64,000 nt of DNA from Lingula anatina. Lineage: Eukaryota > Animalia > Brachiopoda. The translations under genes were made by a program, and so were the position numbers. Shown here one piece after another: positions 1-64,000 of the stretch. The stretch is from contig CM120645.1 in the NCBI GenBank assembly GCA_051362555.1, positions 8,308,001 to 8,372,000 of the forward strand, read 5' to 3'. The notes beneath the pieces are model-generated. The model was not told where the DNA came from and did not search any database. It was given only the letters and a program-made list of their open reading frames with translations. The stretch's first letter is position 1. Each line of letters starts with the position of its first letter.

Positions 1-2234
1 ATCTCCATATTTTCCTAATTATTATCTTTAAAAGAGTTACACGCCCCACAAAGGCCCCCCATGTCAGTGTCTATAGTCACAGCAACAGTCGCTGTTACGC
101 TTGACCTCATCTTGCTGCTACCAGAGCTTTCAAGCCGCAAGGCATTTCTTATGATAGGCTTTTTAGAGTTTAATCTGGAATAAAAATCCAGAATACGGTT
201 AAAACTTGTCCAATTTGGCTCCGTTTTGATGTAGGACATGCAGGCCGTTAATTCGGCGAGTAATGACCTACCCACACATTGTCTGTGTGGTTCAAATATG
301 GCGATTTTGATGACCAAGGTTCTGACCAATACTCATTACCTTGGTTCTGTAAGTTATCTGCTATTAAAAGTGCTCTGTGTGAACCGGCAACCTTACCCTG
401 CAACCTAAAATTGTTCCTAAGGTGCCCCCTATCAAATAATAGTCAAGTGGTTCCCAGATTATTCCTTTATTTGATCTGGTTCAGGTTTTCATCGATGACT
501 ACCATTGGTGTTTTGGCACCAATGTGGTATCCACTCTAAATACTGACACTGTCAATGACCCTAGTCATTTAAGAAGTGGCACACGGTTCGTCGTAGGCCT
601 CTTCAGGATGTCTGTAGGCCTCTTCAGGATGTCTGTAAACTTTGACCAGTTTAGCGGTAAAGGTTAAATCTGACCTCAATAAAGAAAGCCACGCGGTTTC
701 ATTGTTTTACCCAAAAACTGTCATGGCCCCCAATTGATAAGAGAAACAGACTAGGCTGCTTTGCTGTTTACAGTAGCTTCCTCAGAGGTCGTCTGGAATC
801 CTAACCTGCTGATATCAGTTTGGTGTTCGCTAAGAGCCTTGAAAAACAAGTTTTGGTGACAATTTGTCCCTCATTCAGAACGGACTGGGTGGTTTTGGTT
901 TAACTGCAGCAGTGTACCCTGAAGGACAGTGAGTCCTATACCTTGGTGGTAAGACGTCGATGCATTGGGCTTGGTCTCTGTGTAGTGCCTCAAACTGGGC
1001 ATAACTCTATAAAACTGTGTAGACCGTTCCGTTTGACACAATAATCTGTCTGGCAATGTCTGTGTTTTTCGCGCCATTCTGGCACAGCTTAACAGTTATG
1101 TAAAACGCTGCTTAACTCATTTTACGCACTGCAAAACCGCTGACCGCTTGCATGCAAAATTTCAAATTCTTCTATGCAGTATTTGCCGACATATGGATAC
1201 TTTTTTGACAGAACCATGCTTCGCCAAAGCCAAGCTTTGACTAGCCCAAAGGAGCACTGCCCAATTAAATTACTGCATATTACACAAGGCAGCAGTGCAA
1301 CAGACTTGGTAAGCAGTTAATTGGCAGCGACACACCTGACTTCACACTTCTCCAGTCAGATGTCTTATATGAAATCTGAATTTTTTGAAAAAAGAACGCA
1401 TTTTTACCTAGGTATACCTTTAAAACTGAAATATTCCATATTAAATGTCAAGTCTGTATATTTAACCATCAAACATGCCCTACTGCTAAACACATCCAGG
1501 CTAAAAGGGTATACCATGCTTAGGTGCAAAACATAATTAGGAGCTAAATGCGTTGAAAAAATCAGACAAAGCAGACACTTGGATGATTTTACAGTGTACG
1601 TTATAATTGTGTACCTGTGTTTTGTACCAAAAATAAAAACATTTCAGGTCATTTTAATGTCTTTTCATGCAAGAATAGTGTCTTACAACTGGGGTTGATA
1701 CAACGTTGTTATCTGACGTTGATCCAACTTTCAAATCCAATGTTAATCCAACGTCTTATCAACGTTATGATTCAACGTTGTTTCAACGTTAAAACAACAT
1801 AATTTGCCCGCTGGGTTGCCATCATCTTTCTATGTATGTTTGTTACATATATGTCGTAGTTCATGTAAACTGAAGTACTGGAGTAGCAAGTGGATTTCGG
1901 ACTTTGTTTCATGGTGATCGGATAACGACACTGAGTTTAATGTTAAAAAGACGAAAGAAACCCAACAGAAATCAACCATCTTATGATAAATGATTCCGAG
2001 GTTGAAATAGTCAGACATTTTTAATTTCTGGGCATAGATATCTCTGATGATTAGATCTTAAGTGGCAGATCAACATAGGCAAAATTGTTTGTATTAAAGG
2101 CTCAGCAAAACATTTATATTCTACAGCGCTTCAGGTCATGGGTTTCACGGTGGTTGGTATTGGTTCAGACATTTCATTTTTGTCAACCAAGAACTGCTAG
2201 TAAAATATTACCAGGCGGTTATTGAGAGTCACAG

Positions 2235-2332
2235 CCCAGCAGACAAAAGACATTGATTCACCGTGCAATCAACATTAATTTTGGTGGATCAACGTTGAAT
2301 TAACGTAGAATCAATGTCGTTTGCCTGCTAGG
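2235..2332. mobile_element. 98-bp palindromic MITE with CCC terminus and 2-bp AG target duplication (EnSpm/CMC-like)
   Basis: Ends cccagcagacaaaagacattgattc / gaatcaatgtcgtttgcctgctagg, flanked by AG on both sides. The duplicated flank at about 3560-3670 shows the empty site. A related right end with caacgtt subrepeats lies at about 1695-1815. Confidence 0.55.
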
Positions 2333-2360
2333 AGTGTACTGACACTGCTTTTCACAGTCT

Positions 2361-3228
2361 GGACCCGTTTTTATAAAGGACGTTAACACTAACCAGTGGA
2401 TAAGCCTAACCAGTGGATAAATTCTCTAAACACTGGTTAACTAAACGGCGGGTAAAACTGTGTTTTATAAACAGCGTTTAAACAGACGGTTAGTTAACAG
2501 ACGTTTAATTTAATTAACCAGTGTTTAGTTGCTATGAACAACCTATCCAGACCATATTTGGAAATAAAATTTCCCAGAATGCAATGGGTTTCTATAAACA
2601 AAATAAAATACCCACAATTAATCCATTGTTCATTTGTGTTGTCTGCTATTCTTTAATGTACTTTGGCAATGTCAATAATATCTGAGAAAACAAAGAGATG
2701 ATTTAGATTGATTTAGATTGCCAAAGTATGTTTATGTACTTATTTTCAAATAATAATAATAATTATTATAATAAATGAATAAATAATAATAATATCATAG
2801 AAATATTCAAAATGAAACTAGTTTCCTTGAAAGAATGATTCCTTTCCGTCTCTGGAGCTAGTTGGTTTTGAAGTAAGTTTTCTAAATACAGTATCGAATT
2901 TCTACTGAATCTAAATCTTTCAATGAGTTCTTGCTCAGTTGCTCCATCAAAATCAAATAAATCTCAACTGAAATTTCTGTCTCTTCTCTGTCTAAAAGGT
3001 ATATATCTGTGATGATTTCTGGCAAACCGCAGCAGGTTTGCCATTTTTATCCGGCGTTTAAGGAATTTAAACTACCTCCCTCGAGCGTATAAATTTAACC
3101 AACCGTTAAGAAAATGTACCCATTGGTTAGTGCTAAACGACGTTTATGAAACCCGGTTAAACGTTGTTTAGGTTAAACGCTGGATTTAACCGGTGGTTTG
3201 TGCTAAACGTCCTTTATAAAACTGGGCC
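2361..3228 (-). mobile_element. Non-autonomous PIF/Harbinger element with a transposase N-terminal remnant
   Basis: TIRs ggacccgtttttataaaggacgtt / aacgtcctttataaaactgggcc. Minus strand about 2825-3045 reads MANLLRFARNHHRYIPFRQRRDRNFS*DLFDFDGATEQELIERFRFSRNSILYLENLLQNQLAPETERNHS, resembling the HARBI1/Harbinger transposase N-terminus. Confidence 0.7.
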
Positions 3229-4129
3229 TTGGTGTTTTAGTGCTACAGCGGTAAACAATAATCGCCTTGACTGCGCAGTGAAAACTACCAGTCGTATTGT
3301 AGGGATAGAGAATTACCATCAGTAGAAAGTTTGTACGAGAGACGAGTGCTCAAGAAAGTGAAGTCAGTCATGAGTGACTCTGGCCACCCAACGATCTGGC
3401 CATCAGTACAACTACAGACCTGAAAATGATGATATGATCAGTTTTGCCAGCTCGATCTTGATTTCATATATAACCCATATCAGCAAAACTGTGAAGCTAT
3501 CCAATGAAAACGTTTGAATAGTTAGCAAGCTAGCTTCACAGTGGGCCTGACACTCAGGACAAGCAAAACCTTTATATTCTACGGTGCTTCATGCCATCCT
3601 ATGTCAACCAAGAACTACTAGTAACATATTACCGGGCGGTTATTGAGAGTCAAAGTGTATTGACACTGGTAAATAACAACTTCTACACCTACCATAAATA
3701 CTTTGCCAATCAACAGTACGTATTTTAATGAGCACAGTTGGTTTAATTTAATTTAATTTAATTTAATTTTATCGATAGATCATATTTAATTTCATTTCAT
3801 ACCTTTGTATGCATAAATGTGAAAATAAATTACTATTACTATTATTATTACTATCATATTGAAGACTAGTGTGATAACAGGCGACAATGAAAATCCTTTT
3901 TTTTTACTTTTTTGTCATGTAGGTAGTTTGTATTAGCTGTTTTGACAGGGCTTTTATATTTTATTATGATGGTATTATCCCGTGCCGCAGAACGCTTTAT
4001 CTCAGTAGTGGGACTAGTTTCAGGGACGGCATGTCCTTGGCCAAGAAGAAATACATGTTGATCGTTAAACCTCATGTCGCGTCGGTCATGGAAGTCTATA
4101 CGTTACTGCCATTTATAATTTAAAGAACT

Positions 4130-5010
4130 TGCTGTAACTCATGTTAATACATTGCACTTGAATTGTAAATATCGGTAAAACACGCACTTACCCTGAATTG
4201 ACGGTTCTATTTTCATTTTCTTCGACGCAGTTGCACATCCGTGACAAAATTAACAAACTGAGCCGTTTGGAGTAGTATTTTATGTGCGCTTCAAGTTGGT
4301 GACATCTCAATTATTTAGCAAAATAAAAGCCAATTCGAAATACAAGAAAAAGAGTGCAGTGCATGACTTAAAACGGCATATCTGAGTTGATTAAATAAGT
4401 ATTATTACTGATGCATCTCTGAAGATCTAATTAACAGAAGTCACATATTATCCAAGCTTTCGGCCTCTAGGCCTTCTTCGGGGATTATGAAAAAATGTCT
4501 TTTCCTCAGTAGTCCATGGCATCTCGAAGGTCGAATTTGGTAGACTCTTAGAACATTAATTTTTCTTGATAAATCTGGAAAATAAAAGGAATTGATTATT
4601 TATTTCAAAAGTTAATCAAGGTGATATTAGGTGATGACCGTTTTTTTTTTTTTTTTGTGTGTGTCACCCTGTATTTTATGTGCGCTTCAGGTTGGTGACC
4701 TCTCAATTATTTACCAAAAAAAAAAAATATCCAATGTGAAAGACAAGAAAAAAGGTACTGTAACTCATGTTAATACATTGCACTTGAATTGTAAATAACG
4801 GCAAAACATGCACTTATCCTGAATTGACGGTTCTGTATTCATCTTCTAGGACGCAGGTGCACGTCCGTGACAAAATTAACAAACCGAGCCGTTTGGATAA
4901 GTATTTTATGTGCGCTTCAGATTGGTGACATCTCAATTATTTACCAAAAAAATTAGCCATTACGAAAGACAAGAAAAAGACTGTATGGCTTCAAACGGCA
5001 TATCTGAGTT
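4130..5010 (+). repeat. Local direct duplication of about 260 bp
   Basis: About 4132-4390 recurs at about 4759-5010, with a partial third copy at about 4670-4755. Confidence 0.8.
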
Positions 5011-5976
5011 GGTTCAGACGTCGATCTAATCAAGCCCTTTCCCTGTATGGTTAAAATCACGATTTCTGGCGAGCTGAAATCAGCGCCGTCTAGGGACAGA
5101 CCATGCAGTTGAGAATAGAGAACAGCAGTTGAGAGTCAGACACATTTATTGAGTTAGGAATGTCTGGAGGGTATTTCACCATTAAAAGTTGGAATTATTT
5201 GTGAGGCAGAACAGCAATGGATCTACATGTATATGCAATGATTGTATGAGTACATTCGATCTTCACGACATTGATGAAAAAATAATTTATTTCTATTTAG
5301 TCTGCCGTATATAATAATAATAATAATAATAATAAACTCAATTTTAAAGGCCTTGGGAGACTCCACGGGTGTTTAGTAATGGTTCACACATTTCATTTTT
5401 GAATATTGCTATATTAATCAAACAATTCTGTACGCACCAATTAAATACTAGTTACAACACTAGTCGTCCACTGTATGCGACATATAAGAGAACAATTATT
5501 CCTGAGCGCAGCTGAGATATAATTTGAGCTTACAAGTGTACTTATCCTATATTGTTCGAAGGGCCGGCGTGACAGAACTGATAGCCCACCAGGAACCGTG
5601 GTCCGTTCCCCATTTCTCTGAACATATAGATACTGACCCCAACACTCCAACTTTAATTAGCTAACCCGTACTAATCATAGGGGACCCGGACTTCCATTCC
5701 TATGACTACGTGTACCATCCCTGTCACAAGGGCCGTGGGATTCGTGTCGCTTCAAAGTCATTTTATTGTAGTTTAGATCATTCAACGATTTGTCTATTTT
5801 GATATCTAAGTGGATTTGTCACCCAGGGTCACGTAAACAACGATAGATTATTGGCATTGCAAGAAAGACAGGCGCCGATACCTATTGTCACGAATGACAA
5901 GAAAAATAGGTTCCCGATCCTCAAGACGTTCATCTTTGACCTTCATACACAATAATTTTAACCTTTCTTATTTCAG

Positions 5977-8900
5977 GTCTTTATGCTTCGCTGGAACGCT
6001 GATGATGGCCTTTGCCAAGCCAGGTTAAGTTATATTTTAAATGGTTATTTTTAGTTAACTTACGAGCAATTCCGTTTTATGCTTGCACATTATTAACAGT
6101 CCACGAGAGTAGTTGTAGTGAACCAATGTTTTCGCTTTTTACATGTATAAGCCATAAATAGATAACACCTCATGTTGTTTGATATACAAATCACGTTATA
6201 ATGTCAAACACATTGATGTCACTCCTTTAAATGTTACAAGTAACACCTTTTAATCAGAGGACAGATCGATCTCTTCGTTGATCTTTTTTAATGTAAACTT
6301 GATTAAATGTTCACATTCGCTCTGAAGAGTGGCCCATTGTAGTTTGTATTCACGTGGTCAAGTTTTGATCAATGGGGAGCCGTTTTTTTTAAGAATTGAA
6401 GAATGAAAATAATTTTTTGTCCACTTACAAATAGCCATAATACGTTATCATAAACCAAAGATTTTGAACATAGCAGCAACCTGCGTATTTCTCAAATATT
6501 TCTAGGCAGTAATATTGATTACAAGCATCCCTTTTCAGGTCTGGAGTGGCTTCTCTTCCCAGGCGCTGTCGCCCACTACCTAGGTGGCGTTATGTACCTT
6601 ACCACAGATATGCAGATGCCGCAGTTTTTTCCTCAGAGCAAAACGACTCTTGGGCTAGTGATCTCCGGAGCAACGGACATGAGCACGTCGTCTTTTCTCT
6701 TTGTAAAGGTAAAAGTATAATTCATTCTCCATGGCTCTCCATGCTTATAAGTTTTTTAATGACTATTTTCGTAGGTAGTTTTTGAGATCATAATTTTTTT
6801 ACATTCCCTTTCAAGCTGGCTTATGACGCGGGGATACCATACCAAAGCTCAATGTTGGTATTTGCGTGCATCGCTCTTTTGGTTTCTACCACCACGACGA
6901 TTTTGCTGCCCCCTAGGGACCACACGACGAACGACCAAAAAACAACTACGGGATTTGATAAGTGTAGGTCCTTGTCCTTGTATTCATGTAATTGTCCGTC
7001 GAAGAAGCAAGCCGGGAAAGGCACCAATGACAGAAATAATACAGGCGTTTCTGCAATAAATGTCATCACTGAAAGCAATTTGAGAACTGCTGACACTGAG
7101 GACAAAGATAAACCAGCAGCAAAGATGCTATCTGTGCCTTCTTCACCACCTACCAACATTCCAAGAAACGATACAAATCCGACGGAGCACGCTGTCACGG
7201 ACAAACACAAAAACGTTCACATTGTTGATGCAAAGGAAATCATTGTTACTGCAAGACCAGTGGCAGAAACCTCATCAACCGATGAAAAACTACAGTGCGA
7301 TGTCCCCAAGTTCTCGTCGATCTTCAAGAGTCCGTTGTTTTGGACAACACAAGTCTGGTTTTCAGGCAATGCTTTATTGGTAGTGATGTATTTTGGCAGT
7401 TTCAACTCGATCATAGATTACTTATCACACGGGGACCAAAGTAAAGGTAAGCCAAAGGCTGGCTTATTCATAGATGAATCTATCAGATCAACAGCGCATA
7501 ATTTTACGTGATAAAACCGTTCTCGATGAAATGGGAACAGAATATTATAAGAAAGAGAGTTTTGAGGCCACCCTGTTTTGGATCCCGTTTTTTATGTGTT
7601 CATCATAGGCGTAAAGCAGTTTTTGCGCCGCTTAGTATGTGATATTAAATGTATGTTTGACCTTAAAGGGGGGGGGGGGGGGGGGGGGGGGCGTTCATCT
7701 ACTTTTTCATTAAATTTTTGAGCAAATTTTCTTCACATATCTCATGATTACCAGAATATCTAAGTGGCTCAAACGTAGCCTAAAAACATTAATTACCGTC
7801 TCTTATATTCTTGAAAAAATAACATTTGTATTGATTGATTTAAACCTCGGGTGGATTTCATCGTAGATTAAAGTATTTTTCTCGATTCCAGTGAGCCACT
7901 ACACTAACGTCCTTGGTATCCTACAACTGACCACTAGCGTACCGATGGCCATAGCTGGGGGATACATGGTGGACAGACAGAGAAACAGAGCTCAGATGGG
8001 GTCTGAAGGTGGGTTAACAGTACCATACTGGCTGAAGAGCGAATCCACGGAGTGAGGCCGCTTGCATCATTTTAAAAACAAAATTTCTTATCCTGCATCG
8101 GAAAATGGTAGCATTTGGTCTGACTTATAGTCGTTTTTCTTACTGTCATTCAAGTTTGAGGTGACTTAATGGCAAACATTTAGGATATTTAACATTTATA
8201 AATACACAAATGAACACTTGACTTGACAATGTTGCCTTAATGCAGTCTCACGTTTACATTTTGATAAATTCCACTGAGTATAGCCTGTTTCCTCTTTAGT
8301 TATACCTTTTCGAAACTTTTATTTTTCAGCTCAGCCAAAGTTTTTTCTAAGTCTATTTTTCATCACAAGTTTTTCGGGTCTGAGTCTGTGGGCTTTGTGT
8401 GCTGTACCAGTGTTAGAAGTTCAATACCTGACAATGCTAATACACAGTCTACTAAGAACCTTCACATATGGCGTGAATATATCATTTTTGGCATATGCGT
8501 AAGTACATGTATGATGCCCCCTTCTATACAGGTACTTGTCTGGGTATATGGTCTACGGATCAACGTTATCCTGTACATAATGCAGCTCCGTAGAGACTAC
8601 AATTTAGCTAAGGGCAAATAAAAGATTTTTGTAGAATATTCTCGATAGACAGTTTTGTATAGTCAAAAATGGTTCAAAACGTCTATATTTCTGGTGCGAA
8701 ATTTGGGCTTTGGGTATTAAAGCGATCCAAGCCAGAATTTTGAACACAATCCAAGAGAATGAACTTACTTGAGGACAATTAAAACTTTTAAAACATAGAT
8801 TGACAGATAAATTACTTTAATCAATATCAAACAAAATAATAATCATATTCACCGTCCCCTGTTCAACCTCGTTAGTCCGCCATCTTGACACAGTTTGAAA

Positions 8901-10205
8901 ATAACACTGGTCACGACACGAATGGGGCGATATCAGGACGCTGACTCTTGGGGTGCCTTCCCAGAGATTTAGATCGATCTAAAGATTAATATTTAGATCG
9001 ACCTAACTCCCTGGGGGTTCACACTAAATTGCAGTCAGCCGAGCGGGCACCATAGTTAATTACCCCCTTACAGCTTTTAGTAGGCGGGACAGACGCTTAA
9101 GCCGGCCAAGCTGACAGTAATCTAGTGAGACTCCCCACAGGGATAGATCGATCTAAAAATCTATGGAAATGGGGTGTTAGATGCATGGGGTGTCTTGCGG
9201 TATAAATATTGAGTGACAGTAAAAAAAATATAGTGTCAGTAATCAGATTTAACAATCTGTTTCTCCATCTCTCTCTCTGTCTCTGTCTCTCTCTCTCCAT
9301 TTACTGCGATATAATATATACATGTAGCAGTTTTCAACCATAGGTTCCCAACACAACATTTCGGCAAGATATGTACTGTGCAGCTTTCTATTCAGACTGT
9401 GCTTGCTGGTCTACAGTATCCTCTATTTTACTGGCTTAAGTCGGGCTTAGAGAGTCGTCCTTTATTTGTAAGTACACTATGTAGGTCAATCGCACACACT
9501 CCCTGGTTTTAAGGGTCCATTCCCAATTAAGCTATCGTTCTACGTAGATCGATCCACGTTCTACGTAGATCGATCCAACTCCACCCGGACTTGTTGAACG
9601 CAATGAGATGAACTCAACGACGCAAGATTTCATGACTCAATGCTTTTCTTTCTGTTAGTCAAGTTAAAAATGTTTGAAATATATAATGATTCAGAGTATT
9701 AATGAGAGTAAAATCGTCTAAACATGTTGTCAGCTTTTGAACTTTCCGAACACGCACACAAATGTATGTTTAAGACGAGCCTGAAGAATTTCTTCTGTGT
9801 CCTGGCCCCAAAGAGCCTGCGCATGCGTATTTTACCACGCCTCCAAAATTGCTAAATAGGCATTTACCATGTACAGTTGAACGTGTACCTTGTAGATTTC
9901 ATATTGGGCCCCTTAAAAACACAATCCATGTGAGCCATTTTCATGTCGTTATTCATTGGATTATAAAATTGATGTTGCCAATGGCGTTTTTGCATTTTGG
10001 GGCCTGGTGAAATGCGCACACGCAGGCCACTATAGACCAAGGTACTTTTTGTGAAAATATCGACTGTCACCCTGTATCGTTCCAGTTCAGCCTTGCGAAC
10101 ATGTGCATCGCGTGCCTTACCTTCTGCTTGCCTGTATACGTCTTCAGGATGGAGGGACCAAAGAAGACAAAAGAAAACCAGGTCGCTGATATTCAGACTT
10201 TTTAA
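5977..10205 (+). CDS. SLC43-family MFS transporter (SLC43A3/LAT3-like), copy A; first coding exon lies upstream of the window
   Basis: GT-AG exons 5977-6023, 6539-6708, 6816-7446, 7892-8008, 8330-8498, 9344-9467, 10086-10205 (stop TAA). Phases are consistent and the internal exon sizes match copy B except for the loop exon. Family-like motifs include LTTDMQMPQFFPQSKTTLGLVISGATDMS, FSSIFKSPLFW and FPTQHFGKICTV. Confidence 0.85.
8951..9176 (+). mobile_element. Tourist/Harbinger-like MITE, family A (226 bp)
   Basis: Subterminal inverted tagatcgatcta motifs and 3-bp flanks ttg/tta. Near-identical to 29145-29370. Confidence 0.8.
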
Positions 10206-12379
10206 TGCCGGCTACATAGAAATGCTGGTCGAAATAAACTTAATATTCTCTTTGATTTTGAACATTATTAAGTAAACTTCAAAATGATCCTGGCTTTTGT
10301 ACACACTTATGAAATGTAACTTATTATCACTTTGTAACTGCCATATATATATTTTGGTGCAAATAAACAGGAATTTTATCAATGAAAACATGCCTCTTTT
10401 GCTTCCTAGGAAAACGAATCGATGTTAACTGCATGGTCATTATTTTATACATTATTAGGTTAATTCAAGGATAAATTTGATTTTTAGTATGCCCTAATTG
10501 AAACTAATAATCATTTTGTGAACAGAATACACTTTCAAGTCACATTCGTGAAACTTAAAAGCTGGCTTATTTAAACGACAAAGGGCTCAGTGGGCGAGTG
10601 GCATTTGTGATAAATTGAGAATAAATTTAAAGCCATCTCTATGAAACTGTTTTAAAAATGTATCACTCATATTTGGTAATAAACAACTATTTTGTACCAT
10701 AACTGTTTCAAGAGTGTTGCTTTTCGAATCTGCAGAGAAGCAATCTCGACATTCACAGCACAGACTGGTTGTGATTGATTCCGCCTCCAGCGAGTTTTGG
10801 CTCCTGGAAATGGTGCATTTCTTATAAGTATTATACCCACTTGGAGGTTTATTTATCCTTTAATTTATTCACTTTTTGAATTCATGTACACCAAGTATGG
10901 CTACAAATCGTTCCGCAGAAAATAGACTTACGTCTGACAAAGCGGTGTTTCAATATAGGACCAACAGGTGCTGTGTGTTTCAGACCTGCTTGTACATAAA
11001 AAAAAAATCACCATTATCCAACAATCTCGGGTGCAAGAATGTGCTAGAGAAGACGGGTGATTTGGCCACAATGTGCCTGGGTGTGTCTCTTCTAATTGCG
11101 TTATGCCTAGTAAATGGATAATATCAGAGCAATGGATCAAAATTCAAAGATCCACGACTTTGAGGGAGCAATGGTGTAGAATGAAAGTAGTAAAGCAAAT
11201 TTTTCTTGGAGATTTTAAATTGAAGGAAATCTAAGGCTCTAAAAGAAGAGTAATATTCAAATTTTGTGTTATGGAGAATAACTTTCTGATCCAATCTCAT
11301 GTTGACACTAAAAACATCGGAAACCTTTTCTTGGAAATTTTCAAATTAAATTAATTTTTTTTTATTTCCTAATCTCAGAACATGTGTTACATAAAAAATA
11401 AAGAACTAAAAACCCAGGTATGTTTGAGTATTTGAGTACTTGGGCAGAAAAGAACACACACTTTTAAATTTTACTTGTTTACTCTACAGACTACATCTCT
11501 CGCTAACCATTTTCAGATGGGAATGATGATGAAAGATCAAATGAATAAATGATCTATGTGTTGTTCAAATAAGAATAGTCAAACCCTAGCTTAACGATCG
11601 TTATAGTGCAAAAATTTAATCACTTATAATTTTCAACACCAGAATGAATTTTAATCATTTATCATATTTCTTGCAACTTTCTCTTGAGATTTTGCAGTCA
11701 TTGATTTATCTCATCTGTGTGGATGATAAAATATTTACCAGTAGAAGTTATGTTGTTTAAACAACAACAATACTTCATGCTGTCAAAATGCAGTAGGGAA
11801 TCATTTCAACATAATGACATGGCAATAAAAAGTATGTATATCGTAATTTACGTATAAATATTTAAAAGGACCTGTTGTTTCTACCCTAGGTTCTAGATTC
11901 CGGTATTGCCAGCTCGATCTTGATTTCATATATAACCCATATCAGCAATACCTTCTGTGAAGCTATCGCGTCAAAACGTTTCAATAGTTAACAATCTAGC
12001 TTCACAGTGGCTCTGACACTCAGGGTAGTTGTTGCTGGGCGTTAGGATGAAACTATCTTCTACCAGGCATATAAATATTGATTTTCTCTATATATTAACA
12101 GATATGCCTTTTAGTCTATTTGGCTAATTCTTGGCAAATATTCTTCTGTAAATTTTGGTGTGAATTGAACGTCATCACTCGGTTGACCTCAAGTACAGAG
12201 CAGGGGCGGATATAGAGATATTTTCTGGCAGACTTCCAAATTATCTTTGTTGATCCAGCCTCCATTTTTGGCCGTCTTCCAACAGAAGAAAATAAGACAC
12301 CCGTCCATGTAAATCTGAACGTCTTCCGGAAGACCCAGAAGACGGCCTAAATCCCCCTTGCCTGAGAGTAGGATAGAGC

Positions 12380-12665
12380 TCAGGCCTACCCAACTACCAG
12401 ACTCGGCACCGAATGATCCAGAATTCACCGGTAAATCGGACCACACTACCCGTTTTCAAGGTGTGTATCAGTACGCATTTCACAGTATCAGACGCGACAC
12501 CGCTCTTGCCTAGTACGCGATGTGATAGTGACGATTCTCAGCGGGGTTGAAAAGCATTGCATTACCACTCAAATTTGTTCAGGGTATGATACTGTGTAAT
12601 GCGATCTGACACACACCTTGAAAACGGGTAGTGTGGTAACGTGACAAAGACAGGTCTACCCAACT
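12380..12665. mobile_element. Rearranged copy of the CAGGCCTACCC palindromic MITE
   Basis: Shares the left arm and an inverted core with 13102-13389; the right arm is truncated. Confidence 0.65.
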
Positions 12666-12942
12666 TATAATTCCCATTATAAGTGTTTGTGTCCATTCAG
12701 ACACCAGTTTAAAACAGTCTTGGTCTTTTTATTCCGGCAATATATCCCTGCTGATAATACACCATTTACATGTATACGTACAATGTTTTCTTTTTACAAT
12801 ATATGTCTGTTTTAAAAATGGCCCAGTTTACAATTAGCATTGGAACTTTTATTTTCCTTCTAAAACTTATTTCAGGATTAATCATTTAAAAATAAATAAA
12901 TAAATAATTTATATATGAGGAATAAAAGGGAGACAAAATACT

Positions 12943-13410
12943 ACAGGTGTCAAGAAACTGAGGGTCCGTGTTACAGAGAGTCCGCCCTCCATATAGTTAT
13001 AATGGTTAGGGTAAGTTTGACCTAAGTGGATCAAAATCTAGGTGCGAGGCTCACCTGTACAAATGATTGGGAAGCGGACTCTCTGTTATGGGGGGCTCTT
13101 TCAGGCCTACCCAACTACCAGACTCGGCACCTAAGGATCCTGAATTCACCGGTAGATCAGACCACACTACCCGTTTTCAAGGTGTGAACCCTGAACAAAG
13201 AGTGGTGATGCAATGCTTTTCAACCCCACTGAGAATCGTCACTATCACATCGCGTACTAGGCAAGAGCGTTGTCGCGTCTGATACTGTGTAATGCGATCT
13301 GACACACACCTTGAAAACGGGTAGTGTGGTCTGATCTACCGGTGAATTCAGGATCCCTAGGTGCCGAGTCTGGTAGTTGGGTAGGCCTGTCTTTGTCACG
13401 TTACACCGGT
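12943..13410 (+). mobile_element. Short non-autonomous element (family C, GGTTAGGG-containing) with a nested palindromic MITE at 13102-13389
   Basis: Host sequence recurs at about 23030-23295, 36643-36800 and 56315-56445 (reverse). The nested element has about 70-bp TIRs (caggcctacccaactaccagactcggcacc...) and is flanked by tcttt on both sides. Confidence 0.7.
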
Positions 13411-14398
13411 ATAAAATGTTCTTATGCAAATCCGCCAAAGTGGGTTAAAGCCCCCGTCACACTTATTCGGAATCAGCAGGAATCAAGCAGAACCAGCCAG
13501 AATAACTAAATTTAAAAATTCGTACTACATTCGGGAAGAAATTTCAAATTGACCTAAATTCTTGTAAGGATGCCGTTGGAATGCGTTTGAATCCGCCTGT
13601 GAAATGATTCGTGCACATTTTGGCTGTATTAGCTCTCAAATGCAGCTCGAATGTAGTTGGAAAACTCTAGAAACTAATTGTATCATTAAATTTAATTTAA
13701 TCTCCAAGTCTGTAGTTTATAGTTATAAACTGTACAGTTAGAAGTGACCAATGAGACTGAAGGGGGCCACCCCTCACCTCTGATGTGGCAGTAAATGACC
13801 ATTGAGAATGGAGGGGGTGACCCCTCACCTCTGGTGTGGCATTAGTGAGGTAACAAGTGAGGTAACAAGTTTGCTTTCTTAAGTCAGTCTTGAACCAGAC
13901 ACGAAGCTGTGAACATTGTGTTTGTTAGAAAATCTCTAAAAATGAACTCTATTATAGTAACCCCAAAATTTGAGTGGTGGTAATACTGATGATAACGTCT
14001 TACAGGTGCCTTAATGAAGAAATCGGAACGTATGGAGAACGACTTGGTACTGGCCTTACGTACTCTTTACACCATCTCTTTGACGACGTAAGTTGCTGAT
14101 TTTCACCTTCACTGCACCTTAACGCGTTCAATTCTCTATCTATTGCAATTACGTGAGTGACTAAAAACAAGCAACTTGAAAATCAAAGACAGCTTTATGG
14201 ATATCGCAATGAAGAGTTTTCAGTAAGGAATACATTGGTGATGAAAGGAGAGGTGTTTTTAAAAATTTCCAAGAAAATTAAATATTGTACCCATTGTTTG
14301 ACTTACAGGTTGTTTACATGTGACGTCCACACGAAGTACAGACGTGAGTAATCAATTTCAAATAGACGTTGTACAAGCAAAGAACAGAAGGACAAAAT

Positions 14399-16486
14399 AT
14401 GCCTTTGGAGACCACATGGTACAAAGCATTTTGCGTCAAATGCAGTGCCTCGGCGTTCCAAATTATAGGGAAGCCGAAGGGATTCATGTTCTTAATCGCA
14501 ATGACTGCGTTCTTGGTCTTCCTATTTCTTAACCTGAAGATGGAGTCACTGCATCACACAAAACGGATAACGTTGAAGGATTTTTCGGATTTTATAAACG
14601 GTTCAGGTGAGTTGTTTTACAATACATCTATTTGCAGTCGTTTATATTTCTCTCTGTCTAAATAGCCAATGGTGTTTAGAACTTCTCGTCTGATTTTGTC
14701 AATTGTCAACCGTTGTATGGGCATCTGGTGGCTTTTCTATTTTTAAGTTTCCATTATTCAGAAAAGTCAATTTGCACACGTTAGTGAATTGAAGTGTTTT
14801 AGTCACAAATAAGCCAGTTACGCGAGCCAGTTACTTCCAAAGCTGTAATTAATTCTCGGCGCTGCCAGTAATTACGCCGCGGGGTATTCAGGGCACACAC
14901 CGTGATCACAAGATACCGTAAATAGATTTTTAGAAAATAGATTTTTCATGTGAACGCAGCCTTAGTGTAATGAAGCTCTCTGATCACAAATGGGTTGAAC
15001 AACTCATTAGTTCATCTCTATTTTATAAGTTAAAACTAAAGTTTAATCAGAATTGAGCAGCCTTACACCGCCTACAACAGAAGATTAATTTTTTTACTTG
15101 AGAACTAATCCTGTTGTATATGTAATTGTAAATAATATAAATGTAATGTTAATATGTTCGTATTTTAGAAAACAGAAGCACAACAAATATGGTTCCGCCA
15201 ACACGGGGAGGACACGAGGCCAAATTCTCAAAGAATATTAATATCTCGACAGACTGTTCATATTTTATAAACGGTTTAGGTGAGATGTTTAACAATGCAT
15301 TTAATTTCATTAATTCATATCTTTCTCTGTCCAAACTATGTTAAGAACTTCTGGCCTAATTTTTTCAACTGTCAACCGTTGTTTATTTTATCATGAATTT
15401 TTTATCAAGATCAACTGCCTGACATCTCCTACGCAGGAGATCTATTCTTAAGAAGAAAAACAGTTCTAAAATGGTTAAGATTTACCCATTTTAGAAAGAA
15501 GAAGAATGATAAATTTAGTTCCGCCTACATGGGAAGAACTGGAGGCCAAATTCTCAAAAACCGGGATAAAACTCGGAGGTCAGTGGAAGCCGAAAAACTG
15601 CACAGCTCAAACGCACGTGGCCATCATTATACCCTTTCGTGACCGCGACGCACACTTAAGAATCTTCCTGAACAACATGCACCCATTTTTCCAGAAGCAA
15701 AAACTGGACTATCGAATCTATATAGTTGAACAGGTAGGCCTGCTCAAGAGGATTGAAGAGCACGATTCTCTTCTTTTTCTTATTTACAAAACTGGCTTTT
15801 GATACCTGTACCTTGGCTGTCGGCTGTTCCTGGGAAGCCACCAAGCCAGTCCCTTCAAAAACGTCAAGGTCAAATTAGCTTTATTACCGGTAATATAGGC
15901 CGTCCTATTGGTTAAAAGGTAGGCCTATAAAGTTCGTCAAGAACAAAGAGCTATTCTTTTTATCCCAACTTATGAAAAATCGGCTTTTAGACTATTTTAA
16001 TCTAAACCTATAAACACGATAAATAACATTCGCAATTATGGAAATGGTTTGAAACGATAGTTAGGGACAAGTTATAAACCGTTGGGGTATATTGTGATGG
16101 ACTGACTTTATCAGCATACCAGCTTTAGTTGCCTTCCTTATTGATGCCGTATTCAATATAACTCATTTAGAAAGACTTCAATCATTCCCTACATAATTTT
16201 ACTTGTAGAAAGCTGATACTTTATTCAACCGAGGTCTACTAATGAACATAGGATTTGTTGAGTCAGCTAAAATAGACAGAGATTCGTACGACTGTTTCGC
16301 CCTTCACGACGTCGACTTGATAGCAGAAAACGAGTGGAATTTCTACAACTGCGCAGAAAAAGTGAAACACATGTCATCCAACGTTGATAAGTTCAAAAAA
16401 GGGTAAATCTTGCAAACATTGCTTGTGTGTCTTGGTGCATGTGCATGTTTGTGCATGTAAATAAACGCGCGTGCGTGTGTGTGTGC

Positions 16487-16524
<38 letters not shown>

Positions 16525-17041
16525 AGAGATGGTTTTGTTGTTGAATAAAAAGTAAAAGTTTTCCCTGCTGTATCTTCCAATTGTACTTCAAATGTGAGTG
16601 CATTTCACGCACTTGATACAATTTGCATTCCTTTGTAGTGTTGCATTTTTATCTACCACAACACAGTTTGGCTTTACACATGATACTCATAGATTAAATC
16701 AATTTTTTACAAATCATGCGAACTCCACACCAAATTTTATCAGCCATGCACCTTTGCTTACTCAGACCTGAGCCCCAATTATTTTGCAGGATTCCCTACA
16801 AGGAATACATTGGAGGAGTGACCATGTTTACTAAATTACAATATCGTCAGGTGAACGGCTTTTCAAACACGTATTTTGGGTGGGGAGGCGAGGACGATGA
16901 CCTTTATGAAAGGTATTTGTTTTCCTATTGATACGTCAATATGTATCTTATGTCGTCATGAGATAGTGACGTCATTCTCCAGTTTGTTGGGAACGGCGTC
17001 GTGTAAAATTGCGTCATTGTTCAAAAGCAAGTTTTATATAT

Positions 17042-17084
<43 letters not shown>

Positions 17085-20000
17085 GCATTATTGATTATTA
17101 TTATGATCGAGGGTGAGAGGGGGGTTGCTAACTCACCATCAATTCTTATGCTTATAGGAATTACACAGATAGAAAACCGTTTCGATGGTCAATTTTTAAC
17201 GTTTTTCAAGGTTGGATATCCATTATTTAAGTGATAGAATGTATCTAATATTTGCAAACAGTTGGGTCAAAGAACTTCTTTGATTCGGGCAATATTAAAC
17301 CGTTTTTAATTTGCATCTAGATAATCTCTTCCCTTCGCTGCCAAGGAGGAGCACTCATAACTTATGAAGATTAATATTTATATAGGATTTAATAAAACTT
17401 TTTTTTTGGGGGGGGGGGGAGTGAGGGTCTGCCCGTAAATATATCTTTCTTAAAAAGCACATCAATAAAATGTAAATAAAATACAAATAATATCCATAGA
17501 TAAACCAATTGATTTACAGAATCGTCAAAAATAAGACGGAGGAAATTACCAGAGTACCCCTTGATATTGGGCGGTACAGAATGATAAAACACAAGACGGA
17601 GTCTGGCAATCCACTAAATCCGCTCAGGTAAGGTTGTGTTAAATTAGACTGTGAGTGCAAGAGAGAGAGAGAGAGAGAATATGATTTTTCTCACTTACTT
17701 TATCCATTTTCGTCTTATTTGTCCCAATTTTGACTGATTGGACGTATGCGAAGGAAATGAAATAAAAGCAGTTTTTAAACAGCGTATCCCTCTCACTAAA
17801 GCCCCCTTTACACTGGACGGCGTCCTTTCTGCGTCCAGCAGTACGGCCCAATTTGAGAGTTAAAAAAAATTATAATACTTTACGTGCCGACAACTGGCCG
17901 ATCATTGAGCATTCATTCTGATACAAAATCAATGCTCGTGCCTCTTTATTAAGACCACAGCGATGTCAAATTTCATGGTCGCAGAAAGGACGCCGTCTAG
18001 TGTAAAGGGGGTATAAGGAGCCTCACAGTGAAAGATATATCAATGGTCACGCTTGGTAGATCAATTAGGCTTGGTGTTCTAATCCTCATATCTCCAGTCA
18101 ACACGATGATCGGTTGCCTAGTACGTTATGCAACAGTAAAATTAAATCCATAGTACCCTTGTAGCAAAGTACATAAATGCGGTAGGGTGACTTTTTTTGC
18201 TAGGGGAGTATACTAATAAGACCAACGGCCCAACTTATGATTTATTTGTTATATTTTTATTTTTTCATTTATTATTATTATTTTGAAAGTATATCTCTTT
18301 GGGGAAATTCCCCCAGCCATCCGCCTAACCAATCTATTTTGTCACAGCACAAGTTTTGTAATTTTTGAATGAATAAATCTGATTTTTTTCTCAGATATAC
18401 GTTACTCTGGCCTGCAATGAAACGTTGGAAAGTGGATGGGCTAAGTAGTCTTGAAGGGACTTACAGTGTGTTAAAGACCGACGAGTTCCTACTGTACACG
18501 AGAATATACGTGGATGTCGATCCACATGCCGTTTACACAAACATTAAGGTATGCCGTCAAATGAAATTGTCTTGAATGTCTTAAACATTTTTGCCGTATT
18601 TCCACCTTGTGAAAGTCTAAGACCCCATTCCCACAGATTTTAGATCGATCTATCCCTGTGGGGAGTCTCGCTAGGTTACTGTCAGCTTACCCGGCTTAAG
18701 CGTCTGTCCCGCCTACTAAAAGCTGTAAGGGAGTAATAAACTACCGTGCACCCTCGGCTGACATCAATTTCGCGTGAACCCCCAGGGAGTTAGTTCGAAC
18801 TAGATGGATCGATCTAAATCTATGGGAATGCACTTTATCACCCCATTTCCATAGAATTTTAGATCGATCTATCCCTGTGGGGAGTCTCACTAGATTACTG
18901 TCAGCTTGGCCGGCTTAAGCGTCTGTCCCGCCTACTAAAAGCTGTAAGGGGGTAATTAACTATGGTGTCCGCTCGGCTGACTGCAATTTAGCCTGAACCC
19001 CCAGGGAGTTAGGTCGATCTAAAACTTAATCTTTAGATCGATCTTAATCTCTGGGAAAGCACCCCACAGGGATAGATCTATCTAAAAAATCTATGGAAAT
19101 GGGGTGTAAGACAGATATGATGTTGTTTGCAACGTACTTGTACAATCACTTGCATTTCTGTACTCTACTCAATGCCAAGAGGAGACGCGTTACTATGTTT
19201 TAATAATATGTTTTAATATGTAATCAGTTTGCATTCAACGAGAGTCCCCGCGAAGTTGAATCAATCTACGTAGAATGATCGTTTCATTGGGAATGAGCCC
19301 TTAAAGATTTCCAAAGACCCAACATTGAAGGGGGGGTCCGAAACTTGCTCTCCTAGCGGTCAAAAGTCCTGTTAAAGAGCTTTTGACTTTCGTTTCTTCT
19401 ACATTTTAGGGAAAAGTTTTAAGTCCAAGGGAATTACAACGACTGCTAAAATGGAGCAAGGAGGTGAGATTTTTTATACAAGTAGGATGTTAAAAAATAC
19501 AATTATAAGCATGGCAAACTTCATGAATTTCCATATTTTAAAGTTCGCTGATCCCCGTGGTACATTGTGTATGCACCGGGGTATAATGGACTTAGGTCAG
19601 ATAATGTCTCAATTCATTATTTAGCAGACACAGTTTGGAACCGATTTGCAAGAAAGTTATGTAGCCAACGACCTAGTCCCGGTGTAACAGGAATGGAAGT
19701 CCGGGCTCCCATATGATTAGTACATATTAGGGTTAGTTGGAGTATTGGGGTTAGTATATGGGACGAATGTCAACTGGACAAAATAATGGAAAGCGGACTA
19801 CGGTTCCTAGCGGACTTGCATTCCTGTTACACCCGAGATTTCAATGTGAAAGTATTCATGAAAGAATTAAAATGTATGTTTCTAAAATAATAATTTATTA
19901 TAAAATGGTCAAACAAGAAAAATTTACCAAGGTGGAATATTCTAACACATTTTATACACATAAAAGAAAATAATAATGTATATAGAAGAATAATCTTGGA

Positions 20001-22208
20001 CAAGCATATAATACAAAGGATTTGCATATAACAATAGTGTGTGAAATAGCATGATTTTTTTTTCGAATCGATTTAGAATAAGGTGTGAAAGTATATGCGA
20101 AAGTCCAATTAAGAATATGAAATTTGATACCATTGAATTTGTCTTTCTGGTATTAATAAGTTATTTATTACAAACTTTTATCCATATACTGAAATTGTGG
20201 ATGTAGTTGACACTGGCAGCACCCTTATCTCATGTTTCAGTTATGCGGATGTAAAAATGGCGGAGTTTGTGTGGTGAATAAAAGGAGTAAACAGAGAACA
20301 TGTACCTGTCCTTACCCATACGGCGGATTACACTGTGAACGGAACTGTAAGTTATGTCTAGAAACATTGATGAATTGAAAGAAACTCTGAAATTACAAGC
20401 AACAATTTTAGTAACTTTACTTTCAAAATCCAAATATCCCAACTGTTTTTTTCCCTAAAATGAAACTAAAAATTCTTATCATAATCACTGTGGCCTCATC
20501 TGCTTTTTATTTTTAAAAAGAAACGTTTTGTTGGGTATTCTACATAAGTGTATAAGTGCGATCGGAATTTGGACATAGTGCTAGATCCATTTTGTCATGG
20601 AGTCGAATTCATGACAATAATTAAGCTATGACTCATGAGTAAAGAAAAGAGGAGATATATGACTATAAAGTAGAAACATTGAGTATTGATCATCATTTAT
20701 TTATATCATGAGATTAGTATTAATTTTTATCATAAGTGACTTGCCCACGGCAGTTTGAGGTAATGTTCGAGACAAGTTGCTACAGTTTCAATATGACATT
20801 GGACGGCTCCTTCTACAAGGCTAAGAAGAGCTGTGAGTCAATGGGAGCAAGACTAGTCGCCGTGAATGACGAAAAGGAGCACAGGTTTATTACACAGTTC
20901 CTTGCCGCTGATGCAGGTAAGTAACACTCCATTCCTATGCCTAAATTGATCTAGCAGGATCGACCCATCTCCGAGGGGTTTCTTGCTGAATTGCACTCAT
21001 TGCTCTGATGTCTGGCACGCCTACTGAAGCTGTTAGTGGATAATTAACTATCGTTTAGCAGCTTCAGTAGGCGAGCCTGACATCTACGACGATTGAGCTT
21101 AATGTAATTTAGCGAGAATCCCCTCGTAGATGGGTCGATCTTGCTAGATCGATCTAGGTATGGGAATGGGGTCTAAAATTTAACATGCATGTGTATTACA
21201 CATGTTACCTAGCGTCGCAAACAACTTCACATAGTGACGTTGCCAACAAGAACGAAACACTGTGCACATGCATTACATACTTGATTTTTCCGAAATAGTC
21301 TGAAGTCTCATTTTTGTTGTTAATTGTGTGTATGTACATGTAGCCATCTTGCAATATACATGTATACACATATCGTCTCCAGTAAAGCGATACTAGTTGT
21401 TCCGTGACGTACGTGTGTTTCATTGAACTTCAGCTCGATCCGACCGTTGCTGGTGGACATCAGCCACAGATGAAGCCTCTGAAGGTACCTGGGTATTGTC
21501 CGGATGGGGGAACATCCCAGCAAGGTTCACTGCGTGGTATCCAGGTAAACAGCGCACGTTTTCCGTTAGTAAAATTGAGTATACTTTGTTAATCAAAGTT
21601 TGCTTTCTATTTTTATCTTAAATATTTGGTAAGACCATCCTACATGCCTTCTGTGTTATTTAAGTGTATCATAGTATGGCAAGACACGGGTCAGGTTAAG
21701 AAGGTGTTGGCTGTGGTGTACTGGCAATAATCATTTAGACAAGTAGGGCCTAGTGGCACTACTGAGAACTGACGCAATGGTATAGGCCCTACGTCTGCTT
21801 TCATTATTTAGAGCGAACTTCATTAATCGACTGCATGATGTATTCCGCTGTAGAACGATCACGTGCCAGGTTACTAACAGATTAAAAAAAAACGCTCAGT
21901 AATGGTTGTGTTACTGCACTTATTCTCAGCGTTTACCTCACTACGCATGCGCACAGGTCCATACAGCTGCAATAAAATGCCATCGCTTCAAACATTTCTA
22001 AACCGGACCCTATATCGTGTATGAATTAAGTACGCCCGCAATGACTTAATGTCTTACAAGTAACTTTGTTATATTCTTTCTGTCAGGTGAGCCAAATAAC
22101 AAAGGAGGCAATGAAGACTGTGCGAGGTACAACAGGGGAAGACGAAATTGGGAGGATGCCCCATGCTTGCAGACTTGCAACTTTATATGTGAAACAAACG
22201 CGATTTAG
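14399..22208 (+). CDS. GT7 beta-1,4-galactosyltransferase-like protein with C-terminal EGF-like and C-type lectin domains, copy 1 (569 aa)
   Basis: Exons 14399-14606, 15169-15279, 15495-15733, 16209-16402, 16790-16912, 17520-17627, 18395-18548, 19410-19463, 20241-20346, 20737-20916, 21434-21544, 22087-22208 sum to 1710 nt, open, all GT-AG. N-terminal TM segment; motifs VAIIIPFRDR, FNRGLLMNIG, HDVD, GWGGEDDD, YRMIKH, DGLSSL; EGF CGCKNGGVC..CTCPYPYGGLHCE; CTLD with EPN..EDCA..WED..C..FICE. Confidence 0.85.
17800..18013. mobile_element. Harbinger-like MITE
   Basis: TIRs ccccctttacactggacggcgtcctttctgcg / cgcagaaaggacgccgtctagtgtaaaggggg with TAA flanks. Confidence 0.75.
18621..19106 (-). mobile_element. 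Two adjacent family A MITEs plus an extra terminal fragment
   Basis: 18621-18834 and 18839-19064 match family A in reverse. 19065-19106 repeats a terminus and ends at TAA. Confidence 0.75.
19679..19835. mobile_element. MITE with tgtaacaggaat TIRs and CCGG flanks
   Basis: ccggtgtaacaggaatggaagtcc ... ttcctgttacacc. Related copies at about 5565-5730 and 58109-58279. Confidence 0.7.
20925..21173. mobile_element. Fully palindromic Tourist-like MITE
   Basis: TAA on both sides and arms complementary along most of the length. It sits 8 nt into the intron after the first lectin exon and is absent from copy 2. Confidence 0.8.
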
Positions 22209-22411
22209 ATAACGGCTAGTATTAAAATAACGCAAAAAAATGGAGAGGGGTGGTACCGGTATTAATAAAGCTTGGGAATTCCCCTTTCACCGTCCATTGG
22301 AAGTGGAAATAACCTGCTCGTATTAAATTATTTTATAGCAGCCGTCCTAAGTATTTTTCTGCAAACATGGCCATGTCTTTATACATATACAGTATACAGA
22401 AGTCCGATTGC

Positions 22412-22444
<33 letters not shown>

Positions 22445-23294
22445 TTAAGCCACGAATATTCACGGATATTCTTTTCTTGTGAAGATCTTGATTTTAAGCC
22501 ATGTTTATAGTTAATAACTTCTGCAGTCGAGTGTGATGCCTGAATATGACATAATTGGCGTCCTTCGGATTCAGCCTTAACTGAAATCTAAGGCGTTATT
22601 GTGTGAAGAAGAAAGGGGAAAGCTTTACAAATATATAAAATCTAATAAAGATTATATCTGCTCAGGGATATTATAATAAATAGCTGATAGTTTTACACAT
22701 TTTAAAGAATATAATGGCCAAGGTTAGTATTACCATTAGCCATTTTGTGCAATGTATTATGGTCAATAATATAGTGATATTGTACAATTTTCTTATACGT
22801 CATTTCTATGTTTTATATCTGTTATTTGTAAACTGTCTCTATTTATTATTATCATCAGTAGTTCTAATGTGCAATCTCAGTGTGTAGCATTTCCCAATTA
22901 GTATAGGTGTATTACATTTATAACTGTTAAAAGTCCAAAATGAATACTAGGCATTTTGGGATGGGAAAGGGAGGGCTTCAGTGGACCCTGGCGGACCCTT
23001 TGCTGCCGTAACGCAATTGAGGGTTCGTTTATATAATTATAATGGTTAGGGTTAGCCTGACCTAAGTGTGTCGAAATCTAGGGCGAGACTTACCCTCTAC
23101 CAGGGTCTCAGTTATAATTGTGGACATTTTTTGCTGAATCGACATCAGACCAAAATGACTGTCTATTTATCTAGAGACTTATATCCGTGAGTATCTGTGA
23201 AAAATCAATCTGTCGTCCTGGTAGAGGGTAGGCGAGGTTTAAATGTACAAATGAATGCGAAGCGCAGTCTCTAATGGAGGTCTCTGTCACACGG

Positions 23295-23690
23295 TGTCGG
23301 GTCCGACATAAAGATCATACGAAGTCGTATGACGTAATGTCTTGTAGTCTAATAGCTCTTGAGTAATGCGGCGGTCTCTGTGTATGACGCCGAAGTAAAG
23401 GAATTAATTATACAATTAAAGGTAGTTGAAGTTTGCGTCATGGACCATACATGTAGATAAGGAATAAGGATATAAGCAATACCTTGAGAGATATACGGGA
23501 GACAGCTGGGGAGACAGGTAGAAGGAAGCAGCGAGGAAGGAGATTGGAGGCGACGGAGTACGGAGCTGACAAGTTAAGAGTAGGTGGCTTCACTTAGAAT
23601 ATGTAGTTACCTAGCGTCAACGAATAAATCATTTAACTGGTCATTATGTGGACTTGGGTTTTCTTTGCGCGACCTTACGTAAATCTGACA
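23295..23690 (+). mobile_element. Possible solo LTR
   Basis: TGTC...GACA ends, a TATA-like tataag, a purine-rich tract and AATAAA near 23623. No convincing target duplication. Confidence 0.3.
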
Positions 23691-24269
23691 CGAACCGTGG
23701 AATCTTTGGATTGCGTTATCCACTAAGTTAGTCTAAAACGTAATGTCCTATTTCGAGCCCACGCTTGAATTAAGCGTACAAAATTATTTAAGTTTAGGGC
23801 ATTCATCATAGGCATATGTAAAAGGTTCATTACAACGGGCTTAAAGGGCGGTTCGTTCAACCCTCCCCCCTCCAAAAAGAAACAAAAAAAACGTACCCTT
23901 CTCCCGGGCCTGATGCAACTAAGCAAGTCCTTGTATAATTATAATGCTGATAATCATTGCATTGTAATGTGCTGTGTGTAGCTTAATTGTATTGCTGGAC
24001 GTGTAAATACATTGTATGAATAAACTCGTATTTATTTTTAGAAAAAAAGGTCAACAATATGCCTTGTACTCAAAAAGTACAGGTACTTCAAAATCATATC
24101 AACATGATGCCATGAGCAAAACCTTTTGGCTGTTGGTTTTAAAATACCCACGTGATTGTGTTTATGAATATGCAACAGCAGGTATAAAAAGGGGAAATCG
24201 CACTTCTGCTATCTGAACTAAGTCGATGTTTTTATGTAGTCGCCAGTGTCGGCCAGCGCACAGTTAAAC

Positions 24270-25149
24270 ATGGAAAAGGGAAATGAACCAGCGCTGTACA
24301 AAGCTTTCCTCGTGGCTTTCGTTTTGATCGAAGTTGGCCTCTTCAGCGTGTGTGTGCAGGGGTGGCCGTCGCTGGTCTACATCTTCAGGGATACAGGGTT
24401 TTACGCAAATCTCTGCGACAACGACACTCTCACATATTCGCCCGACATGAACGCAACAGCGTCCAGCGATTCAGTATACGATCACCTAACAGAGATTGGA
24501 TGTGCCCCACAACAAGAAATGTTGAATCTAGTATACACGGTGGCGTCTGTAGCGTTAGTTTTTACCTCAGTTCTGGGGCATATATATGATCACTGCGGAA
24601 CATGGTTCGTTCGAGGGATATGTATGTAAGTCCTGCACGTTTTAATGTGTGTAACTGTGTGTATTTGTGAGTGCATTGTGAGTTCAAAATGAAAAGAAAG
24701 GATGAAGCAATTTTATGCTATTAATGTCATATAAATCAAGCAGCTGCCAGTGCAGTAGTGAATGCTTAATTTTACGCACGTCTTCATGTACGCTCCGTTC
24801 GGTCAGGCCAGATGCCCAAAGACATGCCCGTTTAACCGGTTGGGATCAATACTACATGTAGCTCATCCTTACTTTTTTTTCCAATGCGAACGCTCAGCTA
24901 TGGATATTTAATCCAAAGTGTGTGTTTCATTTGATTTACATACTAAGTGCTTTAAGTACGTGTGACCTAGCGTATAATGCAGGTCTATTAGTTTGTTTTA
25001 TATGGATGTATTAAGCAATATCAATACACCGGCAGATCCAGGACTTTATTAAAGGGGTCAAAATCCCAAAAATATGTTCAGTTGTACCAACGGTGAGGCT
25101 AGATGGGGACAATTTATTATGCAATGTACATAAGAATGGAAAAAGTTCT

Positions 25150-25233
<84 letters not shown>

Positions 25234-28200
25234 GAACGTCAGAATATATAATCAGCCCGCCATAATCATGCCTTTACCTATTTCAGGTCATTATGCTTCA
25301 CTGGTACATTGCTCATGGCTTTCGCGAGGCCAGGTAGGTCCTAAAGTAACACGACCGAATTGAGGGTAACGCTCAGTTCTACAGTAAATCTATGCACAAT
25401 ACCGATAACGAATATTGATGAATTGATGTTAAAATGCTTCCAAAACTGTCATTGAATAAATATCGCCAGAAAAATTAATAAAAAAGATACCGTTACTGAA
25501 GACACACAGTGTGTTTTAACAATGAAACACACGTCCTCAAAGGGCCCCCTGATCCGATCACGTTACAGACTCGTCCATGCATGCAAGAATCCGTATTCAG
25601 ATGGACTTATGGACGTTTGACCCAGCATGACCTCGCTGTACGGTCTTGGCTGGTAATACAAAGCCACTTGGAAACTAGTGCACGTCAAATTGACGATGTG
25701 CCGTTGTTATAACAGAAAAACATGCATCGCAAAATTGACAGGGAGTGTTATATATACCAGATGTTGAATCTATAGTCACATGTTCACCAAACGGGTATAA
25801 TAATTGATATCCCCGGTCCACATATAATGGAACGGATAATTTAAGCCCACAAGTATAATTTTCACCACCGTAATCATGGTTTCATATATTTATGTCCACT
25901 AAATTACTTTAAATTGCCCCAGTAAATTGTCACTAAAAGGTATATGTCCCTAAAAAAGTCGATATACATGTAGATACTATGTTATTCCATAATTGGTCTT
26001 GCGAATGACAATTTAAGTCGACAATTCTCAGCTCTTATTTCGATTTTTATTATTTACTCATAGTGCAGAGCTAAATGTATGTAAGAACCCGGGTCTTTCT
26101 AGCATCTCGCGCACTCTTCGTTTCAGGTCTGGAATGGCTACTATTTCCAGGATCCATCGCCCAATACCTAGGTGGCGTTATGTACCTTGCTACAGATATG
26201 CAGATGCCGCAGCTTTTTCCTAAGAGCAAAACGACTCTTGGGATTGTGGTTTCTGGAGCAACAGACATGAGCACGTCGTCTTTTCTTTTTGTTAAGGTAA
26301 ATTAAACAAAACCTTTTTTTACCTGATGTTTTCCAAAAAGACAGGTACATTCTTGACATAGTGGATGTTGGCTTCAAATGCTATCCAATGCCTAACAACG
26401 AACATTCAAGACTGATAACCAGAGGAATTAATACAAGTGATCTCTTTTTTATTTAGACGTAAGCATATTAATTATTTCATTAGATAAACATTTTTCTTCA
26501 TTTAATTTCAAGCTAGCTTATGATGCGGGGATACCATACCAAAGCTCCATGGTGGTATTTGCGTGCATTGGTTTCGTCATTTCTACTATTACTACGATTT
26601 TGCTGCCCCCTAGGGACCACGACACAAACAACAAAGCAGCAGATAATGTATTTACAAAGTGTAGGGCTTTGTCGCTGTACTCGTTCAATTGTTTGACACC
26701 ACTCGAAATAAATTCCAAAAATGCTATAACCGAGCGAGATGATGAAGCTTGTGCGGATGTTTTACATTCAAATGTCAACATTCAAAATAACTTGAATACA
26801 AACGAAAATGAGAAGGAAGGGGGCACACACGCACCGGCAGAAAGCATCTCTCTTTTACCTCCTACGTCTTTTTCCGACGATAAAAGGAACGGTTCCCAAG
26901 CAGCCGGGGAAAAAGAAAACAGGTCTTCAGACACGCACGAAGAAATTAACATCATCGATGCAGAGCTGAAACCGTTATCCCATGACTCAAAAGAAAACTC
27001 GGATGATACTGCCCAGCTTTCCTCAATATTCAAAAGTCCGTTGTTTTGGACAACGGAAATCTGGTTTGTTGGCAATGTTCTGTTGGTAATGATGTATTTT
27101 GGGAGCTTCAACTCGATCATAGATTACCTATCACACGGGGACCAAAGTAAAGGTGAGAGGCAATGTCGTATATCAACGACCACAGGGATCTTGCTTCCAT
27201 TACTCCAAGCTTTAGGGTTTATTCTAAAAAAATCTTCAGCGTGTATCTGCCGTTGCCGTCAAAACGACAGAGACGTGCTTCTGATAGAAGTGAGTTTTAA
27301 ATATTAGTTTGGAAAGATTTACTTGCTAGCGAGCGTTCGCCACACTCCTCTATCGTTGCAGTGTTGTATTGCGGCCATTTGTAACACAATTAACAGACAA
27401 TTGAATGAATGAACTGTCATCACCATTGTAAAATGTGCTTAGCGTGTACAGGTGCTATTCAAGATATACCGGGGTCCGTTTCACAAAAAGTCTGAAACTC
27501 TTGAACTAACCTTAAACTGATAAAATCGGATAGCCTACTTCATATACGCAAAGTCAACTTCGTGGTGTAGGCCTACATGTAGGTCTAAGAGATATGAAAA
27601 ATAATTGCTTTACAATAAATGCAACCGAAATGGGCTACTATCACCACTGCATATAAAAGCTTTAAGGAGAGGTTCTCAAAAGACACCCCCCTCCAAAAAA
27701 ATTGGAGCTAAAAAATTAGAATGTAGGTTTCTTTGTTAAATGCAACAACCTGTAAGTCGGCTTTAGCAATGTCTTAGTAAGCGAGAATTTAAGCTGATTG
27801 ACTTTTGATTTTTTATGAAACGATAATGATCTTGTTCTCTACCTCCTCCATTACTTTTTATGGACATAGTTTATGCGGTTTATATCCGTAATGGAGTCAG
27901 GCGTCCAATGACAATTGGATATAAAGGATACTAAAGGACTTGTTTCCTGAGTAATTAATTTCAGTCCGTCATTATGTTTGAAAGGACTAGCTCTACTTGA
28001 CTCATGACAAACAATATAATATAATATAATATAATATAATATAATATAATATAATATAATATAATATAATACTCCTGTTTGCAATTCAATACAATACATT
28101 TAATCAAAAATCGAATAATATTTTATGTAACAGACAAACAAACAAATTATACTTATTTCCCAGTATTATCTTTAGTTAAATAATTACAGTTTTTCTCGAT

Positions 28201-30662
28201 TCCAGTGAGCCACTACACTAACGTCCTTGGTATCCTCCAACTGACCACTAGCATACCGATGGCCGTAGCTGGGGGATACGTGGTGGACAGACAGAGAAAC
28301 AGAGCTCAGATGGGGACTGAAGGTGGGTGACCAGTAACGTAAATACTGTTTGAAATGCAAGTAATTTTTCATGGATATTTTCCGCAATTTTCCCTTTACC
28401 TTTTACCTACCCAAGTTCGAAGAAAAAATTACGATTTTAACCCCCGTTTTTTTTTTAGGCTTTAATTTCTACTTTATATTGTCATAAGTAAAACATGCAC
28501 CCGGGCCCGGACCAATCTCCGTGACCAGACGGCCTCAAAACTGAAACTATGCACTCAGAAACTGTTAAATGGATCTTGGTTTTTTAATTGTTTCAGATAT
28601 GATATACCTTAATTTCGCGATTAAGAGAAATTGATTTTATTTTCAGGAAGCTTAGACCTTTGTTACACTTGTAGTAAGGTCGAAAGTGTGTTCAGAAAGT
28701 GCTTGACCCAGACTAATTCTTAAAGTGGAAATCAAGAGTGCCTTCGGGCGAATTTTGAACTTTAATCTTGAGCTAATTAACTGTTCGTCTGATCAGGGCC
28801 CATTTAAACTAGCAGTATATACGTAGATCGGTCCAAATCTGCGGGGACTCTCGTTTAATGCAATCAGTTTAACACGCCTATTAACATGCCTCCTCTTGTT
28901 TCAAACGTACTCGTATTGTCACCAGCTTTTCTGTATTTTACTCATTGCGTTTACTCAACGCCAGGAAGAGGCGCCTGCTAAACTGATTGCCTTCAGCGAG
29001 AGTCCTCGTAGTGTTAGATCGATCTTCGTTGGTCGATAATTTCAATGGGAATGGCCCCTGGGATACAAGCAACCCTCACCCCCATGTTCCCAAAACATTT
29101 GATCATGAGCTTATATTTTTAGTGGATACAAGTAAGAAGACTAAGGGTGCTTTCCCAGAGATTTAGATCGATCTAGAGATTAAGATTTAGATCGACCTAA
29201 CTCCCTGGGGGTTCACGCTAAATTGCAGTCAGCGGAGCGGGCACCATAGTTAATTACCCCCTAAAAGCTTTTAGTAGGCGGGACAGACGCTTAAGTCAGC
29301 CAAGCTGACAGTAATCTAGTGAGACTCCCCACAGGGATAGATCGATCTAAAAATCTATGGAAATGGGGTGTAAGAAAACATCTCTTTTGCGAATACAACT
29401 GACAATGACCAAATCATAAACTATTTTACTAGCGTCTTATCTTTAACTTTAATCATATCATTCCAAAAGCTGTATGTTTCCTCCTCATAATAAAATATCC
29501 ATAACTTTCATCTTTATTCTTTCAGCTCAGCCAAAGTTCTTTCTCGTTCCCTTTTTCATCACAAGTTTTACGGGACTAAGTCTTTGGTCTTTATGTGCTG
29601 TACCAGTGTTAGAAGTTCAATACGTGGCAATGCTACTACACAGTCTGCTAAGAACCTTCACATATGGGGTTCATATATCTTTTTTGGCATATGCGTAAGT
29701 ATGGTGTGCCCGTATTATTTCATATCTTTTACATTACGATACACATTTAAGGGCGCATTCCCATAGATTTTAGATTGATCTGTCCCCGTGGGGAGTCTCA
29801 CTGGATAACTGTCAGATAATCCGGCTCAAATGTCCGTCCCGCCTACTACAAGCTGTAAGGGGGTAATTAACTTTCGTGCCCGCTCGGCTGACAGCTATTT
29901 AGCGTGAACCCCCAGGGAATTAGGTCTATCTAGTTGGATCGATCTAATCTCTGGGAATGGGGTCTAAGTGACTAGATGAGAAGGCAGATAACGAGGCAGG
30001 ACAGAAAAAAAGGAAAAAGAGAAGCGGTTATGTAAAAATCACTCCCGCTTGAACAAGCACATGCACAGTATTCATAACGTGCATTTCACTGCGATTGCAA
30101 TCAACGCAGACATCAGGTTGACAGAAGTCCAGAGTTAATTGGTTTTTCATGAAGATGGGTACATTATATGCCAAAATGACAGCAGTTAAAGAGTTTGTAA
30201 AATAAATCTTCAGTCATGAGGGTTGTTTATTACAATGATCATATGTTAATTCATTTACTCTATTCCTCCATATACCCGCGTAAGCTACTCTACTTTTTTC
30301 CTTTTTATATTTTTATTTTACCATCTACGAGCAGAATACAATATTTAACCGTTAACAGTTTTCGTCATCAGTTATTTCCCCCGGCAAGTGTGTACTAAAG
30401 AGAGACAATTTTTAAAGTAGAGGGGCGTGGTTGATGACCTGATTCCAGCTTAAAAACCACCCTAAGGCAATATTACAAACGATATGAGACAAAACCATGC
30501 AAAATTTCCTGTCCCTTCTGCCCTACCTATAATAAAGCAAAGTTGACTGCGAATATTAAGCAGGTTTTTTTTTATACTTGTGCCTGTTCTAAATTCGGAT
30601 AAATTCAATCAAATAATCTTGTGAGTACGTTGTAGGTATGTATTGCGTAGATGCAAATCTCT

Positions 30663-30697
<35 letters not shown>

Positions 30698-31181
30698 AGT
30701 CATTATATATTTACGAAAATGTTACATATAAAAAGCATTGCTTTTTTCCCCTTAGGTTTCCCTTGCAACATTTCGGCAAGATATACTCCATCCAGCTTTC
30801 CATACAAACTGTGTTTGCAAGTCTTCAGTATCCTCTGTTTTACTGGCTCAAGTCGGGGCTCGACAGCAGACCTTTGTTTGTAAGTGCATTTTCGACCAGT
30901 TTTCAGCTAAATTTATTTATTTTTTTTATTTATTTATACGCGCATCATTTATTTGAATGAGTAATTTTTTAATGTTTATTTTGTATTTCAAAATTTAGAA
31001 CTAATTACAAAAAATATTTAAGCCGACCGTCAAGACGTTAAAGTTTATTTGATTATAATTATCGCTTCAGTTTAGCGTGGCTAACGTATGCATCGCGTGT
31101 CTCACGTTCTGTTTACCTGTCTACGTCCTCAAGATGAAGGGAGCGGCGCAGGAAGAGAAAAAGCAGAAGGTTGACACTTGA
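24270..31181 (+). CDS. SLC43-family MFS transporter (SLC43A3/LAT3-like), copy B, complete (577 aa)
   Basis: Exons 24270-24625, 25287-25333, 26127-26296, 26513-27152, 28206-28322, 29526-29694, 30756-30879, 31071-31181 sum to 1734 nt, open, all GT-AG. The N-terminus has the SLC43 signature E..LFS.CVQGWPSLVYIFRDTGFYANLC...C.PQQEMLNLVYTVAS...GHIYDHCG. Confidence 0.9.
28795..29060. mobile_element. Degenerate palindromic MITE related to family A
   Basis: gggcccatt...gggaatggccc ends with complementary arms. Fragments also occur at about 9513-9600 and 19220-19300. Confidence 0.55.
29145..29370 (+). mobile_element. Family A MITE
   Basis: TAA target duplication; near-identical to 8951-9176. Confidence 0.85.
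29751..29964 (-). mobile_element. Family A MITE, second subfamily
   Basis: TAA target duplication; reverse match to 42024-42234. Confidence 0.8.
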
Positions 31182-34100
31182 AAATTTAAATGAAGATCGG
31201 AAACTTCGATTTTCCCTGTAAGTTCGATAAAGACAGTAATATTACACTTATGGTACCAGCTACGAGTTGTGCCGAATATTTTGACCAGACCAAAGCAGCA
31301 AAATTGGGCTCCGACAGAATCTGAAGTTTCTAGTGCAGTGTACATATATGTTAGGCAAAAGCCAAAATTAGTTCAGTGACTCCTTATCTAGTTCTTTGGG
31401 CTCATGCGAACCTATAAAAGACACGACCATATTCTGAAATCATCGATAAGCTAACAGTTGGAGGCGAAAATCTGCAGTGTGACTAACGTATGACAAAAAG
31501 GATTGTGTTAGAGAAGATGAAACATGTTCGGACTGTGAAAAGAACTTCTGCAGCATCTAAAACGGGGGATTGGTTGGAGTAAAAAGACGTTTTGGTGTCC
31601 AGCATCTTTCTGAAGCATCTTTTAGAACAGTCTTCCTCGGCACACTTGCACAGTACTTCACAAGGTGTATTTTGTTTCTATAAAAGTGAATGTTTTGAAT
31701 CTATCAAAGAAATCTTCTCAACATTTTGTTACATTGTCATTATTAGCAGCCTTAATCTTAACCTCAACCACGCTACGTTTTCTCGACTAAAAAGGGTCAA
31801 ATGTGGTGCTTCACAAACAGGGTATGATAGAATTTTGATATTTCGAAAAAAAATTGTTAAAAATGTCATTTTGTGGCCTAAGAAGACTGAAATGTAATTC
31901 CATCCCGATCAAATGCAGATACCAAATGAATTGAGGATGCTGTACACTGAAAGACGAGACTAAATACCGAAAAAAAAAACTGTTATCAGTGTGAACATAA
32001 AATCTTTTTGGATGTAAACAAAGAAGCACGCAAAGGTACGTTTTATTCAGATTTTCAGAATGACCAAAAATATTTTCTTGGCACAGTGCCACTCGTTTCA
32101 TAGCTGAAAGTATCTCATTCTTGGATGACTCTCTCTCTCTCTCTCACGCACACACACGCGTGCGCGCACACACACACACACACACACACGCACACACTTA
32201 CAGTCAGGTTTATCTATATACAGGTTCCTTGCATGTTGTAAGACTGGATGAGGGCTTTATTTTATTTATTTATTTATTTATTTTTTTTTTTGCATCGTCG
32301 ACACCATCATGTGGACTCAGAAAATGGCGGTTACTCAGCTTCGCCACAAGTTTTATTCCTCATGGTACATGTATATATGTCCCAGTATATACTGCATATC
32401 AATTAAAATAATTATTAAAAATAAAAATCCTTGGAAAAAGAGGCCTATTTCTTTTAAGCAAAGGTGCACTGAAATAATTTAAACCACGGCTAGCGTGTAG
32501 AACAAAAGACTCGGCCGTGCTGTATGCGACAAACAAACACATCATGTACGAGTGCGTTCCACGGTCTGTTGCACTACTAGTGTAGTAGCCAATCAGAGGC
32601 CGTGGTTTAAGCCAGATACAACACTCGTCGCCGAGCTGTACGTGAAAATTACTCGTGTATTGTCTCGCCTGCGGCTCGCCAATACACTCGTAATATTTCA
32701 CGTACAGCTCGGCGACTCGTATTGTATCTATCACATAAAAAATTTAAACAGGTGCTGCAATGTAGTAGTCCATTGCACAACAGTTTTCTAAGCACATTTT
32801 CTCAATAGGGTTTCTCTGGCAAGGTACATATAGAGCATCACTACATGGTATAACCTTGACCTATCTGACCTTGACCCAACCTGTGAGATATTTTTAGCAG
32901 CGTCAGATGTCATCTCCCACAGCAGACCTACTTGTTGTTGCATGAAGGACATGTAATAGATACGCACTCGTGTATGCCACATAACCCTCGCTGACTCGGG
33001 ATCTATCTTATTTAGACAACGGGTCGATTAGCGGGTTAGAGCGCATTCATGCGAGACGTGCGGTTATGCGAGTTACACTACGTCTGAGTCTTTTGTACTT
33101 CACTTTCGCCGTGGTCTAAGTGTATATGGCTCCACATGGATACACATTTCAGGCTGAAAAAATAGACTTGAAATATGTCAAACTGAACCCGATTTCCACT
33201 TGAATGAGTCACAGGCAAATTTTATATTTCCATCTTCAGAAAATCTCTATATACCGTCTTAAAAGCTAATTTTGGCTTCCCATTTTGGATTCAAATTTTG
33301 AAGAACTAGTCTCGAGTGACTCATTTGATTCATTTGTGTATTCATGATATGAATTTTAAAGGTTCCCAAATGAATATGATCTTGAAACTAAATCAGCTTC
33401 TATAAATCAAAGGCACTTTACTGGTGCCATGTCGAATTTTTTTATCAGCTGTAGGCTGGCTGATACAAACCTCAATATAAAGCTACTTCTTTTTCCATCA
33501 TTAATTTAACATTTTCATCAAGAACCACAATTTGCTCCAAATGGGGGCTGTATGGATTGGTTGTATGAACTATAGGAAAGAATATGAAGTACCAGTAACA
33601 ACTGATGAAGAATATGTGCAAACTTAAGATAACTAATTTGTTATAAATGGAACTCATTTTGCTTGATTTTTTTTTAAAAATATAGCCCGAGTGTTCTAGA
33701 GATGAACATATTTGGTCTATTTTCTCTAGTCGAAGATGCAGTTTGCATTTTAAAGAGGGTATGCACAAGGTTTAGATAAGAAGTGAACCTTCTTTAAAAG
33801 GTTAATATTGCGAAGTGAAAAAGGTATACAAATGTTCATTTACCTGAGAATGCAACCAATGTTTTAAAATAACAAAAGAAGAAAATCAACTACTCACTGT
33901 ACAACTTGTCCAGACTTTTATCATAACCTTCTTTGTCTTGTGAAATACCAGAGTCATGTAAATATTGCTTTAAATCCACATACAATTGTTCCTCCTTATC
34001 ATTTTTTGTTTCACTTCATCTCCTTGAAATTCACGTTTCGTAATTTCTACTTCTCTGCAGTATTTGCATTCCCTTATTTTGTCTATCATTGCATTTATTT

Positions 34101-36794
34101 TCATCAGCTGGGTGTCCCCAATATCACCATTATCTTTAAACAAGGAGTCACTGCCTCCTCTACAGTCATGGGTTTCTATCTTAAGTGGAAGAAAATCCTG
34201 TGCATCAATAGTAACTGCATCTTTTACTGAAACTCGGTTGTCTGTGCAAATAATATCATTCTGGGATTTTCCTCAGCCAACAATGTTCACAGCATATCTG
34301 GAAAAAACACGAATATCTTTCAAACTTAAAATGGCAAAAAGGGGAAATTCAAAAATTGGTAACCAGTTTATGAAAAGCAATTTCTCAACACTTTTGGAGT
34401 GTGTATGCTTTGGTGATTTAATGGAAACTGTTGACATTTCCCGATTTTTTTAATTTTTTGTATTTATTTTTTTTTCTGTATAATTAAAGTTCTAAATGCA
34501 TACTGTATGCCTTTAAAAGGAAATAAAAAGAATCATGTAGTGGTACCGTAATAAGTCAATCCTTTCAATGGAAAGAAAAATATCAATCTTTCTGATATAC
34601 AATTTTGAAATCACTAAAATACATTTTTGTTAAGCATTTGAGGTGCTTTCACTGTATAGAACGAAAATACAACGTGGCCTGCTTTTTACTACCACTCAAC
34701 AGAAATATTCTTATTTCAAGAATTTGTCAGAAACTTTCCCCCATTGAAAAGATTGAGTTACACTACATTTTGCAAACTTACATATTATTCACAAAAGTTG
34801 TAAGTTTAATGCTATTCAACCTGATTAATAATTCTCAAAAGTTCTTCAAACTTTCGGCATATTCACTAGACCTTAATTGGTAACAGCACTGTCCACTTGG
34901 TTTCAGTTTAGAAACTGTCAGGAAATTTGACATAAAATTCTACAGTTACAAAAGTTACTTTTAAAAATAAATACGAATTTAAGTAGAAGATATATCCATA
35001 GTCCTACCCGACAGCCTCCAGTAAGTGTTTTACATGCTGTGTGAGAACTGCAGAACTCAGCTGTAACAAACTCATCTCTTTGCCTTCACGTTCCACAGCA
35101 GTAGCACCAACATCATGCACGAGAACTTCCCTGCCTTTAAAAGCACCATCTTTTCTACCAAAATGATCTCCAGTGTCCATTACGGACCCGAGAACAGCTT
35201 TAAATGTCTCTGGCCATGGAAAGTCTCATGAGTAGGTTACATTGCAAATATAATATTAATTATCTATCATTCTTACTATACCTCTTACTGATAGTTTATT
35301 TTTAAATATTTATTATCTAAAGATTAGCCTAAAGCGTCAAAATTCTCAAAAGATAAACAACAACAAAAATAACCAGTTTCATATGAATTCCTGACCCCTC
35401 CAACTCTTTGCTTGTGATACTACACACAAAGATTTCGTAGTGTTACCAGACTATTAATTTTTTTCTCGACTAAAAAAGGATCAAATGTGGAGTGCATGTA
35501 CTGTACATATCTATATTTAATATGCAGCTGATGCAAAGACACAACATTAAGATTACCTGGTCTCTATAGAAATCTATGGAGATCATAACAGAACATATGT
35601 ACCGTACATTGCCTCTCTGTATATTATATTATGACCCTCCCCCTCAACCACAAACAAACAAGAAATCACTTCTTTCCTCACTTAATGCGCAGTAAGGCGC
35701 CTAAATCATTAGCACATATATAGTTCTGTTGTATCATATAAGTATGGTAAAATAAATTGCATATGCTTCTGGAAAAGTTCACTGTGCAGCCTAAGACTGT
35801 GTTCCCACAACCTTGTCTATCTCAGCGTAGTTCCCACTAAGGCGCATTCAATGTAATCAAGTTAATTGTCTGGCAATCCCCTTCACAAAGCAACTTGAAC
35901 AACATATCGATCATGGGTCAAAAAGTTTTCTCCACTTTACTGAAGTACCTTAAGTTATGAAGGGGCATTCCAGACATTTAAGCCAGACATTTAACTACTT
36001 AAACTGAATGCAATTTGCGTGAATCCCCGAGGAATAAAGATCGATCCAGCTAATACGACAGGGTTATGCGAACGCTACCTAATTCGAATCTATCCCATAC
36101 AAATTCAATGTAAAAAAACTTGAACATTGAGCTTTCACCCAACGTAAACAATAAAACCATGTATCCATGACAGTTACCCACCATGACTTCCACTCGAGCA
36201 GTATCTCCTTTCTTGAACTCGCAAAACGTGTATGAATGACTCTAATAACTAGACAGTAAATTATTTTACCGATGTAGTCCACAGATATAAATCTCCTACA
36301 GATTTCATAATATATAAGGATTTAAATAGAGTTTTAAATCCTGAAAAGCTACGTAACAATGTGTTGCGTCAAAAGGCAATAAAATTAACGTGTACATAAT
36401 AGCTGATCGAAGTAGACCTACATAACGTACAAGTCAGATAACATATGGATCAAGCTCCCAAGACGGAGGTTCGTTGAGTAGATTGCAAATTGTGGCATTT
36501 TGTCTCCATTACACATAGCACAGTGTAGCCTACAATTAAAATAAATTGAGAACCGAGTAGCTGCCTTTCTTCGTCCCAAATATGCCGACTCTGATTCATA
36601 TCTCGCGAAATATCGCTTGATTTTACGAGTAGACTTTGGGCCAACAGGTGTCACGAAACTGAGGGTCCGTGTGACAGAAAGTCCGCACTCCATATAGTTA
36701 TAATTGTAAAGGTTAGTCTGGCCTAAGTGTGTCAAAATCTAGGGCGAGGCTCACCTGTACAAAATCATGGGAAGCGGACTCTCTGTCGGGGGAC

Positions 36795-36851
<57 letters not shown>

Positions 36852-37268
36852 AACAGTATAAGGCGCTGCATCGTCATCGTTAATTGTCAATGCCGAAGGA
36901 ACCGGCCATTTGACAATTTTGGTCGCACTTAAGGACCGTAGGTTAACTAGTATAATGCACTGTAAGTTCACCAACAACTAGAAGTTTGGTTAACTTTTCA
37001 AAACAAGTAGGAAAAAAACAACAAAATACATATTCTTAAACACTTAAGTTTGTGAATAACTTGCCACCCAGAAAACTGTTTTATTATGACAATATTGAAA
37101 AGTTTCGTTGGTGATCGGTGTTATGTATATAATCAAAGCTACAGGCTGAAACAATGCAGGTTATTTCTACTTCCGATAAACGGTGAAAGAACCCCCCCCC
37201 CCCAAAAAAAAAAATTGTTAAATACCACCTTCCATATCTTGCCCTGTATTATCAATAATGGCCAGTAC

Positions 37269-40200
37269 CTAAATCGCCTTCGTTTCACATATAAAATTAC
37301 AGATCTTGGAACATTGACTATCATCCCAATAATCTCTGTCTCTGAGGTACTTCGCACAGTCTTCATTGCCGCCCTTATTGTCTGGCGCGCCTACCACAGA
37401 AAGAAGAACCAAAATTACGTCATTGTGGGCGAAAAGCGTCTTAGACGAGTAAAACGTTTTATTTGTCCTATATAACATTCAACGCACGAATGTGTCCGAT
37501 TGGTAGGGCCTTGTGTGGTTAGAGGGTCGTCATTATTTATTATTTTAGACTTTTTTAGACAAAATCTACGTTTGCACTAACAATTAGGGGAATAGTTTGA
37601 AACGATGTCGAGGGACACATATAGAATGCACGGATTTCTAACTAGGAAGCCAAAGCCAAAGCGCACATTCGTGAGTTGATAGTCAAATTTTTGGCATTTC
37701 GTGCGAGACATTAACCAATCCCTTCATAATCTCTGTATTTTTAAGAGTTCCTCAATTTGATTGCAGTGAAAGCATGTAGGACGGTCTCACAAAATACTGA
37801 AGACAAAAAATGAAAACTAAAACATAATTACACATAATGAAATGGAGAAAAAAATAGGTGTTCTGTGTACCTGGATACCAAGCAGTGAACGGTGCTGGGA
37901 TGTCCCCCCATCCGGACAATACCCAGGTACCTTCAGAGGCTTCATCTGTGGCTGATGTCCACCAGCAACGGTCGGATCGAGCTGAAGTCCAGTGAAACAC
38001 ACGTCACGGAACAATAGTGCCGATTTATTGGAGACAATATGTGTATGTATATTGCAAGATGGCTACATGAAGGCCCCAAGTCAAAAAGAAATGAGAGACT
38101 AACTTTTTTGAAAATAATACATGTGATGTGCGAGACTTATCTTACCTATATTAGCAGCAAGGTACTGTGTAATAAATCGGTGCTCCTTCTCGTCGTTCAC
38201 GGCGACTAGTCTCGCTCCAATTGACTCACAGCTCACCTTGCCCTTATTGAAGGAGCCGTCCAATGTCGTGTTGAAACTATAGCAACTTGTCCCGAACATT
38301 ACTTCAAACTGCGGTGGACACGTCACTTATGATATGCAAAATTAATACAAAGACTATCAACTAATGAGCAATAACTATGTTTTTGTTCATGATAAACTTA
38401 ACAGGATAATGACTCTTCGTTTTGACCAAAAATAATTTTCCTGGAGTAAACAACAATTTCCCCATACTTACCAATGGTTAATGAATCAATTTTTACATTC
38501 AAAGTCAGTCCCTGGTATAGCCATCAATGGAGGTCACGTGGTCTAAAGACAAGCTCAGATATCAGAATAATTTTTGTGGTACAACAGAGTATATTATATT
38601 TCTATGAGTTGTTCACAATGTTTTATTGTGAAATATAGATCTCATACAAAGAGTTATTATCCCTTTAAGCATACGTTGTATTAGATATCATATCTATTTT
38701 ATTGGAACACGTAAGAGCCAACTGGGTTTTCACGTCGCACTACCTTTGTGTTCTGTATATGAAAGGCATGGCGTTTAAGAATTAAAATTCTTGACATGAA
38801 ATTAACCCCATGGCACTTTATGAATGAATTAAAACACCACTGTTGCCTTTTTCCAAGACGAGTCAAAGAAAATATATTTAAAAAAAAAAGTTGGTTGTGG
38901 GTGTATATTTGCCAACTTGGTGTAATAGAATATTAGTTCGTACATCCAGAATTATCCCACCAAAAAACATTATTATTTCAAAAGACTTCCTGCATTGTAA
39001 ATAACTGAGAGAAAGCTGTGGATAATTGCCCTCTACCAGGAGATTGATTTCCTTTAATAAGACATTCAGATATTTTTCTGCCACCTTGGAGGCGGATAAA
39101 TATTTCTCTGGCTAATTCTCTGCATATTTATATTTGCACTGCTCAGCAAGAATTTGATTGCACGGAATTGACGTCATTGGTCAAATGGCACGGAGGCAGT
39201 AGATAATAAGGCTAATGAATGTGTGTAAGAGAGGAAGTAGCAGTAAAGCGAAATATGCCAAAATTAATCTAGCAGAATAATTCCAAATATTGATCACAGC
39301 GTTGAAATACCAACGTAACCTTTTTTCTTTGTTCCTTTTTTCTTTTCAGCAAACACAGTGACGATGAAAGGGGGGTTTGGGTTAATTTAGGAAAAGCTAG
39401 CTGAAATATTAGATTTTTAAATTAAAGACAGTAAAAGTCATTCCTTGTTTAGGGCTACTTTCAATAGGATTAACGAGTTTCTAAACATAACTTACGGTTC
39501 CGTTCGCAGTGTAACCCGCCGTATGGGTAGGGACAGGTACATGTTCTCTGTGAACTCAAGTCATTTGATTGAACACAAATGCCGCCATTCTTACATCCGC
39601 ATTCCTGAAATATGACATTAAGGTCCTTCCTGTATCAACTGCACACACATTCAGAGTGTTTGGATCTTACTGACATCCAAAAGACAAACGGAACGTGTAT
39701 TTACATTTTGAAGTCTGATTTCAGTTGGAGCCCCGTTTGATCTGGAACCAGGGAGTTGGCTCCATAACTTTCCTACAAATTGGTTCCAAACTGAGTCTGC
39801 TAAATAATGAGGCGTTGTCTGACCTAAGTCCATTATACCCTGTTATATACACAATGTACCACAGGGATCAGCTAACTTTAAAATATGGAGATTTCATGAA
39901 GTTTGCCATGCTTGTAATTGTATTTTGGTTTTTACAAATTCACAAAAAAAAAGCTCACCTTCTTCTCAGTCCATTTAATAAGTCGTTGAAAGTCACTTCC
40001 AAGGATGTGGTTCTTCTTTGCCTAAATTGGAGAAGAAACGAAACAGTCGGGTAGCCAGGGGGTATAATGGGCATTCTCGGATTTTTTGTTCGCATCCTAA
40101 AAACCCCAAAACTACAATTTTAGAAATCCAAGGGATCGGAGAGATAAAGTGTCCGTTATAGCTTTATAGTTACAGCTATATATTGTTTTGTGACAATAAT

Positions 40201-41460
40201 CACAGATAACTTTGAAATAAAACTTTGAAATAAAATTGTATCTCCAATTTCCATAATAGTTCACCATTTTTGCAAAAAAAGTAACTGGTGGATAACAAGT
40301 GCATAACAGTGAGTAACCTTGGTCATTTTGAAAATTAAAAAAAAGGAAAGACTATGCTCCATCCGACTTATTAAGTTGAGATCACCTTTTCTGCATTGAC
40401 CACGTATTTTCACATTATTATTTTAGCATTGAAAAACGCGGCCTCTTTACATGACTAATATGTTTATATAGATAATGCAAAGTTTCTCTTTTCTTTTGAA
40501 AGTACAAGCCAAATTGAGGTCACCTTTTCTTCATTAATCATATATTTTCACGTTAATATTTTAGTTTTTGAAAACACGGTCTCTTTTAACTTGGGTTGCA
40601 TATACATATAAGGGAATCAATATGAGAAATATATATATATATATATAATACTGATTCCCTTATATGCGACCGCATAATACCACATCTTTTCTTTGTGTAT
40701 TTTCGCCTGGTTATCCTGCTGGAAATGGCATAAATATTTAAGACTTTCAGAACGATTTTATATGACAGCATACCTTAATGTTCATGTAAACGGCATTCGG
40801 ATCGACATCCACATATATTCTCGTGTACAGTAGAAACTCGTCGGTCTTTAACACAGTGTAAGTCCCTGCAAGACTATTTAGCCCATCCACTTTCCATCGC
40901 TGCATTGCAGACCGGAGCAACGAAAATCTGAGAAAAATTAATTCATTGAAGAATAACAAAACCCTTGTTGTAACAAAAAGATTGATCAGGCGGGGCCCAG
41001 GGGCATTTCCCAAAAAAAATCATGCTTCTAATTATAAAAGAAATCGTAAGATGGGCCGCTCCATCGTTGATTATACATGTATTTAAAAAAGGAAGTTGGA
41101 AGGACCATTGTTTGAAAACTGGTGTTACTTCATCCCTTCAGATACGTCCAATCAGTCAAAATTAGAATAAATAAGACGAAATTGGATAAATTAACAAATC
41201 AAACTAAATAAAATAAATAAGAAATGTATGCCAGTTTATCTTTTCCGAATAAGTAACTCTCTCTCTCTCTCTCATGCAATGCACCCACAGACCAACACAT
41301 AACCTTACTTTAAAACGTTTAATGGATTGCCAGAATCCGCATTATGTTTTATCATTCTGTATCGTCCAATATCAAAGGGTACTCGGGTTGATCCCCCGTT
41401 TTTGGAGACTCTGTTAATGTAAGAAGTATAAGTGTTAAGCTGCAGAAACTGAGAATCAGT

Positions 41461-41513
<53 letters not shown>

Positions 41514-43480
41514 GTTTATTTTATTAAAATTGAAAATTCATTGAGGTGCTTTTACAGAAGGGTCTAATAGTCAATGTAGATCTTCACAAGGCACGAGTGT
41601 CTGTTCCTTATTAGTCTCAAGTTGACAGCGAAGAAAAATGGATATCTAGGACTGGGTTCCCATGCCTAGATTGCTCCATCGGGATCGGTCCAACTCCCTG
41701 TGGAGTCTCACTAAATTGCTATCAACTAACCTGCTTAAATGTCTGTCACGCCTTCCGATTACCCCCTCATAGCTTTACTAGGCGTGACAGACACTTAAGC
41801 CGGGTACGTTGATAGCAATTTAGTGAGACTCCACAGGGAGAGAGATCGATCCAAATATTTGTGGGAATGGTCCCTAGGACTGGGCTTCCATACCTAGATA
41901 GATCTAACAGGATCCATCCCCAAGTGGTTTCAATTATTGCTATCCAAAGGTTAAAACGACTGCTCTTTTCAGGACAACTGTCCATAGGATAGGAAATTTA
42001 TATAGCGGGTAGTGTTAATCATAGACCCCATTTCCAGAGATTAGATCGATCTACTTTAGATCGACCTAACTCCCTGGGGGTTCACGCTAAATAGCTGTCA
42101 GCCGAGCGGACACGAAAGTTAATTACCCTCTTACAGCTTGTAGGCGGGACGGACATTTAAGCGGATTATCTGACAGTAATCTAGTGAGACTCCCCGCGGG
42201 GATAGATCGATCTAAAAGCTCTGGGAATACAGCCATAGGAGAGCGCTATCAAGTTTTGATGAAATTGGGCCATACATACCCTTTTGACATAACAACAGAA
42301 ATTAATATATACCTTCTATAAAGGTCATCGTCCTCGCCTCCCCACCCAAAGTACGTGTTTGGAAAGCCGTTTACCTTACGATATTGTGATTTAGTGAGCA
42401 TGGTCACTCCTCCCATAAGTGTCGGGTAGATGAGTCTGAAATAAAATTGGCGTTCAGTTTTAAATATTAAAGGGATATTAACTCTTCGTATGAGATCTAT
42501 ATTTTACAATAAAAACAATGTAAGCAACTCATAGAATTATAATATATTCTGTTAAACCACAATAACGGCTGTTATAGCTATTATTCTGATATCTTAGCTT
42601 GTCATCAGACCACGTGACCTACATAGATGGCTATACTCTGTAATAATCTCTTAAGAGATTATAACATAAAACCAAACCTTTTAGAAAAAAAAAGAAACTA
42701 ACTTTGATTGTAGAAATGGATTTGCAAATCATTGATAAGGATGGGGAAATTGTTGTTTACTCCTGGAAAATTCATTTTTTGGTCAAAACGAACAGTTATT
42801 ACCCTTTAAGATAATGTTGCTGGTAGAAATGATAAATATGGTGCTCTAAAATCGGCGGAGTTCACACGTAGACGATGAATTGTAAAGTTTGATCTAAGTA
42901 ATTAGTAAAGAGTGTAGAGCTAAACTGTGTTGCGGTTGCAAAATGGAATCATTGCAAAGGCAAGCAAATTAAACCTAAACCACCAAATTCACACGTAAGG
43001 TGGGCCCTACAACTGCAGAATAGGTCTACGGATTAGCGAGAACACTTTATACTTTATGTCACCATCACCCCCCCTTCTCTCTCACACACACATACACACA
43101 TGCGCGCACGCGCGGGCGTTCATGTAAACGCAGATATATGCACATGCAAAAACAAACAAGAACATGATCTCACACACATTTACCCTTCTTTGAACTTATC
43201 AACGTTGGCTGACATGTGTTTCACTTTTTCTGCGCAGTTGTAGAAATTCCACTCGTTTTCTGGTATCAAGTCGACGTCGTGAAGGGCGAAACAGTCGTAC
43301 GAGTCTCTGTCTATTTTAGCTGACTCAACAAACCCTATGTTCATTAGGAGACCTCGGTTGAATAAAGTAGTGGCTTTCTACGAGTAAAAGTAAAATAATG
43401 TAAGGGAGTGAAAGATATACGCGACTCTTCGTAATTGAGTTTTATAGATTATCAAAAGGTTAGCACTTAAAGTGTTCTTG

Positions 43481-43525
<45 letters not shown>

Positions 43526-44978
43526 GAGAGGCGAATTATTTCTCGTCGCCTATGACCAATTATCAAAAGCCTGTTTTATAAGAAAAAAGAGAGAGAGATA
43601 CGTCCACTCTTCTCGAGCAGGCCTACCTGTTCAACTATATAGATTCGATAGTCCAGTTTTTGCTTTTGTAAAAATGGGTGCATGTTGTTCAGGAAGATTC
43701 TTAAGTGTGCGTCGCGGTTACGGAATGGTATAATGATGGCCACGTGCGTTTGAGACGTGCAGTTTTCCGGTTTCCAATAACCGCCGAGTTTTATACCGGT
43801 TTTCAAAAATTTGGCCTCGAGTTCTCCCCACGTTGGCGGAACCAGATTTATCATCCTTCTTCTTTCTAAAATATGTATATATTAACGATCAATTCAGATT
43901 TTTAGAACTGGTTTGCTTTTCAAATAACGAGAAGAGATCTCCTGTTATAGATGTACGGCTATTAATTTCGATATAAGTTTTGATTATTAAGACATAGTTT
44001 AACATAGTAAAACAGTTTAACTTATGGGTCATTCAACTCATTTGATATGAAAAGTTTCAGTTCACTAGGGTGGTACATATAAAACGTATTTTTCTGAATA
44101 ATAGAAACGATTTAATTTAAATTGGAAAAAATGAGGTTTAGTTCAAGCAGGCAATAAAAACGGTTCACAGTTGACAAAATCAGGCTAGAAGATCTTAACA
44201 TTATTTGGCCGTTGGGACAGAGAAAGATATGAATGCTGAAAATAAATGTATTGTAAAATCTTACCTAAACCGTTTATAAATTCTGAGCAGTCATTCAATA
44301 CATTGATCTTCTGTGAAAAGTTGGCATCGTATCCTCCCCATGTTAGTGGAGCCAGATTCATCATTCTTCTTCTTTCTAAAATATGTATATCTTAACGATT
44401 TATTACAGTTCTATAGAACTTGTTTACTTCTCAAGTAACGAGATTAGATCTTCTGTTAACTGTAAGTCTGTTCAACTCTGATTAAACTTTAATTTTAAAT
44501 TATAAAAAAAAGTTTGATGGGTTGTCTAACTCACTGGCCAAAAAGGTTTGTAAGTCGACTTTTTTGAATTATAGAAACCGTTAACTTAAAATTTTGAAAA
44601 AGTGAACAATTTAAAGCGCCGCCGGTTTATAAAAGCAGTTCACAGTTTAAAAAATTGGCCAGGAGATCTTAACACTATTTGCCGTTTGGGCAGAGAAAGA
44701 TATGAATCACCGACAAAAAATGTACTCTAAAACAACTCGCCTAAAGCGATTATAAAATCCGAATAGTTCTTCAATGCAATCCATTTTTTGTGATGCAGTG
44801 TGTCCATGTTTAAATTCAGAGATAGGAAGATAAAAATCGCAGTCACTGAGACTAAGACCATGAATCCCTTTGGTTTCCTTATAATTTGTAACGCGGAGTT
44901 CCTACATCTGCAACTGAGTGACTTGTTGTCGCCGAAGGGATATTCTGTCTTACTGGGGTTTGCCTGTAAACCGTGCAT
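37269..44978 (-). CDS. GT7 beta-1,4-GalNAc/Gal-transferase-like protein with C-terminal EGF-like and C-type lectin domains, copy 2 (581 aa)
   Basis: Minus-strand exons 44978-44741 (GC donor), 44375-44265, 43865-43627, 43377-43184, 42435-42313, 41410-41309, 40927-40774, 40021-39959, 39604-39496, 38325-38146, 37981-37871, 37390-37269 sum to 1746 nt, open. Exon order and phases match copy 1. The lectin has APD/WDD. Confidence 0.85.
38402..38664 (+). mobile_element. Kolobok-like MITE, family D, internally deleted
   Basis: TTAA flanks and ggataat(a/g)actcttcg TIR; matches 45544-45858. Confidence 0.75.
41650..41874. mobile_element. Palindromic Tourist-like MITE related to family A
   Basis: TAG flanks and complementary arms (ccctgtggagtctcactaaattgctatcaac). 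A second truncated start follows it. Confidence 0.7.
42024..42234 (+). mobile_element. Family A MITE, second subfamily
   Basis: ATA target duplication; reverse match to 29751-29964. Confidence 0.8.
42471..42805 (-). mobile_element. Kolobok-like MITE, family D
   Basis: TTAA flanks. The paralogous intron of copy 3 (about 62430) lacks it. Confidence 0.8.
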
Positions 44979-45543
44979 TGGACTTGAACTTGATCACTCA
45001 CAACCTGCAAGTCATACATTTATTAAAATTTTTAATTTTCCTGGATATTTCAATAATTTATTATTTCTCCCCTCATCACCTATGTATTCCACACTGAAAA
45101 CTGTTCATATATAATTAGGCATAACCTGGAATTTTTTCTTCACCATACGTAAGCTGGAGGCAAAGTTGGTCGTAGGCCTTTATCAGACTGACTTGAGTAA
45201 ATGTAGCTACTCCCCGACTGTTTGGTCGTATAGTGGCTAGGACCCTATTGTAAATGTCAGGTAGATCGACCCCCCCCCCCTCCCCCGTCCTTTTTCATGG
45301 GTTGCTGTTGACGGCTGATGTAGATTGCTTCTCGTCTCTTCCATAGGGAGTGATAACATTAACTCACGTCATTCGGATGAAAGGCCTAGAGTGCACGATC
45401 AAGTTGGTCGTAGTCTATAAGGTGTCCCTCGATACCGTTTCAAATCATTTCCATTATTTTCGCCATAGTTATTTCTGTTTAAAGAATTTGCTAAAAGAAT
45501 TAATAACTAATAAACATAGAATTAATAAATAATAAACAATTAA

Positions 45544-45858
45544 AGGGATAATAACTCTTCGTTTCGGCCAAAAAATGAATTTTCCTGGAGTAAACAACAA
45601 TTTCCCCATACTTACCAATGGTTAATGAATCCATTTTTACATTCAAAGGTTTTTTTCCAAAAAGTTTGGTTTTTTGTTAAAATCTCTTAAGAGTACAGCC
45701 ATCAATGGAGGTCACGTGGTCTAAAGACAAGCTCAGATATCAGAATAATAGCTATAACTGCCGTTTTTGTGGTAAAACAGAATATATTATATTTCTATGA
45801 GTCATTTACAATGTTTTTATTGTGAAATATAGATCTCATACGAAGAGTTATTATCCCT
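45544..45858 (+). mobile_element. Kolobok-like MITE, family D
   Basis: TTAA target duplication and TIR agggataataactcttcgt. Absent from the paralogous site near 58385. Confidence 0.85.
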
Positions 45859-46983
45859 TTAATACTGAAGATCGTTAACCACTAAATGTGCAAAAATTTC
45901 GTAAGTCGTCAGTAAATAGCAGAAATCTTTGTCCTTTCGGAACCATTTATACAACATTGCCGGTAATAAGGTTGATTTAACCTTGGCGTTTTGACGGGAC
46001 TGTCTTGACTTGTGAGCTGTACTAGTATTCACTCGCGCTCTCTTATGCTAACGGTCAGGGTCACAAGAGAGTGGGCGTCAATTTGACTGCTTCTATATAC
46101 TGTATATATGACGGGTCAAGGTCACTCACCTGTGCATGACACAACTTCAGATGCTCCTGTTATTTTGCAATTTTATATGGTTTATCATTAGATCTGAAGA
46201 GCGGAAACTGTATGGTATGTTGAACTATATATTTTGAACCATTGAGGGCAGAGTGGAAATATATTATGAATCCAGCAGAGCAAAAATTGGATTTTTTTGT
46301 ACAAGATGAGTAAAGTGAGAAATAGAAACGACATATCCATTGAAGCATGGGGACTACTAGTACTCACCTTTGTGCTGTTGGCTATGATCCATCAATTCAG
46401 TGGTCCTAATTACAGCTATGACTTACCTCTACAGTATAAACTCACTTGCACCAAACTGTTGATGAATACACCTGTGGAAATAGATAAAATGGCTACGCCT
46501 AAGACCAGAAGTTCCAGTAAACAGATTGAGGAGACCCAGAAAATGTAACAGGAAACATAGAATGCATAAGGCGGGACATAAATGTAATGAAGAAAAAATG
46601 GAAAGTCACATCTATTGTGAAGAGCATACATGTAATGAGAATGGGGAATTAGTGGAAGGCCGATAAACAGACCATAGGAACTCGGCCGGGCTAAGAGTGC
46701 AATTTCAAAAAATGTACATATTACTGGCAGCATTCACATCGAGTTGAGCCATGGCTCTACAAAGCCCCGACCTAAATATGGCGGACGTACATGAAAGGAA
46801 AACCGCCTAATCTTTTAATAGTCTCCACGCCTCTCACACGCCTCCCCTTGCATCGTCCCTGCGGGGCTACAGTCATTAAATCTCGGCTCCATTGGGATGA
46901 CACATGGGGAGACGTTTTAGGTTGTGTAAAGATATTATATAAGGATTTAATATATACCCCCACAAGGTTCGCCATTCTACAGA

Positions 46984-48190
46984 ATGGGGGAAGAAAATGA
47001 CATCCTCATGCTAAATGATGTCTTAGAAAATATTGAAATGAAGCATGGTGAACATGAGTTAATACTAGCTGGTGACTTTAATGCAAAATCTGGGGAATTG
47101 GAGGACTTAATTGTGGATGATGATGATGCTACGTATCTTGAAATTGCTGACTGGTATAGAACAGATACATTAAACATGCAAAGGACAAGTCAAGGTGCAG
47201 TGGTGAATACATTTGGGTATAGTCTGATAGACCTTTGTTGTGAACGTAGTGTGCACTTTCTAAATGGTAGAATAGATGACAATAAGGAAGGAAAGTATAC
47301 ATGTGTGACGAATAATGGGGCTAATGTTGTAGCTTACATTATGGTAAGCTCAGAGTTATACAAACAAGTAATCCAATTTGAAATACTTAGAGAAGATCAT
47401 TCAGATCATTTCCCGTTATAAATTAGACAGAAATGTGAGAAAAACCTGGGTTTGGGAAATTAAAAACATGCTTTACTGCCATGGCTTTGGTGAGGTGTGG
47501 GAAAGACAGGGGTGTGGAAATTTTGAGAACTTTATTGTGCTGTTTAGACAAAGATTACTAGATAATTATAGGCAGAACTGGAGTAGTATGGTACACAATT
47601 CAAGCAAACTTCAGGTTTACAGTACTTTCGAATCAGAATTAGTGTGCGAGAGATATCTGTCAGTAGTAACAATAGTTGAACATTGGAGGTGTATGACCAA
47701 ATTCCGAATTTCAAATCATGATTTGATTATTGAAAAAGGTCGACATAATAATGTTGTAAGAGATGAGAGACTATGTGAGCTCTGCCTGTCTAATGGTGAT
47801 GTGTGTATTGAGGGTGAGGAACATGTGTTAAAATATTGTATATGGTATAATGAACTCAGGAAAACATGTGACAGAAGTTTATTATTGTCAGCATGTTTAT
47901 CTTCTCAGGATGATGACTTCAGCAAACTATCAGTCTATTTATATAAATGTAACAGGGACAGAAAAAATTACCTAGAAGACATAGAACAGTGATAGAAATG
48001 TGAAAAGCTCTAATGATATATTTAGTAGTGTATAGAGACATGGTATTGATTAACCTATATGTTTATATATGAATCGGTTGATGTATATTATAATAGTTCT
48101 TTTTTGCACAATGCACAATGTGATCAAAAGAATGGAAATTGTACTCTTGGCCTGATGGCCTAAAATACTGAAAATAAAGAACTTTGAATA
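46984..48190 (+). mobile_element. Internally deleted non-LTR retrotransposon (APE endonuclease joined to the ORF2 C-terminus)
   Basis: ORF 46984-47421 has ILAGDFNA and SDHFPL. ORF 47378-47992 has KFRISNHDLIIEKGRH..RLCELC..EEHVLKYC.WYNELR. The RT core is missing. The 3' end has AATAAA followed by a TA/TAGA tail. Clade not assigned. Confidence 0.8.
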
Positions 48191-48351
48191 TATATATAGA
48201 TAGATAGATAGAGTTTGTAACTTTAAATTGGGATCTTTTTTCCCAGACAATACGATATGATAATAGAAAATAAAGGAAGTGCGTTTCTGAGACATAATAT
48301 GTACAAAGTCATAGAAAATTCTGGCTAAAAATGCATATATATTACAAAATG

Positions 48352-51112
48352 AAAAGTAGGTCAAAGGTCAATTTCAAGGTCACAGTAAGATTGCCCGTAT
48401 ATGACTTCCTATTCGAGTTCAACAGTAACTATGCCAGTTTGGAGATATAAGGGCTGGAAATTTTGCAAAAATCAGTTCATGGTGTAAATTAGGTCAAAGG
48501 TCAATTTTAGGGTCACAGATTGTCAGTATATGACTTCCTATTCAAATCCAATGGTAACTATGGGCGTATCTTTGCCAATTTTGAAAGTATAAGCATAAAA
48601 AAAGTCGCAAAGTGCAGTTCATCATGAAAAGTAGGTCAAAGGTCGATTATAAAGTCACAGTTAGATTGCCAGTATATGACTTCCTATTCAAATTCAATAG
48701 TAACTATGGGCGTATCTTTGCCAGTTTTGAAGGTATAAGATCTGAAAAAGTTGCAAAGTTCAGTTCATAGTGACAGTAGGTCAAAGGTCAAATTTAAGGT
48801 CACAGTTAGATTGCCAGTATATGACTTCCTATTCAAGTTCAAAAGTAACTATGGGCATTTCTTTGCCAGTTTTGGAGATATAAGGACAAGAAAAGTTGCA
48901 AAATTCAGTTTATGGTGAAAAGTAGGTCAAAGGTCAATTTCAAGGTCACAGTTAAATTGCCAGTATATGACTTCCTATTCAACTTCAATAGTAACTATGG
49001 CCCTATCTCGGCCCGTTTTGGAGATAAAAAGGACTAAAATATGTTATACACTCATTGGTAACTTCCAGGCTAGACTATTGCAATTCTATATTATGTGGAT
49101 GTCCAGATGATAAGATCAAAAGATTACAACGCATCCAGAATATCTCAGCACGGCTTTTAATGCTACAGCCTAGGGATTGCCATATCACTCCAATTTTAAA
49201 GCTGGTTACCAGTTAGGGCCAGAATTTTATTTAAGGTTTTAGTTTTTACACATGCTGCTTTTTATAATCTACCTCCACCATATATAACTGATCTAGTCAA
49301 ACATTATAGCCCTCAAAGATCCCTGAGGTCTGGTGACAAACTTTTACTGAAAGTTCCAAAATCAAGGTTAAAATCATATGGTGACATATCATTTTGTGTA
49401 GCTGCACCAGTAGAGTGGAATAAGTTGCCAATTTTTGTTAGACAAATAGAATCACAAGAATCTTTTAAAAAGGAATTAAAAACTCATATTTTTAAGACAT
49501 TTTATTCATGAATCTTAAATTTTACAATTTTAAAGAAACCTTGGAATTTTTACTTTTAATTACTGTTTATTACAATTAAGTTAGTTTAGCTCTTATTTAT
49601 ATAAAGTATATCTTAACCATTTTTATCTATAAACTTCTTTGTATTTTATGTTGTACAGTCTATTGAACATTTTATGGATTTTAGACTTGAAATAAATATA
49701 TTATTATTAAATATATTATAAAATGTCCCAAACTTCAGATTATGGTGAAAAGTAGGTCAAAGGTCAATTTCAAGGTCAAAGTTAAATTGCCAATATATGA
49801 CTTCCTATTCAACTTCAATAGTAACTATGAACCTATCTCTGCCAGTTTTGGAGATAAAAGGGAACGAAAATTTGGAAAGTTCAGTTCATGGTGAAAAGTA
49901 GGTCAAAGGTCAATGTTAAGGTCACAGTTAAATTGCCTCTAATGACATCCTATTCAAGTTCAATAGTAACTTGGGCGTATCTTTGCCAATTTTGAAAGTA
50001 TAAGCATTAAAAAGTTGCAAAGTTCAGTTCATGGTGAAAAGTAGGTCAAGGCTCAATTTCAAGGTCACAGTTAAATTGCCAGTATATGACTTCCTATTCA
50101 ACTTAAATAGTAGCTATGGACCTATCTCTGCCAGTTTTGGAGATATAAGGGACTAAATGTTACAATTTTGGAGTTACAATAATGTGCCATAAATTTCCTA
50201 CAAAGAAAATGTCATTTTGGTTGAAATTCTTGAAATGGGAGGTGCTCAGAAGTTCCAGATGTTCAAATTTCATGAAAAAATGTCATTTTTGACCAGAAGT
50301 TGTCTGCCTCGCCAAGCCTTATGTTTTATTTTCCAGAGGTTCAAAATTTATTATACATTACCGTATTGCACATTTTGCTTTCACCAACACAATTTACTTT
50401 TTAACACAGCATAACTCGTAAACCGTATGGAAATAAAAAAAACGGAGACCACCCCCAGTGTTGGGCTTGACATACTTTACAAAACGCAAAAAAGAACAGG
50501 TCTCTAGCATTAACGGTTCCTGAATTAGAGACAGTTTTCAGTTTCGGTATCTTATGGCCGCTACTCCCGTGAAAATGCACCGATTGATCCCAAACTCATG
50601 GAGATGAAAGATGACCTGAAGGGTATCACCTGCCAATAATATTATAGTTAAGGTCTGTGTAGTTCCTGAATATGAGTGCAAATAATTTTTTCGTATAAAT
50701 TTTTTTTCTTTTTTTGAAAATTTTGGCCCGTTTGACCTTGAAATAAAAGTCAAAGGTCAAATCCAAGGGCATATTTGAAATCTCCACATATGACTTTCGG
50801 TCAGCCGTCTGTAGAAATTTTTCCCCTAATTCCTTCGGTATGGTAGATATTTAGCATTTAATTTTGCCAATTTTGGACAAGGGTGCAATGCGACGAGCGC
50901 CACACCTAGACCCTAGCACCGACGAATCCCAAATTTTACGTGGAACGAGTTGAGATTATAGGTGACCTAAATCCAAGAGATGGGTACGTAGGCCTCTGTA
51001 GTCTAGGAGGAGAAGCGGTAACGGTGACTTGGCGGCGGAGCCGCAGGAGCCGACGAAACATACGGGTTGGGACTAAAACCATGGGTACCGCCAGCGTCGT
51101 GGTGGTACAATA
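48352..51112. repeat. Putative non-autonomous element containing a tandem array of about 145-bp units
   Basis: Units start at 48358, 48491, 48633, 48778, 48924, 49754, 49900 and 50043 (aggtcaaaggtca...tatgacttcctattc). Terminal hairpin gtaccgcc/ggtggtac at 51085-51108. The whole block is absent from the opposite palindrome arm (junction near 57165). Confidence 0.75.
49045..49720 (+). mobile_element. 3' fragment of an L2/CR1-group LINE inserted into the tandem array
   Basis: Reads IHSLVTSRLDYCNSILCG..RLQRIQNISARL..HITPIL (frameshift) WLPVRARILFKVL..RSLRS..YGDISFCVAAPVEWNKLP..SFKKELKTHIF*, then an AT-rich 3' UTR with AATAAA and (TAT)n. Confidence 0.85.
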
Positions 51113-52589
51113 AATGAAGTCAGGCGCAATCCAGACAGAACTTACATGTCATGCGAAGCTTATGAATGTATATTAATCAAAGAAGTGCGGGTGCGTTTCA
51201 TAATTTACGCTTGGGGTTACAGGCTCAAGACCCAAAAACAAGCAAAATACTACTTATACCTATAAACCATCAATAAAAACAGCTACCAGGGTGCGATTTA
51301 TTATTTAATACAACACAACTCCTGCAAAAAACTGTGCAAATGGAGCAGTAGCTCAATTTAATATGATCTTAAATGCGGCTGGACGAAAGACAGGTAACAA
51401 CCATTGCGCTCCTTTTTCTCATAATTACCTGTAAGTTGTGTCAGGTTGTTAATACCAAACAGCGAAGACTGTCGTAGGAATACTGTTACAGCTTGTTGGT
51501 CTTAAATCTTCAATCTTCGAATAACCAGTCCTCACGCTCCTTGTGACCGATAGTTTGGTAGTACTGCAAGCTTCAATAAGCACCGTTTCTTAAAGTTTCC
51601 TACTGCTGTGGAGCGAAAGAGTGAAAGTGACTGAGTGTTTATCTCCCCGTGCACAGCTGGTGTCGCTTGCAAGTTAACCACATCAACGCCCCCAAGCGGG
51701 CATCTAAATCAAGTGATCACGAGATGAAAAGCGGGATGGTCTTGGAATTTACATATTGGGGATGTCGTGAGATTGGGAAAATTGCTATTTCTTTTGCAAC
51801 TTTGGATTACCTGAAGACGCACGTTGCATAGGACATTCGTATATATATATGTCCAACGACAATGCCCCTGAGTATCTGGATCTACATATAATACATTAAG
51901 GAAAAATTGCATATTTTTCTGGTTCTGGGTCGTGTGAAAAAATTTAAAAATCAATTAAGTGATTATTCTATAATATCATTGATTGCCTTGCTGGAACCTT
52001 GATTTGTCTCCTGTATTCAACTTACTTCTCATTCATTTCCTCTGGATTATAACAAAGTTTTACTTTCGACAAATACACCAATTAAGTGCGTTTATAATCA
52101 TTTCCAGTATATACATGTATATTCTTTAGGTAGGGCTTTATTTCTCTATTCATTAAAACAATTTGGATGCAGTCCTACGGTCAACTTTACCTGCCCAGAG
52201 GCCTAAGGCTACTTTCAATAAAATGCGCTGTTTTTGTTTTTCACATGAACTCTGTTGAAGAGGTTATTTGGGCAACTTAAGTGTGTGTCGCATTCCAAGA
52301 AATGCCCACATAACCTCGAGTATTGAATATTCATTCAAAATTGATGAAAGTTTTTTTAAATAAGTTACTGAAGGCACGAGCTATATAAAAAAATTTCGAA
52401 ATATCATCATGAATGAAGGACAAGTATTGACAACCATTTATTTACATGTACTTAAAAATTTGGACACTTTAAGAAGGTGGGGGCCAAAAATGTGATTCAG
52501 CGTTTTTACTCGTCCTTCGTGTGTTCCAGTGCAGTGTTTAACGGACATAGAGCATTATATGCCTCAACGATGTTTTTAACAAAAAAAAA

Positions 52590-54020
52590 ATGTTAGATTC
52601 TTCAGACAAAGGGAAAATTGCGGAAAATATCCATGAAAAATTAATTGTACTTCGAACAGTATTCAAGTTACTGGCCACCCACCTTCAGACCCCATCTGAG
52701 CTCTGTTTCTCTGTCTATCCCCCAGCTATGGCCATCGGTATGCTAGTGGTCAGTTGTAGGATACCAAGGGCGTTAGTGTAGTGGCTCACTGGAATCGAGA
52801 AAAATTCTGCAATTGTTTTAACTATAAATAATATACTGGGCCATTAGGATGAATAATTTGGTCAGTCTGTTACATAAAGCACTATTTGGTTTTTTATTAT
52901 TATTAAATGCATTGTATTGCAAACATTATATTATATTATATTATATTATATTATATTATATTATATTATATTATATTATATTATATTATATATTGTTTAT
53001 CGTGAATCAAACAGAGCTAGTGATCCTGTCAAATATAATGAAGGACGTGAAATGAATTACTGGGGAAACAAGTCCTTAAGTAGCCAGGAAATTATCATTG
53101 GACGTCAGGCCCCATTACGGAAATAAACCGCATAAACTACGTCCATAAAAAGTAATGAAGGAAGTAGAAAACAAGATCATTTTCACTATCACCAACAACA
53201 ACAAGGAGCGCGTTTCACAAAAAATCTTCAGTCAATCAGCTTAAATTCTCGCTTAATAAGACATCGCTATAGCCGACTTACAGGTTGTTTCATTTTAAAA
53301 AAGAAGCCTACATTCTAACTTTTTTAAGCTCCATTTTTTTTTTTTTTTTTTTTTGGGGGGGGGGGGGGGTCTTTTGACAACCTCTCCTCGAAGTTTTTAT
53401 ATGCAGTGGTAAAAGTAGCCCATTTCGGTTGTATTTATTGTAAAGCAATTATTTTTTATATTTCTTAAACCTACATGTATATCACGAAGCTGACTTTGCG
53501 TACATGAAGTCGGCTATCCAATTTTAGCAGCTTTAGTTCAAGAGTTTCAGGCTTTTTGTAAAACGGACCCCAGTATATATTGAATAGCACCTGTACACGC
53601 TAAGCACATTTTACAATGGTGATGGCAGTTCGTTCATTCAATTGTCTGTTACTTGTGTTACAAATGGCCGCAATACAACACTGCAACGGTGGAGGAGTGT
53701 GGCGAACGCTGCATAGTGAGTAAATTCTTTCCAAACTACATGTAATATTTAAAACTAACGTCTTTCATAAGCACGTCTCTGTCGTTTTGACGGCAACGGC
53801 AGACACACGCTGAAGATTTTTTTAGAATAAACTCTAAAGCTTGGAGTAAAGGAAGCAACATCCCTCTGGTCGCTGATATACAACATTTCCTTTACTTTGG
53901 TCCTCGTGTGATAGGTAATCTATGATCGAGTTGAAGCTCCATAAATACATCATTACCAACAGAACATTGCAAACAAACCAGACTTCCGTTGTCCAAAACA
54001 ACGGACTTTTGAATATCTAG
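52590..54020 (-). pseudogene. SLC43 pseudogene fragment (end of exon 4, intron 4, exon 5)
   Basis: Reverse match to about 27025-28400, including the (ATATA)n tract. Exon 5 (52683-52788) has an 11-nt frameshifting deletion, and the exon 4 donor is lost. Confidence 0.85.
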
Positions 54021-54029
54021 TTTTTTGGG

Positions 54030-55335
54030 CTCATAAGGTAACAGCTGGAGGCGAAAATCAGTAGTGTGACTAACGTATGACAAAAAGGACTGTGTTAGAG
54101 AAGATGACACATGTTCGGACTGTGAAAAGAACTTCTACAGCATCTAAAACGAGGGATTGGTTGGAGTTAAAAGACGTTTTGGTGTCCAGCATCTTTCTGA
54201 AGCATCTTTTAGAACAGTCCTCATCGGCACACTTGCACAGTACTTTACAAGGTGTATTTTCTGTTTCTATAAAAGTAAATGTTTTGAATCTATCAAAGAA
54301 ATCTTCTCAACGTTTTGTTACGTTGTCATTATTAGCAGCCTTAATCTTAACCCCAACCACGCTACGTTTTATCGACTAAAAAGGATCAAATGTGGTGCTT
54401 CACAAACAGGGTATGGTAGAATTTTAATATTTCGAAAAATATTAAAGGGATAATAACTCTTCGCTTTGGCCAAAAAATGAATTTTCCTGGAGTAGACAAC
54501 AATTTTCCCATACTTACCGATGGTTAATGAATCCATTTTTACATTCAAAGTTAGTCCCTGGTTTTTTTCTAAAAAGCTTGGTTTTTTGTTAAAATCTCTT
54601 AAGAGATTTTAACAGAGTATAGCCATCAATGGAGGTCACGTGGTCTAAAGACAAGCTCAGATATCAGAATAATAGCTATAACTGCCGTTTTTGTGGTAAA
54701 ACAGAATATGTTATATTTCTATGAGTTATTCACAATGTTTTTATTGTGAAATATAGATCTCATACGAAGAGTTATTATCCCTTTAATTGTTAAAAATGTC
54801 ATTTTGTGGCCTAAGAGGAATGAAATGTAATTCCATCCCGATCATGTGTAGCTATAAAATGGACTGAGGCTGCTGTACACTGAAAGACGAAAATAAATAC
54901 AAGAAAAAACTTTATTATCAGTGTGTACATGGCATCTTTTTGCATGTATACAAAGAAGCACGCAAAGGTAGGTTTTATTCAAAATTTCAGAATGACAAAA
55001 ATATTTTCCTTGCACAGTGCCACTTGTTTCATGTCTGCAAGCATTTCATTCCTGAATGACTCTTTCTCTCTCTCTCGCTCTCTCTCTCCCTCTCGCTCTC
55101 ATTCTCTCTTTTTCTTACGCTTGCGCGCGCGCGCGCGCACACACACAAACACACACACACACACACCTACGGTCAGGTTTATCCATATACAGGTCCTTTT
55201 CATATAACACTGCATGAGGGCTTTTTTGCATCGTCGTCACCAGACTCAGAAAATGTCGGTTACTCAGCTTCGCCACAGAGTTTTATTCCTCATATGGTAC
55301 ATGCATATGTTCCTGTATATACGGCATATCAATTA
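54030..55335 (+). repeat. Duplicate of the region downstream of SLC43 copy B
   Basis: Direct match to about 31445-32405, interrupted by a family D MITE. Confidence 0.85.
54446..54782 (+). mobile_element. Kolobok-like MITE, family D
   Basis: TTAA flanks; the paralogous site near 31850 is empty. Confidence 0.85.
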
Positions 55336-57446
55336 CTTGAAGTCGAGATCGTCGTCAACGAGACAAAATAGTGTGGACTCGGAGATGGTGTTCTAATTGT
55401 CATTTTCAACACATTTTGGTTTGAATATCATTCAAGAGTAATCGAACAGCGTAGGTAGGTATATTTATATACAAAGATCAGATACTAAGCATTGGAAGTA
55501 ATGTTGACTTACCCAGTCATGTAAACCACCATATTCTACTTACAAGTGACAGATACATTTCTTATAGCATACTATCTTCCAATCACAAAGATTCCGTATA
55601 GATTTATCTAAAACGAGTTTAAGCTCTGTCGTGAATATAACATTTTTTGTTAAAAATATCGTTGAGGTATATAATGCTTGGAACTCACAACGGACGAGTA
55701 ATAACTATAAATCACATTTTTGGTCCCCACCTCATTAAGTGTCCAAATTTTTCATGTACACGTAAATAAATTGGTTGTCAATACTTGTCCTTCATTCATG
55801 AAAACTATCATCAATTTTGGATGAATATTCAAGACTCGAGGTTATATGTGGGCATTCTTTGGAATGCGACAAGTTGCCCACATAACCTCTTCAACAGAGT
55901 TCACGAGAAAAACAAAAACAGCGCATTTTATTGAAATGTAGGCTTACGCCTCATACGCAGGTAAAGTTGACCGTAGAACTGACATCCCAATTGTTTTAAT
56001 GAATGGAGAAATAAAGCCCTTCCTGAAGTGAATATACATGTATATATTGAAAATGACTAAAAACGCACTTAATTGGCGTATTTGTCGAAAGTAAAACTTG
56101 TTTGTTATAATCCAGAGAAAATGAATGAGAAGTAAGTTGAATACAGGAGACAAATTAAGGTTCCAGCAATTCAATCGATGGAATAATCACTTAATTGATT
56201 TTTAAATTTTTTCACACGACCCAGAACCAGAAAAATATGCAATTTTTCCCTAATGTATTACATGTAGATCCAATCACTCAGAATTGTCTTTGGACTTATA
56301 CGGATGTCCCATATAACTGACAGAAAGTCTCCCATGACAGAGAGTCCGCTTCCCATTCATTTGTACAGGTAAGCCTGGCCCGAGATTTTTGCCCACTTAA
56401 GTCAAGCTAACCCTAACCGTTATAACTAAATGGATGGCGGACTTTCTATTTTCTTCATGTGCCTTCAGGTAGTTCAAAGTTGCAAAAGAAATAGCAATTT
56501 CCCCAATCTTACGACAATCCCAATACATAAATTCCGAGACTATGCCGATCTTCATCTCGTGGTCACTTTATTTAGATGCCCGCTTGGGGGCGTTTGTGTT
56601 GTTTGCTTGCAAGCGACACCAGCTGTGAGACAACCACTCAGTCACTCTCACCCTTTCGCTCCACAGTATAAACAGTGGGAATCTTTAAGAAACGGTGCTT
56701 ATTGAAGGTTGGCGTACTCTCTAACTGTCGGTCACAAGGAGCGTGAGGACGGGTTATTCGAAGATTGAAGATTTAAGACCAAGCTGTAACAGTATTCCTA
56801 CGACAGTCCTCGCTGTTTGTTATTAACACCCTGACACAACTTACAGGTAATTATGAGAAAAAGGATTGCATTGGTCGATACCTGTCTTTCGTCTATCTGC
56901 ATTTAAGATCACATTAATTTGAGCTACTGCTCCATTTGCACAATTTTTCCAGGAGTCGTATTGTATTAAATAATATAGTACACCCTGATCGCTGCTTTTA
57001 TTGATGTTTTATAAGTATAATAAGTAGTATTTTGCTTCTTTCTGGTTCTTGAGCCTGTAACCTCAAGTGTAAATTATTAAACTCACCCGCACGTCTTTGA
57101 TTGATACCCATTCATAAGCTTCGCATAATATGCAAGTTCTGTCTGAATTGCGCCTGACTTCATTCATCTTGTAATATATGCATTTTTCGTCAATATTTCC
57201 TATGGCTTTGTACATATTATGTGTCAGAAATGCGATAATTGTGACGCACTTCGTGTATTTTTTATTATCATATCGTATTGTCTGGGTAAAAAAGATCCCA
57301 ATTCAAACTTTATATATATATATATATAGGGACAAAGATTTCTGCTTTTTACTGACGACATACGAAATTTTGGCACATTTAGTGTGGTTAACGGCCTTCA
57401 ATATTTATTATTTATTAATTCTTTTATACAAATTCTTTAAACAGAA

Positions 57447-57561
<115 letters not shown>

Positions 57562-58108
57562 CAGGGAGAAATTGTACTGTAACTGGATTTCTTAGTGATA
57601 CAAATGCCTTTTCTTTCACATATGAGTCTATTCAAAAAGTTTACTACATCCTGCATTTCGACACCCTTTATGATCATTATTAATAAAGACAGCAAATAAA
57701 ACACTTGACTATTACAATTATACAAATAACTATTTGTCCTCACCATTCTAAGCTTACGGTAGTCCATAAGGTCTGGTCGGAAAATACGTTTAGAAATGAA
57801 CATGCTATTCAATTATTGCGAGTGTAAAATATTGGGAGTGTTTTGAACTCCAGATGTCCCAAAGTAATTATTTTTGGGTCCGTTGATATCACATTACTTG
57901 CCAATATGCCATGATTAGAAGACTAAGACTGAGCTCTTTTTCCCGTCAATGAGGTGAGTTGTCCAGCCAATAGGAGCAGTCAAATTGACGCCTACTCTCT
58001 TGTGACCCTAACCGTTAGCATCACAGGAAAGCTAGGAAAGCGTGAGTGAGTACAGCTCACATGTCAAATCAGTCCCGCCAAAACGCCAAGGTCAAATCAA
58101 CCTTATTA

Positions 58109-58279
58109 CCGGGTAACAGGAATGGAAGTCCGCTAGGAACCGTAGTCCGCTCCCCATTGCTTTTTACAGGTGACATTCGTCCCATATACTAACCCCAATA
58201 CTCCAACTAACCCTAACCTGTACTAATTATATGGAAGCCCTGTCTTCCACTCCTAGGACTTCCATTCCTGTTACACCGG
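58109..58279. mobile_element. MITE inserted at a CCGG site
   Basis: CCGG at both ends. The paralogous position near 45960 has a single CCGG and no element. Confidence 0.8.
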
Positions 58280-58887
58280 CAATATAGTATAAAGTATAAA
58301 TTGTTCCGAAGGGACAAAGATTTCTGCTTTTTACTGACGATATACGAAATTTTGGCACATTTAGTGTGGTTAACGGCCTTCAATATTTATTATTTATTAA
58401 TTCTTTTATACAAATTCTTTAAACAGAAATAACTATGGCGAAAATAATGGAAATGATTTGAAACGATATCAAGGGACACCTTATAGACTACAACCAACTT
58501 GGTCGTACACTGTAGACCTTTCATCCGACTGACTCGAGTAAATGTTATCACTCCATACGGAAGATACGAGAGGCAATCCACATCAGCCGTCAACATGCAG
58601 CCACCCATGAATAGGGGACGGGGTGTCGATCTACATGACATTACAATAGGGTTCTAGCCACTATACGACCAAACAGCCAGGGAGTAACAACATTTACTCA
58701 AGTCAGTCTGATGAAGGCCTACTACCTCAAGCTTACGTATGGTGAGGAAAACTTTTCCGACTTGTGCCCAGTAGTTATAATTCGCATTCAAATACCAAGC
58801 TAATGGACATTTTTGCTTAATGCAATTATTTCTAAAATGTTAGGCATAGGGATAGAGAATATATGGGTATGGTTTCATCTTGGCGTT

Positions 58888-59115
58888 ATTACCTCCTCCA
58901 AGGAAGTATGTTTTCACCCCTGTTTGTTTGTCTGTCTGTCATCAACATAACTCAAAAAGTTATGGACCGATTTTGATGAAATTTTCAAGAACTGTCAGAA
59001 AGGGGGCCAAGGAAAAGGTGATTAGTTATTGGTGGTGATCCGGATCAATAATCAATAATAATGAAAAAAAATTGCTGCCTTGGCGGAGGTCTGCGCTCTC
59101 GGATTGCTTTCTAGT
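58888..59115 (+). mobile_element. Helentron-type non-autonomous element (HINE/DINE-like)
   Basis: ttacctcc(t/g)ccaagg start, (GTTT/GTCT)n tract, subterminal ccttggcggagg and a ctagt end. Confidence 0.7.
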
Positions 59116-59971
59116 ATTTGTTCTGGGAAAGGAAGGGGGAGAGAAGAGGGGGTAGGGGGTACCTCCAACGCCAGAGAGGGTAGAGCGGAGAAAACACATG
59201 CTTGTCTTGGAGACATGATTTGTTAGTCTTGAAAACTTCCAGCACGTCTATAAGGCTACATAAAGACAGAAAAAAAACTTATATGGACACGTCGTCTTTA
59301 GATCGTGAAGAAACATTTTTTGATTTCGTATCCAACATCTACGACAAGCAGTTACATGTTATATGCATAATTAGCTCAGTTCCAACTCTGAATTTGTATT
59401 GAAAGACTGTGCGTGTTGTGTTAACCGAGTCATAAAGGACACTATACTTTTCTGTCCCCAACAACATAATGAAGAATTTTGGAGTAAATCGTTTCAAATC
59501 ATATGGAATTCATACCCACTGTTCAATGTTCATTATAATAATAATAATAATAATAATAGTTATTATCATTGTTATTATTCTTATTATAATTTTTATGTTT
59601 ATTTAAATTCTTGAGTCTTTACAATATGAAGAATATATTATACACGTAAATGATAAGGAAATGGTTGATTAAACAAATTGATGTAAATTATGAAAAATTT
59701 AAAATCCGTTACTTCATCAAGTCCATAGAAAATCATTTAGAAATTCCAGGGTCATAATACGTAAGTTATAAAATTTTCTAAAAAAAAAAAGATAACGACT
59801 TTGTGGATCATAATTCTGTGAACAGTTTTCAGTATGGAATACATATGTGATGAAGGGAGAAATAATTAAGTATTTAAATTTCCTGGAAAATTTTAAATTT
59901 TAATAAATGTGTGACTTGCAGGTTGTGGGTGATCAAGTTCAAGTCCAAGGTCAAGAATAAGCTGAAGTCCA

Positions 59972-61383
59972 ATGCACGGTTTGCAGGCAAGCCCCAGAAA
60001 GACAGAATATCCCTTCAAATGCAGGACCGCGGCGTTCCAAATTATGAGGAAACCAAAGGGATTCATGGTCTTAGTCTCAGTGACTGCGTTTTTTATCTTC
60101 CTATCTCTGAATTTAAACATGGACACATGGCATCACAAGAAATGGCTTGCATTGAAGAACTTTTCGGATTTTATAATCGCCTTAGGCGAGTGGTTTTAGA
60201 ATACATTTATTTTCAGTAATTCAACTCTTTCTCTGCCCAAACGGCCAATAGTGTTAAGATCTTCTGGCCAGGTTTTTTCAACTGTGAACCGCTTTTATAA
60301 ACCTGCGGCGCTTTAAATTGTTCACTTTTTCAAAATTTTGAGTTCACCGTTTCTTATATTTAAAAAAAGTCAACTTGCACACCTTATTGAATTAAAGCTT
60401 TTTGGCCGCAAGTGAGTTAGACAACCCATTAGTTAAACTCTATTTTATTAATTAAAATTAAAGTTTAATCAGAATTGAACAGACATACACGTCCTTTAAC
60501 AGAAGAGAAGCAAACAAGTTCTATGGAACTGTCATTAATCGTTAAGATATACATATTTTAGAAAGAAGAAGAATGATGAATCTGGCTCCGCCATCATGGG
60601 GAGGGTACGAGTTCAACTTCTCAAAGAAGATCTATACATTGAAAGACTGTTCAGATTTTATAAACGGTTTAGGTGAGATTTTACAATACATTTTTTTTTC
60701 TAAATCCATATCTTTCTCTGTCCCAACGGCCAAGAGATCTTCTAGCCAGATTTTGTCAACTGTGACCCGTATTTTATTGCCTGTCTGAACTAAACTGTTT
60801 ATTTTTTCATTTTAAGTAAAACTGTTTCTATTATTCAGAAAAGTCCATTTTAAATGTACCACCTTCGTGAATTGAAACTTTTTCATTAAAATGAGTTGAA
60901 TAACCCATAAGTTATGTTTTAATAATCAAAATTTATGTCGAAATTAACAGCCTTGCATCTACAACAGCAGATTTCTTCTCGTTATTTAAGAAGCAAACCA
61001 GTTCTAAAAAACTTTAATAAATCGTTAATATATACATATTTTAGAAAGAAGAAGGATGATAAATCTGGTACCGCCAACGTGGGGAGAACTCGAGGTCAAA
61101 TTCTTAAAAACCGGTATAAAACTCGGAGGTCAGTGGAAGCCGGAAAACTGCACAGCTCAAACGCACGTGGCCATCATTATACCCTTCCGTGACCGCGACG
61201 CACACTTAAGAATCTTCCTGAACAACATGCACCCATTTTTACAAAAGCAAAAACTGGACTACCGAATCTATATAGTTGAACAGGTAGGCCTGCTCGAGAA
61301 GAGTGGACGAATCTCTCTCTCTCTCTCTCTCTCTCTGTCTTTTTACCTCCGCCAAGGAGGTTATGTTTTCACCCCTGTTTGTT

Positions 61384-61415
<32 letters not shown>

Positions 61416-62124
61416 ATCAACATAACTCAAAAAGTTATGGACAGATTTTGATGAAATTTTAGGGAACTGTGAGAAGTAGGCCAAGGAACAGGTGATTAGT
61501 TTTTGGTGGTGATCCGGATCAATAATCAATCAATAATCAATAATAAAAAAAAAATAAATAAATCATTATAGAATGAAAATTTAAGGGTGAAACGGCATTG
61601 GGTGGAGACTTTGCTACCTTGGCGGATGTCTGCGCTCTCCGAGTGCTTTTCTAGTTTCTTATAAAACTGGCTTTTGATAATTGGTCATAGGCGGCGGGAA
61701 ATAATTCGCCTCTCTACGATGTGTATATATGCTTTTACACTTTAAGTGCTAACCTATTGATTCCGTAATCTATACAACTCATTTACGAAGAGTCGCGCAT
61801 ATCTTTTATTCCCATACATAATTTTACTTTTGCTTGTAGAAAGCTACTACTATATTCAACCGAGGTCTCCTAATGAACATCGGATTTGTTGAGTCAGCTA
61901 AAATAGACAAAGACTCGTACGACTGTTTCGCCCTTCACGACGTCGACTTGTTACCGGAAAACGAGTGGAATTTCTACAACTGCGCAGAAAAAGTGAAACA
62001 CATGTCAGCCAACGTTGATAAGTTCAAAGAAGGGTAAATATGTGTGAGTTCTTGTGCTTGTGTTTGTTTTTGTATGTACATGTTTCTGCGTTAGAATTAC
62101 ATTAACGCCCGTGCGCGCGCGCGC

Positions 62125-62169
<45 letters not shown>

Positions 62170-63973
62170 AGGGTAGATGTATTGGCGACAGAAATGCATA
62201 ACGTGTTCTCGCTAATTAATCTGTATTTTCCAGTTGTACCTTAGGGTGAGTTTCGCGGGTTACATATAATTTGCTTGCTTTTACAATGATTCCATTTTGC
62301 AACCGCAACACAATTTGGCTCTACACCCTTTACTTATTACTTAGATCAAACTTTGCAATTCATGCTCGACGTGTGAACTCCACCGATTTTAGCAGCAGCA
62401 TTTATCATTGCTGCGAGCAACATTATCTAATTTAAAACTGAGCGCCAATTTTATTTCAGACTTCTCTACCCGACAATTATAGGAGGAGTGACCATGCTCA
62501 CTAAATCACAATATCGCCAGGTGAACGGCTTTCCAAACACGTACTTTGGGTGGGGAGGCGAGGACGATGACCTTTATATAAGGTATATATATATATATAA
62601 TTTCTAATGTTACGTCAAAAGGCTACTTGTATATATGCCGTCATGAAATAATGACGTCACTGTCTAGTTTGCTGGTGACGACGGCGTAAAATTGCGTCAT
62701 TTTTTAAAATCATATGTCACGCTTTTGTTTGTTAGGCTTTTTTATCATATTTATAAATTTATCATTATTGACAGATTTGTGCCTTGTAAAGAGCTACATT
62801 GACTAATAGACTTTCTGTAAAAGCACCTCAATGAATTTGACATTTAAATGAAATAAACATCATATACATAAATATACCAACAACTTTGCTGTTACAATCC
62901 CCCATTTTGTAACTTATTATCATATTACATTTCGTCATTTTAATAAATGACAATATCAGTCATATTGACTTATTTCTTATTTGATTTTGAGCAAAAACTG
63001 AGCTTCGTTGTGCTTGTGAACATTTGGCTACATAAAACTGATGTTCAGTTTGTGCAGTTTAAAACTTATACTTCTTACATTAACAGAGTCGACAAAAACG
63101 GGGGATTAACCAGAGTGCCCTTTGATATTGGGCGATACAGAATGATAAAACATAATCCGGATTCTGGTAATCCATTAAACCTGTTAAGGTAAGGTTATCG
63201 AGAAGAGCCGAGGTCTAGCAAGGCCGAGACCTAAACATGGCGGGCCTACATCAAAGGAAGTCCGCGTAATCCTGAATGAATGTCAATGAATGTCATTGAG
63301 AGACCATAAAAGGATTATGCAGTCTTCCTTTCATGTAGGTCCGCCATATTTGGGTCTCGGCCTTGCTAGACCTCGGCTCTTCTCGATGTGAATGTTCTCT
63401 TAGACTGCGTTTGCATTGCATGAGAGAGAGAGAGTCGCACAAGAGTTGGAGTCATGTTTGTGGTCGGCAGGCGTGTAGAAAGTAAACATTAAGGGAAAGT
63501 TAACTATTCTGAAAAGATAAACTTGCATACATTTATTATTTATTTTATATCTTTATTTATTTATTTATACTATTTCGACTTATTTATCCTAATTTTGACT
63601 GATTGAACGTATCTGTAGGTATGGAGTAACAACAGTTTTCAAACAATGGTCCTTCCAACTTCCTACTGTTTAGACCAACGATTAAGCGGTCCATCTCACG
63701 ATTTATTTTAGAAGCATATTCCTGTTCTGGGAAGTGCCCCAGGGCCCGCCTAATCAATCTATTTTGTCACAACAAGGGTTCTGTTATTCTTCAATGAATA
63801 AATCTAATATTTTTCTCAGACATTCACTACTCCATTATGCAAAGCTACGATGGGAAATGGACGGGCTAAGTAGTCTTGAAGGGACTTACACTGTGTTAAA
63901 GACCGACGAGTTTCTACTGTACACGAGAATATACGTGGATGTCGATCCGAATGCCGTTTACACTAACATAAAG
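59972..63973 (+). CDS. GT7 beta-1,4-GalNAc/Gal-transferase-like protein, copy 3; 3' exons expected beyond the window
   Basis: Exons 59972-60185 (GC donor), 60562-60672, 61045-61283, 61840-62033, 62460-62582, 63087-63188, 63820-63973. Frame is open with HDVD, GWGGEDDD and YRMIKH intact. The same phase-0 donor follows NIK. Confidence 0.85.
61343..61655 (+). mobile_element. Helentron-type non-autonomous element (HINE/DINE-like)
   Basis: Same family as 58888-59115. Inserted in a T-run and absent from the copy 2 intron (about 43585). Confidence 0.75.
63197..63387. mobile_element. Near-perfect 190-bp foldback element
   Basis: atcgagaagagccgaggtctagcaaggccgagacc is exactly complemented at the right end. 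Absent from copies 1 and 2. Confidence 0.8.
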
Positions 63974-64000
63974 GTATGCTGTTATATAAAGCTTTCCTGA

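Follow-up and report, generated by a model that had tools for sequence, protein, structure and literature searches.

Tandem GT7 glycosyltransferase genes of Lingula anatina fused to EGF-like and C-type lectin domains: a possible built-in glycan reader

A stretch of 64,000 nucleotides from Lingula anatina (the window) carries tandem genes in which a GT7 glycosyltransferase is followed, on the same predicted chain, by an EGF-like module and a C-type lectin. That the enzyme and the lectin belong to one fused gene is well supported; the fuller explanation, in which the captured lectin acts as a built-in glycan reader for glycoprotein substrates, is given a probability of about 45%. How Golgi glycosyltransferases come to act on particular proteins is not settled, and one present-day answer is that they carry appended domains without catalytic function.

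Copy 1 (14399-22208, + strand) comprises 12 exons that join into a 569-residue frame with no internal stops, and all 11 introns are GT-AG, as expected from the first-pass annotation, which had proposed that the GT7 exons run in frame into EGF and lectin exons. From the N to the C terminus the protein consists of a membrane anchor, a stem, the GT7 domain, a helical spacer, an EGF-like module and a C-type lectin. The coding part of exon 1 (14399-14606) supplies the start codon, cytoplasmic tail, anchor and beginning of the stem; the anchor (approximately residues 28-46) is the sole hydrophobic segment, with a peak of 2.34, and copies 1 and 2 each have a single such segment near the N-terminus, as in type II membrane proteins. 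Near 14308, an acceptor-like site hints at a non-coding exon further upstream. Exon 2 (15169-15279) extends the stem and is an internal duplicate, its 5' part resembling exon 3 and its 3' part exon 1; its counterpart is missing from the unfused paralogue P0004. The GT7 domain is encoded by exon 3 (15495-15733; N-terminal part with the UDP-binding IPFR motif), exon 4 (16209-16402; FNR and the DVD metal-binding motif), exon 5 (16790-16912; donor-gate Tyr and GWGGEDDD), exon 6 (17520-17627; flexible loop with the Met-x-x-His metal ligands) and exon 7 (18395-18548), which ends the fold and has a phase-0 donor. Exon 8 (19410-19463) encodes the spacer of 18 codons and exon 9 (20241-20346) the EGF-like module with its six cysteines. 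The lectin is divided among exon 10 (20737-20916), exon 11 (21434-21544), which carries one of two cysteines missing from the donor lectins described below, and exon 12 (22087-22208), with the EPN...E...WED sugar/calcium site, the second extra cysteine and the stop codon; AATAAA lies 3' of the stop, at 22264. Junctions 18548/19410, 19463/20241 and 20346/20737 are in frame, with phases 0, 0 and 1.

A Pfam scan of copy 1 exons 1, 3-7 and 9-12 assigned Glyco_transf_7N (PF13733) to exons 3 and 4 (E 5.5e-25 and 9.6e-15) and Glyco_transf_7C (PF02709) to exon 5 (E 7.5e-19), with exon 6 reaching only E 0.11. Lectin_C was matched above its cut-off by exons 10 (E 1.8e-5) and 12 (E 9.3e-7), and the EGF match of exon 9 (E 0.0044, 17.7 bits) fell under the cut-off of 21.5, the six cysteines being in place. 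No Pfam family was found on exons 1, 7 and 11.

Copy 2 (37269-44978, - strand) is a complete 12-exon paralogue of 581 residues, with exons 1-6 at 44978-44741, 44375-44265, 43865-43627, 43377-43184, 42435-42313 and 41410-41309, and exons 7-12 at 40927-40774, 40021-39959, 39604-39496, 38325-38146, 37981-37871 and 37390-37269. It is 75.8% identical to copy 1 and has one GC donor; the same 12 exons and 11 intron phases are kept, in agreement with the earlier reading of this copy. The match of phase over five junctions would have a chance of ~2e-5 if the two copies were independent; because they share descent, selection outweighs phase agreement as evidence. Over the EGF and lectin region the copies differ by 36 synonymous and 42 nonsynonymous changes on 107 and 406 sites (Fisher p 3e-8), giving a dN/dS of 0.25, as compared with 0.32 in the GT7 domain; the value for EGF exon 9 is 0.24. 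This purifying selection demonstrates that the module is of importance, though not that its importance lies in catalysis.

Copy 3 (59972-63973, + strand) has exons 1-7 inside the window and the rest beyond its end. All 379 of its 379 aligned residues are identical to RefSeq XP_013406056.1, with one 8-residue gap in exon 1, and that protein runs on past GT7 into EGF and C-type lectin; this Lingula anatina locus, LOC106170630 in RefSeq, corresponds to copy 3 itself or to an allele of it. RefSeq models the locus as one fused, 'uncharacterized' protein of 581 residues with GT7 and Lectin_C domains, in two isoforms (XP_013406056.1 and XP_013406055.1). The concern that automatic annotation could split the gene is contradicted by this single fused RefSeq protein. 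The first-pass annotation did not know the architecture from any characterised protein, and no paper describing it was found. The LOC106170630 protein is 76% identical to copy 1 and ~89% identical to copy 2, neither of which has a database record of its own among the protein matches.

Two adjoining genes, or a GT7 gene with rare read-through, could in principle have been mis-joined here, with the short enzyme as the main product. Only 776 bases in copy 1 and 354 bases in copy 2 separate exon 8 from the EGF exon, and the signal and PAN exons of the donor lectins have left no remnant within the 64,000-nt window (best E 1.7), which bears out the claim that the lectin has no separate signal exon. 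We reject a separate lectin gene within intron 7 or 8 for lack of space and because the donor exons are missing. Copies 1 and 2 have each retained the splice donors and acceptors, and the RefSeq model joins the two halves. For the short form, translation that continued past exon 7 or 8 would reach a stop codon within 8-9 codons, so that such a product is possible, and in copy 1 intron 7 holds one AATAAA and intron 8 one ATTAAA; however, neither hexamer occurs in introns 7-8 of copy 2.

Four same-species runs of raw RNA reads were compared over 18340-22400 only (exons 7-12), where depth was low. Exon 7 was covered in three of the four runs, and in the stranded run (X1) the reads on exons 7 and 9-12 were in sense orientation only and the non-repeat introns were blank. 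No reads fell on exon 8 (36 judgeable bases) in any of the four runs, and the other exon bins were likewise empty in run X4. No junction-spanning read was present among the joints listed (15 of 71, all repeat-derived, intronic repeats being dominant), and this, together with the empty exon 8, favors two genes or a short form. All six listed variants in exon 10 reads are copy 2 bases, and so much of the signal does not derive from copy 1. The genomic and RefSeq models give strong support to a catalytic and a lectin domain on one chain. We regard mis-joined genes or a predominant short enzyme as very unlikely and favor the single fused gene.

The catalytic half has both PF13733 and PF02709, as in GT7 enzymes of the B4GALT/BRE-4 type, and the UDP-binding, DxD, GWGGEDDD and Met-x-x-His motifs are intact in all copies. 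Exon 5 of copy 1 aligns without gaps to bovine B4GALT1 (E 3.5e-12), with Tyr at the position of Tyr289. This donor-gate residue is Leu in copy 2 and Ile in copy 3; according to part of PMC5560668, Tyr/Phe is found in Gal-transferases and Leu/Ile in GalNAc-transferases. Copy 1 is accordingly predicted to be a galactosyltransferase, while copies 2 and 3 lack a Tyr/Phe gate and carry the residue predictive of GalNAc transfer; the original designation as beta-1,4-galactosyltransferase would suit copy 1 and not the other two. The model of the RefSeq paralogue (not of copy 1) adopts a GT-A fold like that of B4GALT1, with block pLDDT of 87-98 over the domain and a Foldseek E of 5e-34, and its GT7 part superimposes on lactose synthase B4GALT1 with an rmsd of 1.5-1.6 Å.

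The C-terminal half has a PF00059 match and the core cysteines of a C-type lectin-like domain (Lectin_C E 4e-14 in the RefSeq paralogue), and the Atlas model aligns to perlucin-like and lectican lectin domains. The predicted lectin region is of low confidence in the full RefSeq paralogue model, and EGF and lectin modelled alone have a mean pLDDT of 41.5 (6-row alignment). Copy 1 has EPN and WED at the lectin site, copies 2 and 3 have APD and WDD, and WND is found in none. In copy 1 the EPN motif, the Glu after it and the last Asp are all present, and Glu replaces the Asn of WND; codakine and langerin give the best alignments to its exon 12, codakine being the best solved match. C-type lectins with EPN bind Man, Glc, GlcNAc and Fuc, as stated in part of PMC9630629. 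Copies 2 and 3 have lost the glutamate that comes first in the calcium site and depart from the EPN/Glu/WND pattern; their APD site probably reflects a changed ligand or a loss of calcium-dependent sugar binding.

The EGF and lectin module is 65-67% identical, over ~170 residues, to separate Lingula PAN-EGF-C-type lectin proteins (XP_013421962.1, XP_013397739.1 and XP_013397736.1), which are without a transferase domain, and EGF exon 9 of copy 1 also matches these donor lectins. They mostly carry EPN, and have FDD/FND rather than WED/WDD; the lectin domains of five separate proteins hold six cysteines, as against eight in the fused copies. In one donor-type lectin (P0148) the N-terminus is hydrophobic and PAN is matched weakly. 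From the sequence comparison, a secreted lectin gene is the likely source of the captured module. Unfused Lingula GT7 proteins are 63-68% identical to the fused enzyme, and four such paralogues also extend past the last strand, which suggests that exon 8, first described as a short linker exon, may be old sequence and not new. It is probably the former terminal exon or old GT7 tail, with weak support from sequence: of eight shuffle tests of tail homology, one gave p 0.026 and seven were not significant. A helix is predicted for this spacer in the RefSeq paralogue. In trees, the fused copies and unfused P0004 form one Lingula clade with support of 100, within which P0004 stands beside copy 1 (support 83/88). 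A clade of the fused copies alone is compatible with the AU test (p 0.163), and P0004 may therefore either never have had the module or have lost it.

That the lectin site is non-canonical, with WED (copy 1) or APD/WDD (copies 2 and 3), counts against the main explanation. If the fusion is real and the lectin-like domain does not bind sugar, being kept instead for protein-binding, oligomerising or trafficking, then the loss of the first calcium-site glutamate from copies 2 and 3, the lack of WND in every copy and the purifying selection on the module despite these site changes would all be accommodated. However, the EPN, next Glu and final Asp of copy 1 align to codakine and langerin, and the donor lectins already lack the Asn (FDD), which makes that change older than the fusion; we consider a module without sugar binding to be distinctly unlikely. 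C-type lectin binding may be weakened by the acidity and modest calcium of the Golgi.

A real fusion might also act outside the Golgi, as a surface or shed protein held to matrix, mucus, chitin or microbes by its lectin, largely independently of catalysis, in adhesion, defence or matrix modification. A type II membrane protein with a C-terminal lectin is the usual layout of surface lectin receptors, and the donors are lectins of secreted type, as seen in P0148; against this, the catalytic motifs are fully retained and UDP-sugars are mainly Golgi substrates. The Lingula shell proteome includes an unfused GT7 of 351 residues, identified by one peptide (PMC4595640 Suppl. Table 25), but Lectin_C is absent from the shell-protein domain table of PMC4595640, as are PF13733 and PF02709 from the shell proteome supplement of 2026. 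A role outside the Golgi is on balance unlikely. A shell-matrix role found no support in the two shell proteome supplements.

Lectin-guided catalysis is plausible: the lectin would tether or regulate the enzyme on glycoprotein substrates and help it to grip or select glycans. If the chemistry is that of B4GALT1, each copy would be a type II Golgi enzyme that, with Mn2+, caps terminal GlcNAc in beta-1,4 linkage from a UDP-sugar donor, the sugar being Gal in the case of copy 1 (Tyr gate) and GalNAc in the case of copies 2 and 3 (Leu and Ile). By the rules of C-type lectins, copy 1 would use its EPN site and Ca2+ to bind glycan ends of GlcNAc/Man, and the distance spanned between the catalytic and lectin sites would depend on the spacer helix and EGF. 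As such a site would bind the uncapped acceptor and not the Gal-capped product, multi-branched substrates would be held until capped. A more speculative extension, which we hold to be doubtful, is that the immune-type lectin of copy 1 is a completion sensor that grips uncapped GlcNAc and releases it after galactosylation, gate and lectin site having changed together after duplication to give a natural series of reader-writer enzymes for LacNAc/LacdiNAc caps. With both parents visible in one species (unfused GT7, 63-68% identity; free lectin, 65-67% identity) and with donor and ligand residues that vary among the copies, domains could be deleted or exchanged in a direct way; substrate-selective glyco-engineering could take a lectin-tethered Gal- or GalNAc-transferase as its template.

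The GT7 and C-type lectin architecture is apparently lineage-restricted, with one genus so far. Among the 120 best relatives Lectin_C occurs in one, the query itself, and the protein searches brought up no further chain that combines GT7 with a C-type lectin. The Atlas searches, which cover clusters of at least 50, listed none with both families. Our literature search found no paper on the architecture or on a C-type lectin in such a role, although the Lingula immune-gene survey of Gerdol 2018 may list it; the portions consulted of PMC12221842, PMC8878817 and PMC8229434 contain nothing on a GT7-lectin fusion. Pfam finds in the RefSeq paralogue only GT7N, GT7C and Lectin_C, without the lectin folds of GALNT, MGAT4, POMGNT1 or B4GALNT3.

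Comparison with B4GALT1-6 and BRE-4 type enzymes (PF13733 and PF02709; ~40% identity) reveals a like anchor, stem and fold, together with the DxD, GWGGEDDD, Met-x-x-His and donor-gate residues; the fused copies have ~190 residues more, made up of the helical spacer, EGF and C-type lectin. B4GALNT3 and B4GALNT4, the LacdiNAc synthases, are presumably also GT7 members. In them, too, an enzyme that links its sugar beta-1,4 to GlcNAc carries a lectin of its own, and in B4GALNT3, a beta-1,4 GalNAc-transferase, the lectin domain is needed for activity on glycoproteins (PMC13018970). Their lectin has a PA14 fold, binds sulfated glycans and inhibits, whereas the fused copies bear a recently acquired, C-terminal C-type lectin on a core of B4GALT1 type. 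Polypeptide GalNAc-transferases, the precedent first cited, hold as such but are not the only one: MGAT4A and POMGNT1 also pair a catalytic domain with a lectin add-on, in other enzyme families and with other lectin folds, and the C-terminal lectin domain of MGAT4A (GnT-IVa) is needed for glycoprotein activity, according to part of PMC9296478. The add-ons of GALNT, POMGNT1 and MGAT4 bind product (PMC13018970), the opposite of the acceptor binding predicted by the EPN of copy 1. Lectin-assisted glycosyltransferases are thus already known (GALNTs, MGAT4, POMGNT1 and B4GALNT3), and the characterised cases consulted are old and use other lectin folds, while the Lingula fusion is recent; what is new is the C-type lectin and, as read from the sequences, copies that differ in both halves, pairing Tyr with EPN or Leu/Ile with APD.

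The 12-exon chain noted for copy 1 in the first-pass annotation was borne out: exons from 14399-14606 to 22087-22208 on the forward strand, with boundaries on GT-AG pairs, yield an uninterrupted frame of 569 residues. In Pfam, exons 3-5 match the N and C parts of the GT7 domain, exons 10 and 12 match Lectin_C, and exon 9 matches EGF at a sub-threshold score. A single hydrophobic segment at approximately residues 28-46 fits a type II anchor. The donors of exons 7, 8 and 9 agree with the consensus at 6 of 9 positions, a score equalled by several catalytic-domain donors and reached by 17 of the 189 intronic GT sites.

A translated search of the window identified three loci. Copy 2 (44978-37269, reverse strand; 581 residues) is 75.8% identical to copy 1 and shares its exon number and intron phases, so that the preservation of the chain claimed for this paralogue also stood; copy 3 starts at 59972 on the forward strand, with exons 1-7 inside the window. 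Comparison of copy 1 with copy 2 gives a dN/dS of 0.32 in the GT7 domain and of 0.25 in EGF plus lectin (Fisher p 3e-8), and the added module (exons 9-12) has therefore been kept by selection as coding sequence. We consider a real domain fusion, maintained under selection, to be very probable (approximately 0.9). The dS between these copies is 0.10 for exon 11 (21434-21544) and 1.14 for exon 12 (22087-22208), hinting at possible gene conversion of exon 11 or a swap of the ligand-binding exon. Exon 2 (15169-15279, 44375-44265 and 60562-60672 in copies 1, 2 and 3) is a chimeric duplicate from within the gene, combining the beginning of exon 3 with the final part of exon 1, and lengthens the stem in all three copies. 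The donor of exon 1 is GC in copies 2 and 3 (44741 and 60185) and GT in copy 1.

Four Lingula anatina RNA-seq runs were mapped on 18340-22400, using 6-30% of each run. In run X1, which is stranded, single-orientation reads cover exons 7 and 9-12 approximately 3-12 fold and non-repeat intron bins are blank; depth in runs X7 and X9 is lower, X4 has no reads on these exons, and exon 8 has none in any of the four runs. All six listed read variants in exon 10 are copy 2 bases, and depth tracks identity to copy 2, from exon 11 (96%, deepest) to exon 8 (70%, none); a large share of the signal is therefore paralogue-derived. Exon 12, which is 74% identical to copy 2, is still covered in X1 and X9 at the 90% threshold, which points to low-level expression of a copy 1-type transcript. 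All rows listed from the splice-joint table (15 of 71) are repeat-derived, and there the fusion junction is neither observed nor contradicted. A palindromic MITE-like repeat of ~220 bases (18616-19064, 8949-9186, 29145-29375, 29748-29966 and 42022-42228) is abundant among the RNA reads.

A search with copy 1 exon 10 returned two proteins among eight candidates, both from Lingula anatina. One, XP_013406056.1 (LOC106170630, 581 aa, 'uncharacterized'), has both a GT7 and a Lectin_C domain and is identical to copy 3 at every aligned position (379 of 379), apart from a single gap of 8 residues. This match makes Lingula a very likely source of the window. The splitting of the gene that automatic annotation could have caused has not occurred for copy 3, as the RefSeq model joins both halves in two isoforms; searches by exon and from both halves found no protein records for copies 1 and 2 themselves. 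The isoforms (P0001, X2; P0003, X1) differ only in exons 9-10, either because these EGF/lectin exons are mutually exclusive or because the RefSeq assembly contains a haplotype artefact. Of 257 collected proteins, 249 have a match to the GT7 part, 10 to the lectin and two to both, these being the RefSeq isoforms, and in a lectin-side search of 176 candidates of 319-1017 aa the query alone is fused; these counts cover the top matches listed in word-based searches, which can miss distant relatives. The query is absent from the best 150 of 12,255 profile matches, which shows that a fused form can be masked when its cluster is represented by an unfused protein. The accessible part of the Lingula genome paper describes frequent EGF shuffling and reports no GT7-lectin fusion gene, and the accessible part of its supplement lists in the shell proteome an unfused GT7 with one peptide and no Lectin_C entry (PMC4595640). 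A search of the available text of PMC13425148 and its supplement found no GT7 entry. No description of a GT7 with a C-type lectin was found in the literature listings and accessible passages searched. The fusion is thus already in RefSeq, seemingly undescribed, and so far apparently confined to Lingula.

Among the best 150 of the 12,255 profile matches, two proteins align solely to residues 408-580 (65-67%); both are members of a Lingula family in which a hydrophobic N-terminus and a PAN-like part precede EGF and C-type lectin. The N-terminal part of these free lectins has no match within the window, so the idea that the lectin exons are the tail of an intact neighbouring gene was rejected. 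In the tree, the GT7 half falls within a Lingula-only expansion (99), in a clade (100) with the unfused XP_013415334.1. We infer that a lineage-specific GT7 gene likely acquired a splice donor within its terminal exon and became spliced to the final four exons of a lectin gene, that exon 2 was probably created by internal duplication, and that the fused unit was likely duplicated twice afterwards. The fused lectins share two cysteines absent in all five free lectins. Annelid GT7 proteins with PAN/Apple domains, in the stem (P0057, Owenia fusiformis) or C-terminal (P0184, Ridgeia piscesae), are independent add-on fusions within the same enzyme family. An SLC43-like transporter gene is present in two tandem copies (~3400-9500 and 24240-31000, forward strand; one exon matches LAT4, E 1.8e-7) that alternate with copies 1 and 2 of the GT7 gene, which suggests duplication of a transporter-transferase unit; a partial, inverted piece lies at 52608-54016. 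The window also holds a LINE-type endonuclease fragment (46951-47421, forward strand; Exo_endo_phos_2, E 3e-6) and a tandem repeat block (48350-50157).

The B4GALT1 motifs are kept in all copies, and the predicted catalytic domain of the RefSeq paralogue overlays B4GALT1 at 1.5-1.6 Å. The donor gate (Tyr289 in bovine numbering), the residue setting UDP-sugar choice, aligns with Tyr in copy 1, Leu in copy 2 and Ile in copy 3. Tyr or Phe at this position specifies Gal, and Leu or Ile GalNAc (PMC5560668, available text); the predicted product is therefore LacNAc for copy 1 and LacdiNAc for copies 2 and 3. Individual proteins of Dreissena and Macrostomum and an unfused Lingula paralogue (P0004) likewise have Tyr at the gate, which suggests that the Gal type may have been gained repeatedly among invertebrates; Lingula P0008 has Gln.

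Exon 12 of copy 1 aligns best with codakine and langerin. In its lectin site, EPN, the Glu that follows it and the final Asp are conserved, and the Asn of WND is replaced by Glu; EPN is selective for Man, Glc, GlcNAc and Fuc (PMC9630629, in part). EPN is present in four of five free lectins and so is probably ancestral, and copies 2 and 3 have APD at this position. From these residues, the ligand of the copy 1 lectin is predicted to be acceptor rather than product, which gives our preferred mechanism: the lectin would tether the enzyme to an uncapped branch, the tethered enzyme would cap neighbouring GlcNAc ends, and capping would be followed by release. The lectin region is poorly folded in both structure predictions. 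Lectin-assisted catalysis is the best reading, held tentatively at slightly under even odds.

According to the accessible text of the sources, the lectin add-ons of GALNTs, POMGNT1 and MGAT4 bind product (PMC13018970, PMC9296478), and the PA14 domain of B4GALNT3 binds sulfated glycans and is required for glycoprotein substrates (PMC13018970). The Lingula fusion is a member of none of these four groups and may, by analogy, work like them; whereas the lectins of GALNTs, POMGNT1 and MGAT4 bind product, that of copy 1 is predicted to bind the acceptor.
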